Below are positions 1-64,000 of a stretch of 64,000 bases of DNA, piece after piece. The stretch lies in sequence record OZ035771.1; one strand, 5' to 3'. The stretch is from Phapecoctavirus DIJ07P2. Both the position numbers and the translations under genes were made by a program. The stretch's first letter is position 1; each line of letters opens with the position of its first letter. The notes below the pieces were generated by a model, which saw only the letters and a program-made list of their open reading frames with translations, did no database searches and was not told the origin of the DNA.

Positions 1-49
1 TATTGCCAATAGTAGTGATCGCCGTATCAAAGAACAGAATAGCCGCAAT

Positions 50-265
50 GTGTTTACTATGAGACAAGTTCAAGTGTGGCAGTTCCCCACTGTGAAGCAG
101 TGTAAAAATTCAGAAAAGTATTGCAAAAAGGTGTTAGACACAGAAGCAGTGAGCAAATATGCTATGCCAGACGGCTACACAGAAACAGTGGAGCTATCTT
201 GTCTGGCATCAATACAAAACATTTATAAACTTTATGGTGGAATATTACAGGAGGAAACATGTTAG
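50..265 (+). CDS. hypothetical protein (weak; start unclear)
   Basis: 71-aa track ORF, no recognisable motif, overlaps next ORF. Confidence 0.3.
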   Translation: MFTMRQVQVWQFPTVKQCKNSEKYCKKVLDTEAVSKYAMPDGYTETVELSCLASIQNIYKLYGGILQEETC

Positions 266-624
266 TTGACGTTCAAATTATGCGCAACGAAAGAATGGAC
301 TTCTTTGAAGCAGTAGAGAAACATCTGATCAGATGGGACTATGAATTTGTTCCTGCTGGATGTGGACCAGTAGAGCATTTAGCGGAAGACGACGATGTAT
401 ACATGATCATTCGTCAAGTGTACCAGACAGACCAGTGTGAAGAAACTCCCGAACTGATTTTGTTTGAGTGTAAAGATCTTGCAAAATATTTTGACTATGG
501 CGGAAAAGAGGGTCATAATCTCTCCAGATACAATAAACGTCTACTTATCTTAGACTACATGCGGAACAATAAACACAAACTCATCGACGCAGACGCAGTT
601 TATGGCTACTGGTGGATGGATTAA
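259..624 (+). CDS. hypothetical protein
   Basis: 121-aa ORF; AGGAGG upstream of ATG. Confidence 0.55.
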   Translation: MLVDVQIMRNERMDFFEAVEKHLIRWDYEFVPAGCGPVEHLAEDDDVYMIIRQVYQTDQCEETPELILFECKDLAKYFDYGGKEGHNLSRYNKRLLILDYMRNNKHKLIDADAVYGYWWMD

Positions 625-637
625 CAAAGGAGAAACT

Positions 638-817
638 ATGGCACGTTTAGCAGACCATGAAATCTTTAAACCTATTCTGAACCACTATGATGAACTTAAA
701 GCAGTGTTGGATTGTTATAGAGAGGATGAAGAACGTTTGGAAGTCAATCTTAAGATAGTTCTGATGAAAGCTTTTCAAGACGGGCAAGCTAAAGTTTTAG
801 AAGGCATGAAAAAATGA
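638..817 (+). CDS. hypothetical small protein (59 aa)
   Basis: track ORF 602..817 trimmed to ATG 638 preceded by AAGGAG; stop overlaps next start. Confidence 0.5.
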   Translation: MARLADHEIFKPILNHYDELKAVLDCYREDEERLEVNLKIVLMKAFQDGQAKVLEGMKK

Positions 818-1356
818 GAATAACTGATGAATATGTATTCTTCTTTTCACATAAAGATGTGTTTAGTAATTGGTATATTGCACCCTTTACAGAAACTGAA
901 CCAGGTTACAATGAGACTTTCTGTTGTGTTGAGCAATATATGATGTGGCGTAAGGCTTTGCTGTTCAAGGATCATGCGATTGCAGCAGCTATCCTTGATC
1001 ACTCAACTATACGTGACAACGAGAGGAAACAAGCATACTACAAACGTATGGGTCGAGCGGTATCTGGTTTTAATAATGATATGTGGGAAGAGAACCGTGA
1101 GCGTATTGTTATGCGAGGTTTATGCTTGAAATATGTACAGAATCCAGATTTGTATGCAGACTTACACCTTTACCAATACAAAACGTTTGTTGAAGCAAGT
1201 CCTTACGATAAGGTTTACGGTATTGGAATGGGAATGTATGAACCAGGGGTGCTAAATCCGGTCAACTGGAAAGGGCAAAATCTTTTAGGTAAATATCATA
1301 ACAAACTGATCGAAATACTTTTCCCAGACAAAATACCGCAAAGACGATATTTGTGA
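814..1356 (+). CDS. NADAR (YbiA-like) domain protein
   Basis: N-terminal FFFSxxDxFSNWY and EQYMMWRKA motifs plus C-terminal YGIGMG...GQNLLGK resemble YbiA/NADAR proteins. Confidence 0.7.
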   Translation: MRITDEYVFFFSHKDVFSNWYIAPFTETEPGYNETFCCVEQYMMWRKALLFKDHAIAAAILDHSTIRDNERKQAYYKRMGRAVSGFNNDMWEENRERIVMRGLCLKYVQNPDLYADLHLYQYKTFVEASPYDKVYGIGMGMYEPGVLNPVNWKGQNLLGKYHNKLIEILFPDKIPQRRYL

Positions 1357-1412
1357 TATTTTAACTTTTTTCATTTTTAGAACAAAGGTGTCACTTTGTA
1401 GCACAGAAATAA

Positions 1413-1447
1413 GGCTCCTACAGCACCGTAGAGAGCCTATTATTTTG
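1413..1447 (+). terminator. rho-independent terminator after NADAR gene
   Basis: nested hairpin GGCTC-CTAC..GTAG-GAGCC followed by T-rich tract. Confidence 0.5.
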
Positions 1448-1598
1448 TCCTATACAAACCCTTGTCTTTTTCAGTTTGCATCACTAGGATTCGATCTGAG
1501 TGGGTTCCTGAAGGTCTGCCAATAAGATTAAAGGTTATCTCAAATTCCCACTACCTATTATCTCAAAAATCCCTCAAATTATTTAAACTTTTTAAGAA

Positions 1599-1784
1599 TT
1601 TACAAAAGTGAAAGTTGAAAACCAAAATTTAAAGTTTAGGAAAATTATCTTAAAATGTCAGATACAAAACAAAACTCAAAAGTCAAGGAAAATTTTAAAA
1701 ATTTTGCGCGCCCACAGTATTTAAAGTTTTTTTGCTTTTACAAAAATGAAAGTACAAAAGCAAAATTTAAAGTTTACAAAAATT
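1599..1784. repeat. two ~47-bp AT-rich direct repeats
   Basis: TTACAAAAGTGAAAGTTGAAAACCAAAATTTAAAGTTTAGGAAAATT (1599-1646) vs TTACAAAAATGAAAGTACAAAAGCAAAATTTAAAGTTTACAAAAATT (1737-1784). Confidence 0.55.
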
Positions 1785-1796
1785 TATGCAGATGGG

Positions 1797-1899
1797 AATG
1801 AGAAGAGTTCTCATATGGAAATGCAAATGATAATGATTCGCATTTAGGTTTATAAATGAGATTGATTCTTATTTGATAAGGTAAATGATAATCATTCTC
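1797..1899. promoter_or_regulatory. Fur-box-like operator cluster (two 19-mers plus a palindrome)
   Basis: GCAAATGATAATGATTCGC (1823-1841) and GTAAATGATAATCATTCTC (1881-1899) match GATAATGATAATCATTATC at 14/19 and 16/19; palindrome ATGAGAAgagTTCTCAT at ~1797-1814. Confidence 0.4.
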
Positions 1900-2161
1900 A
1901 TTTAGAGAATGACGCGCAGGGGCGGTGTTTGTCTCGCGCTCCCGTGTCCCCTCGCCATGTAATAAGAATAACAGATCCAGCCAGGAAAGCAAGCGATTAT
2001 TTTATCTTTACATTTCTTTACAAATATATAGCGCCCAGCCTACCGGCGATCAACCTTCCAACCAGCGCCCTGGTATGTTAGCCCCGCCTTTACGCCGTGG
2101 GGGTGGCGCTTCCTCTTCTGTATGTAAAACAGTATAAGCCCGATCCCTGGGCTTGTCAAGA

Positions 2162-2428
2162 TTATTTTTTGTTTTCTTGCCAGGTTAGGACACCTAGCCA
2201 AAAATGAATATCACCTTTTCCCCAATGTGGTATATTGCTTTCTTTCCCACCTTCACGCGCCCAGGTAAAACCGCCCGTGTAACTTTGTAATTGATAACTA
2301 TCCTCGACCTTATAATCTGATAGGTTGAGAACTGTTTCAACCTTTAAGCCCGTTGCGCTTGCTACCTGGTGCACCGTGCCGCCTTGCCAGCCCAATGAGT
2401 GCATAAGGTGTAATGTAGTATTTGTCAT
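2162..2428 (-). CDS. hypothetical protein in GC-rich island
   Basis: 88-aa minus ORF with AAGGG RBS-like sequence; local GC content visibly higher than surroundings. Confidence 0.35.
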   Translation of the reverse strand: MTNTTLHLMHSLGWQGGTVHQVASATGLKVETVLNLSDYKVEDSYQLQSYTGGFTWAREGGKESNIPHWGKGDIHFWLGVLTWQENKK

Positions 2429-2537
2429 GGTGTCGCCCTTTCTTTGTTGTGCGCCCTGGTTGGCGCGGTAGAAAGATGATAGCCCTTTCCTTTATATATA
2501 GCAAGCAAAAAGAAAATAAAAAAGATTGAAAAAGTGA

Positions 2538-2595
2538 TTGACGTTCGCCAGGTGGCGGCATAATATTTACCACGTAGGGCGGCAATGGTGCCGCT
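2538..2595 (+). promoter_or_regulatory. early promoter / 5' hairpin cassette 1
   Basis: -35 TTGACG 2538, 17-nt spacer, -10 TAATAT 2561, CACGTAGGGCGG box, stem GCGGC/GCCGC 2578-2595. Confidence 0.6.
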
Positions 2596-2615
2596 CATTA
2601 TTTGGAATTAAGATC

Positions 2616-2813
2616 ATGGCAACATTGCACATTGTGGCGAAAGCTGGACAAATCAACGTAGTAGTAAACGGTTTTACTGAGTTCAGTCATCCCCAGGATG
2701 ATCATGAAACGGTTTTATCTTTCATTGATTCACTGTTAGAAATGGGAGTCATTACAGAAGACCAGCACGCTACAAAATGCAAACGCGTTAATCAGATTGC
2801 AGGAATAGAATAA
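2616..2813 (+). CDS. hypothetical small protein (65 aa)
   Basis: track ORF 2538..2813 trimmed to ATG 2616 downstream of the cassette. Confidence 0.55.
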   Translation: MATLHIVAKAGQINVVVNGFTEFSHPQDDHETVLSFIDSLLEMGVITEDQHATKCKRVNQIAGIE

Positions 2814-2819
2814 AAAGTA

Positions 2820-2878
2820 TTGACAACAACCAACAACCTGATAAGATGTATCACATAAGGCGGGAAATGGTTTCCCGC
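2820..2878 (+). promoter_or_regulatory. early promoter / 5' hairpin cassette 2
   Basis: -35 TTGACA 2820, -10 TAAGAT 2842, CACATAAGGCGGG box, stem GCGGGA/TCCCGC 2860-2878. Confidence 0.6.
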
Positions 2879-2902
2879 TCACAACAGAAGAGAGAAATCA
2901 TC

Positions 2903-3175
2903 ATGGCATCATATAGCGCAACAATGATCGTAGCTGGTACCACTGGTAAACCTATGAGCGGTGGCGGATCTTTCGCTAATATTAATATTGATGGGCGTTT
3001 ATCCCTGGACGCAGCGATCACCGTGGCGCGGGAAACATTTAAGAAAGAATGTGATTTCAACAAGCAAGATTATTTAGGTTTTGCTATTGAAAAAACGGCG
3101 CGTTTTGTTGATTATAAAAGTCCGAAAATGGTTGATACTACACTAAAAGCGCAAGATGTAGCCTTTTTGCTTTAA
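2903..3175 (+). CDS. hypothetical small protein (90 aa)
   Basis: ATG 2903 after conserved ACAACAGAAGAGAGAAATCATC leader; track ORF 2846..3175 trimmed. Confidence 0.6.
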   Translation: MASYSATMIVAGTTGKPMSGGGSFANINIDGRLSLDAAITVARETFKKECDFNKQDYLGFAIEKTARFVDYKSPKMVDTTLKAQDVAFLL

Positions 3176-3178
3176 GGC

Positions 3179-3233
3179 TTGACATTAACGAATAATTTGT
3201 TAATATGTTACATAAAGCGGGAACTATTCCCGC
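3179..3233 (+). promoter_or_regulatory. early promoter / 5' hairpin cassette 3
   Basis: -35 TTGACA 3179, -10 TAATAT 3201, stem GCGGGA/TCCCGC 3217-3233. Confidence 0.55.
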
Positions 3234-3251
3234 TATTTGTAAGGTGGTAGA

Positions 3252-3509
3252 ATGTTTTACATCAAATTAAAAGGTCACGTGATCGCGTTCAAGGATAACG
3301 CTTTTTACAGATTAGCAAAATATGCGTTAATACATCCCCATTATGTTTATATAAGGGGGCGTGATGAAATAAATATCTTTGATCAAACAACATGCGAGAA
3401 CATCGAGATCCGCAAGGTTGGCGTACGTGACTATCGTACATCTTTCTACCCTTGCAAGGATTCAGCAAGTCTTTTTAAAGTATGCCAATTGTTGAAAAAA
3501 GGTGGTTAA
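3252..3509 (+). CDS. hypothetical protein (85 aa)
   Basis: track ORF; GGTGG RBS. Confidence 0.6.
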   Translation: MFYIKLKGHVIAFKDNAFYRLAKYALIHPHYVYIRGRDEINIFDQTTCENIEIRKVGVRDYRTSFYPCKDSASLFKVCQLLKKGG

Positions 3510-3510
3510 T

Positions 3511-4068
3511 ATGGGCCGCGAATATGTGATCCAGTCTTGGGTAAAACATGAAGCAGATGATCCGCGCATCATTCCTGATTATCTTGTCGATGAATCCACG
3601 GGCTATAGCGGGGAGCAAATAGGTAACAGATTAGCACGTAGTAACGGCAACGTAAAAGCGCGTTATGTGCGCCCTGGCTGGCTGGCAAATGGTAACGCTG
3701 ATTTATCCAGTGCGGAAGATGCGAGCGACGGCGCGAAAGATAATCCTTTGTACAAAGTTGATCCGGCTTTTCGTGTCCTGGATGAATACCCCAGCAAGAT
3801 AGCGGCGCTCGATCAGGCCCTGGAAAGTAAGCGCATCACCTGGACCGCTTACAACATGGCAAAAAACGTACTTGATGGTAAATTGATTCAAGCTGAAAGA
3901 AAATTAGCCAAAATTGCAGCCATAGCCCAGGAGGAAGACGAGGAGACAACGGAAGAGGAAGAGTACGAAGAGATCCCGCCGTTGTTGTGTGTTGATGCTT
4001 TTCCTGATTATCAGCCGACAGAGGAAGAAAAAAGGATCGCACTAGAAAACTTTGAAAATAGTCTTTGA
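3511..4068 (+). CDS. hypothetical protein with acidic C-terminus (185 aa)
   Basis: track ORF 3502..4068 trimmed to ATG 3511 (AAGGTGG 5 nt upstream); C-terminal EEDEETTEEEEYEE. Confidence 0.55.
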   Translation: MGREYVIQSWVKHEADDPRIIPDYLVDESTGYSGEQIGNRLARSNGNVKARYVRPGWLANGNADLSSAEDASDGAKDNPLYKVDPAFRVLDEYPSKIAALDQALESKRITWTAYNMAKNVLDGKLIQAERKLAKIAAIAQEEDEETTEEEEYEEIPPLLCVDAFPDYQPTEEEKRIALENFENSL

Positions 4069-4122
4069 CATATCGCCGCCACTGGCATAATATTTACCAC
4101 GTAGGGCGGCAATGGTGCCGCT
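4065..4122 (+). promoter_or_regulatory. early promoter / 5' hairpin cassette 4
   Basis: -35 TTGACA 4065 overlapping previous stop, -10 TAATAT 4088, stem GCGGC/GCCGC. Confidence 0.6.
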
Positions 4123-4150
4123 CATAGTGAAATTATGCAAGAGGCTTACA

Positions 4151-4246
4151 ATGATTAATAAAGGAAATAGCTTGACGGTTGGAACGATTAACGCTATCAT
4201 TCTCGCCGTTCCATTTTGGGTTGTAGTAGCGGCTATTATTTTCTAA
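4151..4246 (+). CDS. hydrophobic micro-protein (31 aa, single TM helix)
   Basis: ATG 4151 after AGAGG; MINKGNSLTVGTINAIILAVPFWVVVAAIIF; below 60-aa track cutoff. Confidence 0.45.
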   Translation: MINKGNSLTVGTINAIILAVPFWVVVAAIIF

Positions 4247-4255
4247 AAAATATTC

Positions 4256-4316
4256 TTGACAACGTTTTTTAATCTGATAAGATGTATCACATAGGGCGGC
4301 GGAATACTTCCCCGCC
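4256..4316 (+). promoter_or_regulatory. early promoter / 5' hairpin cassette 5
   Basis: -35 TTGACA 4256, -10 TAAGAT 4278, stem GGCGGCGG/CCCCGCC. Confidence 0.6.
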
Positions 4317-4337
4317 AAAACAAAAAAGGGTAACACA

Positions 4338-4700
4338 ATGAGCAAGCAAATCAATACTATCATGTTTAATCTGGTATCTTTCCGCGATGATATGAAAAAT
4401 TTACCACGTGAAACGGTTGATATTCATGTTTCAGCTTATCGCGCCCTTATTGACATGTTACCGCTAAAACGTGATCAACATGCCGCTAATATGATGCTTA
4501 ATGCTATGCTTAAAAAGATGATTCAAACGGATCTCACCCTGGCATATGAGTATCAAGGGCGCTTATATGCAAATTACAACAGAGCGGTACCTGGTCTGGG
4601 AAGTACTGAAGAGTTGCACGGCTTAAACCTGGATCAAAACACTTGGGATAGTATGCGCCGCGTTATGGTATGGGCCGAAAGCGGTAAAATTTACGAATAA
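4338..4700 (+). CDS. hypothetical protein (120 aa)
   Basis: track ORF directly downstream of cassette 5. Confidence 0.6.
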   Translation: MSKQINTIMFNLVSFRDDMKNLPRETVDIHVSAYRALIDMLPLKRDQHAANMMLNAMLKKMIQTDLTLAYEYQGRLYANYNRAVPGLGSTEELHGLNLDQNTWDSMRRVMVWAESGKIYE

Positions 4701-4706
4701 AAACGG

Positions 4707-4763
4707 TTGACACTGTTTTTTATTCTGGTATAGTTTATCACGTAGGGCGGCAATGGTGCCGCC
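4707..4763 (+). promoter_or_regulatory. early promoter / 5' hairpin cassette 6
   Basis: -35 TTGACA 4707, -10 TATAGT 4729, stem GCGGC/GCCGC. Confidence 0.6.
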
Positions 4764-4783
4764 AACAATAAAAGGTTAACATC

Positions 4784-4963
4784 ATGACCATCATTGCAAA
4801 AACTGAGATTATAGGTTTAGATTCGATCCTCCTGGCTTATGAGGAAACTTTAAAAATGTATGTAGTGACCTATGGTGATTATGTGCGTGAATACGAATAC
4901 ATTGATCTTGCTTTCGAATGTTACATTCGCCAGGTCAATAAAGCCTATAACGATTATCGTTAA
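4784..4963 (+). CDS. hypothetical micro-protein (59 aa)
   Basis: ATG 4784 after AAAGG; 60 codons; below track cutoff. Confidence 0.5.
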   Translation: MTIIAKTEIIGLDSILLAYEETLKMYVVTYGDYVREYEYIDLAFECYIRQVNKAYNDYR

Positions 4964-4982
4964 AAGTTTTAGTCTTATACTA

Positions 4983-5034
4983 TTGACAATGAGTGATAGT
5001 ATAAGCATAATAACTTTTATCGGGAATACTTCCC
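4983..5034 (+). promoter_or_regulatory. early promoter / weak hairpin cassette 7
   Basis: -35 TTGACA 4983; short stem GGGAA/TTCCC 5021-5034. Confidence 0.45.
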
Positions 5035-5059
5035 ACTAACCAAAAAAGAGAGTAATATC

Positions 5060-5425
5060 ATGGCTATTAATATCAATGTTTCCTCTTATGCTACCCTGGC
5101 TGACACGGCTAAAATTGAATTATCCAGCATTGAGGCGGTGCATATTAGCGCCCGTCGTTGGTTTCAACAGTCCTACGGTAACACATATTTTTCTTTAATG
5201 GTTGACGTTGAGATCGGCGGTAAACTGATCGAGGTGGTTAACGTTCCGTTTCAATATGGTTATGGTGATCATTTTGATACCGTCGCCCTGGAAGAATTTA
5301 GCAAGGTTATTAATATGGAAGGTAAAGAGTTTTCACGCGGCGCGTATCTTTCCCGTTTTTGCCGTGATAATGGGATCACTGTATACAGTCATGCGAGCGA
5401 TGTTAAACGTAAAAAAGATTTATAA
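5060..5425 (+). CDS. hypothetical protein (121 aa)
   Basis: track ORF; conserved leader and ATG-GCT start. Confidence 0.6.
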   Translation: MAININVSSYATLADTAKIELSSIEAVHISARRWFQQSYGNTYFSLMVDVEIGGKLIEVVNVPFQYGYGDHFDTVALEEFSKVINMEGKEFSRGAYLSRFCRDNGITVYSHASDVKRKKDL

Positions 5426-5431
5426 AAAGCA

Positions 5432-5490
5432 TTGACAGCACGAATAAAAAGAGTAAACTGTATTACATAGAGAGCGGGAACACTTCCCGC
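5432..5490 (+). promoter_or_regulatory. early promoter / 5' hairpin cassette 8
   Basis: -35 TTGACA 5432, -10 TAAACT ~5455, stem GCGGGAA/TTCCCGC. Confidence 0.55.
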
Positions 5491-5515
5491 CTCACTGAAA
5501 AAAGAGATTAACATC

Positions 5516-5755
5516 ATGGCTAAATCAAAAATGTTCTTAGGTCACAAAAATAAAACTCATTGGAATGTAAGCCTTTGGATTAATAACGATGAATCGTTAT
5601 ATCGGTTGGCGAAAGAATTTATCGCCGCTAATACTAATCGTAATGATGCTGCCCGTGATATGATGTTATTCCTGGAACAAACTGGACAAGATAAAACTCC
5701 AGACGGTTTCAAGTATAGCACTACAGCGATCCGCGCCGCGATGGTTGGAATGTAA
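5516..5755 (+). CDS. hypothetical protein (79 aa)
   Basis: track ORF. Confidence 0.6.
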   Translation: MAKSKMFLGHKNKTHWNVSLWINNDESLYRLAKEFIAANTNRNDAARDMMLFLEQTGQDKTPDGFKYSTTAIRAAMVGM

Positions 5756-5768
5756 AGGAGATATAAAA

Positions 5769-5849
5769 ATGAAACATCGTTCTACCTATCTAACAAAACG
5801 TTTTAGCTTAGATCATAAATTGGGCTATTACGGAAGAAATAGAAAATAA
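5769..5849 (+). CDS. possible micro-ORF (26 aa)
   Basis: ATG 5769 with strong AAGGAG 7 nt upstream. Confidence 0.3.
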   Translation: MKHRSTYLTKRFSLDHKLGYYGRNRK

Positions 5850-5850
5850 T

Positions 5851-5910
5851 TTGACAACGTTTAAAATTAGTGTAAGATGTATCACATAGGGCGGGAAGTG
5901 GTTTCCCGCC
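5851..5910 (+). promoter_or_regulatory. early promoter / 5' hairpin cassette 9
   Basis: -35 TTGACA 5851, -10 TAAGAT 5873, stem GCGGGAA/TTCCCGC. Confidence 0.6.
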
Positions 5911-5932
5911 AACAACAGAGAGATTAAAGATT

Positions 5933-6160
5933 ATGGCTATCAATATTGTTCGCGTATCCGGCACCGTTGGCACTTCCCAAGTTATTGCAGTTGTAACAAA
6001 CAAAAAGATTAATGATGTATGTGAAAGCTTGAATAAGTGGGCTATTGTTAATTTTGGGGAATATGCAAGCGTCGAGTACATCGAATCCTACCAGGTGCCA
6101 ACCATCAGCCTAACCGATCTCAACGTTGATCGCTTGTTGTGCCTGGATGAATTAATCTGA
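5933..6160 (+). CDS. hypothetical protein (75 aa)
   Basis: track ORF. Confidence 0.6.
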   Translation: MAINIVRVSGTVGTSQVIAVVTNKKINDVCESLNKWAIVNFGEYASVEYIESYQVPTISLTDLNVDRLLCLDELI

Positions 6161-6170
6161 AAAAAGATTG

Positions 6171-6227
6171 TTGACACCGGAAAGAAAAAGAGTAGAATAT
6201 ATTACATAGGGCGGCAATGGTGCCGCT
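6171..6227 (+). promoter_or_regulatory. early promoter / 5' hairpin cassette 10
   Basis: -35 TTGACA 6171, -10 TAGAAT 6194, stem GCGGC/GCCGC. Confidence 0.6.
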
Positions 6228-6251
6228 CACAACAGAAGAGAGATTATCACG

Positions 6252-6467
6252 ATGGCTAATATCCGCACTTTACTGAAAAATGCAAGTCAAGTTTTATTTT
6301 CAGATGATGAGTATTTCAATAAAGACATTACAGGCGTGAAAAATTTAAAAGACGTGAAGGATGTTATCGGTATTCGTGGATCTTTACGTAAAGGTGACTA
6401 CTATGGTAACAAGGTGCAATATAAACTGTCAAAGGATTACAATTTTACTTTGACAATTATTTCATAA
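6252..6467 (+). CDS. hypothetical protein (71 aa)
   Basis: track ORF. Confidence 0.6.
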   Translation: MANIRTLLKNASQVLFSDDEYFNKDITGVKNLKDVKDVIGIRGSLRKGDYYGNKVQYKLSKDYNFTLTIIS

Positions 6468-6473
6468 AACCGC

Positions 6474-6536
6474 TTGCAATACTGCAAAAATAAAGTAAAC
6501 TGTATTCATCAAGGCGGTGGAATAGCCAACCGCCTA
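6474..6536 (+). promoter_or_regulatory. early promoter / 5' hairpin cassette 11
   Basis: -35 TTGCAA 6474, -10 TAAACT ~6497, stem AGGCGGT/ACCGCCT. Confidence 0.5.
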
Positions 6537-6558
6537 ACAAAGAGAAGAGGAAAACATC

Positions 6559-6726
6559 ATGATCACTTTCGCTACCCGTGAAGCCGCTCGCAACGTTGCA
6601 CGTAAAGTTAACGCCGCCAACCTGGGCGCTACGCTTAAAGCTCCGGTAAAAGATGAATCAGGCAAATGGATCTTCCCTGGTCTGCGTCATGCTGACAAGT
6701 TAGGTACTTTAAGCCTTAAAAAATAA
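6559..6726 (+). CDS. hypothetical basic micro-protein (55 aa)
   Basis: ATG 6559 after AGAGGAAAAC leader; below track cutoff. Confidence 0.5.
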   Translation: MITFATREAARNVARKVNAANLGATLKAPVKDESGKWIFPGLRHADKLGTLSLKK

Positions 6727-6729
6727 TCG

Positions 6730-6766
6730 TTGACTTTTCGTTATAGCGCCTTACAATGGGCGCTAT
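6730..6766 (+). promoter_or_regulatory. early promoter / hairpin cassette 12 (-10 inside the loop)
   Basis: -35 TTGACT 6730, -10 TACAAT 6752 lying in the loop of stem TAGCGCC/GGCGCTA. Confidence 0.45.
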
Positions 6767-6801
6767 AGAGAAGAGAAACCACTACTAACAAGGAAACCAT
6801 T

Positions 6802-7023
6802 ATGATCACTTTCGCTATTGTCGCCGTTGTTGCTGGTCAAGTTTACGTAAATGAGACATTTACTACAGAAGACAAGGCAGCAGGAGATATAACCGCCGTT
6901 TACAATGAGTGCAAGGCAGTAGAAAGGATGTTAGCGCCTTGTATGCTAATGAGTGAACGCCAGGACGGAATAACAGTATTTACTAACATTGGAACAGGGT
7001 ACCAAATGGTAGTAACAAAATAA
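6802..7023 (+). CDS. hypothetical protein (73 aa)
   Basis: track ORF. Confidence 0.55.
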   Translation: MITFAIVAVVAGQVYVNETFTTEDKAAGDITAVYNECKAVERMLAPCMLMSERQDGITVFTNIGTGYQMVVTK

Positions 7024-7026
7024 AGC

Positions 7027-7083
7027 TTGACACCGATTTAATTTTTAGTAAACTGTTACACGTAGGGCGGGAATAGTTCCCGC
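7027..7083 (+). promoter_or_regulatory. early promoter / 5' hairpin cassette 13
   Basis: -35 TTGACA 7027, -10 TAAACT 7049, stem GCGGGA/TCCCGC 7067-7083. Confidence 0.6.
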
Positions 7084-7102
7084 TCAAAAAGAGAGAAAGA
7101 TC

Positions 7103-7456
7103 ATGAAAGCACAAAATGCAATTAAAGAGTACATCCTTGCCGCTATCGGTTTTAATGATTACGGTATTACAACAGAAAAAGAGAAGATCGCGGAATTGAT
7201 GCGCCGTTTTAATTCCGAGTACTGGTACCCTGATAACCAATCACGTTTTAATTATAGTATTGTTAAAGCACTTGCATCATGGTTACAAGGTTTGCCATCA
7301 GATATTAATATCGCTTTCGAATATTGGGAAGTGGATCGCTTGTTAACATCCTGGGGATACATTAAAGAGAATAGCAGCGATGATAAAATCCAACGAGAAA
7401 GGGAAAATTATTGGCTTTATATTGCAGGCGTGATCCTTGCTTGCTCTTATGAATGA
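7103..7456 (+). CDS. hypothetical protein (117 aa)
   Basis: track ORF. Confidence 0.6.
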   Translation: MKAQNAIKEYILAAIGFNDYGITTEKEKIAELMRRFNSEYWYPDNQSRFNYSIVKALASWLQGLPSDINIAFEYWEVDRLLTSWGYIKENSSDDKIQRERENYWLYIAGVILACSYE

Positions 7457-7462
7457 TAAACC

Positions 7463-7516
7463 TTGACAATTTTACAAAACAGTTTAAATTAACAATATAG
7501 CGGCAATGGTGCCGCT
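7463..7516 (+). promoter_or_regulatory. early promoter / 5' hairpin cassette 14
   Basis: -35 TTGACA 7463; stem AGCGGC/GCCGCT 7499-7516. Confidence 0.5.
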
Positions 7517-7535
7517 CATATAAAGAGGAAACAAA

Positions 7536-7682
7536 ATGAATACATCTAATCGCGCAGAAAAAATTCAATCTTCCAAGATCCGCAAGGCCTGGAACGAGGA
7601 AGTGATCCGCAAAGGCGACAAGCGTAATAAAACAAAGCGCGGGAAGAGTGACAAATATAATTGGATGGATTTAGAGGATTAA
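7536..7682 (+). CDS. basic micro-protein (48 aa)
   Basis: ATG 7536 after AAGAGGAAAC; lysine/arginine-rich; below track cutoff. Confidence 0.5.
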   Translation: MNTSNRAEKIQSSKIRKAWNEEVIRKGDKRNKTKRGKSDKYNWMDLED

Positions 7683-7688
7683 CATAAC

Positions 7689-7716
7689 AAGGGCGCACCA
7701 AGCGCCCTTTCTTTTT
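7689..7716 (+). terminator. rho-independent terminator (conserved hairpin type, copy 1)
   Basis: AAGGGCGCACCAAGCGCCCTT followed by TCTTTTT. Confidence 0.6.
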
Positions 7717-7737
7717 ATATGCAGAGGATAAACAAAG

Positions 7738-7923
7738 ATGACTTTAAACGAGCTTAAAACAGCCTACAACGCAACATTAAAAATAGCCGTGCGTTACCGT
7801 GATGCGTATGGTTTTATCGCGCAGGGCGTGATCCTGGGCTTTTCTGACGATGGTTTGATCTATGTTGATGCACATCACAACAAGGTTAAACCTGAAAACG
7901 TCATTAATATAAAATATCTTTAA
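7738..7923 (+). CDS. hypothetical protein (61 aa)
   Basis: track ORF; AGAGGA RBS. Confidence 0.5.
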   Translation: MTLNELKTAYNATLKIAVRYRDAYGFIAQGVILGFSDDGLIYVDAHHNKVKPENVINIKYL

Positions 7924-7929
7924 AAATGG

Positions 7930-7988
7930 TTGACACCATAACCGGACCTGTTAAACTGTATTACATCAGGCGGGGAATAGTTCCCCAC
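7930..7988 (+). promoter_or_regulatory. early promoter / 5' hairpin cassette 15
   Basis: -35 TTGACA 7930, -10 TAAACT 7952, stem GGGG/CCCC. Confidence 0.5.
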
Positions 7989-8008
7989 CATACAAAAAGG
8001 TAAATATT

Positions 8009-8215
8009 ATGATCACCGCAAAACAAGAAAAAATCATTATCGACGTTGCAGCCGTTGCCGCTATCGCTATTATTGGATCTTATTATGATACCCGTTTCCC
8101 GTCGGCTATGCATGAGGTCGCCGCCGTTGCATCAGTTGGCGTACTGTTTTACGTTGGTAAACGCTATTTATCACCAATGATTAACAAGCTGACACCGTGG
8201 AAAAATAAAGGTTGA
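8009..8215 (+). CDS. small membrane protein (68 aa)
   Basis: track ORF; hydrophobic stretches. Confidence 0.55.
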   Translation: MITAKQEKIIIDVAAVAAIAIIGSYYDTRFPSAMHEVAAVASVGVLFYVGKRYLSPMINKLTPWKNKG

Positions 8216-8266
8216 TCCTGTTTTACATTATGTTATAGTTATCGTGTAGGGCGGCAATGGTGCCGC
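8212..8266 (+). promoter_or_regulatory. early promoter / 5' hairpin cassette 16
   Basis: -35 TTGATC 8212, -10 TATAGT 8234, stem GGCGGC/GCCGC. Confidence 0.5.
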
Positions 8267-8286
8267 GCCCCTTTGAGGATGCAATC

Positions 8287-8571
8287 ATGAGTAAAGCTAA
8301 CACCGTGCTAATGTTTTCCCTGATTAATGATCTCGCTTACTTGTCCAACATGACGCAGGAGGGTAACACATTAACGGCAACATTCACCAATAAGCTTGAC
8401 CGAGTGATCATCGTCTCACTGAAAACAGTTAGTAAAGGCTTTTACTTGTTAGCTTATCATTGTATCACTGATACCGATGAGACAAGCCAGGACTATAGCG
8501 CCCCTTTCCCTGAATCAATGGCACGGGAGATCATCGCCGCCGTTGTAAATGATGGTTTGTTTACTGCATAA
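8287..8571 (+). CDS. hypothetical protein (94 aa)
   Basis: track ORF 8257..8571 trimmed to ATG 8287. Confidence 0.55.
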   Translation: MSKANTVLMFSLINDLAYLSNMTQEGNTLTATFTNKLDRVIIVSLKTVSKGFYLLAYHCITDTDETSQDYSAPFPESMAREIIAAVVNDGLFTA

Positions 8572-8589
8572 AATAATTTAGAAAAAGGC

Positions 8590-8646
8590 TTGCAATCATT
8601 TTGAGATAGTGTATATTTAATTCATAGGGCGGCGGGAATAGTTCCC
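8590..8646 (+). promoter_or_regulatory. early promoter / 5' hairpin cassette 17
   Basis: -35 TTGCAA 8590, -10 TATATT 8612, stem GGGAA/TTCCC. Confidence 0.45.
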
Positions 8647-8669
8647 AAAGCAAACGAGAGGATTACACG

Positions 8670-8789
8670 ATGAGCAAGTACACAGTAGAATACACGGTAG
8701 AGAATCCGGCAGTATCCGAAGGTAAAAAGATGACATTTACCATCAGTATAATCGCTTTCGTTGTCACTATCTTATCAATCATCTTATAA
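8670..8789 (+). CDS. hydrophobic micro-protein (39 aa)
   Basis: ATG 8670 after GAGAGG; C-terminal TM segment; below track cutoff. Confidence 0.45.
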   Translation: MSKYTVEYTVENPAVSEGKKMTFTISIIAFVVTILSIIL

Positions 8790-8799
8790 GGTGCACACC

Positions 8800-8961
8800 A
8801 TGAAAACAACAGATATTATCAAAGAGATCGCCCTTGCCGCTGGCGTTGAGATCGAGGAAGTGATCGCGCTCAATCTTACAGAAAACGATCTGCGCAACTA
8901 TGAAGCGGAAAGCGTGAAAGCAAGTGGCGCGGTCCTGGCATATAATCCGGCTAACAAATAG
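8800..8961 (+). CDS. hypothetical micro-protein (53 aa)
   Basis: track ORF 8761..8961 trimmed to ATG 8800. Confidence 0.45.
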   Translation: MKTTDIIKEIALAAGVEIEEVIALNLTENDLRNYEAESVKASGAVLAYNPANK

Positions 8962-8962
8962 T

Positions 8963-9017
8963 TTGACAAGCTGAATCAACCTGATAAGATGTATCACATA
9001 GGGGCGACAAGCGCCCC
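8963..9017 (+). promoter_or_regulatory. early promoter / 5' hairpin cassette 18
   Basis: -35 TTGACA 8963, -10 TAAGAT 8985, stem GGGGCG/CGCCCC. Confidence 0.6.
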
Positions 9018-9038
9018 GCCTAACAGAGAGATAGAATC

Positions 9039-9317
9039 ATGACCATCGCCAAATTATCCGCCGAAGAAATCGAACAAGTGCTAACTACTAACCTGGAACA
9101 ATGGAAACGTGAGGCAGATATACAATCAGCACAATGGCTTAACGAGAAGTTAACACCGGATGATCTGAGTAAGATTATAGATCCTCAATTCTACGAAGAT
9201 ATTCACGACACCGTTTTAAGCGTCGAGGATGTACTTGATAAGCATTATATTGCTACTGATTTGCAGGTTTACGGGCGTAAAAACTTTATTACTATTCACG
9301 ACATTTACAATAACTAA
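9039..9317 (+). CDS. hypothetical protein (92 aa)
   Basis: track ORF. Confidence 0.6.
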   Translation: MTIAKLSAEEIEQVLTTNLEQWKREADIQSAQWLNEKLTPDDLSKIIDPQFYEDIHDTVLSVEDVLDKHYIATDLQVYGRKNFITIHDIYNN

Positions 9318-9325
9318 GGGATAAC

Positions 9326-9454
9326 ATGAATCCGAAAGATATGCAAGCATGGAAAGGGTACGACGATCTAAGCGCCTTGCGCAATAAGTCAAGCCGTAAC
9401 CTTAGACGGTTAGAAGCAAAGAAAAAGAAAAAACAGTTTGACAAGTCCGCTTAA
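9326..9454 (+). CDS. basic micro-protein (42 aa)
   Basis: ATG 9326 after TAAGGGATAAC; end overlaps next promoter; below track cutoff. Confidence 0.4.
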   Translation: MNPKDMQAWKGYDDLSALRNKSSRNLRRLEAKKKKKQFDKSA

Positions 9455-9494
9455 TCTGGTAAAGTGTATCTCGTAGGGCGGCAATGATGCCGCT
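9438..9494 (+). promoter_or_regulatory. early promoter / 5' hairpin cassette 19
   Basis: -35 TTGACA 9438, -10 TAAAGT 9460, stem GGCGGC/GCCGC (loop AATGAT). Confidence 0.55.
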
Positions 9495-9514
9495 CACAAG
9501 AAGAGAGAAAAATC

Positions 9515-9799
9515 ATGAAGATCACAAAAAGCCTAACTAATTATGCAGCACGTCGCGGATTATGCTTAACCGTTGAAAACTCAGGGAAAGAAGACTTTTT
9601 GTGTTTTTGGGAGCTTGAAAATGATTGCGAGTGGATGTTTTCTTATTCTATCTGCGAAGATCAAAACGGTTGTTTGTTAACCTGGCGCGGTAATATCTAT
9701 TTACCGGAAGAAATTAAAGAAGAGTTACCAGGTACGATCATGACAGAGAGACAGCTTAAGGAAGTGATCAATTTTGTAGGGCAAAACATTAAAAAATAA
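9515..9799 (+). CDS. hypothetical protein (94 aa)
   Basis: track ORF. Confidence 0.6.
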   Translation: MKITKSLTNYAARRGLCLTVENSGKEDFLCFWELENDCEWMFSYSICEDQNGCLLTWRGNIYLPEEIKEELPGTIMTERQLKEVINFVGQNIKK

Positions 9800-9800
9800 T

Positions 9801-9862
9801 TTGACAGCACGCAAACAACGTAGTAAAGTTTACCACATAGGGCGGCGGAATGGTCCACCGCT
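9801..9862 (+). promoter_or_regulatory. early promoter / 5' hairpin cassette 20
   Basis: -35 TTGACA 9801; CACATAGGGCGG box; GC stem ~9841-9862. Confidence 0.55.
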
Positions 9863-9884
9863 CACAACAGAAGAGAAACAAATC

Positions 9885-10055
9885 ATGATCCCGACTATGT
9901 TTTATGTATCGCGCAAAGGTCACAATATTTTTTGGTCTGAAGATTTAAATGAAGCCATGACGTTTGCCCGTGATCGTGTTGCTATCGGTGGCGTTAACAT
10001 CACCGTAACCGATGAAAATGGCATTGAATACTATAACGGCGACGATGAAGAGTAA
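9885..10055 (+). CDS. hypothetical micro-protein (56 aa)
   Basis: track ORF 9801..10055 trimmed to ATG 9885. Confidence 0.5.
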   Translation: MIPTMFYVSRKGHNIFWSEDLNEAMTFARDRVAIGGVNITVTDENGIEYYNGDDEE

Positions 10056-10062
10056 TTAATAA

Positions 10063-10082
10063 GGCGGGGAATACTTCCCGCC
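10063..10082 (+). other. orphan GC hairpin of the cassette type, no promoter
   Basis: GGCGGGGAATACTTCCCGCC directly after a stop codon with no -35/-10 upstream. Confidence 0.5.
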
Positions 10083-10121
10083 ACGCAGTGAATTTTCCGT
10101 TTGGGAAGTAAAAAATAAATC

Positions 10122-10182
10122 TTGACGATAATTTGTTATCTGATAGAATGTATTTCGTAGGGCGGGGCAATAAGGCAAGCCC
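10122..10182 (+). promoter_or_regulatory. early promoter / 5' hairpin cassette 21
   Basis: -35 TTGACG 10122, -10 TAGAAT 10144, TCGTAGGGCGG box. Confidence 0.55.
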
Positions 10183-10199
10183 ACAAAGAGGAAAATAAA

Positions 10200-10568
10200 A
10201 TGAGCAAATCAGCAATTAAAGCACTTGAAAAAGCACAAGAAGTGATCGCAACGTCAACCACTGGCGCAAAGGTTAATCTCGTTTGTTATCTGACAGATGA
10301 AACTATCCGTAAAAATTGGCGTAATGCTGATTTACTGGCTTGCTTATTGATTAATAGTGTCGCTAATGCTTTCCAGTGTGAAACAGCCGAGAGCCTGGAG
10401 GAAAACTTGTTTGATAATATGGATCAAGCCATTGAAACCTATATACAATCAAACCTGGATAGCTGGAACAGTAAAACATGGCCCGACAATTTACGCGATA
10501 CAACTGATCAACTGATCCGCCTTGCCCTGATGGTTGAACGCGATAACGTTTACAACAGCACAAAGTAA
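10200..10568 (+). CDS. hypothetical protein (122 aa)
   Basis: track ORF. Confidence 0.6.
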   Translation: MSKSAIKALEKAQEVIATSTTGAKVNLVCYLTDETIRKNWRNADLLACLLINSVANAFQCETAESLEENLFDNMDQAIETYIQSNLDSWNSKTWPDNLRDTTDQLIRLALMVERDNVYNSTK

Positions 10569-10576
10569 GATTATAC

Positions 10577-10598
10577 AAGGGCGCACTAAGCGCCCTTT
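10577..10598 (+). terminator. terminator-like hairpin (conserved type, copy 2)
   Basis: AAGGGCGCACTAAGCGCCCTT; weak T-tract. Confidence 0.4.
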
Positions 10599-10632
10599 AA
10601 CGTAAAGAAATGTAAATAATGCGCTATCCCTA

Positions 10633-10668
10633 TTGACAGGGGATCGGCGTTATATTATATTTAACTTA
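10633..10668 (+). promoter_or_regulatory. sigma70-like promoter without hairpin
   Basis: TTGACA 10633, 17-nt spacer, TATATT. Confidence 0.45.
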
Positions 10669-10706
10669 CTGGCAGCAAACAACGAAACGAAACAAAGGAC
10701 AACATC

Positions 10707-11126
10707 ATGAACATTAAATCAAATAATCCAGCTTACTCCTTCGATAACGCTTTTTGTCACGGTAGCGCCGCCAAAGGCTTCGAAATCGATGGTAAATTGG
10801 TTATCGTGAACGTTGACGGGGAAGAGGTTGCAGTGTATCCGGTAAACGATGTTAAAAGCCGTTTACAATGCCGCATGGATGTTACCGCATATCAGCTTGA
10901 TCCGGTCCGTGTAGTTGCCCTGGTATTAGAGGAAGAGATCAAAGCAATGCATCACAGTAATAAGTTTATTGGTGACGCGCAGGATAATATGAACGTTTGC
11001 CGCCATAAAGTTAATGAAGCATTGAAAGAATGCGGTTTTAAGGATCTGATGATTAAACGTGATGAAAAATTCCGCTTTCGTAATGACCTGGCAAACCGGA
11101 TCTACTCAATCTATGAAGCTTTATAA
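10707..11126 (+). CDS. hypothetical protein (139 aa)
   Basis: track ORF. Confidence 0.6.
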   Translation: MNIKSNNPAYSFDNAFCHGSAAKGFEIDGKLVIVNVDGEEVAVYPVNDVKSRLQCRMDVTAYQLDPVRVVALVLEEEIKAMHHSNKFIGDAQDNMNVCRHKVNEALKECGFKDLMIKRDEKFRFRNDLANRIYSIYEAL

Positions 11127-11139
11127 TCGACAACAAAAC

Positions 11140-11169
11140 AAGGGGCGCACAAAGCGCCCTTTCTTTTTG
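11140..11169 (+). terminator. rho-independent terminator (conserved type, copy 3)
   Basis: AAGGGGCGCACAAAGCGCCCTT followed by TCTTTTTG. Confidence 0.6.
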
Positions 11170-11199
11170 CCCGAACAATGTTGATAGCTTTCGCCTATG

Positions 11200-11680
11200 A
11201 AAAACCGACACAGAACAAAACTGAATAAATCGCGGTATCGAGCTAATCAACCAGCAAACGAATAACCATACCTCCCAGGGTTACAGGCTGTTAGAGAGCC
11301 ATTTAGAGCGGTTAAAATCGATCAACAACCAACAACAAACCATCAAAAACACCCTTTTACCTCCTTTCTAGTGCAATGATAACCATTATCATCTACCCAT
11401 GATTATCTATGCAATATAAGCGCATAATTATAATGTTGATAATAGTTCGCAACAACTAACCAACAAACAACATAAAACAATAAGCAAACTAATCATAATC
11501 AAAGGAATAATAGCAAGATGATTGATAACGACAAACAATCGAACCATGATGAATACTAAGCAAGATAACGATAACACGACAAAACAACCAACTAACGAAC
11601 AATAACAAACGAAACCATTAAAATAATAACTATTAGCAAAATAGTGCCTGAATGAAATCATTACAAAACGAATCATTCAC
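11200..11680. repeat. A+C-rich, strand-asymmetric low-complexity tract
   Basis: plus strand dominated by CAA/ACA/AAC repeats with very few G; no credible ORF. Confidence 0.5.
11372..11390. promoter_or_regulatory. Fur-box-like 19-mer
   Basis: TGCAATGATAACCATTATC; 3' 15 nt match Fur consensus at 14/15. Confidence 0.35.
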
Positions 11681-11699
11681 AGAGTCATCATTAGCACGC

Positions 11700-12060
11700 T
11701 ATGCCGGACACATAGCGAGCTAATAATAAGCCAACTACACCCCAACAATCATAACCATCGGTGACGGTTATTTCTTGTTACTGCGTAGCTTGCAATAATT
11801 GCAAGCGTAATGACGCTTACACTTATTGCGCTGGCTTATTATTAGCATTATATGTAATTACCAAGATCATAACATTAGCGCAATAACAATAGTCATTGTA
11901 ATAATTACATGAGTTATCACTATCGTTCAGTGTGATCATCATTAGCACAGTGAATAATTGCACGTAGCAACATGAGCGAATAGCGACAGGTTGCATAGTG
12001 TGCACATAGTGTATAAACATACAAGAAAATAAAGGCTAATCTTTTGGGGGCGAATACTAT
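11700..12060. repeat. cluster of palindromes and inverted repeats
   Basis: GCTAATAATAAGCC (11718) / GGCTTATTATTAGC (11838); CTTGCAAT-A-ATTGCAAG; AGCGT-AATG-ACGCT; ACAAT-AGTC-ATTGT; ATAGTGT direct repeat. Confidence 0.5.
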
Positions 12061-12150
12061 CGCGTAGCGATATGTTGAGCACCTTCTCTTAAACGTAAAT
12101 AAAATCAGAAAATTCTTGATTTATTTTAGTTTTTATGTTAATAAACGTTT

Positions 12151-12169
12151 AAATAATAATCATTCTCAT
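12151..12169. promoter_or_regulatory. Fur-box-like 19-mer
   Basis: AAATAATAATCATTCTCAT, 14/19 to Fur consensus. Confidence 0.3.
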
Positions 12170-12328
12170 ATAAATAATAGTCTGCTTGTCATGAGCGGGA
12201 TTAGTTGACAATGTTCCGTCATATGATGAAGTTGCCAAGCCATTGATAAATAAGTGTTTGTGTGATTTATAATCAGGTGGCCCACCTTGTCGCTATGTTG
12301 GCATGAGCCTTGCATAAGTCATTGAATA

Positions 12329-12350
12329 CGAATGATAATTATTCTCATTC
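12329..12350. promoter_or_regulatory. Fur-box-like palindrome
   Basis: CGAATGATAATTATTCTCATTC, near-perfect palindrome, 14/19 to Fur consensus. Confidence 0.35.
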
Positions 12351-12690
12351 GCATGATATTTGGGAATTGTCGCTGCGTGGACCTGACGGCCCGAAAATTC
12401 GCGTTAAGCACTTCTTACGTATACGCCATGATTTTTGCCATATGATATTGATTCTATTAGATATTCTTGCCATTATTGCCATGAAACATGGTGTCCCGAA
12501 ATAATCTCTCCCCGTAGATATTTTGGGTTACTTTTTATACAAGAGTGGGGTGTCAAAAATAATCAGTATATATGGGATAATTGATAGGAATCCCCTATGA
12601 TAATTCGATTGTAATTCCCTAAGATTGATCGTATGATGTTGGTGATTGATGATTGCCATGAAAGATGGCTAACGATGAGAGGAGATTGTC

Positions 12691-13065
12691 ATGCAAGAGA
12701 GTAAAAATGTTCCGTTGAGTAGTGCAACATTGCTTCGCTTCTATAAAGCATGGATTGCCAACTATCCTGCAATGAATCGCACAACGAGTGGCTTATGTGG
12801 TTGTCTGGTAGATTATGTAAATGATTTTGTTGGTGAGACAACTAGAGAAGAAGATAGAAGATGGCGGGATAGTTTGTTGGACCGTTTGAAATATGAAATG
12901 AGGAAACAATTTACATGTGCAGGGCTGGACTATAATCTTCCGTTCAATGCAGATTGCATGGATTACCTTTCAGAGTGTATAAACTTGGCGTGTCATACCA
13001 ACACGTTACGTCTTCAGTGGGTGAAAGACAGAATTGAAGATGCAAATAATGCTTGCATTGAATAA
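12691..13065 (+). CDS. hypothetical protein, paralog family A
   Basis: motifs GLCGCL and LRLQWVKDRIEDA shared with 13796, 16543 and 17800 genes. Confidence 0.55.
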   Translation: MQESKNVPLSSATLLRFYKAWIANYPAMNRTTSGLCGCLVDYVNDFVGETTREEDRRWRDSLLDRLKYEMRKQFTCAGLDYNLPFNADCMDYLSECINLACHTNTLRLQWVKDRIEDANNACIE

Positions 13066-13114
13066 AGATGTTTGTATAATGGATGACATAACAGATAGCC
13101 AATGAGGAGATGAA

Positions 13115-13324
13115 ATGAAGAATTTGAAAACTGTCACAATGTTCTTGACTAATCCTACACGTGTGCAAGCACTGGCTAAAGCCAGCCGTGTAGCTGTAGA
13201 ATTCCAAAACTTTAAGCCGTCCGTTGTGACAGGCAGTGAAACGTGTGTTATCGATTTCATTAACGAATACTTCCGAGGGAATCCGGTTGGTCGTTACTTT
13301 ATTAAGGGTCTGAAGGATGCATAA
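13115..13324 (+). CDS. hypothetical protein (69 aa)
   Basis: track ORF; GAGGAG RBS. Confidence 0.5.
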   Translation: MKNLKTVTMFLTNPTRVQALAKASRVAVEFQNFKPSVVTGSETCVIDFINEYFRGNPVGRYFIKGLKDA

Positions 13325-13547
13325 CATGAAACGCATGAAAATTCGTATTGAGAATGATGGTGGTTATAAAGGATTGGCACATGCAAAATTTCCACTTGTG
13401 TTGGAAGCTACGGTGGAATACAGTGGGCTTGCTCATGTGCGATTCTCGAAGATGATGGAAGTGCAGGAATGGTTTTGGGACGAGATAGATGCACGAGAAG
13501 GAGAAGATTATGTTTTCTTTCCTCACGAATATAACATTGTCTATTAA
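13317..13547 (+). CDS. hypothetical protein (76 aa)
   Basis: track ORF, overlapping start/stop. Confidence 0.5.
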   Translation: MHNMKRMKIRIENDGGYKGLAHAKFPLVLEATVEYSGLAHVRFSKMMEVQEWFWDEIDAREGEDYVFFPHEYNIVY

Positions 13548-13550
13548 AGG

Positions 13551-13799
13551 TTGTGTGCAATGATCACACCACAACAGAATGAAGCAGCAATGGATCTTCT
13601 TGATAGTTTGTATTTCGATAATTGGTACTCTGAATGTGAATGGATGAATATGCAAACTCTGAAAGAGAAGACAAAAGCGTTGATTACAGTAGATCAATTT
13701 CTTGCAGAGACGGAAAGAATGAATTATGATATGGCATCTCGCGCACGACGCGTTTCCATTTTCAATAAAATGTTAGCATTATGGGGAGGTAGAAAATGA
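13551..13799 (+). CDS. hypothetical protein (82 aa)
   Basis: track ORF. Confidence 0.5.
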   Translation: MCAMITPQQNEAAMDLLDSLYFDNWYSECEWMNMQTLKEKTKALITVDQFLAETERMNYDMASRARRVSIFNKMLALWGGRK

Positions 13800-14023
13800 G
13801 ACAATTCACTATACTGGAAGCACATGTGCAATGTGTTGCAGATTATGTCAAAGAACATTCAAGTTTGTTGGATGTAACCTGTGCAGTGCAAAATGATGTA
13901 GGTATTGTCTGTGTGCAACATATCCTATCTGAAACTCGTTACGAAGTATTCCGTGCTACCTTGTTTGGATGTGATCGTGTGAACTGGGTAAAAGAACGTG
14001 TAGCAGAAGAAATAATTGGTTGA
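13796..14023 (+). CDS. hypothetical protein, paralog family A (short form)
   Basis: C-terminal CDRVNWVKERVAEE motif. Confidence 0.5.
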   Translation: MRQFTILEAHVQCVADYVKEHSSLLDVTCAVQNDVGIVCVQHILSETRYEVFRATLFGCDRVNWVKERVAEEIIG

Positions 14024-14077
14024 CAGAAGGATCTGTCTTTGTCATAATCATCTCATCGAAACAGAGAGGAGAAAATC

Positions 14078-14491
14078 ATGAAAAAGTTTATTTGCACCCG
14101 TTCCACTAACAGTGATATCCTTGTAGGTAAGGTTATCAAAGGAGAACTCTTCCATGCAAACGGTAAGAAATATATTCTGCTGAAAGATTCTTTCAACGGG
14201 GAATATCCGCGCTGCACTTTCTTCAATTACAACACTCCATTTGCTTTAGAAGGAGATGCTTGGGAATGGGCTGAACTCAATCCTTGTTGTGAGGAAGAAG
14301 AATCTATGTTCTTAGGTTTAAACGTTTACCGTGTAGATTACACCATGTGCGGAGCGGAACATTCTGTTCGCGTAGAAGCCGAATCCAAACTACAAGCACC
14401 TTTCAAGGCAGGATTGACTTTGGGTCATTGTTTGGCAAACATTGAAGATGTTGTGATCCAAAGAGTTGTTTTAGAGAAAGAGGCTATTTGA
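14078..14491 (+). CDS. hypothetical protein (137 aa)
   Basis: track ORF; GAGAGGAG RBS. Confidence 0.55.
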   Translation: MKKFICTRSTNSDILVGKVIKGELFHANGKKYILLKDSFNGEYPRCTFFNYNTPFALEGDAWEWAELNPCCEEEESMFLGLNVYRVDYTMCGAEHSVRVEAESKLQAPFKAGLTLGHCLANIEDVVIQRVVLEKEAI

Positions 14492-14545
14492 CAGAAGACG
14501 GTACAATATTTAAAATATAAAGATTAACCACAAAAGGAGAGAAAC

Positions 14546-14845
14546 ATGCAAGTTGAAGACCTGATCAAGATTCTGAATAAAGCCAAAGAGAAGGGTGCTA
14601 TCAAAGACTGGAAACGTGAAACAAGTGAAGATTTATCTCATTGTTGTCGAGAATTTTACATTGAAGGTATTGCTAACGATCATTATACTATTGAATGGTA
14701 TATTAACTTAATGACTCTTAAACACGGTTCATTTGAGGTTTGGTTTGATGACATTGATGTAAATGGTTTTCATCCTGGCTATAAAATCGCTATGCAGTTA
14801 TCTTATCGTAGAGAAGTTGTAGCACATTTGGGTTTACATAACTAA
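14546..14845 (+). CDS. hypothetical protein (99 aa)
   Basis: track ORF; AAAGGAGAG RBS. Confidence 0.55.
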   Translation: MQVEDLIKILNKAKEKGAIKDWKRETSEDLSHCCREFYIEGIANDHYTIEWYINLMTLKHGSFEVWFDDIDVNGFHPGYKIAMQLSYRREVVAHLGLHN

Positions 14846-14855
14846 GGAGAAAAGA

Positions 14856-15179
14856 ATGCAAGCAGTTGTTAACGAAGCTATTATGAACTTATCCTTCTTG
14901 TTAGCTGGTTTAGGAGGTGTTCTCATAGGTTTGGCTCTTATCTGGTGTATTCGTCGATTAATCGGGTACCGACAAAAAGGTGTTTCATGTTTTGTATCTT
15001 ACAATTTTACAACTGCTTACAGCAATGAGGTTGGATCTGGTAATGCTCAAGCATTTTTACCAACATATCCTCCTACGGTGGAGGATATTCGAAACTTGGA
15101 AGTAGAACTTATGGGACTAAGTGATAACTATACATCTCTCGTTATTCAAAATATTTTTCGACTAAAACAGGAGGCGTGA
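14856..15179 (+). CDS. membrane protein (107 aa)
   Basis: TM helix LSFLLAGLGGVLIGLALIWCI. Confidence 0.5.
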   Translation: MQAVVNEAIMNLSFLLAGLGGVLIGLALIWCIRRLIGYRQKGVSCFVSYNFTTAYSNEVGSGNAQAFLPTYPPTVEDIRNLEVELMGLSDNYTSLVIQNIFRLKQEA

Positions 15180-15392
15180 ATGAAGGCACATTACCCTCAT
15201 CCCTTTGATCCTAAAAACAAAGCCGTAATTCTTCGTCAGTGGCAACGGGTTTGTCGTACTAAATGTCCAATTAATAGCCAACACAATGTGGACAAGGATT
15301 ATCTTGGGACATTTGTTGAATACACTTACATAGACAAAAACAAGCGTAAACAACATGTCGAGGAATACTGCTTAAAAGTAGAATGGCTGTAA
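15180..15392 (+). CDS. hypothetical protein (70 aa)
   Basis: track ORF, ATGA overlap with previous gene. Confidence 0.45.
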   Translation: MKAHYPHPFDPKNKAVILRQWQRVCRTKCPINSQHNVDKDYLGTFVEYTYIDKNKRKQHVEEYCLKVEWL

Positions 15393-15404
15393 ATAATAAA
15401 TACC

Positions 15405-15433
15405 TTGACAAGTGTTTATTCGTTTTGTAAAGT
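15405..15433 (+). promoter_or_regulatory. sigma70-like promoter upstream of recombinase
   Basis: TTGACA 15405, 17-nt spacer, TAAAGT. Confidence 0.4.
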
Positions 15434-15462
15434 GAGAATACAGCAATGGTTTAGGAGTGGTT

Positions 15463-16134
15463 ATGAAAAAGTTTGTTGTTTACAGTCGTCTTTCTAAACA
15501 GAAAAAAGGTGAGGCACAATATGGTATGGAGAGCCAAGAGAACGATATCCGTTACTTCTTAGACTCTGTGCCTGATGCTGAAGTTATTGGTCAATTTTCT
15601 GAATACTATTCGGGTAAGGGCGATTGGAAGCAACGTAAGGAACTGGTTAAAGCGGTTGAAATGTGTAAAGCTACCGGAGCAACTTTATTGGTAGCTAAAG
15701 TTGACCGCTTGGGTCGTAACAACGCATCCGTAGCAACTCTTCTAGAAATGATTGATGTTAAGATAGCCATCATGCCAGACGCAGATAAAATGGTTATACA
15801 GCTTCTGTCTGTTCTGGCTGAACAAGAAGTTAGAGGTATTGCTGATCGTATTAAAAAGGGTCTTGCTGTAGCAAAAAGCAAAGGTGTTTTATTAGGCAGT
15901 GCTAATCCTAAAACTGCTGCTGCACGTAGAAAAGGAAAAATGGAATACAATTCTGTTAAAGCAGACGCTTTTGCAGAGACATTTCGTGAACGCTTGGAGA
16001 TCCTTAGAGATTTAAATACACCTTACAAAACTATTGCTGAAAAATTCAATAGTAAGAAAATAGCAACAGCACGTGGTGGTAAATGGGATGCTAAAACTGT
16101 TTCTCGTTTGTGTGCCAGACTTAACATTAAATAG
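15463..16134 (+). CDS. serine recombinase (resolvase/invertase family)
   Basis: YSRLSK nucleophile context, VDRLGRN motif, VLAEQEVRGIADRIKKG helix; track ORF 15457 trimmed to ATG 15463 after AGGAG. Confidence 0.65.
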   Translation: MKKFVVYSRLSKQKKGEAQYGMESQENDIRYFLDSVPDAEVIGQFSEYYSGKGDWKQRKELVKAVEMCKATGATLLVAKVDRLGRNNASVATLLEMIDVKIAIMPDADKMVIQLLSVLAEQEVRGIADRIKKGLAVAKSKGVLLGSANPKTAAARRKGKMEYNSVKADAFAETFRERLEILRDLNTPYKTIAEKFNSKKIATARGGKWDAKTVSRLCARLNIK

Positions 16135-16142
16135 GAGAGGAT

Positions 16143-16565
16143 ATGAAACAAGAAAATGAATCTGTAGATCACTTAATCATGCTGTCAGCCCTTTTTGCCG
16201 GATGGGACGTATTTTTTGAAAATTTATTCAATTCTGCTACAGATGGTTCCGATTTTATGCGGCAGTTTAAACGACGAACTGTTGAGGACTATGCTTTCTA
16301 TTCAGGTCGGATTGAAAAAGGTTACGAAGATACAAATACAACACTCACCATTAAAGTTTTAGATGTGATGTTTAGTGTTATAGATGCTATCGACGAAAGT
16401 CTTCCGATCCTAGACAATTGTAATACGAAAGCCTATGTTTACAAAATAGCTCGTGCTTATGTGTCTGCAAACAGTTGTCTTCTTTCCACCCAGATTGCCG
16501 TGAACAATCTTGCCAACTTGTTTGACGAAGGAGAAACTTTTTATGACAATCGATTTGAAGTGTAA
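16143..16565 (+). CDS. hypothetical protein (140 aa)
   Basis: track ORF. Confidence 0.5.
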   Translation: MKQENESVDHLIMLSALFAGWDVFFENLFNSATDGSDFMRQFKRRTVEDYAFYSGRIEKGYEDTNTTLTIKVLDVMFSVIDAIDESLPILDNCNTKAYVYKIARAYVSANSCLLSTQIAVNNLANLFDEGETFYDNRFEV

Positions 16566-16908
16566 GAGGATTCTTTTAGATTTCTATAATAATTGGTTAG
16601 AACACCTCCGTCTCTTTCCAAGAGAAAGTGGTTACGCTGATGTTGGCTTATGCCGAGGTCTGCGTATGTATATAAGTGATGAATTTCGGGCCGAGCATTC
16701 TTTAGCATATTCTGTTTATGGTATGCAATTAGCCAGTTTTGAAAACGCTGGCTTAGATACAACTTTCCCATTTAACACAGCAAAATCTTTTGAGCAAGAG
16801 TGTAAGGAAAAACGTTGCATGTTTAATGAAAAACGTGTACAGTGGGTTAAGGATCGAGTTAAACAACTGGAACAAGAGTTGGATTTCTTTTATGACGAGG
16901 CAGAATAA
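16543..16908 (+). CDS. hypothetical protein, paralog family A
   Basis: GLCRGL and EKRVQWVKDRVKQLEQ motifs; track ORF 16510 trimmed to ATG 16543 (GAAGGAG RBS). Confidence 0.5.
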   Translation: MTIDLKCKRILLDFYNNWLEHLRLFPRESGYADVGLCRGLRMYISDEFRAEHSLAYSVYGMQLASFENAGLDTTFPFNTAKSFEQECKEKRCMFNEKRVQWVKDRVKQLEQELDFFYDEAE

Positions 16909-17180
16909 TGGATAGACAAACCTTAAAAACAATGGCAGATGCTACTAATTCCCCGTACTTTGAAAAAGTAAGTAAATTGGTAGTTCAAGCCGCAGAGGAA
17001 GGATATTATAACATAAACATCCACAACCCAAATCTTATACTAGAAATGCCAAGTGATAAGAAGATACAAGAGAGTATCTGTGAAGGTATTGTTAGTTACT
17101 GGCGCGAGCGTGGGTGTGGTGCAAACATGGCTTTAGACAGTGCAAACATTGTAAGATATATAAATATTTCTTGGGGATGA
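16908..17180 (+). CDS. hypothetical protein (90 aa)
   Basis: track ORF. Confidence 0.5.
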   Translation: MDRQTLKTMADATNSPYFEKVSKLVVQAAEEGYYNINIHNPNLILEMPSDKKIQESICEGIVSYWRERGCGANMALDSANIVRYINISWG

Positions 17181-17184
17181 TTTT

Positions 17185-17796
17185 ATGATTCAATGCACTC
17201 ATATCCAAATTACTTGGAGAGATGAACTTTACCATTTGGGACAATTTACTGTAGGGGAAACATACCTTGTCATTAAACATAATCCTAACATCGCAAACTT
17301 TGACAGGATGGTTCTTGTTGAGGACGATCTAGGTCAAACTTATTCTTTAGATCTAAAATATCCGTTTTCTTACGGCTACGATTGGATCGTTACTTTTGAA
17401 GACGTGGAGGAAAATAAAACAATGAACGAAAAAAATTCTTGGTATTATCGTTGTGAACTGCCGCCAGTAGGTGAAAAGGTTATCTTTGTTCCTGATTTGG
17501 AAAGATATTCTTGGGACAGTTCTTATTCTGTTCCTAAAGAAGGCACCGAAGTTGAAGTTATTGCACATCGCACAACTTCGCATGGTAACGATGTAGCAGT
17601 TGTTTTCTGGGATGATGAAGGCGCTGCTTGTGCAGGTGGCTTTGTTGCAGGTAATTTTGAACCGCTGCCAGATCCTTTGAAGGAGGCAATTTTAGGCGTA
17701 GCTTCTTTTGGACTCTCTTACACATCTGCACAAGAGATCGTAGAAGGTATTTTAAACGGTACCGTTCCAAACGAAATTTTTAAACAGATTAAATAA
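17185..17796 (+). CDS. hypothetical protein (203 aa)
   Basis: track ORF. Confidence 0.55.
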   Translation: MIQCTHIQITWRDELYHLGQFTVGETYLVIKHNPNIANFDRMVLVEDDLGQTYSLDLKYPFSYGYDWIVTFEDVEENKTMNEKNSWYYRCELPPVGEKVIFVPDLERYSWDSSYSVPKEGTEVEVIAHRTTSHGNDVAVVFWDDEGAACAGGFVAGNFEPLPDPLKEAILGVASFGLSYTSAQEIVEGILNGTVPNEIFKQIK

Positions 17797-17799
17797 TAG

Positions 17800-18208
17800 T
17801 TGCACCCCGTTCTGCGGGGTGTTATTGTATACGTAAAGGAGGCGCTAATGTATTACACTGAAGACTACATATTGTATAACTTTTTTAAAGGCTGGTTGAA
17901 ATGGGCTGAACAAGCTCCTGTCGGAGATTGTGTTTTTCCTTGGGATTCTCGTCAAGGTTTGTGTCGTTGTTTGGAAGATTGGCTTATAACCACAAACTAC
18001 AACTCAGAAACTAAGAAATCTACATCACAGAGACTAAAAAATGTTATTTGAAGAAGATGGTTTAGATCCGATTTATCCTTTCGGTGAGGAAAGTTTCCAC
18101 AATGGTCTTTTCCTTGGCACTCAACATTATGATAAAGATCGTGTAGATTGGGTAAAAGAAAAGGTAGCACAGTATGAATGGGGGTTAAGAATTATCACCG
18201 CTGGTTAG
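17800..18208 (+). pseudogene. paralog family A member split by a frameshift in an A6 run (or sequencing indel)
   Basis: GLCRCL motif in ORF 17800..18051, LDPIYPFGEE and DRVDWVKEKV motifs in the next frame (18041..18208); junction at CTAAAAAATG 18034-18043. Confidence 0.45.
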
Positions 18209-18378
18209 AAAGCTATCTTAAGAAATGCGAACTTGGTGTTCCAGGTTATACTTACGACACGGACGAGATTCTTGATGAAATGGAAGTTTGGTTTAAAGAG
18301 CCTCGTGAACTATTGGCAAATATTCTAATGGCTTGGGATGGTACGGCACAAAGCATCGAAGGAGGTAGAAATGAGTAA
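18178..18378 (+). CDS. hypothetical protein (66 aa; weak)
   Basis: track ORF overlapping the end of the frameshifted gene. Confidence 0.3.
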   Translation: MGVKNYHRWLESYLKKCELGVPGYTYDTDEILDEMEVWFKEPRELLANILMAWDGTAQSIEGGRNE

Positions 18379-18504
18379 GAAATTGTTTAATATTCGTGAG
18401 AATCGTGATGGATCGTTCTCTGTAGTCAATGAATTTAACGTTTCGGTTGGGACTTTTATTACTAAACGTCAAGCAGAACAAGTAAGAGATACTTTAAACA
18501 AGTA
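18370..18504 (+). CDS. hypothetical micro-protein (44 aa)
   Basis: ATG after GGAGGTAGAA; below track cutoff. Confidence 0.4.
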
Positions 18505-18522
18505 AGTTTTTAAGGGGGACTT

Positions 18523-18942
18523 ATGTTAGGTAAGATCAAAGCTTTTTTCAAACGTGTTATTGAAGGAAGTCCAACAGAAGGTGCATTAGGAAGATCCCTA
18601 ACAGGAGAACCACTTGCCATAATTTCTATCAGTCGGCATGGTGGATATTCCATTCGACAAACACCTTTAGGTATAAAAGGTAGTATGCTTTCTTGGACAA
18701 TATCTCAAGTTGGTGATAACAGGCTTGCAGCTATAGCATTGCTTCGTGGGGAGTATGACTATTGTTTATCAGCATCTTGTAAAAAGCACCTTATAGAGCA
18801 CATTAGAGACAGAGTAGAAAGAGAAGGCGGATACTTCTTCGAAACTAAGAGAAACCAACAAGGGACTCTTGACTTCACTAAGGTTTACTGGGACAATCAT
18901 ACTCGTCAAACTGTTGAACAAATTCTGGAGGAAAGATGTTAA
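18523..18942 (+). CDS. hypothetical protein (139 aa)
   Basis: track ORF; AAGGGGGA RBS. Confidence 0.55.
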   Translation: MLGKIKAFFKRVIEGSPTEGALGRSLTGEPLAIISISRHGGYSIRQTPLGIKGSMLSWTISQVGDNRLAAIALLRGEYDYCLSASCKKHLIEHIRDRVEREGGYFFETKRNQQGTLDFTKVYWDNHTRQTVEQILEERC

Positions 18943-19145
18943 AAGCTTTTGCTATATACTCTACTGTAGGATTCTTTTATTGGATTATAGTTATTGTTGG
19001 ATGTTGGTTAGGTTCTTGTGTTGTAATGGGAGAATGGTTAACATACAATGTATTTGAATGGGATGTAGTTTGTAGATCATTACTTGTTATATGGACTGTT
19101 ATTGTTTGTTGGATAACTGTTAGTCTAACATTGGATCTATACTGA
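18936..19145 (+). CDS. small membrane protein (69 aa)
   Basis: two hydrophobic helices, Cys/Trp-rich. Confidence 0.45.
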   Translation: MLKAFAIYSTVGFFYWIIVIVGCWLGSCVVMGEWLTYNVFEWDVVCRSLLVIWTVIVCWITVSLTLDLY

Positions 19146-19438
19146 TTAATAGATGGTAGATAGATGATCATAGTTTATCTACCTTCACTTACGTTTCATA
19201 CCTCACTATCGTGAGTAACATGAAACATTATTATATAGAAATCTACTACTCGCTATCGCTCGTAAACATATGTTTAGGGTACCATATTTTTTTGAAAAAG
19301 TCAATGCTGATTCACCTATCAATTATCTGTTTAAGATAAGTCTTACCTATCAATCTAAGTCTTAACTAGTATTGCACCTATAGTAAGACTATTCCTATAG
19401 TTATTAACCCTCTTCTTCTGTAGAATGTAATTAGATCC
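19146..19438. repeat. hairpins and iteron-like short repeats upstream of the 19506 operon
   Basis: GGTAGATA..TATCTACC hairpin; GTTTCAT..CCTCAC-tatc-GTGAG..ATGAAAC nested hairpin; ACCTAT(C)AAT x2, CCTATAG x2, AAGTCTTA/TAAGACT inverted. Confidence 0.45.
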
Positions 19439-19467
19439 TTGACAAACTCACAAAACTTGTGTTACAT
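19439..19467 (+). promoter_or_regulatory. sigma70-like promoter
   Basis: TTGACA 19439, 17-nt spacer, TTACAT. Confidence 0.45.
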
Positions 19468-19505
19468 TGTGTCTCACAGGTGAATAATACCGAACAGGAG
19501 GAAGA

Positions 19506-19721
19506 ATGAGTTCCAATTTTCTATACAAAGCAAAAGATTCACGAGATGGAGAGAACCATTGGTGGTTGATCACAGAAGATGGTGTTATCATCCTACCGTG
19601 GGACGGAGAGACGAAAGTTCAAATATTAGAGAAAGTAAAAGGTGTTAGTTTTAATGTTAGTCATGACATAACAACTTTCAAAGCTTTTGCTATGAATCCT
19701 AGTCTTGTTGCTGAATGGTAA
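19506..19721 (+). CDS. hypothetical protein (71 aa)
   Basis: track ORF; AGGAGGAAGA RBS. Confidence 0.55.
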   Translation: MSSNFLYKAKDSRDGENHWWLITEDGVIILPWDGETKVQILEKVKGVSFNVSHDITTFKAFAMNPSLVAEW

Positions 19722-19953
19722 TCCAGGAGAAAATATGACTAAAATGTATGCAGCCGTTGATAAGCTGGATGGGTCTGATTCTGTTTTTATTTTGAATAAA
19801 ATGGGTGTCTTAGTTTATGCCCGAACTTCTCAAAACATAGAACACCAAGTGGAAGCAGCACAAATTTTAGAGCAAATAACCCCTCCATACCTATACTCAA
19901 ATGTTGAGCGTTTTAACGATGCACTTGGTTTGACGTTAATAGCGGAATGGTAA
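19705..19953 (+). CDS. hypothetical protein (82 aa)
   Basis: track ORF. Confidence 0.5.
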   Translation: MLLNGNPGENMTKMYAAVDKLDGSDSVFILNKMGVLVYARTSQNIEHQVEAAQILEQITPPYLYSNVERFNDALGLTLIAEW

Positions 19954-20153
19954 TAATGGCGAAAATGTTGGAAATTGATAATGTCGTAACAATCACTACG
20001 TCCATACCTTGTCCTCCTATGCCTTGCCCCTATTGTGGTGGTGCAGGATATGTTATGGCGGATGTAGGTCAAATTTACGAGTGTAACCCGTGCAAAACCA
20101 CAGGCTATATCGAAATAGAATCAGAGGAGAAACACTATGAGCCAAAACGCTAA
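19947..20153 (+). CDS. zinc-finger micro-protein (68 aa)
   Basis: CPYCGGAGY...CNPCKTTGY, CxxCxGxG-type repeats. Confidence 0.5.
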   Translation: MVIMAKMLEIDNVVTITTSIPCPPMPCPYCGGAGYVMADVGQIYECNPCKTTGYIEIESEEKHYEPKR

Positions 20154-20586
20154 AGAAAAAGAAGTAATCACGGTAATCCGTCAGATGGAAGGTGCCGAAA
20201 ACAATGCTTTTGTTACTAAGATTCTTCTTAATATCTTTGAAGATATTATTTTAAACAATCCTGGTCATAAAGATTATCAGTATGATGTTATGATGGGTGC
20301 TTTGCTTGAGATTAACAAAAACACTTTTGCTGAATATGAGCAACACATGCTTTTACCAGAGGAAGATCAGGATTATTTGTTATCTGGTGCTTTAAGTGCA
20401 CAAGAAAATTTCTACCACGTTCTTAATATGGCTTATGCAGATGAACTTGCTGTTTCCCTTGAAGAGCGTATTCAAATGGTTCGTGATGTGATGAATGAAC
20501 AAATCCAAGAAGTTGAAGACTTGGTAGCAGAACCTTTAGCAGAAATTCGTGCAGCTATTGAAAAACAAAAAGGAACTCAATCATGA
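20137..20586 (+). CDS. hypothetical protein (149 aa)
   Basis: track ORF. Confidence 0.5.
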   Translation: MSQNAKEKEVITVIRQMEGAENNAFVTKILLNIFEDIILNNPGHKDYQYDVMMGALLEINKNTFAEYEQHMLLPEEDQDYLLSGALSAQENFYHVLNMAYADELAVSLEERIQMVRDVMNEQIQEVEDLVAEPLAEIRAAIEKQKGTQS

Positions 20587-20750
20587 TGCAAGTAGGTGAT
20601 GTGGTTTGCCTTAAAGGTGCAAACAAACAAATGACAGTAATAGAAAGTTATGGTGAATCTTGTAAAGTAACTTGGTTCGATGAAAACGGGGAATTGCAAC
20701 ACGCCATATTCGATCAAAAAGCTTTGAGGAAGGTTGAAGAAAAAGAATGA
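20583..20750 (+). CDS. small conserved-type protein (55 aa)
   Basis: ATGA-overlapped ORF MMQVGDVVCLKGANKQMTV...WFDENGELQ; below track cutoff. Confidence 0.45.
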   Translation: MMQVGDVVCLKGANKQMTVIESYGESCKVTWFDENGELQHAIFDQKALRKVEEKE

Positions 20751-21010
20751 GCCATCCGTCAATATTTTTCTGTTTTGTAGATCTTGAAAACGAGTCTTTA
20801 ATCGTTGATAGTGAGGGTTACTTCACTTATTGGGAATCCGAGCACGAAACTATAAGCGTAGTGAAAGAAATTATGCAAACTAATCCAAACCTACCAGCAC
20901 ATAAGTACGGTATTGCAAAAGTGTTTGTTACTAAAACAGAGTACACAAAAGAGCGAAGCACTTTGTATCATAATATTGAAGTGATTCACTATTTCAAAGA
21001 TGTTATTTAG
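20747..21010 (+). CDS. hypothetical protein (87 aa)
   Basis: track ORF. Confidence 0.5.
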   Translation: MSHPSIFFCFVDLENESLIVDSEGYFTYWESEHETISVVKEIMQTNPNLPAHKYGIAKVFVTKTEYTKERSTLYHNIEVIHYFKDVI

Positions 21011-21018
21011 GAGGTTAT

Positions 21019-21627
21019 ATGGAAGAGAAGATTTGGGATGGTAAAGATCCTTTAGAAGTGGGACATGTAGCACGTGTCAAAAAATCTACTACAGGCCCTG
21101 GTTTTTCTGGTTCGTATCATATACCAGAAGAGGGTCAGCACGTTACAATTTTGGCTCGTGACAAACAAAACGGAGCAACGCCTGTGTGGATTGTTCGTTG
21201 GTATGACAAAGATCTTAACATTTGCTTGTCACCTATTATGGCTCATTTGCTGGAAGCCCCTTGCTCTGAAGAAGCTCTCATTTTTGTTTCGGCTTTTCAG
21301 AAAGCCACAGGTTTAACATTAGATGCAAAAGATGTGCAAAAAGCATTTGACATTATTCAGGAAGACAACGATACTACATCTAACGACGAACTGGTTGAAG
21401 TTACAATCTTATCTTCAGCAGATATTCGAGAGATTGATAATTGTGATTTTCCAATCACATTTAAAATGTCACAGAAAGACGTGCAGTCATCTGGAAGTTG
21501 TTTTGGTATACCTCGTTGGTTTTTTGATTCTATCAAAAATTCTACTACAGAGGGATCAGATTATGATCAAGATGACATGCTTTGGTTCTTAAAAAACCGA
21601 GAGATTGTTCTCTCACCACTTAAGTAA
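21019..21627 (+). CDS. hypothetical protein (202 aa)
   Basis: track ORF; GGAGG RBS. Confidence 0.55.
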   Translation: MEEKIWDGKDPLEVGHVARVKKSTTGPGFSGSYHIPEEGQHVTILARDKQNGATPVWIVRWYDKDLNICLSPIMAHLLEAPCSEEALIFVSAFQKATGLTLDAKDVQKAFDIIQEDNDTTSNDELVEVTILSSADIREIDNCDFPITFKMSQKDVQSSGSCFGIPRWFFDSIKNSTTEGSDYDQDDMLWFLKNREIVLSPLK

Positions 21628-21636
21628 GGAGAAATA

Positions 21637-21738
21637 ATGGTTTCATTTATCGTAGGTGTAGTTGTAGGCTATCTTATTAACAAATATCAAGACGTTATCA
21701 CGGCAAAAGTAAAAGACATTTTAGACTCATCTAAATAA
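21637..21738 (+). CDS. hydrophobic micro-protein (33 aa)
   Basis: ATG 21637 after TAAGGAGAAATA; MVSFIVGVVVGYLINKYQ... Confidence 0.4.
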   Translation: MVSFIVGVVVGYLINKYQDVITAKVKDILDSSK

Positions 21739-21747
21739 TCTATCAAA

Positions 21748-21775
21748 GCTGCATCTTCAATAGGTGCAGCCTTTT
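21748..21775 (+). terminator. terminator-like hairpin
   Basis: GCTGCA..TGCAGC stem followed by CTTTT. Confidence 0.4.
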
Positions 21776-21790
21776 AAAAGGAGATACGGC

Positions 21791-21964
21791 ATGACTAAAC
21801 GCACTGATTTTAAATGTATGCATTGTGGGAAATCTTTTGGGGATCATCAAGCTCGCACATTCAATTGTCCACGTAAAGGTCGCGGAAATTTTAAAGGTTT
21901 TAATACCGCACATGTTTATTCTCCAGATTACGATAAACCAGAAGAAGAAAAATTTGTTATTTAA
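21791..21964 (+). CDS. zinc-ribbon micro-protein (57 aa)
   Basis: track ORF 21764 trimmed to ATG 21791 (AAAGGAG RBS); CMHCGK...FNCPRKG. Confidence 0.5.
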   Translation: MTKRTDFKCMHCGKSFGDHQARTFNCPRKGRGNFKGFNTAHVYSPDYDKPEEEKFVI

Positions 21965-21976
21965 TAAGGAGGTAAT

Positions 21977-22258
21977 ATGGAACTCGTTCAAGAACTGTAT
22001 AATGCTTTAGGAGCAAAAGGAAAAGATTGGCCCGAACATGCGCTTATTGCTATAAGAGACTCCGATGGTGAGATTAAGTTTTCAAGCGTAAGTAAAGAGC
22101 ACATTGTACAAACAAAACTGGGTATTTATATGCGTGGAACTTATTGCTTATTCAACACCAGAATGGTAGAAGCCCCTGTTATCGAGGATGGAACAAAAGG
22201 TTGCCCCACAATCGTAACAAAAGCTGAATATGAGAAGTTTTTCTACGCTAAGGCTTGA
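21977..22258 (+). CDS. hypothetical protein (93 aa)
   Basis: track ORF; AAGGAGG RBS. Confidence 0.55.
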   Translation: MELVQELYNALGAKGKDWPEHALIAIRDSDGEIKFSSVSKEHIVQTKLGIYMRGTYCLFNTRMVEAPVIEDGTKGCPTIVTKAEYEKFFYAKA

Positions 22259-22302
22259 CACAGAAACAATACTATAGGATAGTGATTCTATCGTAGCAAT
22301 AG

Positions 22303-22325
22303 AACCCGCTTCGGCGGGTTTTTTC
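22303..22325 (+). terminator. rho-independent terminator
   Basis: AACCCGC-ttcg-GCGGGTT followed by TTTTT. Confidence 0.7.
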
Positions 22326-22349
22326 ATATCTGTAGCAATAGGAGGTCGT

Positions 22350-22580
22350 GTGTTAAATAAAATCGAAGAAGGTTGTATGGCATTTTTGGTAGATAACCCG
22401 TTTCCGTTTATGGTTAAGATCCACATAGGAGAGTATTTAGGTAATGACGAATGGGATTGTAGTATCAATAGTGAAATGCACCACTACCAACCAACAATCC
22501 TTAAGACGGATCAAATGGCGCGTATTACAGTAGAGGATGAATTGATTATTGAGTTATACGAGAGAGCACTACACAAGTAA
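22350..22580 (+). CDS. hypothetical protein (76 aa; GTG start)
   Basis: track ORF; AGGAGG 4 nt upstream of GTG. Confidence 0.4.
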   Translation: MLNKIEEGCMAFLVDNPFPFMVKIHIGEYLGNDEWDCSINSEMHHYQPTILKTDQMARITVEDELIIELYERALHK

Positions 22581-22623
22581 GCTAGAACCCACCTAAATCA
22601 AACAGAGACGCTCTAAAATAGGA

Positions 22624-22650
22624 AAGGCACCCAAGTGGGTGCCTTTATTT
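22624..22650. terminator. bidirectional terminator between convergent modules
   Basis: AAGGCACCC-aagt-GGGTGCCTT with A-tract upstream and T-tract downstream. Confidence 0.65.
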
Positions 22651-22922
22651 TATTCTTCGTTAGATTGCGTTTCAGACGCGTTAAATTCGGTTTCAGTACA
22701 ACTTGCTAGGTAACTTATGTTTTGCATCACTACAACTACAGGTGTTTTAAGTTTATCTTCTAGCCCAGCAGCCACTTGAGCCAAGGCATTATCAATATTT
22801 GATTTCCTAACACCTGTTCCATGCCCTGTTGCCAAGTAAAGATTACCTTCCCCTTTTTGTGTAGCATTAGCAAAGTAGTAAACGTAATGTGCAAGGTAGT
22901 AATCACGGATTTCTTCAGTCAT
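22650..22922 (-). CDS. hypothetical protein (90 aa)
   Basis: track ORF. Confidence 0.45.
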   Translation of the reverse strand: MTEEIRDYYLAHYVYYFANATQKGEGNLYLATGHGTGVRKSNIDNALAQVAAGLEDKLKTPVVVVMQNISYLASCTETEFNASETQSNEE

Positions 22923-22965
22923 TTTATTCTCCTAATAAGAAAGGGGCCGAAGCCCCTTGAGTGGT

Positions 22966-23766
22966 TTATTTGTTTAAATGGTCTTCAACCATTTTGATAA
23001 AGCCTTCATCACTGAAGACTGTTCCTGCTTTCTCTCGGTAGACAAGCACTCCACGTTCTTCGTAGAGAGTTTGTTCTACAAAATTCAAACCTGGGTTAAC
23101 TACAACCATCTTAACCCCAATATTCAGGGCAGGGAAGAGTTCCCAGTTGAAGTTGATTACTTGGTTAGAGCAGCCTACAACGATAACCATATCTTGTGAT
23201 GTTAGTTGATCCAGTTTGTGATACATGTCTGTGTAGAGCGGTGCATTCTCACCAAAAAACACCACATTAGGCTTCACATATTTGTAATCGTCTACATCAA
23301 TAGCTGCGTAACCCACATCTTTGATAATTTTGTTATCAACAACAACTTCTGGCAAGAAACCATGAACGTGCAATATTTCTTCTCTATCGATTCCAGCGCG
23401 TTCTAATAGATCGTCAACGTTAGTAGTGATGTTAATAATCCTTTCTGCACCGTATTTTTCGAACCATTCTCCAATCTGAAGATGTGCTGGATTCGGGTCA
23501 ACTTTCTCTAATTCCACGCGACGTTTATTGTAGAAGTCGTGAGTTTTACGGTAGAGGTTATATCCTTCCACATCTAAGCCACCCATAGCATCAGGAATAC
23601 CCTGTTCTTGCTGATAACCGGCACGGAAGTTGAAAATGTCACAAACCTCAGAAAGATCATAAGAAGACCATAACGCCTCCCCTGAAGAAGTATCTGTTCT
23701 AAAAGCTGGGATACCGCTATCCACAGATAGTCCTGCGCCAGTTATGAATATGACTCTACGCGGCAT
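22966..23766 (-). CDS. Sir2-family protein (no zinc ribbon)
   Basis: GAGLSVDSGIPAFR, TTNVDDL, HG, VVFFGE motifs; no CxxC...CxxC module. Confidence 0.7.
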   Translation of the reverse strand: MPRRVIFITGAGLSVDSGIPAFRTDTSSGEALWSSYDLSEVCDIFNFRAGYQQEQGIPDAMGGLDVEGYNLYRKTHDFYNKRRVELEKVDPNPAHLQIGEWFEKYGAERIINITTNVDDLLERAGIDREEILHVHGFLPEVVVDNKIIKDVGYAAIDVDDYKYVKPNVVFFGENAPLYTDMYHKLDQLTSQDMVIVVGCSNQVINFNWELFPALNIGVKMVVVNPGLNFVEQTLYEERGVLVYREKAGTVFSDEGFIKMVEDHLNK

Positions 23767-24496
23767 AAATCTCCTCCTTATATTTTTCGCAAATGCTTTT
23801 ATTTGCAGGTTTATATTTTTCTTTCATCACCTTCAATCTTAGCTTCTCCAGAGCTATAGCACATCTCTCTGGATCGTTGAAACCATATTTGCAATACGTG
23901 GTCTTGTCAAACACAAACTTGAAAAAGAATGTTCTCTCTCTTGTTGCCACAAACACACAACTTAATCCTGAAGTGTTATCTATACGCTTCTTTTCTTTTT
24001 TGATATAAGATCCTTTCAAAATTTCTTGTTTTGCTAAAGCTCTAGCTACAATAGCTTCCTCTTTAGTTTTGAAACCTGAAACAGAGAAAGTTTCTTGGTT
24101 GTAGTTTATAACCCAAAGAAAAACACCATCCTTTTCATAAATACCTTCTAACCCATCCACATGTCTATTATTATTATTTAATAAATAGTTACTATCTAAT
24201 AAATTACTTTCCGCATTATTAAGTTTATTGCCGTCGTCATGGTCTATAACATCTGGACAGTAATTATGGTACATTTTAAAACAAACTCTGTGCTCCAAGT
24301 ATACAATACCATCTATTTTGACATGAGAGTAACCAACTTTATCAATAGTCCCTGCAATCTTCCCTGCGTATCTGCTATTCCACCTTTTGTTCTCTTTTGT
24401 TGTAGAAGGTTTAGGTTTCCAAACAAGACGACCATTCTCCACACTAAACCTTGATAACAAGTAATCTCTATCTGGTAAGGGTTTTCGTTCTATCAT
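23756..24496 (-). CDS. HNH homing endonuclease with AP2-like DNA-binding domain
   Basis: YLEHRVCFKMYHNYCPDVIDHDDGNKLNNAESNL HNH motif; GFKTKEEAIVARA AP2-like segment. Confidence 0.75.
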   Translation of the reverse strand: MIERKPLPDRDYLLSRFSVENGRLVWKPKPSTTKENKRWNSRYAGKIAGTIDKVGYSHVKIDGIVYLEHRVCFKMYHNYCPDVIDHDDGNKLNNAESNLLDSNYLLNNNNRHVDGLEGIYEKDGVFLWVINYNQETFSVSGFKTKEEAIVARALAKQEILKGSYIKKEKKRIDNTSGLSCVFVATRERTFFFKFVFDKTTYCKYGFNDPERCAIALEKLRLKVMKEKYKPANKSICEKYKEEIYAA

Positions 24497-24981
24497 TCAC
24501 CCTCGTCCTCCTCAAATGGATCATAAGAATCATATTCGTAAGTATCATCTTCTGAAAATTCTACTTCAAAGTAAATATCAAACTCTGCAAACAAACGTAG
24601 AATGTTGGACATGCTGTAATAGTTATCATAAGCTTCCTCTGCTTCATAGTAGAGGCGTAGCAAACGTTCAGCTTCTTCATCTTCTACCCATTTATGATCG
24701 ACATAGACAGAAGCAGCGTAGGTATTGTAGGCTTGTTCCCGAATATCGACAAGATTTCGGCTCAACAGTTCAGGGAAGTCCTTATAATTTACATTCAGTC
24801 TTCCGCATAACCACAAAGCAATATCATGCCAATCTGCATCCATACCACTAAAGCAACTTGCTTCTTCTCCAAAAGAAGCTTCTCCTAAATCACCACTAAT
24901 ACGAACAACATTAGATGAATTATAGCCACACGTTTCACAATCAGAGTAACTATTATGCACATTGATATTTACTTGAAACAT
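24493..24981 (-). CDS. highly acidic hypothetical protein (162 aa)
   Basis: Asp/Glu-rich throughout, C-terminus DDTYEYDSYDPFEEDEGE. Confidence 0.5.
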   Translation of the reverse strand: MFQVNINVHNSYSDCETCGYNSSNVVRISGDLGEASFGEEASCFSGMDADWHDIALWLCGRLNVNYKDFPELLSRNLVDIREQAYNTYAASVYVDHKWVEDEEAERLLRLYYEAEEAYDNYYSMSNILRLFAEFDIYFEVEFSEDDTYEYDSYDPFEEDEGE

Positions 24982-25039
24982 ATTCCCTCCTATAAAAGAA
25001 AAGCCCCCTGAAACAGGAGGCTTTGTTCAGATGTTGGCA

Positions 25040-25690
25040 CTATACCAGACTTTGTAGGTATTTGTCAAGGGCTTCTTGATCACCTTGGCAAACATAGCAA
25101 CGAAAGTCTTTAACAGATGGTACTTTATTCTCATCCCAGTCCCACATTATATTACCTTTGTAACGTGAACTAGGGAAGTCGAAAAATGCTGTATGGGTGA
25201 TGTGGTGTGGACCGCCCCAAACCTCTGTAAAGGTGAACTGCGGATACGCTACCTTCACCGCCTCCATAAACCAAGCTTTACGAATCAAAGCATTGTTGAT
25301 AAAATGCGCGTGACGTTCCATTTCTTCCCAGTTCTTCCACACACTTTTCTCGTCAAGGGAGAATACAAGATCCTCTTCAATATACAAGCCATCTTCGCAT
25401 TCATCAAAATCTGCCTCAAGACCTCCTACAGGTTCGTCGAGTCTAACACCATCAAAAGCAGAATATACCCACCAACCATCTTCCAGTAAGGCTTTGATAG
25501 GGACGAAGCCTTTATCAGCATATTGATCGAATTGTTTGACACGGTGGCTTGTGCAGTCTTCAAACTCACATTCTAAACGATATGCACCTTTTCGACGAGC
25601 CTCAAGACCGTGTGTACTGAAAATAACAACACTTCCTTCACCATCATTACGATCTACTTGATAAGCAACCACTGGTTTTGAATTTGACAT
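25040..25690 (-). CDS. hypothetical protein (216 aa) abutting MTase-like gene
   Basis: track ORF; start overlaps stop of 25690..26373. Confidence 0.5.
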   Translation of the reverse strand: MSNSKPVVAYQVDRNDGEGSVVIFSTHGLEARRKGAYRLECEFEDCTSHRVKQFDQYADKGFVPIKALLEDGWWVYSAFDGVRLDEPVGGLEADFDECEDGLYIEEDLVFSLDEKSVWKNWEEMERHAHFINNALIRKAWFMEAVKVAYPQFTFTEVWGGPHHITHTAFFDFPSSRYKGNIMWDWDENKVPSVKDFRCYVCQGDQEALDKYLQSLV

Positions 25691-26373
25691 TATTTCTCCT
25701 TATCTAGAAGATTGTTAGACAAAAACACTGCACGAGCAAAACCACGTGCGGTTAGTGATCTAAGTTGTTTTGTTTTTGCACTAGCTCCACCTAAGCTTTT
25801 CCAACCCCAGAAGCAGCCTATATGATCTACTGGTTTCTTCACTGGTTGAACAAAACCATTGCCGTGCCAAATACAAGTTTTCTTTGTATACCCATCACGG
25901 GTAGGCATTTTAGGATGAAAGCTTCCTTCCTCTTCAAACAAATACCCACCATACTCATAAGGATCAAAGTAAAAATCTGGTTTACGCCATAAGGTTGAAA
26001 GTTTACCTACTGGGTTCTCAATCATCCAAGGAACATTATATTTGTTACCCAAAGCTTCCACTACACGAATATTAGCTAAAGCTTCATCTAATTCCTCTGT
26101 GCTACGTTCGTGTTTGCTACCACTACCTGCTAACATAGTGCAAGGTGGAAATCCAAAAATAATATCGGGTTTAGGTATTCCATGATCTTCAGGGTTGAAT
26201 GTAGAATCTATCCAAGCATTCACATAGGTTATGTTTGGGTGCTCCATCCTAACCTCGTATTTACCGTGATCCCCTTCATCAGCGTTTACACAAAAACACT
26301 TGTGACCTGCTTCGGCATAACGTAACACCATGATCCCAGATCCGTCAAACATAGACAAAACTGTTTTACTCAT
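25690..26373 (-). CDS. compact C5-cytosine methyltransferase-like protein
   Basis: motif I-like LSMFDGSG, motif IV-like FGFPPC, motif VI-like ENPVG; track ORF trimmed to ATG 26373. Confidence 0.45.
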   Translation of the reverse strand: MSKTVLSMFDGSGIMVLRYAEAGHKCFCVNADEGDHGKYEVRMEHPNITYVNAWIDSTFNPEDHGIPKPDIIFGFPPCTMLAGSGSKHERSTEELDEALANIRVVEALGNKYNVPWMIENPVGKLSTLWRKPDFYFDPYEYGGYLFEEEGSFHPKMPTRDGYTKKTCIWHGNGFVQPVKKPVDHIGCFWGWKSLGGASAKTKQLRSLTARGFARAVFLSNNLLDKEK

Positions 26374-26764
26374 TACCCCTCCATTCAAGACAAGCCATAA
26401 CTTTACGCCAATCACTTTCTGTTAGGAAGATCTGTTCTGAACTGATCCACAAATCTAAATCTTCTACATCTGGAAGGCGGTAGCGTAACTCCAAGAGATC
26501 ATGTTCTTCAGGAGAAATGTATCCCAAATGTTCTGCCATATCGTGGAACCAAGCCCAACCGTGCATATTTTTAACTACATGCTCTCGTTGCGTCATGACT
26601 TTACGTTTCAGTCCAAACCAAGAAGTGATTACCACTTTACTCTCTCGGAGACGTTTGTCAATAGCCACTGTTTCTTTTTCGATACTCAACAACTTCACTC
26701 TTGCTTTGTTGAGATCCGCATGTGTTACTTTGAAGTAACTTTGTGACTGATCACACCAACCCAT
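26366..26764 (-). CDS. hypothetical protein (132 aa)
   Basis: track ORF. Confidence 0.45.
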   Translation of the reverse strand: MGWCDQSQSYFKVTHADLNKARVKLLSIEKETVAIDKRLRESKVVITSWFGLKRKVMTQREHVVKNMHGWAWFHDMAEHLGYISPEEHDLLELRYRLPDVEDLDLWISSEQIFLTESDWRKVMACLEWRGNE

Positions 26765-26765
26765 A

Positions 26766-27437
26766 TCAATAACCTCCTTCGTAAGGTTTCACCTTAGCCC
26801 TATCATAATATAACATCTCTGCCTCCTTCCGTTTACGAATAGCTTCTTCTTTACTGTTACCATAGTATAAACTAATATGCTCTCCATTGACTCGGATGTA
26901 TGCAATCCATTTGCCCCTATCTTTTCTGTATTTTACCCCACAAATACCGGATAGATTATCTTTCCTTAGTTTTTGATCATAAGATTGCATTGCGAGTGAA
27001 GCCCACTCACAGGTTTCTTTGCTATAAACATCAGCAGAATTAATTCTGTTTAAGGTTGTGTTTTGTGGTCTACTACCCATATCCTCAACGAAATTCAAAA
27101 AACCTAAGTCCCCCTTCTCTAACCATCTACAGCATACAGAAACTCCACTACCTCCATACTTAGGATAATTCGGTGAGTTCTCATTGGTGCACCTGTCTAT
27201 CATGGCATTGTAGGAATTATATGTATATCTATCCTCAATGAACTTGTAATGGTAACGCTCACAACCACAAGATTTAGTTTTACCAGATTTTAATCTTTCG
27301 GCTGTAGTAACAAACTTCTCACCGCAATGACAAATACAATTCCATTTTGTAGATCGTCCAGTCTCCTTAATTGCTACATCAAGAACTGTTATACCATTGA
27401 ATACCATTCCAGACAGGTTTTCTAATTTCCTCCCCAT
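26766..27437 (-). CDS. homing-endonuclease-like protein with AP2 domains
   Basis: Cys cluster WNCICHCG..KSCGC, VSVCCRW segment, GVKYRKDRGKWIAYIRVNGEHISLYYGNSKEEA AP2 module; start trimmed to ATG 27437. Confidence 0.55.
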   Translation of the reverse strand: MGRKLENLSGMVFNGITVLDVAIKETGRSTKWNCICHCGEKFVTTAERLKSGKTKSCGCERYHYKFIEDRYTYNSYNAMIDRCTNENSPNYPKYGGSGVSVCCRWLEKGDLGFLNFVEDMGSRPQNTTLNRINSADVYSKETCEWASLAMQSYDQKLRKDNLSGICGVKYRKDRGKWIAYIRVNGEHISLYYGNSKEEAIRKRKEAEMLYYDRAKVKPYEGGY

Positions 27438-27438
27438 A

Positions 27439-28374
27439 CTATTCCTCAAAAGGTTTAAGTAAGTGTTTATTAGCGTGGAATCTTTTGATGTAATCATCTT
27501 CTCCCATACTTTCATAAAGCTTCATCACGACATGGAAGGATTCATAGGCATATTCACGAAACCAACCACTAGTGATAGATGTGCAAACTTTAGATAAAGC
27601 CATCATAAAACTTTGCTTAGGTGTTGGACCTCCGATCTCTTCACCGAAAGGAATTTGTGAACGTTCCAAAGCCAAAACACACGCTTCTTCATAAACACCT
27701 AACAGGCGCACATGTTTTGGTTGAGCAAAAAACTTTTCTTTGCTGGTCATAACTTCACTTCCATCTTTCATATAAGATTTATATGCTGGAGCATCCATTA
27801 CCGCGATTGCTTCATGGATAGAATCATGATCATAAACATACGGAACCTCATCACCTTTAAAGAAGTCTTTACTTTTTACGTTTAAGTTCGGATGAGAGTA
27901 AGTGTATGTTTCTTTCTCACGCAACTCATAAATACTCTTAAGATTTTCTGGGATCTTTGCGCCCAGTGACCGCATGAAATGAATATCTTTCATAGTTTTA
28001 AAGAAGTGAGGACTATCCTTTTTAAAACGATGACTCATTTTAAGAAGGTAGAGCACATCTAAAGGAGCAACAACATGTCCAGCGTAAGTTCGACGAACAT
28101 CATCAGAATCTTCACAATAACTAATCAAAGCTTCTGTGCTATCTCCTTGAGAAGCAATATCGTATTCCAAATGTGCACCAGCTATCATTTTGACGTGGCC
28201 TTTGTTCCCTTTACGTTCTACAAGTTCAACAAACTCGTCTTGAGAGAACATTTTTGATAATTCTTCCCACTCTTGTTCTGTACAGAGATAATCTAAATCT
28301 ACACAAGGGCGATACAAGTCTTTTCCCATGTCCATAGCATGAATTTGTAATGCACGGCTACCAATTAACACCAT
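27439..28374 (-). CDS. hypothetical protein with possible nucleotidyltransferase-like motif
   Basis: N-terminal LIGSRAL...VDLDY resembles hG[GS]...DxD of Pol-beta-type NTases but spacing is atypical. Confidence 0.4.
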   Translation of the reverse strand: MVLIGSRALQIHAMDMGKDLYRPCVDLDYLCTEQEWEELSKMFSQDEFVELVERKGNKGHVKMIAGAHLEYDIASQGDSTEALISYCEDSDDVRRTYAGHVVAPLDVLYLLKMSHRFKKDSPHFFKTMKDIHFMRSLGAKIPENLKSIYELREKETYTYSHPNLNVKSKDFFKGDEVPYVYDHDSIHEAIAVMDAPAYKSYMKDGSEVMTSKEKFFAQPKHVRLLGVYEEACVLALERSQIPFGEEIGGPTPKQSFMMALSKVCTSITSGWFREYAYESFHVVMKLYESMGEDDYIKRFHANKHLLKPFEE

Positions 28375-28464
28375 AATATTTCTCCTCTATTGGTTGATAG
28401 GTTAAGTTTATCAAGCTTCCAGATTTCTGTCAATAAAAAACCCGCCGAAGCGGGTTATTATTTA

Positions 28465-28737
28465 CTAACACATTGAGGAAGAAGAGATCCAAACACCTCT
28501 TGTGGTTAAACCATTTTCATCCAACTCTACACCATAATCTTCACAAATGAAATCAATATAGTGATCTGCGGCTGGCGTTCCTGTAGGGTAATAAGTTTCT
28601 CCGTTACCGTAGTCACCTATCCAAGCTTGTTCCTGAAACTGTTCACAAAGTTCTTCGATTTCCTTACGAAACTTTCTTTGTGCTTGTTCCATCTCTTTAA
28701 CTTTCTTTTTTATCAGCAGTTCGCCTTCAGACTCCAC
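28465..28737 (-). CDS. small acidic protein, paralog family B
   Basis: C-terminus RGVWISSSSMC. Confidence 0.5.
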   Translation of the reverse strand: MESEGELLIKKKVKEMEQAQRKFRKEIEELCEQFQEQAWIGDYGNGETYYPTGTPAADHYIDFICEDYGVELDENGLTTRGVWISSSSMC

Positions 28738-28746
28738 AATCTCTCC

Positions 28747-29007
28747 TTAACAGCTACTACTGTGCCAAACGCCTTGAGAATTAACGACGAAACCATCATC
28801 ACCTTCACCATAACAAGAAGAGGATTGCCAATCTTCAAAACAGATTGCGTTATCTTCTAAACTAAGACCAAAACCAGCATCTTCAGCTTCTTTTGTAAGT
28901 TCGTCCACTAAAGCCATAATAGCTTGGGCTTTTTCAGTTAATTCTTCAACATTACGATCACTCATTAGTATTTCTCCTCCGGTTGGAAAACTGAACGACA
29001 AGCCCAC
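28747..29007 (-). CDS. small acidic protein, paralog family B (two motif copies)
   Basis: internal EDWQSSSC and C-terminal QGVWHSSSC. Confidence 0.5.
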   Translation of the reverse strand: MGLSFSFPTGGEILMSDRNVEELTEKAQAIMALVDELTKEAEDAGFGLSLEDNAICFEDWQSSSCYGEGDDGFVVNSQGVWHSSSC

Positions 29008-29279
29008 ATACTAGCTTCTTTTAAATGTTTAATAGCACAACGGATTTGATCAATACGCTCGTATGCAACATCTAATTCTTTTTCTGTGCCGTCAAAAGAC
29101 CCATGATATGCTTCACAATACTCTTCCTCTAAAGCTTTGAAGATTAAACCTAAACGCTCTTCTGCATCTTTAATAGCGTTAACCTTGCCAATCTTATCGT
29201 CAGTATGCGCCTTATAACCTTTGATATCTTCGATTCCCACTTTACCTCCTATTAACAACTTAAAGAAGATGGATGCCAA
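28965..29279 (-). CDS. hypothetical protein (104 aa)
   Basis: track ORF. Confidence 0.4.
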   Translation of the reverse strand: MASIFFKLLIGGKVGIEDIKGYKAHTDDKIGKVNAIKDAEERLGLIFKALEEEYCEAYHGSFDGTEKELDVAYERIDQIRCAIKHLKEASMWACRSVFQPEEKY

Positions 29280-29449
29280 TTTGTCCCAGTATTCTCATTT
29301 TCATCTTCTGGATCATAATAACCACCCATCCCATATTCAGGGGAGAAACGGAAACCTTCTCCAGTCTCGTCTGCTAACTGCTCTGCTTCCGCTAAAGCAT
29401 CATAAGCTGCTTTTACGGCTTCTTCTACTGTTTTAAACTTGGTCGTCAT
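29252..29449 (-). CDS. small acidic protein, paralog family B
   Basis: C-terminus TNWHPSSLSC. Confidence 0.5.
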   Translation of the reverse strand: MTTKFKTVEEAVKAAYDALAEAEQLADETGEGFRFSPEYGMGGYYDPEDENENTGTNWHPSSLSC

Positions 29450-29723
29450 AAAATTTCTCCTCTCCTAAAGACATGGTGACATGAAATGCACGATATGTAA
29501 ATTCGTTGTCCGTTGTATTTGAATAAAACTCAAATTGAACAACACCGTCTTGAGAAGACAAATACATGCCAATTTGAACTGTACCTTCTGGTACTAGGTA
29601 AGCATACTCTGGGCGTAGTGTTACATTGTAAAAATAAAGTTCACCAACACCCATTTCATCCCAAGCTTCCCAAGCGGTAACGAAGTTACTTTCAAAACTT
29701 GTTACTGATCCGAACTCTGCCAT
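29433..29723 (-). CDS. hypothetical protein (96 aa)
   Basis: track ORF. Confidence 0.45.
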   Translation of the reverse strand: MAEFGSVTSFESNFVTAWEAWDEMGVGELYFYNVTLRPEYAYLVPEGTVQIGMYLSSQDGVVQFEFYSNTTDNEFTYRAFHVTMSLGEEKFYDDQV

Positions 29724-30214
29724 AAAACCTCCTCAATTTTGTAGTTTGACTCCATCTCCAACACATTTCCACGAACGTCTCTCCGAAGAAAGGCATAAGC
29801 TTTATTAGGTATTGTAGACTCATATTTAACCATATCTGGCACAGCAAAAGATACTACTACTCCTGCTGGGCTTCTGTCAAGAGCCTTATTAATATTTCTA
29901 AGGATATCGTTAGCCAAGATTTCTGCCAATTCTCCAAGAACAGTTTCTGTTATATCTTTATATCCCATTAAGTATTTGTTGATATCTTTCATCTCCGTAT
30001 TGTTCAGAGTATAGTCCAAAGGATAGAAATTCAAAGCGGAGTCACTTTTATGTGTCCACATGAAATGCACCCGATCCGAGCAGAATCGTAACCCTCTTTG
30101 AAGAATATCTTCTACAACAGGCAGAATTTCTTTTGTCACATCATTAACCATGTTGTAATCTAAGATTTCTGCCAAGTTTGTTCTTTGTTCACCACGTTTA
30201 CGTTTAGGAATCAC
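29702..30214 (-). CDS. hypothetical protein (170 aa)
   Basis: track ORF. Confidence 0.5.
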   Translation of the reverse strand: MIPKRKRGEQRTNLAEILDYNMVNDVTKEILPVVEDILQRGLRFCSDRVHFMWTHKSDSALNFYPLDYTLNNTEMKDINKYLMGYKDITETVLGELAEILANDILRNINKALDRSPAGVVVSFAVPDMVKYESTIPNKAYAFLRRDVRGNVLEMESNYKIEEVLWQSSDQ

Positions 30215-30809
30215 TTGTTATTGCCCTCATTACCAAAGGTCGTAGAAAATCGTAAATCTCTTGTTTTGTTTTCCCACGAATGTTTAAACAAGGAACATTA
30301 TTGGCTTTAGCTATCTTCCAAGCCGTAGCTGTTCCACCTTTTGCATCTCCATGTTTATCAGTATTAGCACAAGCCAACAAGAAACATGATGGAGCAGGAT
30401 TCTCCAAATCTCTACCTAACACTTGATGCACATTACGTTGGTGCAATTTTCTAGCACCCTGCTTAAGCTTTTCATAGGCTGGGTGAACATCTTTGATCCA
30501 TTGCACAGAGATAGCATAGTTCATTGTATCTGGTTTTGCAAGAACAATAACATCCCCTGGAATCTGATTACCTTTGAAATTTTCCCAAGGAACATAAATC
30601 TCCTTGTTAGTAGGATTTTCAGACTCTTGGACACCTGTTTCAAAAGCAGAATCACTACCCTCTGCCTTCCCAGACCTTAATTTAAACCCAAGGTTTGAAA
30701 GCCATTTCCCTATGCCTACCATCAAAGCCCACTCTTCTTCGGATATGTCTCTACTTCCAACTCCCGTATAGAACAGTTCTGCCATAATCACCTCAACAAG
30801 TAATTTCAA
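30204..30809 (-). CDS. Rossmann-like (DprA/SLOG-type) nucleotide-binding protein
   Basis: GVGSRDIS ... RSGKAEGSDSAFETG pattern resembling the GxGxR / SGxAxGxD signature. Confidence 0.4.
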   Translation of the reverse strand: MKLLVEVIMAELFYTGVGSRDISEEEWALMVGIGKWLSNLGFKLRSGKAEGSDSAFETGVQESENPTNKEIYVPWENFKGNQIPGDVIVLAKPDTMNYAISVQWIKDVHPAYEKLKQGARKLHQRNVHQVLGRDLENPAPSCFLLACANTDKHGDAKGGTATAWKIAKANNVPCLNIRGKTKQEIYDFLRPLVMRAITSDS

Positions 30810-31101
30810 AAGGTGTATAGGGTTCCGTATTTCTCATGATCCAAGGACTGCTAGGATTGCTCGGATCATAAGGACCAAAAGGTTTTATGGTAGGTTGTGT
30901 TTCTTTCTTCTGAATCTCTTCAAAAATACGACGAAGTTCAGAATATTCTTGATCCACCATAAGATTCGGTGCATCTGATTCTACAGCTTGCAGATTATCT
31001 TCCTTAAAAAGAATCTCACGAACAAGATTAACATCTTCTGTTTCTAAGATAACTTCTTTACGGATATTGCCTACACTTTGAATAATTGTAATCTTATACA
31101 T
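30793..31101 (-). CDS. hypothetical protein (102 aa)
   Basis: track ORF. Confidence 0.45.
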   Translation of the reverse strand: MYKITIIQSVGNIRKEVILETEDVNLVREILFKEDNLQAVESDAPNLMVDQEYSELRRIFEEIQKKETQPTIKPFGPYDPSNPSSPWIMRNTEPYTPFEITC

Positions 31102-31844
31102 TAATCCTCCTCAAGAGTTGAATAAAATTGAAGACCACCGTCCATATCGAAATAAGCAAATGTTAAGTTATTATTGAACACAGATCCAGTATCCATATAA
31201 ACACGATTCGCATTGATAATAGGTGTTTTTACATAAGAGTGTCCATGAAACACATAGTCCACACCCATCACAACAGGAAGTTTCATTCCCTCTTTAGCAC
31301 AGTCCACCATATCTCTGTCCCACATAAGTGCTTCAGCAAAACGGTTTTCCTGTGTTTTTGTCATCTTCAAAGTGTATTCTGGAATATCTGTTACAGGGAG
31401 ATATTCCAAAGAAGATGGATACCCACCATGAATAAACGCAAGTTTCATGCCTCTGTAGTTAACAATGAGAACAACAGGTAAATCTTCTGTCATCATTGCT
31501 AAGGCTGTAGCTCCTTCTTCACCACATTCTTCAAGGACTGTATATCCTCCATTTTGATACCAACACTCGAAGTAGCTACGATCTCCTTCCAGCATAGCTT
31601 TAATCATCATGTCTTCATGATTTCCACGAATAGCATAGCGATTGTGTTTACGAGTAAATTCTAAAACACAACGAAAGTTTTGCTTTCCACGGTCAGTAAG
31701 ATCTCCTAAAGATACAACTACATCTGTATCTCGGATACCTAACTTTGCCTTTCCTTTTTCATACAAATTATAACAACCGTGCAGATCTCCAATTATAAAA
31801 AGATCTTGATCGCTTTTAACAGTAATTTCTCTATGTATGATCAC
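31101..31844 (-). CDS. Ser/Thr protein phosphatase (PPP / lambda-phosphatase family)
   Basis: GDLHG, GDLTDRG, GNHE metallophosphatase motifs. Confidence 0.8.
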   Translation of the reverse strand: MIIHREITVKSDQDLFIIGDLHGCYNLYEKGKAKLGIRDTDVVVSLGDLTDRGKQNFRCVLEFTRKHNRYAIRGNHEDMMIKAMLEGDRSYFECWYQNGGYTVLEECGEEGATALAMMTEDLPVVLIVNYRGMKLAFIHGGYPSSLEYLPVTDIPEYTLKMTKTQENRFAEALMWDRDMVDCAKEGMKLPVVMGVDYVFHGHSYVKTPIINANRVYMDTGSVFNNNLTFAYFDMDGGLQFYSTLEED

Positions 31845-32170
31845 TTATCCTCCTCAAAATCTAAGAAAATAAAAATATTCACCTTTCCTTCAATCTTTTG
31901 TTCTAAAACAAGATCGGCAAATTCTGCATAAGCTTTCTCTTCAACTTTTTCAATATGCTCTGCGGCATCTTTAAAAGGTGTATCCCCATCCACCTTTACT
32001 AATAAGAAAAGAGATCGCATTTCGACGCTTTTACTGTTACGAGGAAGGAAATCTACAGCTTCAACAATTCTCCAACCCAAATAGCCAGGAGTTTTATGAA
32101 TCTCCCCTAAATGCTTTTCTAAGATTTTACGACCCTCGTCGATAAGGGCTTGTTCTGTAGTAATTTCCAT
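31841..32170 (-). CDS. hypothetical protein (109 aa)
   Basis: track ORF. Confidence 0.5.
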   Translation of the reverse strand: MEITTEQALIDEGRKILEKHLGEIHKTPGYLGWRIVEAVDFLPRNSKSVEMRSLFLLVKVDGDTPFKDAAEHIEKVEEKAYAEFADLVLEQKIEGKVNIFIFLDFEEDK

Positions 32171-32180
32171 TCCTTCCTCC

Positions 32181-32771
32181 TCAAATTATTAACGAAACCG
32201 CATGACTAAATTTTGGTTCAGATATAACCTCTGCTACAGTCACATATGTATCGTGCAGCCAAAAAGATTCTACTCTACAAACACAAATACCGTTGATAAT
32301 GAAATCTACACAGGCTTTATTATTTTCGCACACTTGTTGTCTATAAACAACCCCTAAAGAGTCATAAAGTGATCTCACTGTTGCTACCATTTCATCTGTT
32401 TCATCTTCGTGCGAAACAAAGAAAACGAATACAGACAAGTTGTTAGCGAAAGTACTGCTATTCTCTACTTCAACCGACTTACAAGGTAAAAAGGAGTAAT
32501 ATTTACCGTTAGGTATCAATTTCGCCTCAACCTGGTTAAGTATGCTTTGAGATGGTTTTGTTACATAAAAAAGATTTTCTGTTGGGTTTTCAACATTACT
32601 CCTTACTATGCAACGAGTGGGGTTCGAAGGATCAAAAACATGATCGAAATCGACACACACAGGTAAGTTAACAACTTTAAACTTTTTGCTAAGAATGCTT
32701 ACTGCGGTAAAAATCAAACCAGCGTTTATTTTGCCAGTGAAAGTTGAACGCATAACTACTCCTCGGATCAT
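32181..32771 (-). CDS. hypothetical protein (196 aa)
   Basis: track ORF. Confidence 0.45.
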   Translation of the reverse strand: MIRGVVMRSTFTGKINAGLIFTAVSILSKKFKVVNLPVCVDFDHVFDPSNPTRCIVRSNVENPTENLFYVTKPSQSILNQVEAKLIPNGKYYSFLPCKSVEVENSSTFANNLSVFVFFVSHEDETDEMVATVRSLYDSLGVVYRQQVCENNKACVDFIINGICVCRVESFWLHDTYVTVAEVISEPKFSHAVSLII

Positions 32772-32962
32772 TCTACCAAAGAGAATTCCGCCTCTTCCAG
32801 GTAGATTACAGACCTTGTTGCATGATATTTAACGCTCCAGAAATTACCTTCGCGCCGTAAAAGTATCTCATTCACATCAAGATTACTTAGAAAAACCATA
32901 TAACTTAAAGCTTGTTGACGCGTTGAGAATTGTTTCTCTAAAAGTTCTTCTCCGCTCTGCAT
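32768..32962 (-). CDS. hypothetical protein (64 aa)
   Basis: track ORF. Confidence 0.4.
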   Translation of the reverse strand: MQSGEELLEKQFSTRQQALSYMVFLSNLDVNEILLRREGNFWSVKYHATRSVIYLEEAEFSLVE

Positions 32963-33210
32963 AATCCCTCCTTAAAAATACTCCCTCCGAGAAGGGAGTA
33001 TAAGTATATCACGTAGTTGTTATGTTGTCTTCTTGGATACCAGAATCCACTTCTGCAAACATATCTTCTGCACTGTAATTATTTCCAGTCCAGCGTGATA
33101 GAAGGATAGCACCAATCTCTTTTGCATGAGATTCAGACTCCGCATAAACGTTAGTCCCAGTGTCACCTTTTTCTTTTCATGTGCATAAATGCAGTAATAA
33201 TTGTAAGCCA

Positions 33211-33447
33211 TTAGTCTTCCCAGTCATTGTTCTCGGTAGAGTGAACCAAAGCTCGCACGATGCCGCCATAGTCTACTGCTTGGTTTGCAGCATGTTCGGC
33301 ATAAACTTCAATAGCTTTTTTGAAGAAAAGAGCAGTAGCTGCTTCAATATTATCCATTTCACCCTCTACATCAGTAGAAAGTGAAAGGTTGAGGCTTTCA
33401 TCTACTTCATCAAAATCAATAGCCACTGTCATAATTAGTTTACCCAT
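33211..33447 (-). CDS. hypothetical acidic protein (78 aa)
   Basis: track ORF. Confidence 0.4.
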   Translation of the reverse strand: MGKLIMTVAIDFDEVDESLNLSLSTDVEGEMDNIEAATALFFKKAIEVYAEHAANQAVDYGGIVRALVHSTENNDWED

Positions 33448-33459
33448 AGTTCACACTCC

Positions 33460-33969
33460 TTAAACAAAATAAAATGGTTGAGAGAGGCCCAAACGATTCT
33501 TTGGGTCGTATACATACCAAGCGTATGCTGTCTTATCTGTTCCACCTGCAACAAACGAAGGCCGTTCTGAAAGAACTATAAGGTTTGTCGGTGGATTCTT
33601 TTGATGGAACTCTCGTCGTTTCTTTGACTCCAAGAAGCCCAACCGAAGAAGATAAATACAAACATCCGCCTCTTTTAAGCTCTTTTCCAAGAACTCCATT
33701 GCTAACTTAAATGGAGGGTTTGTGATTATAATGTCGGGACGATTTTCCCACTCGTGACTAAAATAATCCTTACCTTCTTCAAGTTCACAATATTCTGAAC
33801 CTTCAGGAAAATGGCGATAAATCGCTTCAGCTTCACCTCTGCAAGGTTCTGCAAAAACCCAACCTTCTTCCTTTAGATTTTTGAAATCTATAACACTAAA
33901 CAAACTATTGATTGCTTTTTGCGGTGTAGGATAATAATCGCTCGTTGGGCGATCATAATCTAATGCCAT
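33460..33969 (-). CDS. small methyltransferase-like protein (NPPF motif)
   Basis: DIIITNPPF catalytic-type tetrapeptide as in N6-adenine / amino-MTases. Confidence 0.5.
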   Translation of the reverse strand: MALDYDRPTSDYYPTPQKAINSLFSVIDFKNLKEEGWVFAEPCRGEAEAIYRHFPEGSEYCELEEGKDYFSHEWENRPDIIITNPPFKLAMEFLEKSLKEADVCIYLLRLGFLESKKRREFHQKNPPTNLIVLSERPSFVAGGTDKTAYAWYVYDPKNRLGLSQPFYFV

Positions 33970-34387
33970 CTAAAATCTCCTCTTTTGTAATATTATCCAA
34001 CTCTTTAAAAGATGAAATCTCGTTTAATAATCCTATTTGATCAGCCTCTAGAGGATAAGTGTTTTTATCTGTTTTTCTAGACAAAATATCCTCAACAAAC
34101 TTATCAATAGCCAAAGAAGAATCATAAAATTTTAAAAGTTGGTAATCCATAGGAGATATTTTGTCATCTCTTAGAAATATTTCTAACATGTTTTCAGGAG
34201 TATCGTGGTTTAGTTTATGTTCACCAAAAATATTAACTTCGTAAACATCTTTGCCAAACCAACGTTTCTTCTTTTCAACAGTATAGGTTTTTGCCACCAG
34301 ACCATCTAAACAGTTTCTTGCCCTCTTACATGTTTGACGGTAAGAGTGGATAGCGCCTTCAACAAACTTAGCAGGAACTTGTAACAT
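33953..34387 (-). CDS. hypothetical protein (144 aa)
   Basis: track ORF. Confidence 0.45.
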   Translation of the reverse strand: MLQVPAKFVEGAIHSYRQTCKRARNCLDGLVAKTYTVEKKKRWFGKDVYEVNIFGEHKLNHDTPENMLEIFLRDDKISPMDYQLLKFYDSSLAIDKFVEDILSRKTDKNTYPLEADQIGLLNEISSFKELDNITKEEILDGIRL

Positions 34388-34432
34388 TATTAATCTCCTA
34401 TGTTTAAGAAATGCCCCCGAAGGGGCAGTTTG

Positions 34433-35125
34433 TTAAATAGCGGTTCCTTCGAAATCCGCCACATTTACGAGATTAATATTTTCAGATTTAGAAGTCAAGT
34501 TGTTTTCTGCAACAGATTTTTCTTCAGTATCCGCCTCGTTACCTGCCACGTTACGAGGTTCTTCTTCACCGTAGGGATTACCGAATTTCAAAAGATTGAT
34601 TAATTCTTCTTTGGAGAAGTTTTCTAAATCATCGTCTGTTAATTCAATAATCTCGTCTTGTTCTTCAATAAATGTTTCACCACCAGAAAAAGCATCTCGC
34701 TTTTTAGCTACTTCCATAGCTTGTTCTGGTGTTGCCCCTGCATCAAGAGCAGCTAAAGCAAAGTCTGACCCACTTCCTACTGCATAATATTCTTCATCAA
34801 TCGGATATGCACGTGTTGGATTGTTACCTTCGTGCAGGAAAATACGTCCGTCTGGATGAACAACAAGCGCAATAAACTCTTCATCTTCTTTATCTGGATC
34901 AGAATGAATCATCAAACCAGGGACAGCATCACGTGCTGCTTCGCACTGTAGGTTTTGTTCAAACCATTGAAAGAAAGAAAGCACGGAGGTCAGACGACCA
35001 GCACCACCTACAAGGTAATCTCCAATTTTTCGGACCTTTTTGAAATTAATAGAATCTACACGTCCGCCAAAAGTTACCTTACCATCACTCAAAATCTTAT
35101 TCTTGGTTGCAATAATTGTCGTCAC
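34433..35125 (-). CDS. HslV-like (proteasome beta-type) peptidase with long acidic C-terminal tail
   Basis: N-terminus MTTIIATKN (Thr right after Met), GGAG and GSGSDFALAA motifs; ~70-aa Glu/Asp-rich extension. Confidence 0.65.
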   Translation of the reverse strand: MTTIIATKNKILSDGKVTFGGRVDSINFKKVRKIGDYLVGGAGRLTSVLSFFQWFEQNLQCEAARDAVPGLMIHSDPDKEDEEFIALVVHPDGRIFLHEGNNPTRAYPIDEEYYAVGSGSDFALAALDAGATPEQAMEVAKKRDAFSGGETFIEEQDEIIELTDDDLENFSKEELINLLKFGNPYGEEEPRNVAGNEADTEEKSVAENNLTSKSENINLVNVADFEGTAI

Positions 35126-35628
35126 TATTCTTCCTCCTCTGTTAATGTTTTAAGAACCGCTTTCCCGCCATTCACATATTTGCAGATGTATTCTATCGCA
35201 CGTAGTGTCTCTTTGTCAACAAAAATTTGATCAGACGTTGCGAGCGGGTTATTAAGAAGATCACTGCAATCACGAACAAGCAGTGCTTTCTTATTAAACA
35301 AATTACTTAAGAACAGTAACTTCGCCTCTTCTTCTGTTATGTGCAGAAGGCTAGGATCGGAGCCAGCTATTCCTATTATACAATCAAACAAGCTTTCTTT
35401 ACTATCAGAAAGTTCTTGAAAATGGTTTAAAAGCCAATCTTCTCCTAGACACCAACATTTAAACATTTCCAGTTTATCTCGGAGGGTCATATTCTCTAAA
35501 GTAAGAGCAATCTCTTTTTCAATATGGTTTACACAAATTTGACGAAATTCGTTAGGTTTTACGAGTCCCGTTTGATAGCACTCATCTATACCACTTCTTC
35601 CGATAGCTATTGTTGCTACACCCATCAA
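35125..35628 (-). CDS. hypothetical protein (167 aa)
   Basis: track ORF. Confidence 0.45.
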   Translation of the reverse strand: MMGVATIAIGRSGIDECYQTGLVKPNEFRQICVNHIEKEIALTLENMTLRDKLEMFKCWCLGEDWLLNHFQELSDSKESLFDCIIGIAGSDPSLLHITEEEAKLLFLSNLFNKKALLVRDCSDLLNNPLATSDQIFVDKETLRAIEYICKYVNGGKAVLKTLTEEEE

Positions 35629-35660
35629 TCCTCCTTATAAATGGCTTCCCTGCCACGTTA

Positions 35661-36470
35661 TTAAATAAACACTTCAGTAATCAGTTTAGACAAACGTCCA
35701 CGTTTATTATCGTCCGTTGTCAGTTCAACATATCCAATAAAATCTACAATTGGCTCACGAACACCTTCTTCATTTTCTGGATATAAAAGTTCCAAAATTT
35801 GATGCAGACCATTGCTACGTTTTTTAATTGCATATGTCTGGCGAACATCGCCTAATACAATAACATGCGTATTAATACCTGCACGTTCAATAAGAAGTTT
35901 AAGTGTTTCTGTTGACATAAGTTGTGCTTCGTCAATAATGACAATTGTATTATCCAGGGTAGCTCCCAACAAATAGTTAGGAATATTCAATTCGATCTTA
36001 CCTGATCCAATATCATTTTCCAATTTATTGGCTGTCATGAATTGCTGGAAAATACGTTTTGTAGATTCGTAGTGTGCTGCTAGTTTATCTGTTTTATCCC
36101 CAGACAAGAAACCAATCTGGTCATCTCCGACTTCAGTAGGGTTCTTGATAAAAAGTAGTTTACGGAAGTCTCCTGAACGAAGCATCTGCAAAGCTTTCCA
36201 TAAAGCAACAGAGGTTTTACCAGTCCCTGCCGGAGCATTTACAACAGTCAGATCATTCCAAATCATGCTTTGAACAATCTTATTTTGGTCCCCTTCAGGC
36301 ATAAATTCATCTAAACGGTAATCGTCATTACCTACCGCTTTTGCTGCATAACGGCTTTCAATCTTTGCTGAATTAGCCAGTTTCTGCCGTTGTGTTTTAG
36401 CTGCGGTTTTATTTCCCATAGTAGCACTCCTTTTAGAAGGGGCCGAAGCCCCTTTATTAGTTGTAAGCAT
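35661..36470 (-). CDS. phoH: PhoH-like ATPase
   Basis: Walker A NAPAGTGKTS, Walker B IIDEAQ. Confidence 0.8.
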   Translation of the reverse strand: MLTTNKGASAPSKRSATMGNKTAAKTQRQKLANSAKIESRYAAKAVGNDDYRLDEFMPEGDQNKIVQSMIWNDLTVVNAPAGTGKTSVALWKALQMLRSGDFRKLLFIKNPTEVGDDQIGFLSGDKTDKLAAHYESTKRIFQQFMTANKLENDIGSGKIELNIPNYLLGATLDNTIVIIDEAQLMSTETLKLLIERAGINTHVIVLGDVRQTYAIKKRSNGLHQILELLYPENEEGVREPIVDFIGYVELTTDDNKRGRLSKLITEVFI

Positions 36471-36957
36471 CTAAAGTTCCAGAAGTCAGAACTTTAATTA
36501 CTCGTTCAGCACGGTTTGGCGTCTGGCTATACCATCGGCTTTTACGCATGTTTTTACCTGCTTGAGTATAATATGCATTGCTGATTAAAGTCAAGCTATT
36601 TTTAAACCCTTCAGCACCTTTTAACCCCAACTGGAAAACCATGTTGATTATTCCCAATTTACGAGTATCACTCACCTTATCATAGATTGGTGATAAGATA
36701 GCACTGTTTTTTATGTCTCTCTTCACTTTTGCAACATCGTCAGCAAAGATTTGACGGGCTTCTTTTTCTGTGATAACTCCATTGGTCTTACGACCAAGGA
36801 GATTATCTAAGATTTGAATAGCCTTTGCTTTATCTTTTATTTTAGTCAGAAGGTGTCCTATGCCGACTGTCCAATAACCAAGATGGTCTTGATAAACAGT
36901 AAGCTTCAGTCCTTCATCGACTCGTAGCATATCAAACTCATCTACTACTTTAGCCAT
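36457..36957 (-). CDS. T4-type lysozyme (endolysin)
   Basis: LRVDEGLKLTVYQDHLGYWTVGIGHLL and KSRWYSQTPNRAERVI closely resemble T4 gene e lysozyme. Confidence 0.85.
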   Translation of the reverse strand: MAKVVDEFDMLRVDEGLKLTVYQDHLGYWTVGIGHLLTKIKDKAKAIQILDNLLGRKTNGVITEKEARQIFADDVAKVKRDIKNSAILSPIYDKVSDTRKLGIINMVFQLGLKGAEGFKNSLTLISNAYYTQAGKNMRKSRWYSQTPNRAERVIKVLTSGTLDAYN

Positions 36958-36964
36958 TTACTTC

Positions 36965-37114
36965 CTATTCGTCATCTCCTACTCCGTGATCCAACTCGTT
37001 AAACAACAGGTGTTCTGGAGAAGTTTCACGTTTTGGTTTCGTTTTCTTTATGTTGGACTTCAGCTCATTTGCCAAAGCACGAGAAAAGATCTTACGTTTC
37101 TGTTTACTTTTCAT
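36965..37114 (-). CDS. basic micro-protein (49 aa)
   Basis: ATG 5 nt after glutaredoxin stop, GGAG RBS; MKSKQKRKIFSRALANELK... Confidence 0.4.
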   Translation of the reverse strand: MKSKQKRKIFSRALANELKSNIKKTKPKRETSPEHLLFNELDHGVGDDE

Positions 37115-37119
37115 AATTG

Positions 37120-37380
37120 TTACTCCGCAATTTGAGCCATGAGATCACGCAGTTCGGTAAAACCGCCTACGTATGTTACCTCCCCGTTCACTTCAGACAG
37201 AATTTGTGGAAATGTGCGTGGAGGAACTCCGGTAAGATCAACAACTGTTTTAGTCATTGATTCTAAATCGTAGTCTTGGTCAAGACTTAAATATTCAAAC
37301 TGTTTATTGCGCATGGTTAATAGTTGTTTTGACATTTCGCAAAATTGACAGTTAGGTTTACCAAAAATTACAAATTCCAT
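37120..37380 (-). CDS. glutaredoxin (NrdH/NrdC-like)
   Basis: CQFC active site in an 86-aa thioredoxin-fold-sized protein next to RNR genes. Confidence 0.7.
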   Translation of the reverse strand: MEFVIFGKPNCQFCEMSKQLLTMRNKQFEYLSLDQDYDLESMTKTVVDLTGVPPRTFPQILSEVNGEVTYVGGFTELRDLMAQIAE

Positions 37381-38222
37381 TACCTCTCCTTATTAAGTAA
37401 TACTGCTAAAGACCGTTCAATACCTTTATTTAAATCTGATTTTGTAAGATAGTGACTGGTTACTAATTGTGACTTCACCGGACGTGCTGCTGGAGCATTA
37501 TAGGTTGAAGCTGATACCGCCGATATCTTAACAGGTTCTGGCATCTGTGTCAAGATCTTTTCCGCAAACTCCGCCCAAGAAATAAGATGGCTTCCTGCAA
37601 AATGGTAAGTCTTTACAGATCTTGACCAACCTGTTTTTAATACTTCAAAAATAGCTTCTGCTAAATCTGGGGCATATGTTGGACAAGAGAACTGATCAGC
37701 AACAATAATAAAATCACGTTGTCCATCATTATAGCGAGACAACATGGTTTTTAGAAAGTTATTTCCAAATTCACTATATACAGACGCTGTTCGAATAATA
37801 TATGCGTTTGGGTTAACTCCTCGCACCATTTTTTCACCGAGTTCTTTCGTATACCCATAATTGTTTATCGGGTTAGGTGTAGTGTCTTCAAAAATAGGAT
37901 GAGAATAATTAAAAATATAGTCTGTAGAAATATGCACAAAATCAATTTTAAGTTTGCTGCACACTGCCGCAATATTTGCAGGGCCATAGGCATTAACAGC
38001 CAAAGCAGTAGCAAAATCCTGTTCTGCTTTATCTACAGCCGTATAAGCAGCGCAATTAATAACACCATCTACATAATCTTCAACAATAGCGTTTCGCACA
38101 GCTTCAAAATTTGTAATATCTACACGTTCTTTAGGATAAATTAAAGACACATTTGAAGGAGCCACTTTACGTAAAGCTTGTCCCAGTTGTCCATTACCAC
38201 CCAATACCAGATATGTTAGCAT
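37380..38222 (-). CDS. rmlD: dTDP-4-dehydrorhamnose reductase-like
   Basis: N-terminal LVLGGNGQLG Rossmann motif, 280 aa, translationally coupled to the RmlC-like gene. Confidence 0.7.
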   Translation of the reverse strand: MLTYLVLGGNGQLGQALRKVAPSNVSLIYPKERVDITNFEAVRNAIVEDYVDGVINCAAYTAVDKAEQDFATALAVNAYGPANIAAVCSKLKIDFVHISTDYIFNYSHPIFEDTTPNPINNYGYTKELGEKMVRGVNPNAYIIRTASVYSEFGNNFLKTMLSRYNDGQRDFIIVADQFSCPTYAPDLAEAIFEVLKTGWSRSVKTYHFAGSHLISWAEFAEKILTQMPEPVKISAVSASTYNAPAARPVKSQLVTSHYLTKSDLNKGIERSLAVLLNKER

Positions 38223-38782
38223 ACACCCTCGCTACGTAGCTGTTGAAAAGACTTAGCCATTGCATCTTTTGTTGATAAGATAGGTTTAAAATCTTCGTCA
38301 AAAATCATATCGAAGCCCCAATCAATCCCTATATCAGGATCATCCCAACGTAAACTTTGTTCGCTGGAAGGGTCGTATGGAGTTGTGCATTTGTATTCGA
38401 AGATAGCATCCATACTCAACACTATAAAACCATGCGCCAAACCAGGTGGAAGCCAGAACTGTGTATGGTGTCGTGCACGAAGAACAACACCGTCCCAAGC
38501 ACCGTAAGTAGGACTATCTTTACGTAGGTCTACAGCGAAATCCAATACTTCCCCACTTACACAACGAACAAGCTTACCTTGCGGATTATTTGTTTGAAAG
38601 TGCATTCCTCGCAAAACACCGAAGTTTGATTTAGACATGTTATCTTGAACGAAAGTTTGTCTACCGATGATATCTTCGTATTTTTGTTCATTATATGTTT
38701 CTAAAAAGAAACCACGATCATCTTTATAAACGTCTGGTTTGATAATTACCGCACCTTCAATTTTTGTTTTTTCTACTTTCAT
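38216..38782 (-). CDS. rmlC: dTDP-4-dehydrorhamnose 3,5-epimerase-like
   Basis: RGFFLETY ... VLRGMHFQ ... GKLVRCVSGEVLDFAVDLR ... WLPPGLAHGF; start trimmed to ATG 38782 (GGAGAG RBS). Confidence 0.8.
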   Translation of the reverse strand: MKVEKTKIEGAVIIKPDVYKDDRGFFLETYNEQKYEDIIGRQTFVQDNMSKSNFGVLRGMHFQTNNPQGKLVRCVSGEVLDFAVDLRKDSPTYGAWDGVVLRARHHTQFWLPPGLAHGFIVLSMDAIFEYKCTTPYDPSSEQSLRWDDPDIGIDWGFDMIFDEDFKPILSTKDAMAKSFQQLRSEGVC

Positions 38783-38926
38783 TTTCTCTCCGCTAATTTG
38801 AGTAGGTATTGCCCGTACTCTGTTTTCTTCAGTGAGTTTCCATGATATACCAAAGTCTCTAAAGAAATCCACCCTTTTTTGAAAGCAATTTCTTCCAGGC
38901 ACGCAATCTTCAACCCTTGACGGTTC

Positions 38927-39847
38927 TCAATAGTTTGCACTCCAACCCAGTTCAGACTCTATCTTAGAAGGATTGATTTCATAACGCAAGTCATGCCCTT
39001 TACGATCTTCAACAAAAGTTATCAAGTTGGAAGAAGGGTAGGTTCCTGCTTCTGGATGTACAGCATCCATGTAGTCACAAACCATATAGATGATCTCCAT
39101 ATTGGTTTTGGGATTACGTGTTCCCACATTATACGTTTTACCTGGTTCTCCACCTGTTGCCACTTGAAGAATAGCTCGCGCATGATCCTCAACAAAAAGC
39201 CAGTCTCGCACCTGATCGCCTTTACCATACACCGGAATCTCTTTATTCGTCAAGATACTTGTGATGATTTTTGGGATCAGCTTTTCTGGATGTTGATAGG
39301 GTCCAAAGTTATTGGAGCAGTTGGTTATCACAACAGGCAAATCGTAGGTACGGTGCCAAGCTTTCACAAGATGGTCAGATGCTGCCTTAGACGCACTGTA
39401 TGGGCTTGAAGGGGCATAAGCTGTCTCTTCGGTAAAGGGAACGCCAGAGTCTGCCATATCGCCGTACACTTCGTCTGTGGAGACGTGTACGAACATCTTC
39501 AGTTTATTCTTTGGGAGGAGCCTTGCAGCTTCCAATAAATTGTATGTACCAATAATATTGGAGTCGATGAAAACTCGTGGATTCTTGATAGAATTATCCA
39601 CATGACTCTCTGCCGCTAAGTGAATGATGAAATCGGGATTGCACTCTACTACTAAACTTTTTACTTGGGCTTCGTTTGCCAAATCTGTCATGCTTAGTTT
39701 AACGTGAGTGATATCGCCTACATTCTCAATATCTGCTGCATAGCTCATCTTATCAACGACAAAAACTTCGTTATTAGGATCTTGACAAAGAGAGCGCACC
39801 ACGGCACTCCCAATAAAACCAAGACCACCTGTTACCAGATAGCGCAT
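38927..39847 (-). CDS. rmlB: dTDP-glucose 4,6-dehydratase
   Basis: MRYLVTGGLGFIGSAVV, HLAAESHVD, YAPSSPYSASKAASDHL, YGKGDQVRDWLFVEDHA match RmlB/RffG-type enzymes. Confidence 0.85.
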   Translation of the reverse strand: MRYLVTGGLGFIGSAVVRSLCQDPNNEVFVVDKMSYAADIENVGDITHVKLSMTDLANEAQVKSLVVECNPDFIIHLAAESHVDNSIKNPRVFIDSNIIGTYNLLEAARLLPKNKLKMFVHVSTDEVYGDMADSGVPFTEETAYAPSSPYSASKAASDHLVKAWHRTYDLPVVITNCSNNFGPYQHPEKLIPKIITSILTNKEIPVYGKGDQVRDWLFVEDHARAILQVATGGEPGKTYNVGTRNPKTNMEIIYMVCDYMDAVHPEAGTYPSSNLITFVEDRKGHDLRYEINPSKIESELGWSANY

Positions 39848-39856
39848 CAGTTCTCC

Positions 39857-40183
39857 TTACCAGACGTTTTGTGATACTAATGTTTCAGTTTCAATATTAT
39901 ACTTATTAAGCAGTTCAAAATAGATCTCATTCGCTTTTTTATTTAAGCTTGTGAGGTCTATGGCACAAGCACCACAGCCGCTACACAGCTTGACACCGAA
40001 GACACAATCTTCAGGATCTGCATCGTACCACGGGGAAATGTTTTCCAAGCCCAAACCTTCGCAGAGAAACCAATTAAAGTCCCCATCGAACTGGTCTTCA
40101 ACTTGTGGGTCGTCTCCAAATATTTCTTTCCATTTATCATATGGTGCACCCTGTAACATACGCCATTCGATATCAATACCCAT
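39857..40183 (-). CDS. hypothetical protein (108 aa)
   Basis: track ORF. Confidence 0.45.
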   Translation of the reverse strand: MGIDIEWRMLQGAPYDKWKEIFGDDPQVEDQFDGDFNWFLCEGLGLENISPWYDADPEDCVFGVKLCSGCGACAIDLTSLNKKANEIYFELLNKYNIETETLVSQNVW

Positions 40184-40337
40184 TATTCATCTCCTCCTCT
40201 TCTTGAGCAGCTTTAATAATTGCTTCATAAATATCGTAAGCAATACCTCCACAACATCTAGCTTCGAAAGCTATTGCTTCTGCAATGTGATCTGTTAATT
40301 CTCGTGGAATGCGGACATACTCTTTTTCACTCTCCAT
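40173..40337 (-). CDS. possible micro-protein (54 aa)
   Basis: ATG overlapping neighbours; acidic C-terminus; below track cutoff. Confidence 0.3.
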   Translation of the reverse strand: MESEKEYVRIPRELTDHIAEAIAFEARCCGGIAYDIYEAIIKAAQEEEEMNNGY

Positions 40338-40479
40338 CTTCTACCTCCAACCCTTCTTTTTCAAAGACTACTACTCGCCCCTCACCATGACAATTCAGGC
40401 AAGGAAATGTTACCATAATTTCCACTTCCATTTGTCCAGTCCCACCACACACAGGACAAAAAATAAGTTTTTCAGCCAT
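40327..40479 (-). CDS. zinc-ribbon micro-protein (50 aa)
   Basis: CPVCGG...CLNCHG; TAATG overlap with upstream stop. Confidence 0.4.
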   Translation of the reverse strand: MAEKLIFCPVCGGTGQMEVEIMVTFPCLNCHGEGRVVVFEKEGLEVEDGE

Positions 40480-40688
40480 TATTCCTCCTTAATTATTTCA
40501 AACTTGGCAACACCATTTACAATAATATGACCACAAGACATAACTCCTAGCCAAGGATCGCCGTTTTTCTTCAGGCGTTTACCGAATACATCACAAAAAC
40601 CATTCTTCATTTCAGAGGCTTCATAAGAAGCCCCTTTATCAAAAACGTCTTTGAATGTGTCGATTATACCAACACATTTCAAAATCAT
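40479..40688 (-). CDS. hypothetical protein (69 aa)
   Basis: track ORF. Confidence 0.45.
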   Translation of the reverse strand: MILKCVGIIDTFKDVFDKGASYEASEMKNGFCDVFGKRLKKNGDPWLGVMSCGHIIVNGVAKFEIIKEE

Positions 40689-41773
40689 TCGAAGTCAAGC
40701 TCCTCATCATCAGAGAGATCTTTGTTAGCTGAATTTAATTTGTAGTTAGTTAACTGAATCTCTTGGGCTGCTGACTGAATCAAATCAGGATTCAACCATT
40801 TTTCCATCCAAGCTAAAGGACTATGTTTAGGTGCTTTAAACTTGGCTTTCATTTTCAATCGACGATAAATAGGAGCAGCATTGAAATAAACCCATTGTTT
40901 AGACAATTCGGCGTTAAGACCTACAATAAAACGCCCTTCACTAAACAGGTAGTCACACCACTGTTCCTCTTGTTCAACAACAGTGTCGAGAATCAAAGTC
41001 AACTCTTCGATATTGTCTTCGTAAATTTTACGCCAAATTGGGTCATGCATCAATGCATCAATTACAGCATAATCCATCTTAACATGCAAGATTTCATCTA
41101 GCATAATTTTCTGGATCAGTTTACAAGCTCCAACAAACAGTTGTTGTTCTGCCATAGCAAAAGTAGCAGAGAAGGAAGATATAAACTGAATACCTTCTAA
41201 CCCAATCAGGGCTACCATCCCTTTAAGAATCAGCAGTCGAAGTTCATCGTTAGCTTCAATCAATCCTAGAGCATACTTATGACCAGCTTCTTCCAACTGA
41301 CCCATGATATCAGCAATGATACCCATACGATTGAAAATTTTATCATTAATCATAATCTGATTGATGACTTCGATTGGATCTGGAGTACATTGACGGATTA
41401 TTTCAGAATACGTTAACGCATGGAGAACTTCCATTTCACTCTGCTTCATCATCATAGCACAGGCTTCATTGTTACTCAAGAATGGAGAGAACAAAGTGAT
41501 GATTGATTTTGCAAGAGAATCATTTTCCCATTGGAACGATAAGTTTTTAATCATAACATCATAGTTGTTTTTAGAACAAGCTACGAAATCTTTACGTGTC
41601 TGATCCAAGTTAACTTCGTTTTCATCCCAATCTTGTGCTTTTTGAAGTTTGTAGAGTTTGTGCATTTCTGGATAAGTCACGTTAACAGAATCAAAGATCC
41701 CTAATTGTTCCCCTAAAAATACTGGATATTTTCCTGTTTTGTAAACTTCATTGTGTAAATTAATTGCTGCCAT
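40685..41773 (-). CDS. nrdB: ribonucleotide reductase small (beta) subunit, class I
   Basis: 362 aa, ferritin-like helices with E/H clusters, ATGA-coupled to next gene. Confidence 0.85.
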   Translation of the reverse strand: MAAINLHNEVYKTGKYPVFLGEQLGIFDSVNVTYPEMHKLYKLQKAQDWDENEVNLDQTRKDFVACSKNNYDVMIKNLSFQWENDSLAKSIITLFSPFLSNNEACAMMMKQSEMEVLHALTYSEIIRQCTPDPIEVINQIMINDKIFNRMGIIADIMGQLEEAGHKYALGLIEANDELRLLILKGMVALIGLEGIQFISSFSATFAMAEQQLFVGACKLIQKIMLDEILHVKMDYAVIDALMHDPIWRKIYEDNIEELTLILDTVVEQEEQWCDYLFSEGRFIVGLNAELSKQWVYFNAAPIYRRLKMKAKFKAPKHSPLAWMEKWLNPDLIQSAAQEIQLTNYKLNSANKDLSDDEELDFE

Positions 41774-41818
41774 TTAAAATTCTCCTCGATAAAAAAGGGG
41801 GCCGAAGCCCCTTTATAT

Positions 41819-42475
41819 TTAGCCTCGAAACACTGTTTTTGTTTCAGCCAGATGCCAATAGAAATCCGCCTTGTTTACAAGAGTGTTGTACACCTCTTGA
41901 TAAAAATGTTCTTCCTCTTTGTAACGATCCGCTGTTTCCCTGATTGACTTAGCTTTATCCTTTAGCCAAGCGAAGTGTGCCTCTTCCTCTGTAGCGAAGT
42001 AACCTAAATGCTTACCTTTGCTCCCAGAAGCTTTGGCATAAATCTTACCATCTTTCCTAACATGTGCTCCTAGTAAGTATTTTCTTTCATACCTCTTAGC
42101 ATAACTTAAGAGTGTATTTATGTAAGGAGGAACAAACCTACAATATTCAGGACAGTAAACAGTATTTCCTTCAAGAACAAGATCTTTATCTAAAACAAAG
42201 CCTTCCACGTTATGTTCTTGATACCAGTTATCAAAGTTTGAAAAGGTGAACCAAGCATCACACACGGTAACATCTTTATAACCTGGTCTAATGTTTTCCA
42301 TACGATATGCGCGATTAAACATGCCTTTCCAAGCTGCATAGGAAGGATCTATGAATGTATTAACCCTTTTTCCATTGATAACACCACCTTCCCACAATCT
42401 ACGTTCAACATCCACAATCAAGGGGATTTCTCCCCTCTCTGTGAGAACGGTAACTTTACGTTTACCCTTCTTCAT
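41819..42475 (-). CDS. homing-endonuclease-like protein between nrdA and nrdB
   Basis: VTVCDAWFTFSNFDNWY and LGYFATEEEAHFAW segments shared with the 26766 protein. Confidence 0.5.
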   Translation of the reverse strand: MKKGKRKVTVLTERGEIPLIVDVERRLWEGGVINGKRVNTFIDPSYAAWKGMFNRAYRMENIRPGYKDVTVCDAWFTFSNFDNWYQEHNVEGFVLDKDLVLEGNTVYCPEYCRFVPPYINTLLSYAKRYERKYLLGAHVRKDGKIYAKASGSKGKHLGYFATEEEAHFAWLKDKAKSIRETADRYKEEEHFYQEVYNTLVNKADFYWHLAETKTVFRG

Positions 42476-42486
42476 CTGTTCTCCTA

Positions 42487-44730
42487 CTACATTTTACAGG
42501 CACTACACCCTTCGTCTTCAGAATCTTCTTGTGCTAAAGAATCTGCTGATTTTGTTCTACTGTTAAGATAATACAACGACTTGCCACCCAATCTAGCAAA
42601 ATTCAGAATAAACTGCATCTCGGCTTTCACTGATAAACGTCCACCTACCAATTTAGAATAATCTAGCCAAGAATCACAAGAAATTCCTTGGTCTGTAAAC
42701 TTGGTAAAGATACCATACATTTCTGCAAGGTCTTTAGCCGGAGTATCCCAGGCGGATTGGTAGAACATTTTCAGTTTTTCGTAGTCTGGAACAATAAATA
42801 ATACACTACCTTTCTGACTTTGTTTATACATAATAGTATCACGAACAGGGTACAGAGAGTTAGTAGTATTGCTTACCAAACTGCTGGACTCATTAGGTGC
42901 AATAGCAGCCAAGACACTATTACGGATACCACCTTGTTCAATGATTTCAGCACGTAAACCTTCCCAGTCCATTTTAAGATCAAAGTTACCGACACTATCT
43001 ACTGCTTTAGCATAGGTGTCAATCGGTAGCCAACCTTGAGGCCATTTGGTCTTATCGATCCATTCTGCATTACCTTTTTCCTTAGCCAGACGCAAAGAGG
43101 CTTTTGCCAACCAAAAGTAATGACGTTCTGCAAGTTCATGCATTAATTTTTTAGCATAATCATCTGAATAATTTACAAAATTACTTGCCAAGTAATGTGC
43201 TAAGTTTGTAATGCCTACACCAATAGATCTACGTGCTTTAGCAGTTATTTCGTTATGTTTAAATGGATAATCCATTGTTTCAATAACGTTGTCAATTGTC
43301 AATACAGTGTAGTATGCAACATCCTCATATTCTTCAGGTAATACACGACCAGCAACAATAGAAGATAAGAAACATAAAGCCAATTCTTGATCTTCTGTAT
43401 TTTCACCAGTAAAGAGATCCGGCATACTGTGAAAAGCTTTAGTTGGTAAGAAGATCTCTTGACACAGGTTTGATTGATACACCGTATCCAAGAAAGGTGT
43501 ATGGTTGTTAACGTTGTCAGCAAAGAACATGTAAATACGTCCTGTTTCTGCACGTTGAACAATAATCTCTGTCAGAAGATCACGAGCCTTAACAAATTTT
43601 TTCTTAATGCGACGTCGGCTTACTTTGTCATAAACTGCATCAAACTCTTCTTCACTTTTATACAAAGCTTCATAAAGTTCAGGAGCATCATCACAACTAA
43701 CTAACATCCAGTCTTCGTTTTTTGCTGCTCGACGCAAGAACGAACGGTTAACAACAATAGAATAATCCAGTTTGTCTACTCGTTTATCTATAGGTGTTGT
43801 TGGATTCTTCAGTCGAATCAGATCGTCGAAGTCTGGTTCAAGTATGGTAAAGGTAACTGTAGCACTACCTCCACGGCTTGCTTGCTTCGAAGCTCCAACA
43901 CTATCTTCCATCCATTTCAGATACGGAAGAAGACCACCGTGAATAATACGATTATTCTTAACACCTTGACCTGTGGCACGAGTTTGAAGATTAACACCAA
44001 TACCTGCGTTATTCAATGTATACTCATGAGCTAAGTAATTAGCAATGGCTAAAGATTCTGCCGTATCGTCTGCACGGAATAAACAACAAGACGCACTTCC
44101 TTTGATTGGAGTTCGTAGAGTCGTCAGATACGGCGATGGCAGATTAATCTTAAGATCGCTAACATAAGTATAAAGTTTTTTAATATCTTCTATACGGCGT
44201 TCTTTTGGTTGGATCTCCATAACCTTCATTGCGATACCAATGAAAAGAAACTGTGGAGACTCATGCACCACATCGTTTACTGCATCTCGAATAAGATATT
44301 TATCTACCATCTGACGTAAAACAGAATAACCATAAGTTAGATTTTTATTATGCTTTACAATCTTACCGATTTCTTTGATCTCTTCGTCAGTATAATCCAT
44401 TTTAGCCCAATGTCCACGTTCTACCATATCATGATAAAAGGTATTCAGTGAAGGGATACTGTGGTATCCCCCATGAGCCTGTTTGTAAATCATACCCAGA
44501 AGAAGTCTTCCTGCCATATCACTGTAAGCTTGTGTTTTCTTGTCAATACACGCTGCAATCATTGCTTTATGCAGATCACGTGTAGACACACCGTCATAAC
44601 ACCGCTTCACAGCTTCTAATTCAATTTCAGACCAGTTTAGTTTACCTGCTGCAAATTCAGACCACTTGCGAAGTTTTTCTGGATTAAACTCCTCTGTCTT
44701 ACCGTTAGATTTAGTTACAAAACGAATCAA
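42487..44730 (-). CDS. nrdA: ribonucleotide reductase large (alpha) subunit, class I
   Basis: 747 aa, NLCQEI catalytic region, C-terminal CSAC pair. Confidence 0.9.
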   Translation of the reverse strand: MIRFVTKSNGKTEEFNPEKLRKWSEFAAGKLNWSEIELEAVKRCYDGVSTRDLHKAMIAACIDKKTQAYSDMAGRLLLGMIYKQAHGGYHSIPSLNTFYHDMVERGHWAKMDYTDEEIKEIGKIVKHNKNLTYGYSVLRQMVDKYLIRDAVNDVVHESPQFLFIGIAMKVMEIQPKERRIEDIKKLYTYVSDLKINLPSPYLTTLRTPIKGSASCCLFRADDTAESLAIANYLAHEYTLNNAGIGVNLQTRATGQGVKNNRIIHGGLLPYLKWMEDSVGASKQASRGGSATVTFTILEPDFDDLIRLKNPTTPIDKRVDKLDYSIVVNRSFLRRAAKNEDWMLVSCDDAPELYEALYKSEEEFDAVYDKVSRRRIKKKFVKARDLLTEIIVQRAETGRIYMFFADNVNNHTPFLDTVYQSNLCQEIFLPTKAFHSMPDLFTGENTEDQELALCFLSSIVAGRVLPEEYEDVAYYTVLTIDNVIETMDYPFKHNEITAKARRSIGVGITNLAHYLASNFVNYSDDYAKKLMHELAERHYFWLAKASLRLAKEKGNAEWIDKTKWPQGWLPIDTYAKAVDSVGNFDLKMDWEGLRAEIIEQGGIRNSVLAAIAPNESSSLVSNTTNSLYPVRDTIMYKQSQKGSVLFIVPDYEKLKMFYQSAWDTPAKDLAEMYGIFTKFTDQGISCDSWLDYSKLVGGRLSVKAEMQFILNFARLGGKSLYYLNSRTKSADSLAQEDSEDEGCSACKM

Positions 44731-44746
44731 CTTCTCCTCCCTATTA

Positions 44747-45001
44747 TTAATGCATATTCAAAACATCTACATCATAACCGAACTTCATTTCATTAAAAAG
44801 TCCATTAGCATATAGAAAACCTTCAAAATGAGTTATGTCATCAAACCCTTTTGCTTTTGCTCGACGGTCTGCTTCTTGTCTTTTAGGAGATAAACGTTTT
44901 GAAGTGTCTAGAATTACAGTTACATTACAACCAACAGTTTCATCAAAATAGACTTCGATTTCACAGCCTTCATATTTATTATCAGTCATTGTCCCTCTCA
45001 T
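44747..45001 (-). CDS. hypothetical protein (84 aa)
   Basis: track ORF. Confidence 0.45.
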   Translation of the reverse strand: MRGTMTDNKYEGCEIEVYFDETVGCNVTVILDTSKRLSPKRQEADRRAKAKGFDDITHFEGFLYANGLFNEMKFGYDVDVLNMH

Positions 45002-45408
45002 TGATTAGCATCATCTGCTTTCGCAGGATCATAAGAGTTACCGAAATCATCCATCTTAATATGTGACGCACCCCAACCTGTAAATTCTTCATCACCAAAA
45101 TGAAAAATATCATTTTCTTGATAGATTCGTTTAAAACCACAATTAGGTGAAACAGGGAAAGTGAAAAGCGTTGTATTTGCAAACACTACTCGCTTATCGT
45201 TATTGCTTCGGATATTCACATTACGCTCAACAGAATAGTGTGAATCTTCAGCCATACCCAGCATTACAAGCGACGCTCTAATAATAGCATTTTGTTTCTC
45301 GTGTGGGATATTGCCATTGTGTTTATTTGATTCTAGTTTCCAGATAGGGGTAGACATTACAGTAGACATGCTTACGGTAGCCCAAGTTGTAGTATTTACT
45401 AATGACAT
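44998..45408 (-). CDS. hypothetical protein (136 aa)
   Basis: track ORF 44998..45441 trimmed to second ATG with AAGGAG RBS. Confidence 0.45.
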   Translation of the reverse strand: MSLVNTTTWATVSMSTVMSTPIWKLESNKHNGNIPHEKQNAIIRASLVMLGMAEDSHYSVERNVNIRSNNDKRVVFANTTLFTFPVSPNCGFKRIYQENDIFHFGDEEFTGWGASHIKMDDFGNSYDPAKADDANQ

Positions 45409-45507
45409 ATTTTCTCCTTCATTTTGAATGGGAGGACTCACCTCCTCCCAGTATTGTGCTATATTATACTAAAACTAATACTAAAGTCAATAACTATTTA
45501 AAACAGA

Positions 45508-46506
45508 TCACCATTTAGTATGATTTGTTAAAAGTTGACGATGTTGAATCCAGCCTTTGAAATTGCCAGACCAAAACTTACCATTACGATCTACATGGGT
45601 AATACCTGGCTCCCAAGAGTTAAAATCCCAGGGAGCATTGATAAACCAATCTTCAAAACAATTCTCTCCGTATTGTTCGCATGTTTCTTGCATTGGGGTG
45701 GCTTGATGTTCAAACGGAGAAGCATGAACCTTGCGCCCAGTCAGCAAACGACCATAGATATCTAAAGCTTTATCTTTAGTTGCATTTAAACGACGATAGC
45801 TAACCTGTGCACAACACGACGCTGAAATAGCTTTAGCTTCTTCCAAAGTAAGCATAACAACTTCTCCAGATTCGTCTTGAACACAGTATCCACCAAAAAC
45901 AAAATGATCATCACCTTCTGTGCCAATATTATCGTAGAAATGATCTACATAAGGTGTATGCCATTGTCCTGGTTCCAGCACTTCTGGTGTAGATTCTTCA
46001 TACTCTTTGTGCATCTCTTTAGCCAAAGCTTCGATAGTAGGATCAGCTTCTTTGTCATCACGTAGCCACCAGAAATTTTCATACTCTGTTGCTGTCAGAA
46101 CTGTTTTAATTCGTTGGAAAGGTTCCAGAAGACGGTTTGCAACTTGTTTGTGGTACCCTGCCAAAGAGAATTCTTCTGCGAAACGTGCTGCACTAAGCGC
46201 GGCAAGATCCCACCACTCTTGAGCAGTATAACCTGCATCAATAAGAGCGTCATGATCAACACCTTTATCCTGCATACCAGGTTGGTTAGCCCCAAAACGA
46301 TAAGGACGAGCAGGTTGATTTCGCACCATTTCAATCAGTGTTTTAACAGGTATAGCACGGCTAGAAGCAGCATTACGACTGAACAGGCGGTGAGTCATCA
46401 ATTCTGAATGAATAATACGTGGATATTCCAGTTCAAAAGTTACAATCTCTTTTCCGTCTTCAGTGATGGAATGCGCAATAATACTAGCCGAAATCTGTTT
46501 TGTCAT
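45508..46506 (-). CDS. thyX: flavin-dependent thymidylate synthase
   Basis: ELMTHRLFSRNAASSRAIP carries the RHRxxxxxS ThyX signature. Confidence 0.75.
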   Translation of the reverse strand: MTKQISASIIAHSITEDGKEIVTFELEYPRIIHSELMTHRLFSRNAASSRAIPVKTLIEMVRNQPARPYRFGANQPGMQDKGVDHDALIDAGYTAQEWWDLAALSAARFAEEFSLAGYHKQVANRLLEPFQRIKTVLTATEYENFWWLRDDKEADPTIEALAKEMHKEYEESTPEVLEPGQWHTPYVDHFYDNIGTEGDDHFVFGGYCVQDESGEVVMLTLEEAKAISASCCAQVSYRRLNATKDKALDIYGRLLTGRKVHASPFEHQATPMQETCEQYGENCFEDWFINAPWDFNSWEPGITHVDRNGKFWSGNFKGWIQHRQLLTNHTKW

Positions 46507-46515
46507 TTTTTCTCC

Positions 46516-47124
46516 TTAGTTTTTAAAATTGTTCAAAGTGTTAAAAACGTCCAAACATGTTAGCCACTGATCTTCTAAACCTGTGATCACAACATTTGGT
46601 TTTTTCTTTAGTTCTTCTAGATGGTTATCTTTATAAGGTGTATTAAAATATATTTTAACCACTTCATCTGGAAAATATAGTAGGTTATCAGCCCTGTCAT
46701 CTATTGCTATATCACAAGGCAATAAATATTTTTCTTTTGTAGCAAAAAAGCCGTTACCAGATCCTTTGCTAAAATCAATCGTATCTAATGTTCTTAAAAC
46801 ATGTTTATGCTTGGAACTCAAGTGACCACCTTTTGTCACACTTGCGATCAAAATATTGCTGCCTTTCCTTGAAACACACTTTAAGAAATCTGGCATACCT
46901 GTAACAAAACCCATTGTATCATAGAGATGAGGATTATCCAGGAATCCGTAAGGATCTATATTGAACTCCTCCCTGAAACCAGGGAAGTAGTTGGTAAGAT
47001 CGTAGTCTGCATTTTTTGTGAATGTGTCTATCTTAACACCAAGTCCACTAATCTTATTCAACCATTCTAACCAAGCAACATCTAATGGAGCCACAACTAA
47101 ATCCCAATCACATACGATCTGCAT
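46516..47124 (-). CDS. HAD-family hydrolase, putative 5'-deoxyribonucleotidase
   Basis: DxDxV motif (CDWDLV) near N-terminus and DD motif (IAIDDRADN). Confidence 0.5.
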   Translation of the reverse strand: MQIVCDWDLVVAPLDVAWLEWLNKISGLGVKIDTFTKNADYDLTNYFPGFREEFNIDPYGFLDNPHLYDTMGFVTGMPDFLKCVSRKGSNILIASVTKGGHLSSKHKHVLRTLDTIDFSKGSGNGFFATKEKYLLPCDIAIDDRADNLLYFPDEVVKIYFNTPYKDNHLEELKKKPNVVITGLEDQWLTCLDVFNTLNNFKN

Positions 47125-47160
47125 AAAACCTCCTCTCTCTTTTAGTATAGTTATCTTATA

Positions 47161-47736
47161 CTAACTTTCAATTTCCTGCAATAGGATTTTGACTATTTGT
47201 TTACGGCGTTTCGCTACTGTGCTTTCAGGTTCTATTTTACGCTTCTTCAACCAAGCTTTATCTTTCTTAGCTCTACACAAAGCTATCGCTTCTTTTTCAG
47301 CTTTCGCTTCTTCAAAAGATATACCTTGTTTGTCTGCATAAGCAAGAATAGAGTTGCACAATTTACAAACCATGCGCAAATCTTCTTCTTTCACATAGAT
47401 TAAACGGAAAACAAAAAGAGGAATATCATCAAAACATTGAAGTTGTTTTGCTGCGTGAATATGATCCACTTGGAAGTCTTTCATTCCTCCTCTATGTCCA
47501 CATATTTCGCACTCACAATTCCAAACTTGTTTTGGTTTTCCAGTTTTCTTGTCTATCATCACATTGCCGTCTTTATCTACTCGATCAACTTTAAAACGCC
47601 TTGCATTGATAACCTTAATTTTATTAGGGTGTCTCATCCATGCTTTTCTAAAACATCCCCTAAGATAAGTATAAAATTCAGCTTGTGTTTTCCAAGGTGT
47701 TCCTTCACCCCACATTATTTTTGGTTCACCTGCCAA
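47161..47736 (-). CDS. HNH endonuclease
   Basis: CECEICGHRGG...QVDHIHA...CKLCN. Confidence 0.7.
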   Translation of the reverse strand: MAGEPKIMWGEGTPWKTQAEFYTYLRGCFRKAWMRHPNKIKVINARRFKVDRVDKDGNVMIDKKTGKPKQVWNCECEICGHRGGMKDFQVDHIHAAKQLQCFDDIPLFVFRLIYVKEEDLRMVCKLCNSILAYADKQGISFEEAKAEKEAIALCRAKKDKAWLKKRKIEPESTVAKRRKQIVKILLQEIES

Positions 47737-47903
47737 TATTGCTCACCTTTTTAGCTGTATATTCCCCTGGTGGGATATTGTGTTTAAAAAACAAAAGGCG
47801 GTCTAACCCCGCCTTGCACATTGTTTCTGGAATAGTCAAAGTTAGTAAAAGTTTATCACCTTTTCGGTTGAATATTTTATAAACTTCTCCTGCTCCATAT
47901 TGT

Positions 47904-48305
47904 TTAGTATTGCTCGCCACTAATACGTTCCTTAAGTTGTTTAATAGCTTCAACTGCATCTACATAAGAAGAGTTATACATGTGTTTCAGTGCCACTCGG
48001 ATTAAAGGATCTTTTGTGAAGAAATCAATAAGAAGCATAGCTTGATCATGTTTAGCTGCATTTGTCATAGATGGATAATTTTCACGAACCATATACGTGC
48101 TATTTTGCATAAGGGTTCTTTCCAGTTCAATACAATGAATAGCTTTATCTAGGTTAATCTGACGTTCACCTTTAATACGTGTTGCGTATTTTGCCAATTT
48201 GCAAAAACAAGGTGTGCCACCAACCAAATAAGCTAGTTCAATAGGTTGCATTGCCATTTTTGTGTAGTGATCACCGTCAACCTGATTATCAAAAGCATTA
48301 GACAT
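47904..48305 (-). CDS. hypothetical protein (133 aa)
   Basis: track ORF. Confidence 0.45.
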   Translation of the reverse strand: MSNAFDNQVDGDHYTKMAMQPIELAYLVGGTPCFCKLAKYATRIKGERQINLDKAIHCIELERTLMQNSTYMVRENYPSMTNAAKHDQAMLLIDFFTKDPLIRVALKHMYNSSYVDAVEAIKQLKERISGEQY

Positions 48306-48570
48306 AATTTTCCTCCTGAATTCCTACTGCACCTTCTTCTGGGTAGTCTGCATAATAAGCTACCCTACCTTGATAGATAATATCACCATCGTCATTATAA
48401 ATTGCTGTATCTTCTTGGATTGTTATTTCAACGTCAAGAAGATCTGGATCTTTATTGATGGTATAGTTCAAACCTAACATTTCAAACAGTTCGAAAATTT
48501 CGTTACCTGTTAATGTAATGCTCATATTTCCTCCTTTTATTGTGGTTAGCAGAGTATACACTAATATCAA
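48298..48570 (-). CDS. hypothetical protein (90 aa)
   Basis: track ORF. Confidence 0.45.
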   Translation of the reverse strand: MILVYTLLTTIKGGNMSITLTGNEIFELFEMLGLNYTINKDPDLLDVEITIQEDTAIYNDDGDIIYQGRVAYYADYPEEGAVGIQEENYV

Positions 48571-48611
48571 ATTTTTGTCAATAAAAAAGGGAGCAAGAAG
48601 CTCCCTTATTA

Positions 48612-49571
48612 TTAGATTCCGATGATAGTTGCTGCTCGTTTATCCTTGGATCTGGTGTTTGCTCTACTACGTGACAAACCTCCGCAAGATTCACAACGAA
48701 TGATATCGAAAGAACTTACCGCAGTGTGGTATTGCTTACCAGTAACAACGTGAACGTGATCACTGCCACAACGAGAACAACGGACCTTCTCATCTGGATA
48801 ATAAGCGGATAAGTTAGGATGTTGTGGAATCCACGGAAGGATTTTCATATACAAATCACGGAGTGAAACAACATCACCATCATTGTAAATCTGCATACGT
48901 TCAAAAGCATCACGATCACCTTCACAACATGCTTTCCATAAAGGGAACCCCTCGTTATCCAGTTTTTCACTTTCTGTTTCGAAATATGCTCCCATTTCTT
49001 TAAGGGAGTTGGAAGGAAGTGCAAATTGTTTCTTAGCTGCCTTCAATGTATCAACAACTACATAGTTAGAAGGAGGAGCCATATCATGATATGCAAATCG
49101 TTGGTTAATATATGCACGGTCAAACTTGTATCCGTTGTGTGCCACAACTACATCTGCCTCATTTAGAAGGTTCCAAAGATCTTGGCAAAGCTCCCAATCA
49201 TCTGTATGATCAATATCAAAAAGAGGATAAGAAGATAAGTTCTTACCTTCCACTTCACCAGTATACAGGTCAGCAGAAGAGTAAGATAACAAATAACCCC
49301 TACGAATTACTTGATCTGGAGAAATGAAGGCTTTGAATCGACGGAAAGTATATGCAATCTCTGGTGCAGTTTCAACATCAATAATTTTAATAACTGGTTG
49401 TTTCTTTTTAACTGGCTCTTGTTTACTTGCTCCGAATCGTGCAAGGAAATCGTTCACTGTGCTTTTTCTTGTTGGACTACCTAAAACAATTGCTGCAATA
49501 TTGCGAGAAGACATACCCTCTGCACTCATACTAAGGATATCTGCTTTCTGCTCTTCTGTTAATCTGCTCAC
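48612..49571 (-). CDS. DnaQ-like 3'-5' exonuclease (DEDDy) with N-terminal HTH and C-terminal zinc ribbon
   Basis: Exo I IIDVETAP, Exo II VAHNGYKFD, Exo III YNDGD; CSRCGSD...CESCGG. Confidence 0.5.
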   Translation of the reverse strand: MSRLTEEQKADILSMSAEGMSSRNIAAIVLGSPTRKSTVNDFLARFGASKQEPVKKKQPVIKIIDVETAPEIAYTFRRFKAFISPDQVIRRGYLLSYSSADLYTGEVEGKNLSSYPLFDIDHTDDWELCQDLWNLLNEADVVVAHNGYKFDRAYINQRFAYHDMAPPSNYVVVDTLKAAKKQFALPSNSLKEMGAYFETESEKLDNEGFPLWKACCEGDRDAFERMQIYNDGDVVSLRDLYMKILPWIPQHPNLSAYYPDEKVRCSRCGSDHVHVVTGKQYHTAVSSFDIIRCESCGGLSRSRANTRSKDKRAATIIGI

Positions 49572-50257
49572 TCTTCCTCCTGTTGCGAGATGTATGACTG
49601 AAGCATACTCTCAAATGTTGTATCGTCATTATCCCAGCGTTTCATGTATACCAACTGGAAAATTGTTTCTATCCATTCGTCTGTTGTCATATGGACTTCT
49701 TCTCCATCCCAAGAAGTAAAATTAACACCATCTGGGAACCATGAGTAGTAAGTATCTTTAACTGTTTGGAAAAGCTCTGCTTGAGTTTTACAAGCTGAAA
49801 GAAGATTAAAACAAGTAATATCTCCAAACTTAATATCAAAATCTTGATAAGGTCGGATACTATCTGTTTTATCTCCCATTAGCATCTGATATGCTAACCA
49901 GTAACTGCCCCAACCTTTAACTTCTTTCTTTTTACCTTTATCTACGATCCATATATCGCCAATAGACTCGTCAATAAGAATTATATCTGGATTTTTAAAT
50001 ACTCCATCCTCTTTGTAGAAATTAAAAAGGATACTAGGAGTATGTAAACTATCTTTATCTATAGACACTACGATATAAGAAAATTTACCCGTCCTTTTAT
50101 AATCTTTATAACCTTGGAAACCATACTTCTCTAACTCATCATCAGCTTCTATTACAGTAACAACATCACCATTGTGGAACTCCACAAGATAATCTTTGGT
50201 TTCTGAAAGCTGAAGTGGTTTGATATCTAATCGTTCAGATTTATATTCTACAGGCAT
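49568..50257 (-). CDS. C-terminal part of an RNase H / 5'-3' exonuclease-like gene
   Basis: in-frame stop-free extension to ~50690 contains TIAAIDYDQIAFQAAS and GVIGVGKTF (H3TH-like); no canonical start in extension. Confidence 0.4.
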   Translation of the reverse strand: MPVEYKSERLDIKPLQLSETKDYLVEFHNGDVVTVIEADDELEKYGFQGYKDYKRTGKFSYIVVSIDKDSLHTPSILFNFYKEDGVFKNPDIILIDESIGDIWIVDKGKKKEVKGWGSYWLAYQMLMGDKTDSIRPYQDFDIKFGDITCFNLLSACKTQAELFQTVKDTYYSWFPDGVNFTSWDGEEVHMTTDEWIETIFQLVYMKRWDNDDTTFESMLQSYISQQEEE

Positions 50258-50698
50258 TTTGAAGGCGTGTCTGAAAGTTTTTCCTACGCCAATAACTCCG
50301 CAATATTTTTCTAAACGTAGATGTTTTAGAATACCTAAGACTTTTGTTTTAGCTGCTTGGAAGGTGTGTCCGATATCTTCTGGCGGGTATTGCTTATCAA
50401 TGATTTCGAACTCTTCCTTTGTGAAGGGACGTTTGTTTTTGGAGGCTCTTTCTGCATTTGTATCTCCTAGCCAACCTCCAATTTTAGTCTTGCTTTTACC
50501 CCAAAACTCTGTCTTATTTTTAAATTCCTTTTGAGCACCTGAAGGGATGTGCTTCGCAATGATTGTTCTTTTCTCTAATGCAGATGCTGCTTGGAAAGCG
50601 ATCTGATCATAATCAATTGCAGCTATTGTTTCTTCGTTGACATATAAATGAAGATCTTCAGGTTTAATTAAAATATAACCGCTAATATTTCCCCCTAA

Positions 50699-50908
50699 TT
50701 ATTCATCGTCATCCTCTGTTGAGAATGTTTTAGTATACGGACATTGACGACTTTTCGGGATTGCTATAACTTCATCTTGGTTAGCGTTAGAATAGTAGCA
50801 ATATTTTGTGTTGCCATTAACTTCAGAATCAGACAAGATTAAAGTAATTTGACCTGCTGCTACTGTGAAACTAAAAGCTAAAAGAACGACTGTCAGAATC
50901 TTTTTCAT
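50699..50908 (-). CDS. small secreted protein (signal peptide, two Cys)
   Basis: MKKILTVVLLAFSFTVAAGQ signal-peptide-like N-terminus; acidic C-terminus. Confidence 0.5.
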   Translation of the reverse strand: MKKILTVVLLAFSFTVAAGQITLILSDSEVNGNTKYCYYSNANQDEVIAIPKSRQCPYTKTFSTEDDDE

Positions 50909-50980
50909 AACGCCTCCTAAAAAGCCTACCTCATTAAGTAGGTAGGCATAATATCATAACTAATCCCGCAAGTCAAGAAC

Positions 50981-51859
50981 TTATTTAAGGATTGTTGCTT
51001 TGGTTAAATCTTCCATCAGACCTCGAATCTCATTGAAGCACAGAAGGACTGAAGCTTCAATACTACCTTCTTCGTCTGCAAAATATTTCGGAAAACGTAG
51101 TTTAGAAAGTTTAAACTCTTTATCCACTACAAAATCTACAACACCGTCATATTCAAGACCGATTGCAACAACATCTTTACCATCTTCTTTTAGTTCGACA
51201 GCTTTAGACTCGTATAGGGATTCTTTACTCCAAACAACAACGCCCTCGCTATCCTCCATTTTGATATAATTTCCGAGAGTAATACGATCTGCTTCGTGAT
51301 TCTCCAGCAATTCACCAAAACCTTTTACAATAGCTTCTTCGTGCACACTAAAACCTACCGAAGGGAAAGTCCCCAGAACGGAACGGAGGAAAGAAGTAAT
51401 CTCTTCTGCAACCTTTTTACTTCCATTAAGAACATAAAGAAGATTCGTAGTTTTATCCAAGACAACATAGTTAAAGAAATCTTCAGGTTCTGTTTCAGGC
51501 AATAGTGCAAATTCAATATCTTCCTTCATTGCTTTGACTACTTCTTTATCGACATAAAACTCTTTACCTTCGCTCTCCATGTCCTGACGCATTTCTTCTA
51601 GCCGTTCATTCAGAATACGTTTAACTTTCTTTTTATCTACCTTCTTCACAGATTGACCTACATTAAGCAGTTCAAGATCTGAGAACTCTTTTACAAATTT
51701 AGAGTCATCTTCGAAACGAACAAGACCGATAGTGTGTGACTGGGAGCCTTCTGCTGTTACAAATTCCAGAGGAATATCTGTAATGCTGTTAAGGGATGCT
51801 ACAGAAGCATTGTCACCAACAACCATAGGCAGAGCGGATTTAAAAGATTTTACAAACAT
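50981..51859 (-). CDS. hypothetical protein (292 aa)
   Basis: track ORF. Confidence 0.5.
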   Translation of the reverse strand: MFVKSFKSALPMVVGDNASVASLNSITDIPLEFVTAEGSQSHTIGLVRFEDDSKFVKEFSDLELLNVGQSVKKVDKKKVKRILNERLEEMRQDMESEGKEFYVDKEVVKAMKEDIEFALLPETEPEDFFNYVVLDKTTNLLYVLNGSKKVAEEITSFLRSVLGTFPSVGFSVHEEAIVKGFGELLENHEADRITLGNYIKMEDSEGVVVWSKESLYESKAVELKEDGKDVVAIGLEYDGVVDFVVDKEFKLSKLRFPKYFADEEGSIEASVLLCFNEIRGLMEDLTKATILK

Positions 51860-51915
51860 GTTTCCTCCTATTTAATACATCTCACATTACCGCCCGTAAA
51901 GGGCGGCTTACAACA

Positions 51916-52641
51916 TTACTTGTTAATAATACCTGCAATATTAGGTTTGACAAAGGTCGATGGTTTCATAATCTTACCTTTATCATCAAAGAACACATAC
52001 ACTTTCTGTTTTTCATTATAAACAGCATGAACACCAGTGTATGCCCCTTCTGGACGATTGGCATTTCGTTCTTCAATTGCAGCGCATTCTTGTGCAATGG
52101 CTGAATTGATATCCGAAGTTTTCCAAGTTTTCAGCAACTGTTGTTTAGTTGGATACTTGGAATCATTACTTTTCAATACCTCTTTAATAACTTTCTTTTC
52201 TGGATATTTTGAACGGATTAGAGTGTCACGAGACATACGCATAATACCAGCAGCCATTAGTGCCATTTGAACTGGCTCTGTAAATGTTTGTTCCAAAGCA
52301 TCGAAATCGGTATACACAGTTGGAGTAAAAACATCGCCTACAGCATAGTCCAAGAAATTCATCGTATGTTCTTCACCAAAGAACATGTAAGTCAGATAAC
52401 TGGATACTACAAAAATATCCGCTGCTGCATCCAAGAGTTCTACATGATCGTTTACTTTCGCGGCTGTTTCATACTCTTTAAGCTCTTCACGAACGAACCC
52501 GATTTGGGACATAAATAGCTCTTGAGTGAATTCAGGTTGTTCACCACCTCGTGCTTTGGCATTCCAATCAATTACGTGCTTTGCTGCATTTTTGAAAAAT
52601 TCAGTATCGAATTTAATATCTTTAAAAAAATTCTCGATCAT
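51916..52641 (-). CDS. hypothetical protein, possibly MazG-like NTP pyrophosphohydrolase
   Basis: REELKEYETAAKVNDHVELLDAAADI loosely resembles MazG acidic helix motifs. Confidence 0.35.
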   Translation of the reverse strand: MIENFFKDIKFDTEFFKNAAKHVIDWNAKARGGEQPEFTQELFMSQIGFVREELKEYETAAKVNDHVELLDAAADIFVVSSYLTYMFFGEEHTMNFLDYAVGDVFTPTVYTDFDALEQTFTEPVQMALMAAGIMRMSRDTLIRSKYPEKKVIKEVLKSNDSKYPTKQQLLKTWKTSDINSAIAQECAAIEERNANRPEGAYTGVHAVYNEKQKVYVFFDDKGKIMKPSTFVKPNIAGIINK

Positions 52642-52650
52642 TATAACTCC

Positions 52651-52911
52651 TTATTTAAAATAGCTTTCTAGAAAGTTGCTAATATTTACTACAGTCTCAC
52701 CCATGTAAATTCCTGCGAAACCGAAAACAAGCATACGTGGAATATTGAAATACCATTTATCCGCCGGAAAATATGCCAGAATTACAATAGCAATTGCTAT
52801 CAACATCATAAGAATTGTTGCTAAAATTATCATAAAAATGCCTCCAGGTATTTTGCACAATGATAAGCTAAGAAACAAGAAACTACCGCATACCCAACTC
52901 CAGACATACAT
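52651..52911 (-). CDS. small membrane protein (86 aa)
   Basis: three hydrophobic segments. Confidence 0.45.
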   Translation of the reverse strand: MYVWSWVCGSFLFLSLSLCKIPGGIFMIILATILMMLIAIAIVILAYFPADKWYFNIPRMLVFGFAGIYMGETVVNISNFLESYFK

Positions 52912-53033
52912 GAATCAATCGCAACACATATGGTTCTTTTCTTTGAATTCTTAGGAAAGTTTTCAGAAGCATTCATACAATAAAAAGAAAGCACACTGAA
53001 AACGATTAAAATGGCTAAGAACATTTTTCCTCC

Positions 53034-54161
53034 TTATTCTGCTGGTTCCCAAGTGCCTGGGATCATTTCTCGAATACGAACACCAACAGGTTTTGTTGGA
53101 ATACCTTCATCTGAAAATTCTTCATACTCTATTTCAACGAACTGATTAATCAAGGTAGAAGCATTCTCTGCTTTACGATAATTGATAGTCTCATGAGCAT
53201 CTTTACGCATTAAGAATTCGACTACTTTACCATTTTCCATCTCACCTGTCAACACTCCATCACCATTTTTATCACTTTTTGAATTTGTTACTTTAACTTC
53301 AAGGGTGTGGCGAGGCTTACGTTTAATAACGTCATAAGAACGTTTATCAAATTCGTAAACTCCGTGAGCATTACGATATACTACACCTTCAGCTTTCTCA
53401 AGTAAAGCTTTTTCATAGAAAGCATCAAACTGTTCTTGGTTTTCAATATACTCTGTATGAACTACGCAAATAAGCTCGTCAAGACCATAATCTTCAACTA
53501 CTGCCTTAAGAGCAGCAAGAACATCAACACGTTTTTCAAACGGTAGATCTGGAACTGGAATATCATATACGTAATAATTCAGCAAAGGTGTATTTGCATT
53601 ATGCTTCTTCCAGGCACTGTTAATTTGTTGCAGACTAAGGACACCTAACCCAGCAAACACTTCACCATCAAGAGGATGACCAACAACTTCACTAATAAAG
53701 TTTGGAATACCTTTCCAATGAGGTGGCAGGTTATACACTTCCCCAGCTTTTGATAAACACTCCCCTTTCATGTTAATCATAGAACGTAACCCGTTCAGTT
53801 TGTATTGTGCATAACCAGGGAACACAACCCTTTCAGGATAATCTTTATAATCCTGGCATTTCATTGGTGTAGAAGGAACATGGTTTTCAGCTTCTTCTTT
53901 TGTTTTATAATAGCCATTCTTTAACTGTTTTGTCCATTTGGCAAAAGCTTCAAGTTCAGCTTGTTCTTCTGGTGTTGTTTCATTGGAACGACCGATGTTT
54001 TTTGCTTCTGCTGTATAAGATTTTTCTGTGATTTTTCCACCTACCCTTCCATGAGCTACAGTAACAACTGCACCATCTGTATACACTGTCCACTGTTTAA
54101 GTTTTCCTTTTGAATCTTTACCATACAGTGTTTGATTTGTTTGTTGCATTAGTCCTCCCAT
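53034..54161 (-). CDS. ATP-dependent DNA ligase
   Basis: motif I KLNGLR, motif III DGEVFA, motif IV EGVVYR, motif V VIKRK. Confidence 0.7.
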   Translation of the reverse strand: MGGLMQQTNQTLYGKDSKGKLKQWTVYTDGAVVTVAHGRVGGKITEKSYTAEAKNIGRSNETTPEEQAELEAFAKWTKQLKNGYYKTKEEAENHVPSTPMKCQDYKDYPERVVFPGYAQYKLNGLRSMINMKGECLSKAGEVYNLPPHWKGIPNFISEVVGHPLDGEVFAGLGVLSLQQINSAWKKHNANTPLLNYYVYDIPVPDLPFEKRVDVLAALKAVVEDYGLDELICVVHTEYIENQEQFDAFYEKALLEKAEGVVYRNAHGVYEFDKRSYDVIKRKPRHTLEVKVTNSKSDKNGDGVLTGEMENGKVVEFLMRKDAHETINYRKAENASTLINQFVEIEYEEFSDEGIPTKPVGVRIREMIPGTWEPAE

Positions 54162-54370
54162 TTAAAAACTGAAATTTTCAATCTGTTACACACTTCATCC
54201 AAATCTGCGTCGAGTAACGTTGTAGATGTTGCCAACATATAATCAATGCTTGTGAAACCTTGCCCTTTGGCATAGTCAAGCATATCTTCATACATATCTT
54301 CAAGATCACCGTCATCAAAAGTAGCTAGAAAATCCTCGTCCCCGCTACGAACATAAAATGCAGTACTCAT
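54149..54370 (-). CDS. hypothetical acidic protein (73 aa)
   Basis: track ORF. Confidence 0.4.
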   Translation of the reverse strand: MSTAFYVRSGDEDFLATFDDGDLEDMYEDMLDYAKGQGFTSIDYMLATSTTLLDADLDEVCNRLKISVFKWED

Positions 54371-54558
54371 TCATCTTCATCCCAAGATTCAAAAGCACAA
54401 CAATCATCGGTTTCTATAATACCGACACGTCCACAGGTATTGCAAGTGATTTTATCCCCGTAGAATAAATAATTTTTATCACCCTCTGTGTTTACAGTTA
54501 TGTCATTACTACCACAAGGGCAAGTCAGCCAACCAACAACAACGATATCTTTTTTCAT
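54367..54558 (-). CDS. zinc-ribbon protein (63 aa)
   Basis: CPCGSND...CNTCGRVG. Confidence 0.45.
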   Translation of the reverse strand: MKKDIVVVGWLTCPCGSNDITVNTEGDKNYLFYGDKITCNTCGRVGIIETDDCCAFESWDEDE

Positions 54559-54567
54559 AATCCCTCC

Positions 54568-54894
54568 TTAAGCATTCAGTTCGTTGTTGAGTTCGTAAAT
54601 CTCTTCTTGAAGAGAATCGATCTCTTCCTCCAAACGGGAGATCTCTTCTTTTAGATATACCATTTCAGATTCTTTCTCTTCTAACTCATTTTCAAATTTT
54701 ACTTTATTCGCCTCATTTTCATAATGGAGTTCAGCGTAATCATCGCGCATTTGTTCAATAAGATGAATCAGAGACAAGATGTAATTATCTCCCGTTTCAT
54801 CACGCCACTCTTCACCGTGGCGGAGAACGGTAATTCGTCCAGTATCTTCATCTAAAATTGTCTCATATTTACGATCATCTGTATAAATCTGCAT
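54568..54894 (-). CDS. coiled-coil protein (108 aa)
   Basis: heptad-like EELEEKESEMVYLKEEISRLEEEIDSLQEEIYEL. Confidence 0.45.
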   Translation of the reverse strand: MQIYTDDRKYETILDEDTGRITVLRHGEEWRDETGDNYILSLIHLIEQMRDDYAELHYENEANKVKFENELEEKESEMVYLKEEISRLEEEIDSLQEEIYELNNELNA

Positions 54895-54903
54895 TATTAC
54901 TCC

Positions 54904-55308
54904 TTATTGAAGTTTAAGTGAACCACGAAGACGTTTCTCTTGCTGATCACGAATATATTGTGGAACCTCGTGAATTGAATCATTACCGTGCCTATTTTCA
55001 ACAACTAAAGAGATAACTTGATAACCAAACTCTTCAGCAAGAGTTAGATAAGGTTTAAGTTCTTTCTCTGTGGTTGAAGTGTTAGAAACAATAATCTTGT
55101 TAAGATTAGATGCCATAGCATCACGAACAATATTCTGACACCATGCGTGTGCTTTACCTACATTTTCTGGCTTCCAATCGTAAACACCACTTTCTGTGTA
55201 ATGATATTGATCTGCCTCACAGATAGGCCAATAACCTTCAGAAATAATTTCTGCTACCGTAGATTTACCAGCACCTGAAACGCCACGTAAAATGATAAGT
55301 TGTTTCAT
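54904..55308 (-). CDS. P-loop kinase (polynucleotide-kinase-like)
   Basis: Walker A GVSGAGKST at N-terminus, 134 aa, adjacent to ligase and phosphoesterase. Confidence 0.55.
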   Translation of the reverse strand: MKQLIILRGVSGAGKSTVAEIISEGYWPICEADQYHYTESGVYDWKPENVGKAHAWCQNIVRDAMASNLNKIIVSNTSTTEKELKPYLTLAEEFGYQVISLVVENRHGNDSIHEVPQYIRDQQEKRLRGSLKLQ

Positions 55309-56241
55309 TTATCCTCCAAAGAAGTTTTCGATTTTTTCACGTCGCTCCTGCTGATTTAAAGCAGCCCATTGAGTCTTCGTAAAATTATTTCGAATCCATT
55401 CTAACAAAGCGTAATATTCTTCGTCAACAATTTGTTTGGCATTTTTTGGATTATCCCAAATCAGATCCCACTTTTTATCTCCACCACGCATAAGAAACTT
55501 CTTAGTAAGATAGTGTGGTGATTTAATTTTTAAAAGTAAGTTGAACGGATAGTTTGTTTCACGAACTACAAACCCTTCGTGTTTACAATGTTTAGACATT
55601 TCAACAACATCTGAAAACTTAACCATTGGATGAACTTCAGGACGCTTAAATTTGGTGACAGAAGCAATTCCATCAAGAGCACCTTCAGGTAACATAAAAC
55701 TTGTCCCATCAGGATTTTGAATTCTGGCACCAATTAAGTATGCACCTGGTTCTTCTTCGACAATATGCGGATCAGAAGGATCACAGATTTCAAACAGGAA
55801 AGTTGCTTTTGCACTCTCTGCCCATTTGATGAAATGTTCTATGTCATCGCACTCTGAAACAATATGATTCTTTGCAATACTTGCAAAATCTGATTCAAGG
55901 CTTCCTGTTGTCGATACAATAAGTTGACCTTTATATACACCTACAGAGGCCATAAAACCATTTACTTTACGAACCACATCTACAAGTTCATCCGCTGGTA
56001 GATCTGTGCCATTCTCAAAACGATTAAAAATCTTAGTGAAAGGCCAAATAACAACATTGTCATCAGCATCAACAACGATTCCGCGACATTCTAGAAGACG
56101 AGAATCAATGTTCCATAGGTTATCCCAGAAAACTTTGTTCTTATACTTAAGAACAGATAGACCAGAATACTCTCCTTCTTTATATGTTTTCTTATGAACT
56201 AAACCTTTTTCAACCAAATCGTCGCAATTAAATTTAGTCAC
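55309..56241 (-). CDS. RNA-ligase-like nucleotidyltransferase
   Basis: motif I KVNG, motif IV EGFVVR, motif V LKIK; second ligase in region, beside kinase and phosphoesterase. Confidence 0.55.
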   Translation of the reverse strand: MTKFNCDDLVEKGLVHKKTYKEGEYSGLSVLKYKNKVFWDNLWNIDSRLLECRGIVVDADDNVVIWPFTKIFNRFENGTDLPADELVDVVRKVNGFMASVGVYKGQLIVSTTGSLESDFASIAKNHIVSECDDIEHFIKWAESAKATFLFEICDPSDPHIVEEEPGAYLIGARIQNPDGTSFMLPEGALDGIASVTKFKRPEVHPMVKFSDVVEMSKHCKHEGFVVRETNYPFNLLLKIKSPHYLTKKFLMRGGDKKWDLIWDNPKNAKQIVDEEYYALLEWIRNNFTKTQWAALNQQERREKIENFFGG

Positions 56242-56242
56242 A

Positions 56243-56794
56243 TTACTCTCCTTTGATTATTTTGTGATGGTCTACAGTTACGATATCTCGTTTACTCATC
56301 ATAGAAATTATCTCATCAAAATGTAAGATTTTTCCGTGTGCATCCCAACCCACATCTAACATTTTACCATAAGCTTCATCAGGGAAAGATCCGTGGGAAT
56401 GCCCGTGTAGCATGATTGATCCACGACCTTGTTTATTCCAGGAGGCTATAGGGTAATGGCTTAAGACGAAGAACAGCTTCTGATATTTCACTTCGTCATA
56501 ATACACCACTTCTCCATACTCTGCAAGCACTTCTCGGTGTTTGCTGTAATCATGGTTCCCAACACAATAAGTGATATCCCCTTGGAGGCGGGAAGCAATC
56601 TTACGGGTATCTTCTTCAGTCCCGAAACAGAAGTCACCCAAATGCCACATCTTGACACCTGGACTCGTAGCGCATTTATTCCATGCTTCGATCAGTGCTT
56701 CTGTCATGTGGTCCATATCTTCCCACGGTCGATATTCAGGAGCAAACTCTCGTATACGTTTGTGCATAAAATGCAAATCACTTGTAATAAACAT
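56243..56794 (-). CDS. calcineurin-like metallophosphoesterase
   Basis: DLHFMH, GDFCFG, GNHD, GHSHG motifs. Confidence 0.75.
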   Translation of the reverse strand: MFITSDLHFMHKRIREFAPEYRPWEDMDHMTEALIEAWNKCATSPGVKMWHLGDFCFGTEEDTRKIASRLQGDITYCVGNHDYSKHREVLAEYGEVVYYDEVKYQKLFFVLSHYPIASWNKQGRGSIMLHGHSHGSFPDEAYGKMLDVGWDAHGKILHFDEIISMMSKRDIVTVDHHKIIKGE

Positions 56795-57150
56795 TAGTAT
56801 AATCCCTCGCTAAATAGGTCACGATCATGACCATTACGTTCGTAGTCAATCTGGTCTGCGTGTTTTGCAATAATGTATGCATCTTCACGACTCCACCAAT
56901 TGTAGTATTGATCAATAAAACCTTGATTGTTTGGAAGACAATGCACTTTATCAAGTACACCTGCTTCTTTCAATACATTCAATTGTGCAGATAATACAGG
57001 ATTTGCATGTCGAACACAAGGAATAATTAACTCTTCACCATTATTCAAAATATACTTATTTGCAGCACAGACGATAACACGTTGCGCATAATGACCCTCA
57101 CCCATCCAGGTAAGAGGTTGGTAACAAATGTTGTTTTCAATACCACTCAT
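56794..57150 (-). CDS. hypothetical protein (118 aa)
   Basis: track ORF. Confidence 0.45.
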   Translation of the reverse strand: MSGIENNICYQPLTWMGEGHYAQRVIVCAANKYILNNGEELIIPCVRHANPVLSAQLNVLKEAGVLDKVHCLPNNQGFIDQYYNWWSREDAYIIAKHADQIDYERNGHDRDLFSEGLY

Positions 57151-57309
57151 TGTTTCCTAATCCTCCTCTCTTAAGTTATCCTCGAAAAAACTAGTATCTG
57201 GAAGTAAAAGATCATTACTTGTGTCGGGCCAATCCTCTTCTTCTCGGTAGATAAAGTAACCTTCGTCCTCTTCTTGTTCCGACCAAACCGAATGATGCAT
57301 GTTCTCTCC

Positions 57310-57666
57310 TTAATAGTGCACACGAATCATTTTAATACCATAACGCAGCATGGATTCTTTTGCAAGCATGAATTTATCCCCAGCGGCGGGATTAGAAGTA
57401 TGCACGAAAATGGTAGGTGAACCAAAGCAAGGTTTACCAAATGCCAGAAGTTCTTCCAGGCACAGGAAAACATCATACCCATCTTGGTCAGAATCTTCAC
57501 CCAAATCGTTGTCAAAATGCCACTCGTCTACAAAACGATAACCCTTCTGCACCTCATTCATGTAGCGAGAGGCAAGAAGTTCCTGTGATGTTTTAAACCA
57601 GATTGCATCTGGACAACCATAATCTTTTGGATCACGTAAATCATCAAGCCAAATAATAGTACCCAT
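57310..57666 (-). CDS. hypothetical protein (118 aa)
   Basis: track ORF. Confidence 0.45.
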   Translation of the reverse strand: MGTIIWLDDLRDPKDYGCPDAIWFKTSQELLASRYMNEVQKGYRFVDEWHFDNDLGEDSDQDGYDVFLCLEELLAFGKPCFGSPTIFVHTSNPAAGDKFMLAKESMLRYGIKMIRVHY

Positions 57667-57676
57667 ATAACCTCCT

Positions 57677-58147
57677 CTAAGCTGGCATGATTAAAAAAGA
57701 ACTCTCCACTTCAAAATGCCAATCATCTACAAGCCCTGATTCCCAATCCTTCTCTTCATGGAAAGAGCAAATCCAACGGTACATACCTGGCGGTGTATTC
57801 TCAACATCTTCTGGCAACCCGTAGTCCAAAGCTGTCAAACCGTTCTCTGTAAAACTAGGATGGAGATTAGGAGCTTTCAATACAGAAACCCTGCCTCCAA
57901 CATCTACAGCCACAATCCACTCTGTCATGTATGGGCTGTCATATTGAGGTTCATCAGAACCTACCTCAACAGCCTCTGTGCGTAAGATGATAATAGCCTG
58001 CTCTGTGATTGGGGCTTTGACAATATACCCGTGATCCTCAAAAAGATCGATAACCTCGAACTCATCGCCGTTTTCGACACCATAACTCTTATTCAAAGAG
58101 ATAAACTTCGGGTTATCATCGTAAGCTTTAGTTACTTTAATTCTCAT
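57677..58147 (-). CDS. hypothetical protein (156 aa)
   Basis: track ORF. Confidence 0.5.
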   Translation of the reverse strand: MRIKVTKAYDDNPKFISLNKSYGVENGDEFEVIDLFEDHGYIVKAPITEQAIIILRTEAVEVGSDEPQYDSPYMTEWIVAVDVGGRVSVLKAPNLHPSFTENGLTALDYGLPEDVENTPPGMYRWICSFHEEKDWESGLVDDWHFEVESSFLIMPA

Positions 58148-58368
58148 TTTTCCTCCTTCACTTTAACCTCAAATTCTACAGGCTTACCCTCAATGTAAAA
58201 ACAATGATACTCTGCCTTATCATCCTCATCACGAGGCCAAGTTACCAAGGAGTTATAGCAATCTTCTGGTGCTTTGAAGATGGTTTTAGTCTCCACAGTA
58301 ACATTCCCATTAAGTGTTGCCAATACCACCCACCCAGCTACAGGGATCATAGTGCCTCCACTTTCCAC
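58144..58368 (-). CDS. hypothetical protein (74 aa)
   Basis: track ORF. Confidence 0.45.
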   Translation of the reverse strand: MESGGTMIPVAGWVVLATLNGNVTVETKTIFKAPEDCYNSLVTWPRDEDDKAEYHCFYIEGKPVEFEVKVKEEK

Positions 58369-58529
58369 GTTTTACCCTTATCAACCAAGGTCTTTGCTAC
58401 AGCATACTCCTTCCCATTAACAAGGAAATAATAAACGATAAAAGATTTCCCGATTGTTACTGTCTTAGTAACCTCTACACGTTTAACACCTTGCATGTAT
58501 TTTGCCTTACCGGAATAGAGTAAAATCAT
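58347..58529 (-). CDS. hypothetical protein (60 aa)
   Basis: track ORF. Confidence 0.4.
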   Translation of the reverse strand: MILLYSGKAKYMQGVKRVEVTKTVTIGKSFIVYYFLVNGKEYAVAKTLVDKGKTWKVEAL

Positions 58530-58807
58530 TTTGCATTCCTCTTGTTGTTGATAACATCCATAGTAGTATATGGTTTATTAGTGCCATGATACTCCAGAAT
58601 CATTGGAGATCCTTCTTGCACTACTTCAAAGATACCATAAACAGAACTTTCAGCAAATACCATTTGCTTCGTACCTTCATCGTTTACAACGAGAGAAAAC
58701 TTCTTGCCTGTTCCGTTGAGGATCTCATATTTCTTTCCAACAGTAAATAATCCAGAGTACCACTCACTATCTGTTGCTTTTACACACTTCAGGAAAGTCT
58801 TGATCAT
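58526..58807 (-). CDS. hypothetical protein (93 aa)
   Basis: track ORF. Confidence 0.45.
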   Translation of the reverse strand: MIKTFLKCVKATDSEWYSGLFTVGKKYEILNGTGKKFSLVVNDEGTKQMVFAESSVYGIFEVVQEGSPMILEYHGTNKPYTTMDVINNKRNAK

Positions 58808-59157
58808 TTCTTTTTGCTCCTCTTTTTAGATTTCTCATACAAACCTAACACAGCAGCTTCTTTTGCACAAGTAGGAACTGAAGTCATTCCTCTTCGTTTT
58901 GCTTCTGGTAGTTGCAAAGTCCATATTCCCCACCAATAAATTTGGTCTGCCGTGAGTGGTTCAGCCATTGGATCTGCCTCCTGCTCCTCAAGACGTTGCA
59001 ACGCTTCTTCAATCTTCTCGATTGGTGTGTCAAAGACGAATGCCTCCGTATCAAATTTATCTTTCTTAGGAACTGATTTGGCTACTTTGAGAACCTCGTT
59101 TTTCGGTTTCTTAGTAACGTTCTTTGGCTTTGATAACTTCTTCGGTGTTTTCGCCAC
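58804..59157 (-). CDS. lysine-rich protein, possibly nucleic-acid-binding
   Basis: N- and C-terminal KK-rich tails (MAKTPKKLSKPKNVTKKPK ... KSKKRSKKK). Confidence 0.45.
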   Translation of the reverse strand: MAKTPKKLSKPKNVTKKPKNEVLKVAKSVPKKDKFDTEAFVFDTPIEKIEEALQRLEEQEADPMAEPLTADQIYWWGIWTLQLPEAKRRGMTSVPTCAKEAAVLGLYEKSKKRSKKK

Positions 59158-59350
59158 TTACTACCTCCATACGATCTAAAAAGTCATTCACAAATCTCCA
59201 GTAACGTTGACCTGTTCTAAGATCTTCATAGATAACCACAGGATCAAACACTTTAGATATTCCGGCAGGTTTTGGAAATTCCACTACCGTATATAAACCA
59301 CCTTTTGCTACACAAGAATAGGTTACGCCTGTAATTGGATAGTTGCTCAT
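59111..59350 (-). CDS. hypothetical protein (79 aa)
   Basis: track ORF. Confidence 0.4.
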   Translation of the reverse strand: MSNYPITGVTYSCVAKGGLYTVVEFPKPAGISKVFDPVVIYEDLRTGQRYWRFVNDFLDRMEVVSGENTEEVIKAKERY

Positions 59351-59541
59351 TTCTTTACGTACTCCATGATTGGGGTATGGTCGCCAGTAAGCGTAACACG
59401 GCTGTAGGACACATCTTGTGTCTTCAATGTATCAATCCACTCTAAGAAGTGTTCTTTCGCTTCTGTGTAGTTCTGTGTGCCTTTAACAACGTGTATACCA
59501 TCTAGCGTTACACGGAATACCATTTGAATAACGTCTTTCAT
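59347..59541 (-). CDS. hypothetical protein (64 aa)
   Basis: track ORF. Confidence 0.45.
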   Translation of the reverse strand: MKDVIQMVFRVTLDGIHVVKGTQNYTEAKEHFLEWIDTLKTQDVSYSRVTLTGDHTPIMEYVKK

Positions 59542-59637
59542 TTCTTACCTCCTTTGTTGTCAAAGTAGCTTACCAGAACATCGTGAACCACACACATGGC
59601 AAAAATCAGAACAATTGTTGCCAGGATTGGGTTCTCA

Positions 59638-59961
59638 CTAATTAGTGCTATCATCTTTAACCACCTCCAATTGCCTTTCGAGTTTAACTTTGTTTGAGAA
59701 CTGATAATGACACAACTTACATTGCATGTCAACAATCTGATCGTGATTTAACCCTACAATTTTAACTTCCTTTGCACCATCCCACTCCAAATACTCAAAA
59801 CCATCCAAATGATTACTCTTGTCCAACAGGAATGCTATCTGCTGCCATTCAATCTGAATATCATTTAAATGATATGCTGCACAGAAGATATCCTCGTAGT
59901 AAAAGACGATCATTGTCATTGCTTCGTCCAGCACAACTACCTCTTGTCTTGTAAATCTCAT
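59638..59961 (-). CDS. hypothetical protein (107 aa), first gene of minus-strand module
   Basis: AGGAGG RBS upstream of ATG 59961. Confidence 0.55.
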   Translation of the reverse strand: MRFTRQEVVVLDEAMTMIVFYYEDIFCAAYHLNDIQIEWQQIAFLLDKSNHLDGFEYLEWDGAKEVKIVGLNHDQIVDMQCKLCHYQFSNKVKLERQLEVVKDDSTN

Positions 59962-60215
59962 TCTAGCCTCCTAAACGCGTCTCTGACGCACTTTTTATAT
60001 ATAAGATGATAAATCACCTTACCTAGTAAGTGAACTTGCTCTACGAGCCTCTTATGAAGCTTATGTTATAGGCTATACTATTGCTACCTATTTAAGCAAG
60101 GTTTTTTGCACAAAGAAAATAATTTTTAATAAAACTCTTGACTTTTGTGTTCGAAGTATGCTACCCTAGAAATCTATTAACGAGCGCAGCGAGTTAAGGT
60201 TTTAGGTTGTTGATG

Positions 60216-60250
60216 TAGTACTCTGTACTCAAGTACTGTACTCCGTACTA
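60216..60250. repeat. GTACT iteron array (5 copies in 35 bp)
   Basis: tAGTACTctGTACTcaAGTACTGTACTccGTACTag. Confidence 0.6.
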
Positions 60251-60297
60251 GATTAATAATTATTAAATATTAATAATAAATAATTATTAGATCTAAC
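60249..60297. repeat. AT-only near-palindrome (~48 bp)
   Basis: TAGATTAATAATTATTAAATATTAATAATAAATAATTATTAGATCTA. Confidence 0.55.
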
Positions 60298-60443
60298 AAA
60301 CAGGTACAGTGTATCAGAACTGGTACGTACAGATCAACTTCTATCAATTAAAAATAAAATAATAAATTATTATAAATAATACTTGATCTATAGATTAGTA
60401 TGAAGTACAGTACGGAACATCTTAACAAGAATGGAGGTGTGCA

Positions 60444-60629
60444 ATGATTAGTGAGAATCCGTGCAAATGGCATCATGTGCCTATTAAAGATTGTATGTCT
60501 TGTAATCCACGTTCTATTTATAACATTGCATCTTATGATGATGACAATGTGTTAGACGATGATGAAGGCTGGGAGGATTTAGATTGGACTGGTTATGAAA
60601 CCAAAAAGGATAAAATTATTCCTAGTTGA
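60444..60629 (+). CDS. hypothetical protein (61 aa)
   Basis: track ORF; GGAGG RBS. Confidence 0.5.
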   Translation: MISENPCKWHHVPIKDCMSCNPRSIYNIASYDDDNVLDDDEGWEDLDWTGYETKKDKIIPS

Positions 60630-60658
60630 CTTAAGATATCCTTCGTGCTAAACTAGAA

Positions 60659-60919
60659 GTGAGGAGATGCCGATCACTCCCCATTTGGGGGTTCGAAGGA
60701 TATATGCAAAATAGCTTTTATTTTAGGTGCCGTGCTTGTAATAGGCATTTGACAAACCACTCCAGACGTGATAAAAATGGAGTCATCAAGGAATCAGACC
60801 TCTGTTCTATTTGCACAGGTTTGGCTTTTGATGATAGTCCCGAAAGGGTTTATCAGCATCAATATATAACAGACGTTCTCGTATCAAACTTGGTAGAGGA
60901 CGAACAACTAACAGATTAG
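60659..60919 (+). CDS. hypothetical Cys-rich protein (86 aa)
   Basis: track ORF; CRACNRH...CSICTG. Confidence 0.45.
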   Translation: MRRCRSLPIWGFEGYMQNSFYFRCRACNRHLTNHSRRDKNGVIKESDLCSICTGLAFDDSPERVYQHQYITDVLVSNLVEDEQLTD

Positions 60920-60927
60920 GAGGAACA

Positions 60928-61176
60928 ATGTCTCTATTAGAAAAACACGTGTTTGAAGATGGTAACGGCAATGCAGTTTTTCTTTTCCATCCAGAAAAAT
61001 ACACATCTGAAAACAATGGTACAACTTCTATTGTAATCACTAAAGATGTTAAAGTTATTGATTTCTTGGCTCTGATGCGAGAGATGGATCTTGAAATTAA
61101 TACTTTTAACGCAGAAGCTTTGGTTGTTGCTCTTCTGGAAAAGAAAGATAGTGAAGAAGTAGCAGAATACGCTTAA
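60928..61176 (+). CDS. hypothetical protein (82 aa)
   Basis: track ORF; AGGAGGAACA RBS. Confidence 0.55.
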   Translation: MSLLEKHVFEDGNGNAVFLFHPEKYTSENNGTTSIVITKDVKVIDFLALMREMDLEINTFNAEALVVALLEKKDSEEVAEYA

Positions 61177-61183
61177 ATAACTA

Positions 61184-61220
61184 TTGACAAACGTATCCTT
61201 CATATGTTAGGATACGTTCA
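61184..61220 (+). promoter_or_regulatory. promoter overlapped by a 9-bp inverted-repeat operator
   Basis: TTGACA 61184 followed by ACGTATCCT-tcatatgtt-AGGATACGT. Confidence 0.45.
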
Positions 61221-61226
61221 TCAAGT

Positions 61227-61417
61227 GTGGTAACAGGGTCGTTGACTTTTGTTAAGAGGGGCTTGCACTGCGGATAGTGTTAGAGACTACTTCTTCAGAG
61301 GTTAGCTACCAAAGAGGAAAAGGAATAGTCTCGGCTCAAGAACTTTTACGCTGAAAGTTGGGCTTGGTCTTAGAGAATGTAGCGGTTCTCTACAATCGTC
61401 AGCGTCTCTGTTACCAC
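61227..61417 (+). ncRNA. candidate structured leader / ncRNA upstream of first tRNA
   Basis: perfect 10-bp terminal inverted repeat GTGGTAACAG (61227) / CTGTTACCAC (61408) enclosing ~170 nt with internal inverted repeats; no ORF. Confidence 0.3.
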
Positions 61418-61423
61418 ATTTAT

Positions 61424-61498
61424 GGCCCTGTAGCTCAATGGGAGAGCTGTCGGCTCATAACCGATAGGTAGCTGGATCGAAACCAGCCAGGGCCACCA
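61424..61498 (+). tRNA. tRNA-Met (CAT) or Ile2
   Basis: acceptor GGCCCTG/CAGGGCC, anticodon loop CTCATAA, T-arm GCTGG-ATCGAAA-CCAGC, A73, CCA encoded. Confidence 0.75.
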
Positions 61499-61500
61499 AC

Positions 61501-61575
61501 GTCTTTATGGTGTAATGGATAGCACAGGAGTCTTCTAAACTCTTAGTCAAGGTTCGATTCCTTGTAAAGACACCA
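61501..61575 (+). tRNA. tRNA-Arg (TCT)
   Basis: acceptor GTCTTTA/TAAAGAC, anticodon loop CTTCTAA, T-loop TTCGATT. Confidence 0.75.
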
Positions 61576-61771
61576 GAACATTTTAACATGAATTAGCTCA
61601 AGTGATTTGAACCCACTACTGATCATGGTGGCAGAGAATGAGGCAAGTATGTCAGACATTATAAACAAAGGCCACGGTTATATTAGAAGACATAAATGCT
61701 CGAAGAGCACTGTTCGTGGAGAACGGGGGTTGGTGGAGTCACCATTCATGGTAAAATGTTTTAAAAAACTA

Positions 61772-61800
61772 TTGACAACAAGCATTATTTTATGTTAGAT
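61772..61800 (+). promoter_or_regulatory. sigma70-like promoter for downstream tRNAs
   Basis: TTGACA 61772, 17-nt spacer, TTAGAT. Confidence 0.45.
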
Positions 61801-61809
61801 TATAAGTAT

Positions 61810-61900
61810 GGAAGGGCAAATCGACGTGGCGACGAAAACGGTCTTGAAAACCGCCGAGCTTGAAAGAGCCTTGGGAGTTCGACTCTCCCTCCTTCCGCCA
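61810..61900 (+). tRNA. tRNA-Ser (TGA)
   Basis: anticodon arm CGGTCTTGAAAACCG identical to enterobacterial tRNA-Ser(UGA); long variable arm; T-arm GGGAG-TTCGACT-CTCCC. Confidence 0.75.
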
Positions 61901-61905
61901 GATTA

Positions 61906-61991
61906 GGTAGATTGGTGAAATGGTAGCCACGACAGTTTGCTAAACTGTAGTCGGAAACGGCGTGTAGGTTCGAGTCCTACATCTACCGCCA
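61906..61991 (+). tRNA. tRNA-Ser (GCT)
   Basis: acceptor GGTAGAT/ATCTACC, anticodon loop TTGCTAA, long variable arm. Confidence 0.7.
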
Positions 61992-62121
61992 AGTTCTTTT
62001 TAATGTAGCTTACTTTAGCAGAGTAAATCTTCGGCAAGTGGCGGTAACCACTTTACCGATAACTCATAGTTAGTGGTGTGAACACTGGCTATTTTAAAAA
62101 GAATTTAAATATTAGTATTTA

Positions 62122-62209
62122 GGTGAGTTAATTCCGTAGGGGTAGCGGGGCAGACTGTAAATCTGTTATCATTGCGATTCGGGTGGTTCGACTCCATCAC
62201 TCACCACCA
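62122..62209 (+). tRNA. tRNA-Tyr (GTA)
   Basis: acceptor GGTGAGT/ACTCACC, anticodon arm GCAGA-CTGTAAA-TCTGT, long variable arm, A73. Confidence 0.7.
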
Positions 62210-62215
62210 AATTAA

Positions 62216-62301
62216 GATGAGTTGGCTGAATGGTTTAAGCGGCGGACTGTTAATCCGTGTTCGAAAGAACAATATAGGTTCGAATCCTATACTCATCGCC
62301 A
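62216..62301 (+). tRNA. type-II tRNA with Asn anticodon GTT
   Basis: acceptor GATGAGT/ACTCATC, anticodon arm GCGGA-CTGTTAA-TCCGT, 15-nt variable region, G73. Confidence 0.55.
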
Positions 62302-62308
62302 GAATTAT

Positions 62309-62385
62309 GGACTTGTAGAGTTAAGGTAAACCCCCAGTCGCCAATAGGCTTCTGGAATTGCAGGTATCGAATCCTGCCGAGTCCC
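62309..62385 (+). ncRNA. tRNA-like element without canonical anticodon arm
   Basis: acceptor-like GGACTTG/CGAGTCC and T-arm GCAGG-TATCGAAT-CCTGC, but no 5-7-5 anticodon stem-loop and no encoded CCA. Confidence 0.3.
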
Positions 62386-62391
62386 AGCATT

Positions 62392-62466
62392 GCTCCTATA
62401 GTATAATGGCTATTACAACGGTTTTGTAATCCGTGGATCTCTGTTCGATTCAGTGTGGGAGCACCA
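62392..62466 (+). tRNA. tRNA-Thr (TGT)
   Basis: acceptor GCTCCTA/TGGGAGC, anticodon loop TTTGTAA, T-loop TTCGATT, A73. Confidence 0.7.
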
Positions 62467-62741
62467 ACACAACATTAAGAGCACTGTGATTGATCGTCGT
62501 ATCCTGTGCACAAGGTCTGCTCGAAAGACAGTGTTCTTAGTATTGTGTTGATCACAAAAAGAGTCACCCGAAACTTGACCGGAGTAGGGTTGGATGGGGC
62601 AAAATGAGAAGCGGCTCTCCCATCGACAGCAACGAAGAATAATATTTGACTTTGGTTTTGTATTATTTTAAGTTAGCTTACCGAACGTAGGGCTAGTCAC
62701 CCAAAGGGATACTCGTCACTGTCCCACCTATTAAATAACTA

Positions 62742-62771
62742 TTGACATTCGATAGTAAAATGTAGTATAGT
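62742..62771 (+). promoter_or_regulatory. sigma70-like promoter for downstream tRNAs
   Basis: TTGACA 62742, 18-nt spacer, TATAGT. Confidence 0.45.
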
Positions 62772-62788
62772 AAATATATATATACAAA

Positions 62789-62865
62789 GCGTTATTAGTG
62801 TTAGCGGTTCAGCATCCCGTCCTTCCAAGTCGGTGGCATCGGTTCGAATCCGATATAACGCTCCA
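62789..62865 (+). tRNA. tRNA-Gly (TCC)
   Basis: acceptor GCGTTAT/ATAACGC, anticodon loop CTTCCAA, T-arm ATCGG-TTCGAAT-CCGAT, U73. Confidence 0.7.
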
Positions 62866-62963
62866 AATTATTTAATAAAGGGTTGCCAGAAAACTTTCTC
62901 TTTTACTAATGGTTTTCTCTTTCTCTCACACCTCTTCTGGTTGCCCTTCATTAAATGATTTAT

Positions 62964-63039
62964 TGGTTTGTAGTGTAGTCCGGTAGCACACGACACTTTG
63001 ACTGTCGTAGGTTTGGTTCAAATCCAGACAGACCAGCCA
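62964..63039 (+). tRNA. tRNA-Gln (TTG)
   Basis: anticodon arm CGACA-CTTTGAC-TGTCG, T-loop TTCAAAT, G73. Confidence 0.7.
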
Positions 63040-63083
63040 TATAACAAAGGTGAGTCACTACCTTAAGTGCGAAGTTAAAATAT

Positions 63084-63160
63084 ACAGCCTTTAGCTCAAC
63101 CTGGTAGAGTGCATCGTTTGGGGCGATGAAGTTAAAAGTTCGAATCTTTTAAGGCTGACC
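63084..63160 (+). tRNA. tRNA-Pro (TGG)
   Basis: C1:G72 acceptor CAGCCTT/AAGGCTG, anticodon arm CATCG-TTTGGGG-CGATG, T-loop TTCGAAT, A73. Confidence 0.75.
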
Positions 63161-63235
63161 AAATTACAATTCCATGCGTCTGACAAAAGGTTAGTCGGTA
63201 TAAGACGTGGGATTTAATACTTATAAGGAGGACTT

Positions 63236-63577
63236 ATGTATAAATGTAGCCATTGTGGTGAAGAAGATCCGCAAAAGTTCTACGGTCATAAGAAATCTAT
63301 TTGTGGTTATTGTCATAATAAGTATACAATAGACTTAGGACAACAGAAAAAGAAGTATGCTCGTGATAAGTTAGGTGGTAAGTGTGTTTCCTGCGGTTAC
63401 GATAAATATCAGGAAGCTTTAGATATACACCATCTTGATCCGACAATAAAAGACCGGAGTTTCGCATCCATGCGTGGGTGGTCGCTTAAGAGGATTGATA
63501 AAGAGATAGAGAACTGCATCTTACTATGTAAGAACTGTCATTCAGCTTTCCATTCTGGTCATGATATTACTTGGTAG
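63236..63577 (+). CDS. HNH endonuclease within tRNA cluster
   Basis: CSHCG...CGYCH...DIHHLDP...CKNCH; AAGGAGG RBS. Confidence 0.75.
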   Translation: MYKCSHCGEEDPQKFYGHKKSICGYCHNKYTIDLGQQKKKYARDKLGGKCVSCGYDKYQEALDIHHLDPTIKDRSFASMRGWSLKRIDKEIENCILLCKNCHSAFHSGHDITW

Positions 63578-63591
63578 TAATACTAATTAAA

Positions 63592-63665
63592 TGTTTCGTA
63601 GTTCAATGGTAGAACCCACGACTGATAATCGTGAGACACAAGTTCGATTCTTGTCGAAACAACCA
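63592..63665 (+). tRNA. tRNA-Ile (GAT)
   Basis: acceptor TGTTTCG/CGAAACA, anticodon arm CACGA-CTGATAA-TCGTG, T-loop TTCGATT, A73. Confidence 0.7.
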
Positions 63666-63667
63666 GT

Positions 63668-63737
63668 TTCCCGTTAGACTTACAGGATAAGAGATCCACA
63701 ATTTATTGTGACGCTGGTTCGAATCCAGCACGGGATA
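63668..63737 (+). ncRNA. tRNA-like element with degenerate anticodon arm
   Basis: T-arm GCTGG-TTCGAAT-CCAGC and acceptor-like TTCCCGT/ACGGGAT (1-72 mismatch), middle forms CACAA-ttta-TTGTG instead of an anticodon arm. Confidence 0.3.
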
Positions 63738-63742
63738 CATAA

Positions 63743-63821
63743 TAGCGGGATAGAGGAGTCTGGTCGTCCTCGCCAGTTTCATATGCTGGAGATCATTGGT
63801 TCAAATCCAATTCCCGCCTCC
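63743..63821 (+). tRNA. tRNA with CAT anticodon (second Met/Ile2-type)
   Basis: anticodon arm CCAGT-TTCATAT-GCTGG, T-arm ATTGG-TTCAAAT-CCAAT, A1-C72 mismatch, U73. Confidence 0.6.
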
Positions 63822-63936
63822 AAATATCGCTTGCCAGCGGTATCTTTGAAGACCTTGCCTGGTTCCTTCTAAGATGGAGGGGTGCGACTCCTTAACGCAC
63901 AATCATAATAAAACATTTCAAATTAACAGTATTTAT

Positions 63937-63960
63937 TGGCCTCCTTATTGGAGGCTTTTT
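63937..63960 (+). terminator. rho-independent terminator
   Basis: GGCCTCC-ttatt-GGAGGC followed by TTTTT. Confidence 0.7.
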
Positions 63961-64000
63961 GCTATCTATTGAATAAAACTTGACTTATTATTTTTTATAT

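What the first reader, a model, noticed from the sequence alone, without database searches (positions are those of the whole stretch)
10063..10082. Cassette-type hairpin occurring alone, without a promoter
GGCGGGGAATACTTCCCGCC sits immediately after the stop codon of the 9885-10055 gene with no -35/-10 upstream, while the next full cassette starts about 40 nt later. The hairpin can therefore exist independently of the promoter, suggesting it is a functional unit in its own right (processing site, protein-binding site or stabiliser for the upstream 3' end) rather than a by-product of promoter sequence.
Basis: seen in the sequence. Interest (0 to 1): 0.45.

Follow-up and report, generated by a model that had tools for sequence, protein, structure and literature searches.

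The report
Orphaned early-mRNA hairpin, a deletion scar
The lone GC-rich hairpin after a small early gene of this phAPEC8-like coliphage is real and has no promoter, but it is the leftover leader hairpin of a small downstream gene removed by a 123-bp deletion, so it is an ordinary by-product of cassette shuffling and not a new kind of signal.

Summary
GGCGGGGAATACTTCCCGCC (10063-10082) folds into an 8-bp hairpin (-14.9 kcal/mol, z -3.6). It starts 7 nt after the stop of the 56-codon gene 9885-10055. Of 20 such hairpins in the early region 2500-10200, it is the only one without a sigma-70 promoter. The window is a phAPEC8-like phage (Stephanstirmvirinae).

In relatives, the hairpin at this position is followed about 19 nt later by a Shine-Dalgarno site and the start of one of two alternative small genes. 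Here that gene is gone. Its last codons survive at 10084-10125, and the junction lies at an 8-nt repeat (TCCCGCCA). That repeat is shared by the hairpin's 3' arm and codons Ile-Pro-Pro of the lost 45-aa gene; the two copies lie 123 nt apart in phage WPEC4.

The sequence upstream is not a decayed promoter. It encodes a C-terminus that is conserved in a distant homologue.

Promoterless hairpin-SD-gene junctions recur elsewhere in the family, so the hairpin is separable from the promoter. Its most likely role, which is inferred and not shown, is as an RNA end-protecting stem-loop. At the DNA level it also provides short homology for PeSL-like module shuffling. Interest is low to moderate.

The parts
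9801..9829 (+). Sigma-70 promoter of the cassette that drives gene 9885-10055 (TTGACA-N17-TAAAGT). Transcripts from here run through the solitary hairpin.
   Evidence: PWM score 31.8 bits.
9840..9863 (+). Ordinary cassette hairpin (GGGCGGCGGAATGGTCCACCGCTC). It begins about 4 nt from the predicted transcript start.
   Evidence: (-15.0 kcal/mol).
9885..10055 (+). 56-aa early gene (homologue of phAPEC8_009). It is 100% identical in 81 phage records, and its C-terminus is ancestral coding sequence.
10063..10082 (+). The finding: a promoterless cassette-type hairpin with 8 bp including one G.U pair and loop AUAC.
   Evidence: Homology with phAPEC8 ends exactly at 10082.
10076..10083 (+). TCCCGCCA, the surviving copy of the short direct repeat at the deletion junction. 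In the parent it was the hairpin's 3' arm plus A on one side and codons Ile-Pro-Pro of the lost gene on the other.
   Evidence: WPEC4 has ATCCCGCC twice, 123 nt apart. phiWec190 has gaTCCCGCCAggtagtg, and slur16 has the hairpin arm CTTCCCGCCAtt.
10084..10125 (+). 3' remnant of the deleted 45-48-aa gene (MKTFNATAS...SEFSVWEVK). It has no start codon and no SD site.
   Evidence: Identical tail gcagtgaattttccgtttgggaagtaaaa... in ev052, ESCO25, WPEC4, slur16 and phiWec190.
10122..10149 (+). Promoter of the next full cassette (TTGACG-N16-TAGAAT).
   Evidence: 30.5 bits.
10160..10183 (+). Hairpin of the next cassette. It is chimeric, with a crossover inside the hairpin (GGGCGGGGCAATAAGGCAA|GCCC). 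Compared with phage AV126, about 2.1 kb carrying 8 genes are missing here.
   Evidence: weakened fold, -10.8 kcal/mol.

Best explanation
WHAT IT IS

The early region of this phAPEC8-like phage is built from about 20 repeats of one expression cassette. Each cassette has an A-rich upstream element, TTGACA-N16/17-TAnnnT, a GC-rich stem-loop with an invariant GCGG/CCGC base about 10 nt further on, and then an SD site and ATG 15-23 nt after the stem-loop.

The element at 10063-10082 is the stem-loop part of such a cassette, sitting at an internal gene junction. In relatives, the same position after the same 56-aa gene carries hairpin + SD + one of two alternative small genes, with no promoter.

In this phage, and in at least 5 others, a deletion of about 123 bp between two copies of (A/T)TCCCGCC(A) removed the SD site, the start codon and about 34 codons. 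One copy was the hairpin's 3' arm and the other lay in codons Ile-Pro-Pro of the 45-aa gene. The hairpin was left intact, followed by the last codons of the dead gene.

The hairpin itself looks chimeric. Its left arm GGCGGGG resembles the hairpin found after this gene in other phages. Its GAATACTTCCCGCC matches the full-cassette hairpin that precedes the 45-aa gene in phage slur16. This would explain the extra G and the G.U pair.

HOW IT MOST LIKELY WORKS (INFERRED)

The stem-loops act in the + strand RNA as end-protecting structures.
- In promoter-bearing cassettes they lie 1-5 nt from the predicted 5' end. This is the geometry of 5'-terminal stem-loops that block RppH and RNase E access, as in ompA and papA.
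- In read-through transcripts they lie just after a stop codon, where a stable hairpin can halt 3'-to-5' exonucleases.
- At 10063 only the second role can remain: protecting the 3' side of the 56-aa gene's message. It may equally be a tolerated relic.

At the DNA level, the conserved promoter and hairpin sequences supply the short homology for gene-module exchange and deletion, as PeSL cassettes do in T4-like phages.
For: SHOWN
- The cassette family and its geometry.
- This is the only promoterless hairpin in the window.
- Alleles after the same gene:
  - ev052, ESCO25, WPEC4, DE16: hairpin + SD + 45-48-aa gene.
  - B15, alia, ASO2A, L009, L010: hairpin + SD + 89-aa gene.
  - phAPEC8: hairpin fused to the next hairpin.
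  - Window, AV126, ZCKP1, ECML-183-2 (sequences read), and by full-length colinear BLAST matches TSP7_1 and vB_EcoM_01: hairpin + gene tail.

- The 8-nt repeat lies 123 nt apart in WPEC4, and the window junction sits exactly at it.
- slur16 has a full cassette with hairpin GCGGGAATACTTCCCGCC in front of the same gene.
- The C-terminus of the upstream gene is conserved in a distant homologue.
- All four homology block ends against phAPEC8 (4219, 5843, 10082, 10148) fall in cassettes.
- The neighbouring hairpin is chimeric, with a 2.1-kb deletion relative to AV126.

SUPPORTING AN RNA-LEVEL ROLE
- The fifth stem pair occurs as C:G, G:C or U:A, and the outer and sixth pairs also vary while staying paired.
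- The + strand RNA fold is more stable than the - strand fold in 35 of 48 unique hairpins, against 12 the other way (Wilcoxon p = 0.0065; the hairpins are paralogues and not independent). 17 use G.U pairs.
- The hairpin starts 1-5 nt from a start site assumed to lie 7 nt after the -10 element, in all 19 cassettes.
- vB_Ec-G1 and UP17 carry an unrelated AT-rich hairpin (-16.7 kcal/mol, z -4.6) at the same place after the gene.
- 5' secondary structure is known to stabilise mRNA because RppH and RNase E need single-stranded 5' ends (review PMC3997798, refs 92-95).
Against: - No transcript-end data exist for this phage group, so every functional step is inference.
- The conserved spacing and the conserved GCGG/CCGC core could reflect common descent and gene conversion among paralogous cassettes, not selection.
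- The compensatory changes are between paralogues, not along an orthologue tree.
- The strand asymmetry is modest.
- The hairpin is 100% identical in every deletion-allele carrier that was read, so there is no variation with which to test selection on the orphan copy.
- The exact parent allele (window-type hairpin plus intact 45-aa gene directly after the 56-aa gene) was not found, and the junction differs from the WPEC4-type prediction at two bases (CGC against GGT).
Confidence: 0.6

Rival explanations
1. It is a neutral relic with no function in this genome. The hairpins persist because they are part of the repeated DNA that drives cassette recombination, and this copy survived only because the deletion endpoint happened to lie at its 3' arm.
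For: The junction lies exactly at the repeat in the 3' arm. There is no SD site or gene downstream. The dead gene tail is also retained, which shows that non-functional sequence persists here. Block ends and a chimeric neighbour show that recombination acts on these elements.
Against: Every allele examined, including the unrelated G1/UP17 allele, keeps a stable hairpin within about 10 nt of this gene's stop. The paralogous hairpins keep their pairing through two-sided changes and favour the + strand RNA fold.
Confidence: 0.25
2. It is a transcription terminator or attenuator for the upstream gene. This is how phage ASO2A's GenBank record labels the same element, and stem-loops in T4-type PeSL cassettes were shown to act this way.
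For: The ASO2A record marks both the cassette hairpin and this post-gene hairpin as WebGeSTer rho-independent terminators. A PeSL stem-loop reduced lacZ expression about as much as the rrnB T1 terminator (PMC2839356).
Against: No U-tract follows it (ACGCAGUGAAUU). The + strand terminator scan does not call it, whereas the region's real terminators at 7689 and 11140 have UUUCUUUUU. The same hairpin type sits 1-5 nt after the start of 19 transcripts and about 19 nt before their start codons, so efficient termination would silence those genes.
Confidence: 0.1
3. It is a decayed full cassette whose promoter eroded in place. This is the refuting scenario the first reader named.
For: TTGAAT (10024-10029) - N16 - TGAAGA - N11 - hairpin has cassette-like spacing. 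The anchored PWM score of -0.16 bits lies in the top 2.4% of random anchors.
Against: The score is 12 or more bits below the weakest real cassette. These 40 nt encode IEYYNGDDEE, and DENGIEYYNGD aligns with DENEAVYFDSD in the MiataMamis homologue (E 2e-9). That protein is 100% conserved in 81 records. Where this gene's downstream partner does have a promoter (slur16, phiWec190), it is a separate, intact cassette in a different context.
Confidence: 0.04
4. It is a recognition site, in RNA or DNA, for a phage-encoded regulator or nuclease that acts on all early cassettes. Examples would be a global early shut-off repressor or a processing enzyme.
For: The 4-bp base GCGG/CCGC was invariant in all 21 hairpins tabulated, while the rest of the stem varies. 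The hairpins lie at +1 to +25 of every early transcript. The phAPEC8 authors' PHIRE scan flagged the 20-mers as phage-specific regulatory repeats.
Against: Loop sequence, stem length and half-site spacing all vary, which is unlike a protein operator. The G1/UP17 allele replaces the hairpin with an unrelated sequence. No boxA-like partner is enriched, and there is no Rfam family match. No candidate binding protein was identified.
Confidence: 0.08

Closest known systems
PeSL (promoter-early stem-loop) cassettes of T4-type phages (Arbiol et al. 2010, PMC2839356; Comeau et al. 2014, PMC4122927)
   Same: Both are repeated composite cassettes made of an A/T-rich stretch, a strong sigma-70 promoter, a GC-rich stem-loop and an SD site, placed in front of small ORFan early genes in a hyperplastic region. 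In both, indels between relatives end in the cassettes, and chimeric cassettes mark the deletions.
   Different: The host phage lineage differs (Stephanstirmvirinae/Vequintavirinae, not T4-like). Here the stem-loop lies downstream of the -10 element and inside the transcript, 1-5 nt from the predicted 5' end. In PeSLs it lies upstream of or within the promoter, where it terminates incoming transcription. The element studied here has lost the promoter half altogether.
5'-terminal stabilising stem-loops of E. coli mRNAs (ompA 5' UTR; papA after RNase E cleavage of papBA)
   Same: Both are short stable hairpins a few nucleotides from the 5' end, followed by an SD site. papA offers the precedent for an intercistronic hairpin that becomes 5'-terminal after processing (PMC3997798 refs 92-95; the papBA processing is from my own knowledge).
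   Different: No start site, cleavage site or half-life has been measured here. At 10063 there is no longer a downstream cistron to protect.
Intercistronic 3' stabiliser hairpins (REP elements such as malE-malF; my own knowledge)
   Same: Both are stable stem-loops directly after a stop codon, inside a polycistronic transcript and without a U-tract.
   Different: This one shares no sequence with REP elements and is phage-borne. It is derived from a 5'-UTR cassette. No effect on upstream mRNA has been tested.
Rho-independent terminators
   Same: Both have a GC-rich stem after a stop codon, and the element is annotated as a terminator in the ASO2A GenBank record.
   Different: It lacks the U-tract. 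The same hairpin type precedes 19 expressed genes.

Membership tests
Early-gene cassette hairpin family of this phage group (defined here) | GC-rich stem-loop with a GCGG...CCGC base, a 6-10 bp stem and a 3-5 nt loop, on the + strand in the early region | tested here: met
   The apical sequence is shared with the 4295 cassette hairpin and the slur16 cassette hairpin.
Early-gene cassette hairpin family of this phage group (defined here) | Sigma-70 promoter ending 8-14 nt upstream of the hairpin | tested here: not met
   PWM score -0.16 bits, against 12.5-36.5 bits for real cassettes.
Early-gene cassette hairpin family of this phage group (defined here) | SD site and start codon 15-23 nt downstream of the hairpin | tested here: not met
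   There is none in the window. Relatives have it at 19-22 nt. It was lost by the 123-bp deletion.
PeSL cassettes (T4-type phages) | Composite of a sigma-70 early promoter plus a stem-loop within about 100 bp | tested here: not met
   There is no promoter at this copy. The neighbouring cassettes do meet this feature.
PeSL cassettes (T4-type phages) | Lies at indel or replacement boundaries between closely related phages | tested here: met
   Homology with phAPEC8 ends at 10082. At least five different downstream alleles were seen.
PeSL cassettes (T4-type phages) | The stem-loop acts as a terminator or attenuator of upstream transcription | not testable with these tools
   This needs a reporter or an in vitro transcription assay. 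Absence of a U-tract argues against it.
Rho-independent terminator | GC-rich hairpin immediately followed by a U-rich tract on the transcribed strand | tested here: not met
   The hairpin is followed by ACGCAGTGAA. Only the - strand orientation passes the scan, because of the TAATTAATAA stop region.
5'-terminal stabilising stem-loop (ompA/papA type) | Hairpin within a few unpaired nucleotides of the mRNA 5' end | not testable with these tools
   For promoter-bearing cassettes, 1-5 nt is predicted from the -10 spacing. For 10063 it would need a processing event upstream of the hairpin, and no end-mapping data exist.
RNase III processing site (T7 early-region type) | Duplex of about 20 bp or more (my own knowledge) | tested here: not met
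   The stem is 8 bp.
Lambdoid nut site | A boxA element upstream of a boxB hairpin | tested here: not met
   BoxA-like matches are at chance level, 65 against 62 expected, and none is next to the hairpin.
Any Rfam family | A covariance-model match | tested here: not met
   No relevant hit in 2000-12000 at E <= 1.

The most novel reading that the evidence does not exclude
The invariant GCGG/CCGC-based stem-loops form a phage-wide RNA signal read by a dedicated factor. That factor could be a phage-encoded endoribonuclease or RNA-binding regulator, or a host factor the phage has recruited, which cuts or marks every early transcript at gene junctions. Promoterless copies such as this one would then be true processing or regulatory sites, and the cassette would be a self-contained, mobile 'promoter + processing signal + RBS' unit.
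Probability: 0.1. Interest if true: 0.6.

Novelty: new variant of a known kind. Interest (0 to 1): 0.3.

Why it matters
The specific element is a scar and matters little in itself. It is nevertheless a clean, base-resolved example of how early-gene modules are lost in phAPEC8-like and rV5-like phages: by short-homology recombination at the cassette hairpins.

It also shows that the hairpin half of the cassette travels with the gene, not with the promoter.

The wider point is that a PeSL-like shuffling system exists outside the T4 superfamily, in a variant where the stem-loop is transcribed at the very 5' end of each early mRNA.

These elements are labelled inconsistently in GenBank, as 'PHIRE promoters' in phAPEC8 and as 'rho-independent terminators' in ASO2A. 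That matters for annotating and engineering these therapeutic phage candidates.

Tried and rejected
- Decayed promoter. The geometry TTGAAT-N16-TGAAGA-N11 looked suspicious and scored in the top 2.4% of random anchors. It was rejected because the bases encode a C-terminus conserved in a distant homologue.
- Intrinsic terminator. It has no U-tract and fails the + strand scan. The - strand hit is an artefact of the AT-rich stop region, and there are no - strand genes here.
- nut/boxA. BoxA-like matches are at chance level.
- Rfam. There was no family match.
- MAFFT alignment of the hairpins (A1). It did not put the 3' arms in register, so the covariation tools could not be used on it. Pairs were tabulated directly by script instead.
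- IMG/VR pattern scan. It gave only 2 loci, so the comparative work relied on GenBank phage records.
- Literature searches for start-site or RNA-seq data on Phapecoctavirus/Stephanstirmvirinae and for the phAPEC8 PHIRE motif. These found nothing mechanistic.
- Simple slippage between the ATCCC repeats of ev052. This would destroy the hairpin and does not match the window. The CCCGCC-containing repeat of the WPEC4/phiWec190 type fits instead.
- Not used: the large protein and structure searches, because the question concerns a non-coding element.

Full report
IDENTITY OF THE WINDOW

Megablast of 9000-11500 finds 227 phage records. Nearly all are Escherichia myoviruses of about 150 kb related to phAPEC8 (Stephanstirmvirinae, Phapecoctavirus/Justusliebigvirus), at up to 99% identity. 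The finding lies in the + strand early region of small ORFan genes.

THE OBSERVATION

GGCGGGGAATACTTCCCGCC is at 10063-10082, exactly as stated.
- As RNA it forms an 8-bp stem (GGCGGGGA/UUCCCGCC, with one G.U pair) and loop AUAC. The energy is -14.9 kcal/mol, z = -3.64, and 0 of 200 shuffles fold as well.
- The 56-codon gene (ATG 9885) stops at 10053-10055, so the hairpin begins 7 nt later.
- The next promoter is TTGACG-N16-TAGAAT at 10122-10149.

THE CASSETTE FAMILY

Between 2500 and 10200 I found 19 standard cassettes. Each has this layout:
- an A-rich stretch;
- TTGACA-N16/17-TAnnnT;
- about 10 nt that usually end in (C)A/G-TAG;
- a GC-rich hairpin with the base GCGG...CCGC;
- 15-23 nt containing an SD site, often tCACAACAGAAGAGA;
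- the ATG.

TAGGGCGG alone occurs 12 times, against 0.4 expected.

Two independent hairpin scans list about 20 GCGG-core hairpins in this region. One scan required perfect stems and the other used a sliding RNAfold window. The hairpin at 10063 is the only one without a promoter.

A position-weight model covering the upstream element, the -35, and the -10 with its flanks was built from the 19 cassettes and anchored on the hairpin. It gives 12.5-36.5 bits for the real cassettes and -0.16 bits for 10063.

IS IT A DECAYED PROMOTER?

The -0.16 bits is still in the top 2.4% of random anchors, where the null mean is -15 with sd 7. By eye, TTGAAT-N16-TGAAGA-N11 has the right spacing.

However, these bases encode the last ten residues of the 56-aa protein. 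That protein is 100% identical in 81 records. Its C-terminal DENGIEYYNGD aligns with DENEAVYFDSD of a 56-aa homologue in the rV5-like phage MiataMamis (BLASTP E 2e-9, residues 5-53). In MiataMamis the gene is followed by an ordinary promoter with no GC hairpin.

The upstream sequence is therefore ancestral coding sequence.

WHAT RELATIVES HAVE AT THIS POSITION

- (i) ev052, ESCO25, WPEC4, DE16: TAA-tcaacaa-GGCGGGATTAATCCCGCC-tgtattaaagggtaatataATG, then a 45-48-aa gene (MKTFNATAS...SEFSVWEVK).
- (ii) B15, alia, ASO2A and two IMG/VR contigs: GGCGGGG(G)AGTA(TT)CCCCGCC-gtcaataaagaggtaaatcATG, then an 89-aa gene.
- (iii) phAPEC8: the hairpin is followed after 7 nt by the next cassette's hairpin, with the promoter gone.
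- (iv) vB_Ec-G1 and UP17: an unrelated AT-rich hairpin, AAGCTGTATT...AATACAGCTT (-16.7 kcal/mol, z -4.6).
- (v) The window, AV126, ZCKP1 and ECML-183-2 (sequences read), and by full-length colinear BLAST matches TSP7_1 and vB_EcoM_01: the window-type hairpin followed by ACGCAGTGAATTTTCCGTTTGGGAAGTAAAA.

That last string is the 3' end of the 45-48-aa gene of allele (i). The window therefore carries a gene tail with no start, which means a deletion.

HOW THE DELETION AROSE

In WPEC4, the hairpin's 3' arm ATCCCGCC recurs 123 nt downstream in codons Ile-Pro-Pro (gATCCCGCCAggtagtgaatttt). phiWec190 has the same codons. The window junction is ...CTTCCCGCC-A-cgc-AGTGAATTTT. This is the hairpin arm fused to the bases that follow the second repeat copy. 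Two bases differ from the WPEC4-type sequence (CGC against GGT; ev052 has GGC).

The rV5-like phage slur16 has the same 45-aa gene behind a complete cassette: TTGACA-N16-TAAAGT-gtactacatagc-GCGGGAATACTTCCCGCC-attaatgaggg...ATG. The apical part and the 3' arm of that hairpin are identical to the window's.

I infer that the window hairpin is chimeric. Its left arm GGCGGGG resembles the post-gene hairpin of alleles (ii). The remainder matches a slur16-type cassette hairpin. This would account for the unmatched G and the G.U pair. A hairpin-to-hairpin crossover also explains how a promoter is lost without decaying, because the promoter lies upstream of the crossover point.

RECOMBINATION AT CASSETTES IS VISIBLE AROUND THE ELEMENT

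- Against phAPEC8, the colinear blocks are 1-4219, 5843-10082 and 10148-12000. All four internal ends fall in cassettes, and 10082 is the last base of the solitary hairpin. Cassettes cover roughly one fifth of the region, so by my rough estimate four of four by chance is about 0.002.
- The next cassette's hairpin (10160-10183) is a chimera of two AV126 cassettes that lie 2.1 kb and 8 genes apart, with the crossover inside the hairpin at GGCAA|GCCC.

This is the behaviour described for PeSL cassettes of T4-type phages, including the 'single chimeric PeSL' left after excision (PMC2839356).

IS THE HAIRPIN A UNIT IN ITS OWN RIGHT?

Promoterless stop-hairpin-SD-ATG junctions occur elsewhere:
- phAPEC8 3551 (GGGGCGGCAACGCCCC, promoter score -11.3);
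- phAPEC8 3833 (promoter score -7.1);
- IMG/VR L010 927 and L009 1398 (promoter score 4-6).

All have hairpin-to-ATG distances like those of the promoter-bearing cassettes.

Among 21 tabulated hairpins, the four basal pairs are invariant. The fifth pair is C:G (5 hairpins), G:C (11) or T:A (2). The outer pair is G:C, G:T or A:T, and the sixth pair is A:T, G:C or G:T. Pairing is thus kept through two-sided changes.

The + strand RNA fold is more stable than the - strand fold in 35 of 48 unique hairpins, against 12 the other way (Wilcoxon p = 0.0065). 17 hairpins use G.U pairs. These are paralogues and not independent samples.

Together these results support a transcribed, structured element that is separable from the promoter.

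MECHANISM (INFERRED)

If transcription starts 7 nt after the -10 element, the hairpin begins 1-5 nt from the 5' end in all 19 cassettes. Such 5'-terminal stem-loops stabilise E. coli mRNAs because RppH and RNase E need single-stranded 5' ends (review PMC3997798, refs 92-95 on ompA and papA).

There are no terminators between most cassettes, so the same hairpins also lie just after stop codons in read-through transcripts. There they could block 3' exonucleases.

For 10063 only this second role is left. I cannot distinguish it from a tolerated relic, because the hairpin is identical in all carriers of the deletion that were read.

It is unlikely to be an intrinsic terminator. It has no U-tract, whereas the region's three near-identical true terminators (7689, 10577, 11140) have one or a partial one. 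In addition, the same hairpin type precedes 19 genes.

It is too short for RNase III. It has no boxA partner and matches no Rfam family.

PRIOR ANNOTATION

The phAPEC8 record labels the 20-mers that coincide with the hairpins 'putative promoter determined with PHIRE'. The ASO2A record labels both the cassette hairpins and this post-gene hairpin 'rho-independent terminator predicted by WebGeSTer'. I found no paper that analyses them.

VERDICT

It is wrong to read the solitary state here as a sign of autonomous function: this copy is the scar of a 123-bp short-homology deletion. The system is a PeSL-like cassette variant in a non-T4 lineage. The specific element is of low to moderate interest.

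Noticed in passing
window 10160-10183 (and AV126 locus L015): The hairpin of the next cassette is a chimera of two AV126 cassettes, with the crossover inside the hairpin. About 2.1 kb carrying 8 small genes present in AV126 are absent here. The chimeric hairpin folds poorly (-10.8 kcal/mol).
   Followed up: partly
window 4219, 5843, 10082, 10148: All homology block ends against phAPEC8 fall inside cassettes. The stretch 4220-5842 is a window-specific insert bounded by two cassettes.
   Followed up: partly
window 6741-6768 and 10621-10650: Two stable stem-loops overlap promoter elements: the -10 of the promoter at 6730 and the -35 of the promoter at 10633. This is the classical PeSL arrangement, unlike the standard cassettes here.
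   Followed up: no
window 7689-7709, 10577-10597, 11140-11162: Three near-identical terminator hairpins, AAGGGCGCAC(C/T/A)AAGCGCCCTT. Two have the tail TTTCTTTTT. The copy at 10577 has only TTTAACG and may be leaky.
   Followed up: no
window ~11170-12650: An ORF-free, AT-rich stretch of about 1.5 kb (GC down to 0.30) with strongly negative GC skew and short imperfect tandem repeats. phAPEC8 has the same unannotated gap (5512-7022), and the rV5 paper mentions a 'non-coding' box.
   Followed up: no
loci L007 (vB_Ec-G1) and L021 (UP17), just after the 56-aa gene: An unrelated AT-rich 10-11 bp hairpin (-16.7 kcal/mol) replaces the GC hairpin at the same position. It occurs in only these two records of the phage collection.
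   Followed up: partly
locus L011 (phAPEC8) 2377-2425: In phAPEC8 the post-gene hairpin is followed after 7 nt by the next cassette's hairpin, giving two stem-loops in tandem with the promoter and a gene deleted between them.
   Followed up: partly
window 10092-10109: The retained tail of the dead gene can form a second small stem-loop, UUUUCCG...GGGAAGU, predicted in the 86-nt fold. It lies in the conserved codons EFSVWEV of all alleles.
   Followed up: no
GenBank records JX561091 (phAPEC8) and MZ726793 (ASO2A): The same hairpins are annotated as 'PHIRE promoters' in one record and as 'rho-independent terminators' in the other. Neither label fits their position inside 5' UTRs or their lack of a U-tract.
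   Followed up: yes

What the first reader, a model, noticed from the sequence alone, without database searches (positions are those of the whole stretch)
11200..11680. About 480-bp tract with extreme strand asymmetry (A+C-rich, G-poor plus strand)
The plus strand reads as runs of CAA/ACA/AAC (for example CAACAACCAACAACAAACCATCAAAAACACCC and CGCAACAACTAACCAACAAACAACATAAAAC) with very few G or T. The only ORF here (11428-11676, minus) is a hydrophobic artefact of this composition. Asymmetry of this strength is not expected from neutral drift. If transcribed, the RNA would be unstructured and rich in ACA and A-R-N triplets, so it could act as a decoy for ACA-specific endoribonucleases or an Hfq-type sponge; alternatively it could be a DNA-level element such as an unwinding region.
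Basis: partly seen in the sequence, partly recalled or inferred. Interest (0 to 1): 0.55.

Follow-up and report, generated by a model that had tools for sequence, protein, structure and literature searches.

The report
Unfoldable spacer near phage genome end
The A+C-rich tract is real and conserved: it is a gene-free, easily melted stretch of DNA that cannot fold on itself, about 0.4 kb before the right terminal repeat of a phAPEC8-like coliphage genome, and it more likely helps open the DNA for replication or packaging than acts as an RNA decoy.

Summary
11200-11680 is the most A+C-rich 481-nt stretch of the 64 kb (0.676, z 5.3).

The window is a Phapecoctavirus (phAPEC8-like) genome. The tract lies in a 1.56-kb gene-free gap that holds the genome ends; the direct terminal repeat maps to 12078-12406.

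The finding covers three things:
- a motif block of conserved length (to 11372);
- two Fur-box-like sites around a palindrome (11372-11450);
- the true asymmetric spacer (11445-11684; A 0.52, G 0.11).

In related genera the spacer sequence is not alignable or only about 70% identical, and its length varies. G depletion on the plus strand is kept everywhere (G 0.04-0.11). Against phiWec188 the spacer diverges at the synonymous-site rate. It has low GC, and neither strand can fold on itself.

The minus ORF is not conserved. I found no promoter above chance, no tandem repeats, no RNA family, and no ACA or A-R-N excess beyond composition.

Just downstream are clustered ATTAGC motifs and a 165-nt folded element with 14 compensatory base pairs.

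Best reading (confidence 0.4): a DNA-level unwinding or single-strand platform in a terminal replication/packaging region. The nearest analogue is the T7 SRL tract. The RNA-decoy reading is not supported.

The parts
11140..11162 (+). Intrinsic terminator closing the last right-arm gene (ORF 10707-11126)
   Evidence: Terminator scan. Annotated as a terminator in phAPEC8 and Schickermooser. Stem invariant in 9 genomes.
11163..11372 (.). Conserved motif block (GATAGC..CTATG; TGAATAAATCGCGGTATCGAGCTAATCAA; TTAGAGCGGTTAAAATCGAT). From just before the terminator stem to Fur-like box 1 is 233-236 nt in every genus.
   Evidence: Alignment. Length invariance. No conserved RNA fold. 94.6% identity to phiWec188 over 11135-11300, against 86.4% at synonymous sites. 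Part of it is conserved in Avunavirus Av-05.
11372..11392 (.). Fur-box-like site 1 (TGCAATGATAACCATTATC, 15/19 to the E. coli Fur consensus)
   Evidence: Conserved in all aligned genera.
11403..11450 (.). Conserved TTATCTATGCAATATAAGCGCATAA palindrome and a weaker Fur-like site 2 (11423-11450)
   Evidence: 92.3% identity to phiWec188 over 11373-11450.
11445..11684 (.). Core asymmetric spacer: A 0.52, C 0.20, G 0.11, T 0.17. Low GC, non-self-pairing on both strands, length 220-400 nt in relatives, sequence evolving at the synonymous rate.
11428..11676 (-). 82-aa ORF; not a gene
   Evidence: Truncated or absent in relatives. No family match.
11685..11850 (-). About 165-nt folded single-strand element: hairpin, 15-bp long-range stem, two inner hairpins, 9-1-9 palindrome. 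The minus strand folds better.
   Evidence: 48 pairs, 14 of them with compensatory changes; 98.2% of cells paired; 0 of 500 shuffles reach the observed values. No Rfam match.
11632..12040 (.). Cluster of seven ATTAGC/GCTAAT motifs, several of which form helix arms of the folded element
   Evidence: 8 of the window's 35 copies lie in 11242-12040. Also seen in relatives.
12078..12406 (.). Equivalent of the direct terminal repeat (single copy in this window). The left physical end is at GTTG^AGC. Fur-like sites at 12149-12167 and 12328-12352.
   Evidence: The two ends of the Schickermooser record share 329 bp that map here. Korf et al. 2019 report 328 bp (PMC6563267). The phi92 DTR is annotated in its record and maps collinearly. 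Many records start at 12078. Fur-like sites.

Best explanation
The tract is the spacer of a conserved non-coding control region just inside the right end of the linear phage genome. Its right edge is 393 bp from the right terminal repeat and about 0.7 kb from the physical end. I propose that it acts as DNA, not RNA. It is an easily melted segment in which G is kept off the plus strand and C off the minus strand. In Phapecoctavirus T is also kept off the plus strand. Once the duplex is opened, neither strand can fold back on itself. That would make it a persistent single-strand platform, or unwinding element, next to the ATTAGC motifs and the strand-specific folded element. It would serve either initiation of replication at the genome end or the end-processing and packaging reaction at the concatemer junction. 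Shown here: its position relative to the terminal repeat; conservation of G depletion with sequence change at the synonymous rate and variable length; low GC; lack of self-folding on both strands in all lineages; absence of a gene, promoter, tandem repeat or RNA fold. Inferred: that the segment actually opens in vivo, and which process uses it.
For: Position: the gap 11127-12690 holds the genome ends. Conservation of composition but not sequence: G is 0.04-0.11 in 15 relatives from at least four lineages, and length is 220-400 nt. BLAST does not align the spacer between Phapecoctavirus and Justusliebigvirus, and it is only about 70% identical to the Klebsiella and Citrobacter phages. Against phiWec188 it is 85.3% identical, compared with 86.4% at third codon positions of the neighbouring gene; the flanking modules are 90-95% identical. 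Physical properties: GC is in the lowest 1.7% of 240-nt windows. The ssDNA folding energy is -9.5 (plus) and -9.9 (minus) kcal/mol per 241 nt, against a genome mean of about -21 (sd 4.7-4.9), and only 1 of 256 sampled windows is weaker on each strand. In seven relatives it is -6 to -15 against locus backgrounds mostly -18 to -25. Neighbours: an ATTAGC cluster, a covariation-supported folded element that favours the minus strand, and a sign flip of GC skew in the non-coding DNA near 11850-12078 in both the window and phi92. No transcription-unit signals: promoter-like hits are at chance level (11 found, 10.2 expected); there is no conserved leftward promoter; the terminator is one-way in phi92 (read from the sequence). 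Analogue: T7 nt 161-380, just inside the left terminal repeat, is A+C 0.65-0.72, G 0.10-0.12, and folds at only -2.8/-4.2 kcal/mol.
Against: There is no experimental evidence of unwinding, replication start or packaging function in any relative. The only literature note I found is an unexplained 'non-coding' box on the rV5 map (PMC3606486). There are no DnaA boxes and no IHF cluster. A-tracts show no helical phasing in five of the six tracts tested; one, L027, exceeded the shuffle 95% bound at 10.5 bp. A second region, 1550-1905, has the lowest GC of the window, 72-nt direct repeats and four phased Fur-like boxes, and looks at least as origin-like. Lack of self-folding follows automatically from removing one base, so it may be a by-product and not the selected trait. 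The same composition would also give an unstructured RNA. Phage-specific middle or late promoters cannot be recognised with these tools. The function of the T7 SRL tract is itself unknown, and the left ends of SP6 and N4 have no such tract.
Confidence: 0.4

Rival explanations
1. The tract is part of a long untranslated leftward (minus-sense) transcript. Its 5' domain is the folded element at 11850-11685. The C-poor, U/G-rich body would let RNA polymerase cross about 0.5 kb of untranslated RNA without Rho-dependent termination.
For: The folded element is clearly better on the minus strand: RNA MFE -76.4 (z -9.1) against -56.5 (z -5.7). One-sided changes AU<->GU and UG<->CG keep pairing only on the minus strand. 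YC dimers, which Rho binds, are scarce on the minus-sense RNA of the tract: 1.1 per 100 nt in phi92 and 3.2-5.0 in four other lineages, against 9-10.6 genome-wide. The tract's minus strand has the same skew signs (G>C, T>A) as coding strands in this genome, only stronger.
Against: There is no conserved leftward promoter within 420 nt to the right of the element in nine genomes. In the window the minus-strand YC density is only mildly low (7.5 per 100 nt). In phi92 the terminator hairpin is not followed by a T-rich tail on the minus strand, so such a transcript would have no conserved end. The helices are almost purely Watson-Crick, with few G-U pairs, which is unusual for an RNA.
Confidence: 0.2
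2. The tract is functionless filler. Its asymmetry comes from a local strand-biased mutation process, such as cytosine deamination of the minus strand while it is single-stranded during end processing or replication. Nothing in it is under selection.
For: The sequence diverges at the synonymous-site rate and the length is free to vary. C loss with T gain on the minus strand is the signature of deamination (compositions). Among 16 polarised substitutions in the tract, G>A (5 from about 26 G sites) exceeds C>T (4 from about 45 C sites) per site.
Against: The substitution counts are far too small to be significant. Third codon positions of the gene 320 nt away show no comparable bias, so the process would have to stop sharply at the gap. 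In Phapecoctavirus T is also depleted on the plus strand, which deamination alone does not explain. A gap of this size persists in genomes that are otherwise tightly packed.
Confidence: 0.2
3. The tract is a Rho loading zone on plus-strand RNA. It would stop transcripts that read through the 11140 terminator before they reach the hairpins and the terminal repeat.
For: It lies directly downstream of the last right-arm terminator and is untranslated. C exceeds G in all lineages (C/G 1.7-3.7). It is structure-free as RNA and is followed by strong hairpins that could pause the polymerase.
Against: C is not enriched (0.14-0.24 against 0.20). YC dimers on the plus strand are rare in the window (5.0 per 100 nt, 3rd percentile) and not enriched in relatives (6.8-14.5 against 10.6). 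The RNA is 60% purine in Phapecoctavirus.
Confidence: 0.08
4. One reading: a transcribed, unstructured, ACA- and A-R-N-rich RNA that acts as a decoy for ACA-specific endoribonucleases or as an Hfq sponge.
For: In the window, ACA density is 5.8 per 100 nt against 2.0 genome-wide. The plus-strand RNA would be unstructured. Fur-like boxes upstream could in principle regulate a promoter, and a perfect TATAAT lies at 11430-11435.
Against: ACA is not above what composition predicts (14 observed, 12.7 +/- 3.0 expected). It drops to 1.7-2.5 per 100 nt in phi92-like and other relatives. A-R-N runs reach at most 5 triplets and are not conserved. There is no -35 element, and the -10 is not conserved outside Phapecoctavirus. 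There is no terminator after the tract.
Confidence: 0.05
5. The asymmetry reflects a real or recently decayed membrane-protein gene on the minus strand.
For: An 82-aa hydrophobic ORF is present.
Against: The ORF is cut to 45 aa in relatives about 96-99% identical over this stretch, has a different frame in phiWec188, and is absent in four other lineages. It has no Pfam or PHROG match. It is not annotated in the curated records.
Confidence: 0.02

Closest known systems
Phage T7 'SRL' region (nt about 160-380), just inside the left terminal repeat (Dunn and Studier 1983, from my own knowledge; sequence checked here)
   Same: It is non-coding DNA next to a short direct terminal repeat. One strand is A+C-rich and G-poor (A+C 0.65-0.72, G 0.10-0.12). 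It is almost unable to self-fold as ssDNA (-2.8/-4.2 kcal/mol per 220 nt, against -17 to -28 nearby).
   Different: The T7 tract is an array of CCTAAAG-type heptamers; Tandem Repeats Finder and the repeat search of the window found no repeat array in the spacer here. T7's tract abuts the repeat on the left end; this one is 393 bp from the repeat on the right end, with a hairpin and motif array in between. Its polarity relative to the nearest end is the opposite. No sequence homology. The function of the T7 tract is itself not established.
DNA unwinding elements of phage and plasmid origins, that is AT-rich regions next to iterons or promoters (lambda ori, T4 oriF/oriG, T7 primary origin; own knowledge)
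   Same: Low duplex stability, a position next to clustered short repeats, a compositional rather than sequence constraint, and variable length.
   Different: There are no DnaA boxes, no 13-mers, no recognised promoter and no known initiator. At 240-400 nt it is several times longer than classical unwinding elements. No initiation has been mapped in any relative.
T7/T3 packaging signals pacB/pacC at the concatemer junction (PMC9860248, citing Chung and Hinkle 1990 and Fujisawa and Morita 1997)
   Same: Non-coding sequences flanking a short terminal repeat, needed for recognition and cutting of concatemers. Hairpin-forming sequence lies to the left of the junction.
   Different: The terminase recognition sites of Stephanstirmvirinae are unknown. 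Nothing here shows that the tract is bound or required.
Rho utilisation (rut) sites
   Same: Defined by composition (C>G, unstructured, untranslated) and not by sequence.
   Different: C is not enriched and YC dimers are scarce in the window.
The 'non-coding' box on the rV5 genome map (Kropinski et al. 2013, PMC3606486)
   Same: A large ORF-free region in the related Vequintavirinae. The Avunavirus Av-05 gap shares the terminator, motif block, two Fur-like boxes and a short CAACAA run.
   Different: It was only noted in a figure legend, with no analysis or function. I did not check homology to rV5 itself.

Membership tests
T7-type terminal-repeat-adjacent repeat array (SRL/SRR) | Lies directly next to the direct terminal repeat | tested here: inconclusive
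   It lies in the same non-coding terminal region, but 393 bp from the repeat (DTR 12078-12406).
T7-type terminal-repeat-adjacent repeat array (SRL/SRR) | Array of a short repeated unit (CCTAAAG in T7) | tested here: not met
   Tandem Repeats Finder finds nothing in 11445-11684 or in the phi92 tract. Only low-complexity matches with 128-nt spacing were found.
T7-type terminal-repeat-adjacent repeat array (SRL/SRR) | A+C-rich, G-poor strand with minimal self-complementarity | tested here: met
Origin DNA unwinding element | Low duplex stability relative to the genome | tested here: met
   GC 0.28-0.31, lowest 1.7% of 240-nt windows. GC is 0.21-0.24 in phi92-like and Klebsiella relatives, but 0.35 in L027 and L029.
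Origin DNA unwinding element | Adjacent initiator binding sites (iterons, DnaA boxes) | tested here: inconclusive
   ATTAGC motifs cluster about 18-fold (my calculation), but what binds them is unknown. There is no DnaA box and no IHF cluster.
Origin DNA unwinding element | Replication starts here | not testable with these tools
   Needs 2D gels, marker-frequency analysis or nascent-strand mapping.
Rho utilisation site | C-rich, G-poor RNA with dense YC dimers | tested here: not met
   C/G is 1.7 but C is only 0.20. YC is 5.0 per 100 nt, 3rd percentile of the window.
Rho utilisation site | Unstructured, untranslated RNA | tested here: met
   -14.4 kcal/mol per 241 nt. No conserved ORF. Whether it is transcribed cannot be tested here.
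   Only chance-level sigma-70 matches. Phage-specific promoters cannot be recognised here.
Protein-coding gene (ORF 11428-11676, minus) | Reading frame conserved in relatives | tested here: not met
Any Rfam RNA family | Covariance-model match | tested here: not met
   Nothing but tRNAs at gathering score in the window. Only sub-threshold snoRNA-type noise in 11100-12700.
Fur box (sites at 11372, 12149, 12328 and others) | Match to the 19-bp consensus GATAATGATAATCATTATC (own knowledge) | tested here: met
   14-16 of 19 in the window, clustered at 11372-12334 and 1823-1887. A 16/16 core match in the phi92 DTR. The palindrome centre of the phage box is shifted 3 nt from the Fur centre (my reading of the sequences).
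Fur box (sites at 11372, 12149, 12328 and others) | Bound by Fur | not testable with these tools
   Needs EMSA or ChIP, and infection of a fur mutant.

The most novel reading that the evidence does not exclude
Stephanstirmvirinae, and at least one Vequintavirinae genus, share an undescribed terminal module built in a fixed order: terminator, a motif block of conserved length, Fur-like operator boxes, a one-base-depleted spacer that cannot fold once melted, a 165-nt element that folds as a single strand, clustered ATTAGC motifs, and the cut site of the terminal repeat. In this reading the spacer is the obligatory single-strand landing zone where replication, or terminal-repeat duplication and packaging, is started. 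Host Fur, or a phage protein with a Fur-like site, would act as an architectural or regulatory factor.
Probability: 0.25. Interest if true: 0.7.

Novelty: new variant of a known kind. Interest (0 to 1): 0.5.

Why it matters
How large myoviruses with short direct terminal repeats start replication and cut or duplicate their ends is known in detail only for T7-like podoviruses.

This 1.5-kb gene-free region is conserved across a subfamily widely used in phage therapy collections, yet it is unannotated in every record I inspected.

The work here gives a concrete, ordered map of candidate cis elements. It also gives a simple testable idea for the odd composition: remove one base from each strand and opened DNA stays open.

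If true, it would give a handle for engineering these phages (packaging signals, transducing particles, safe insertion sites). It would also explain a compositional signature shared with the T7 SRL tract, whose function has stayed unknown since 1983.

If the asymmetry is only mutational, it still reports that one particular strand of this segment spends unusual time single-stranded.

Tried and rejected
**Interpretations tested and rejected or not supported**
- Protein-coding reading of the minus ORF. Rejected: not conserved, and no family match.
- A small conserved plus-strand ORF in the motif block. The frame differs between the window and phi92 (read from the sequences).
- Known RNA family. 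None found.
- Conserved RNA fold in the block 11135-11372. None beyond the terminator.
- Tandem or micro-satellite origin of the tract. None. The CAAC..AAC matches at 128-nt spacing are low-complexity matches and are absent outside Phapecoctavirus.
- Intrinsic curvature. No 10.5-bp A-tract phasing in five of the six tracts tested; L027 exceeded the shuffle 95% bound.
- Host-type origin signals. No DnaA box, no IHF cluster, no Chi site.
- Rut site. YC dimers are scarce.
- R-loop origin driven by a leftward transcript. Set aside on thermodynamic grounds from my own knowledge (rU:dA hybrids are the weakest); not computed.
- Regional replication-type skew. GC3 and AT3 skews follow gene orientation and show no switch at the gap.
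- Host origin of the sequence. No match in 5,426 E. coli genomes.
- A general property of terminal-repeat phages. Absent at the left ends of SP6 and N4. The phiKMV left end is A-poor but folds well. Right ends were not checked.

**Attempts that were underpowered or found little**
- Polarised substitution spectrum. Only 16 events in the tract.
- Promoter search on both strands across nine genomes. Nothing conserved.
- Literature. No transcriptome, origin or packaging study of this region.
- IMG/VR and metagenome scans added only a few extra relatives.

Full report

Yes. The two quoted runs are at 11322-11353 and 11449-11479. Over 11200-11680 the plus strand is A 0.457, C 0.218, G 0.121, T 0.204. 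Its A+C fraction of 0.676 is the highest of all 481-nt windows in the 64 kb (mean 0.510, sd 0.031, z 5.3). The next best separate window reaches only 0.599. The local GC skew goes down to -0.46 and the AT skew up to +0.47.

**2. Where are we?**

The window is a Phapecoctavirus genome (phAPEC8-like, Stephanstirmvirinae). Several E. coli phage records cover 10700-12700 at about 96-97% identity, and one (Ro121lw) is identical over 11130-11800.

The tract lies in a 1.56-kb gap with no annotated gene. The gap runs from the last right-arm ORF (10707-11126) and its terminator (11140-11162) to the next plus-strand ORF at 12691. A gap of this kind is present in every relative inspected:
- Justusliebigvirus phi92, arall and cardinal;
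- Klebsiella phages phi1_175008 and FBKp34;
- Citrobacter phage Tr1;
- the Vequintavirinae member Av-05.

The gap contains the physical genome ends. The phi92 record annotates 343-bp direct terminal repeats. The first and last 329 bp of the Schickermooser record are identical and map to window 12078-12406. Korf et al. report a 328-bp repeat for that phage (PMC6563267). Many records begin exactly at window 12078. In phi92 and in Schickermooser the left end falls at the homologous GTTG^AGC.

So in the virion DNA the finding lies 0.4-0.9 kb to the left of the right terminal repeat.

**3. Anatomy**

A ten-genome alignment shows that the 480 nt are composite.

- (a) 11163-11372 is a block of conserved motifs. 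From just before the terminator stem to the first Fur-like box is 233-236 nt in 13 distinct sequences, from Phapecoctavirus to Av-05. It has no conserved RNA fold.
- (b) 11372-11450 holds two sites that resemble the E. coli Fur box (15/19 and 13/19 matches) around a conserved ATGCA..TGCAT-type palindrome.
- (c) 11445-11684 is the truly asymmetric spacer: A 0.52, C 0.20, G 0.11, T 0.17, A+C 0.72.
- (d) Directly after it comes a folded element (11685-11850), within a cluster of ATTAGC motifs (11632-12040). The terminal repeat follows.

**4. What is conserved in the spacer?**

Not the sequence. BLAST does not align it between Phapecoctavirus and Justusliebigvirus, and it is only about 70% identical to the Klebsiella and Citrobacter phages. 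Its length ranges from about 220 to 400 nt.

Against phiWec188 the spacer is 85.3% identical. Third codon positions of the adjacent gene are 86.4% identical. The flanking modules are 90-95% identical. The sequence therefore changes at about the neutral rate.

What is kept everywhere is G depletion on the plus strand: G 0.04-0.11 against 0.18 genome-wide, with C/G of 1.7-3.7. T depletion, and hence strong A+C richness, is specific to Phapecoctavirus. In phi92, T is 0.36-0.38.

An asymmetry that survives near-complete turnover of the sequence is not drift. It needs either selection on composition or a local strand-biased mutation process.

**5. Physical consequences**

- The spacer is in the lowest 1.7% of the window for GC.
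- As RNA, the plus strand folds at only -14.4 kcal/mol for 241 nt (z -0.3). The minus strand folds at -32.5 (z +0.8).
- As single-stranded DNA, both strands are nearly structure-free: -9.5 and -9.9 kcal/mol, against a genome mean of about -21 (sd 4.7-4.9). Only one of 256 sampled windows is weaker on each strand.
- The same holds in seven relatives: -6 to -15 against locus backgrounds mostly -18 to -25.

Removing G from one strand removes C from the other, so G:C pairs cannot form within either strand.

**6.

- The 82-aa minus ORF is cut to 45 aa in phAPEC8, EP57 and two metagenomic relatives that are about 96-99% identical over this stretch. It is replaced by a different short ORF in phiWec188 and is absent in the other lineages. 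It matches no Pfam or PHROG family.
- ACA is frequent in the window (5.8 per 100 nt against 2.0), but no more than composition predicts (14 observed, 12.7 +/- 3.0 expected). It is at background level in phi92-like and other relatives (1.7-2.5). A-R-N runs are short and not conserved.
- Sigma-70-like hits in 10500-13000 number 11 against 10.2 expected by chance. None beside the tract is strong, whereas real early promoters of this phage are near-consensus, for example TTGACA-17-TATATT at 10633.
- No conserved leftward promoter lies to the right of the folded element in nine genomes.
- There is no Rfam match.

The RNA decoy or sponge reading therefore has no support beyond composition.

**7. Other readings tested**

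- *Rho loading site on plus-strand RNA.* C exceeds G, but C is not enriched. YC dimers are rare in the window (5.0 per 100 nt, 3rd percentile).
- *Tandem-repeat array as in T7.* None found.
- *Curved DNA.* No helical phasing in five of six tracts tested; one, L027, exceeded the shuffle 95% bound.
- *Host-type origin signals.* No DnaA box, IHF cluster or Chi site.
- *Regional replication skew.* Third-position skews follow gene orientation and do not switch at the gap.
- *Host-derived sequence.* No match in E. coli genomes.
- *Mutation spectrum.* The 16 polarised changes (G>A 5, C>T 4, A>G 1, T>C 0) are too few to decide.

**8. The neighbour**

The 165 nt after the spacer form a hairpin, a 15-bp long-range stem, two inner hairpins and a 9-1-9 palindrome.

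- On a 13-sequence alignment of the minus strand, 48 pairs are predicted and 14 of them show compensatory double changes. 98.2% of cells are paired. None of 500 shuffles reaches the observed values, and sliding the partners drops pairing to 27-50%.
- The minus strand folds better than the plus strand: as RNA -76.4 against -56.5 kcal/mol, as DNA -45.7 against -36.9.
- The few one-sided changes preserve pairing only on the minus strand.
- The helices are almost purely Watson-Crick: 648 of 663 cells.

This fits a folded DNA strand at least as well as an RNA.

ATTAGC, which forms several helix arms, occurs 8 times in 11242-12040 out of 35 in the whole window. The GC skew of the non-coding DNA flips from negative to positive near 11850-12078, in both the window and phi92.

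**9. Best explanation**

Taken together, the tract is best read as a DNA-level component of a conserved terminal control region. It would be an easily melted spacer that stays single-stranded once opened, placed between a protein-binding-like block and a strand-specific folded element with clustered motifs, just before the terminal repeat.

Whether the process served is initiation of replication at the genome end, or processing and packaging of the concatemer junction, cannot be decided here. I give this reading 0.4.

The main rivals are:
- a leftward untranslated transcript whose C-poor body escapes Rho (0.2);
- neutral filler shaped by deamination of a frequently single-stranded minus strand (0.2). 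This rival shares with the best reading the idea that the minus strand is exposed.

**10. Comparison with what is known**

The closest analogue is the T7 SRL tract. Nucleotides 161-380, just inside the left terminal repeat, are A+C 0.65-0.72 and G 0.10-0.12, and fold at only -2.8/-4.2 kcal/mol as ssDNA.

It differs in three ways. It is a heptamer array, it abuts the repeat, and it has the opposite polarity relative to its end. Its function is also unknown.

T7 packaging signals flank the repeat (PMC9860248). The left ends of SP6 and N4 lack such a tract, so this is not a general feature of terminal-repeat phages.

In the rV5 paper the corresponding kind of region is only labelled 'non-coding' on the map (PMC3606486). 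I found no study of this region in Stephanstirmvirinae.

**11. Verdict**

This is a real compositional feature, conserved across the relatives examined.

It is a new variant of a known kind: non-coding cis regions next to phage terminal repeats, or origin-type unwinding segments. Interest is moderate. The function is unproven, but the feature is clean, conserved and directly testable. Its surroundings hold a well-supported, undescribed folded element and Fur-like boxes.

Noticed in passing
window 11685-11850 (minus strand favoured): An undescribed folded element of about 165 nt directly after the tract. 48 pairs, 14 with compensatory changes, 98.2% of cells paired across 13 diverse sequences. 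The minus strand folds at -76.4 kcal/mol (z -9.1). Pairing is almost purely Watson-Crick. No Rfam match. A third half-site (GCTTACACTTATTGC, about 11822-11836) could pair with the palindrome in place of its usual partner.
   Followed up: yes
window 11372-11392, 11423-11450, 12149-12167, 12328-12352; phi92 L006 about 2733, 2789, 3669, 3853: Fur-box-like sites (14-17 of 19 matches to GATAATGATAATCATTATC), conserved across genera. Two flank a palindrome inside the finding. Two sit 55-75 bp inside each boundary of the terminal repeat. In the 64 kb they cluster only here and at 1823-1887. Whether Fur or a phage protein binds them is unknown.
   Followed up: partly
window 12078-12406: Single-copy equivalent of the 329-bp direct terminal repeat. 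The left end falls at the conserved GTTG^AGC, preceded by a small GC palindrome (ATCGCGTAGCGAT, 12060-12072). The assembly in this window is circularly permuted relative to the virion DNA.
   Followed up: partly
window 11632-12040: Seven ATTAGC/GCTAAT motifs in 410 bp, about 18-fold more than expected (my calculation). Relatives carry the same motif. Av-05 carries TTATTGTGTC repeats in its place, plus a 15-bp long-range stem (L013 3416/3478).
   Followed up: partly
window 11135-11372: The block from the terminator to the first Fur-like box keeps a length of 233-236 nt from Phapecoctavirus to Avunavirus Av-05. It has several invariant motifs, no conserved RNA fold and no conserved ORF.
   Followed up: partly
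window 1360-2500: A second long stretch of about 1.1 kb that is probably non-coding (short ORFs of 45-88 aa are listed mechanically; homologues not checked). It has the lowest GC of the window (0.233 at 1550), two 72-nt direct repeats (1575-1646 and 1713-1784), 29-nt repeats, and four Fur-like boxes spaced 29 nt apart (1797-1905). It is a candidate origin or control region.
   Followed up: partly
window 2574, 4101, 4742, 6206, 7062, 7495, 8246, 9473 (plus strand): A 20-nt motif GTAGGGCGGCAATGGTGCCG occurs eight times in the right-arm early region. In the one phAPEC8 case inspected it sits directly after a sigma-70-like promoter. The phAPEC8 record annotates it as a 'PHIRE promoter'. It looks more like a 5' leader hairpin.
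   Followed up: no
window 12431-12655: Short tandem repeats between the terminal repeat and the first left-arm gene: a 24-nt unit x2.1 and a 16-nt unit x2.8. A sigma-70-like promoter lies at 12476-12505.
   Followed up: no
window 11850 onward, compared with phiWec188 (L007): Identity to phiWec188 drops from about 90% left of 11850 to 64-74% over the terminal repeat and beyond, and to 56% in the next ORF. This suggests a recombination boundary at the genome end.
   Followed up: no
window 61424-63822: A cluster of 10-11 tRNA genes on the plus strand.
   Followed up: no
L032 (phiKMV 1-800): The left terminal repeat of phiKMV and the next about 400 nt are strongly A-poor on the top strand (A 0.06-0.10). 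This is another one-base-depleted genome end, although it folds well.
   Followed up: no
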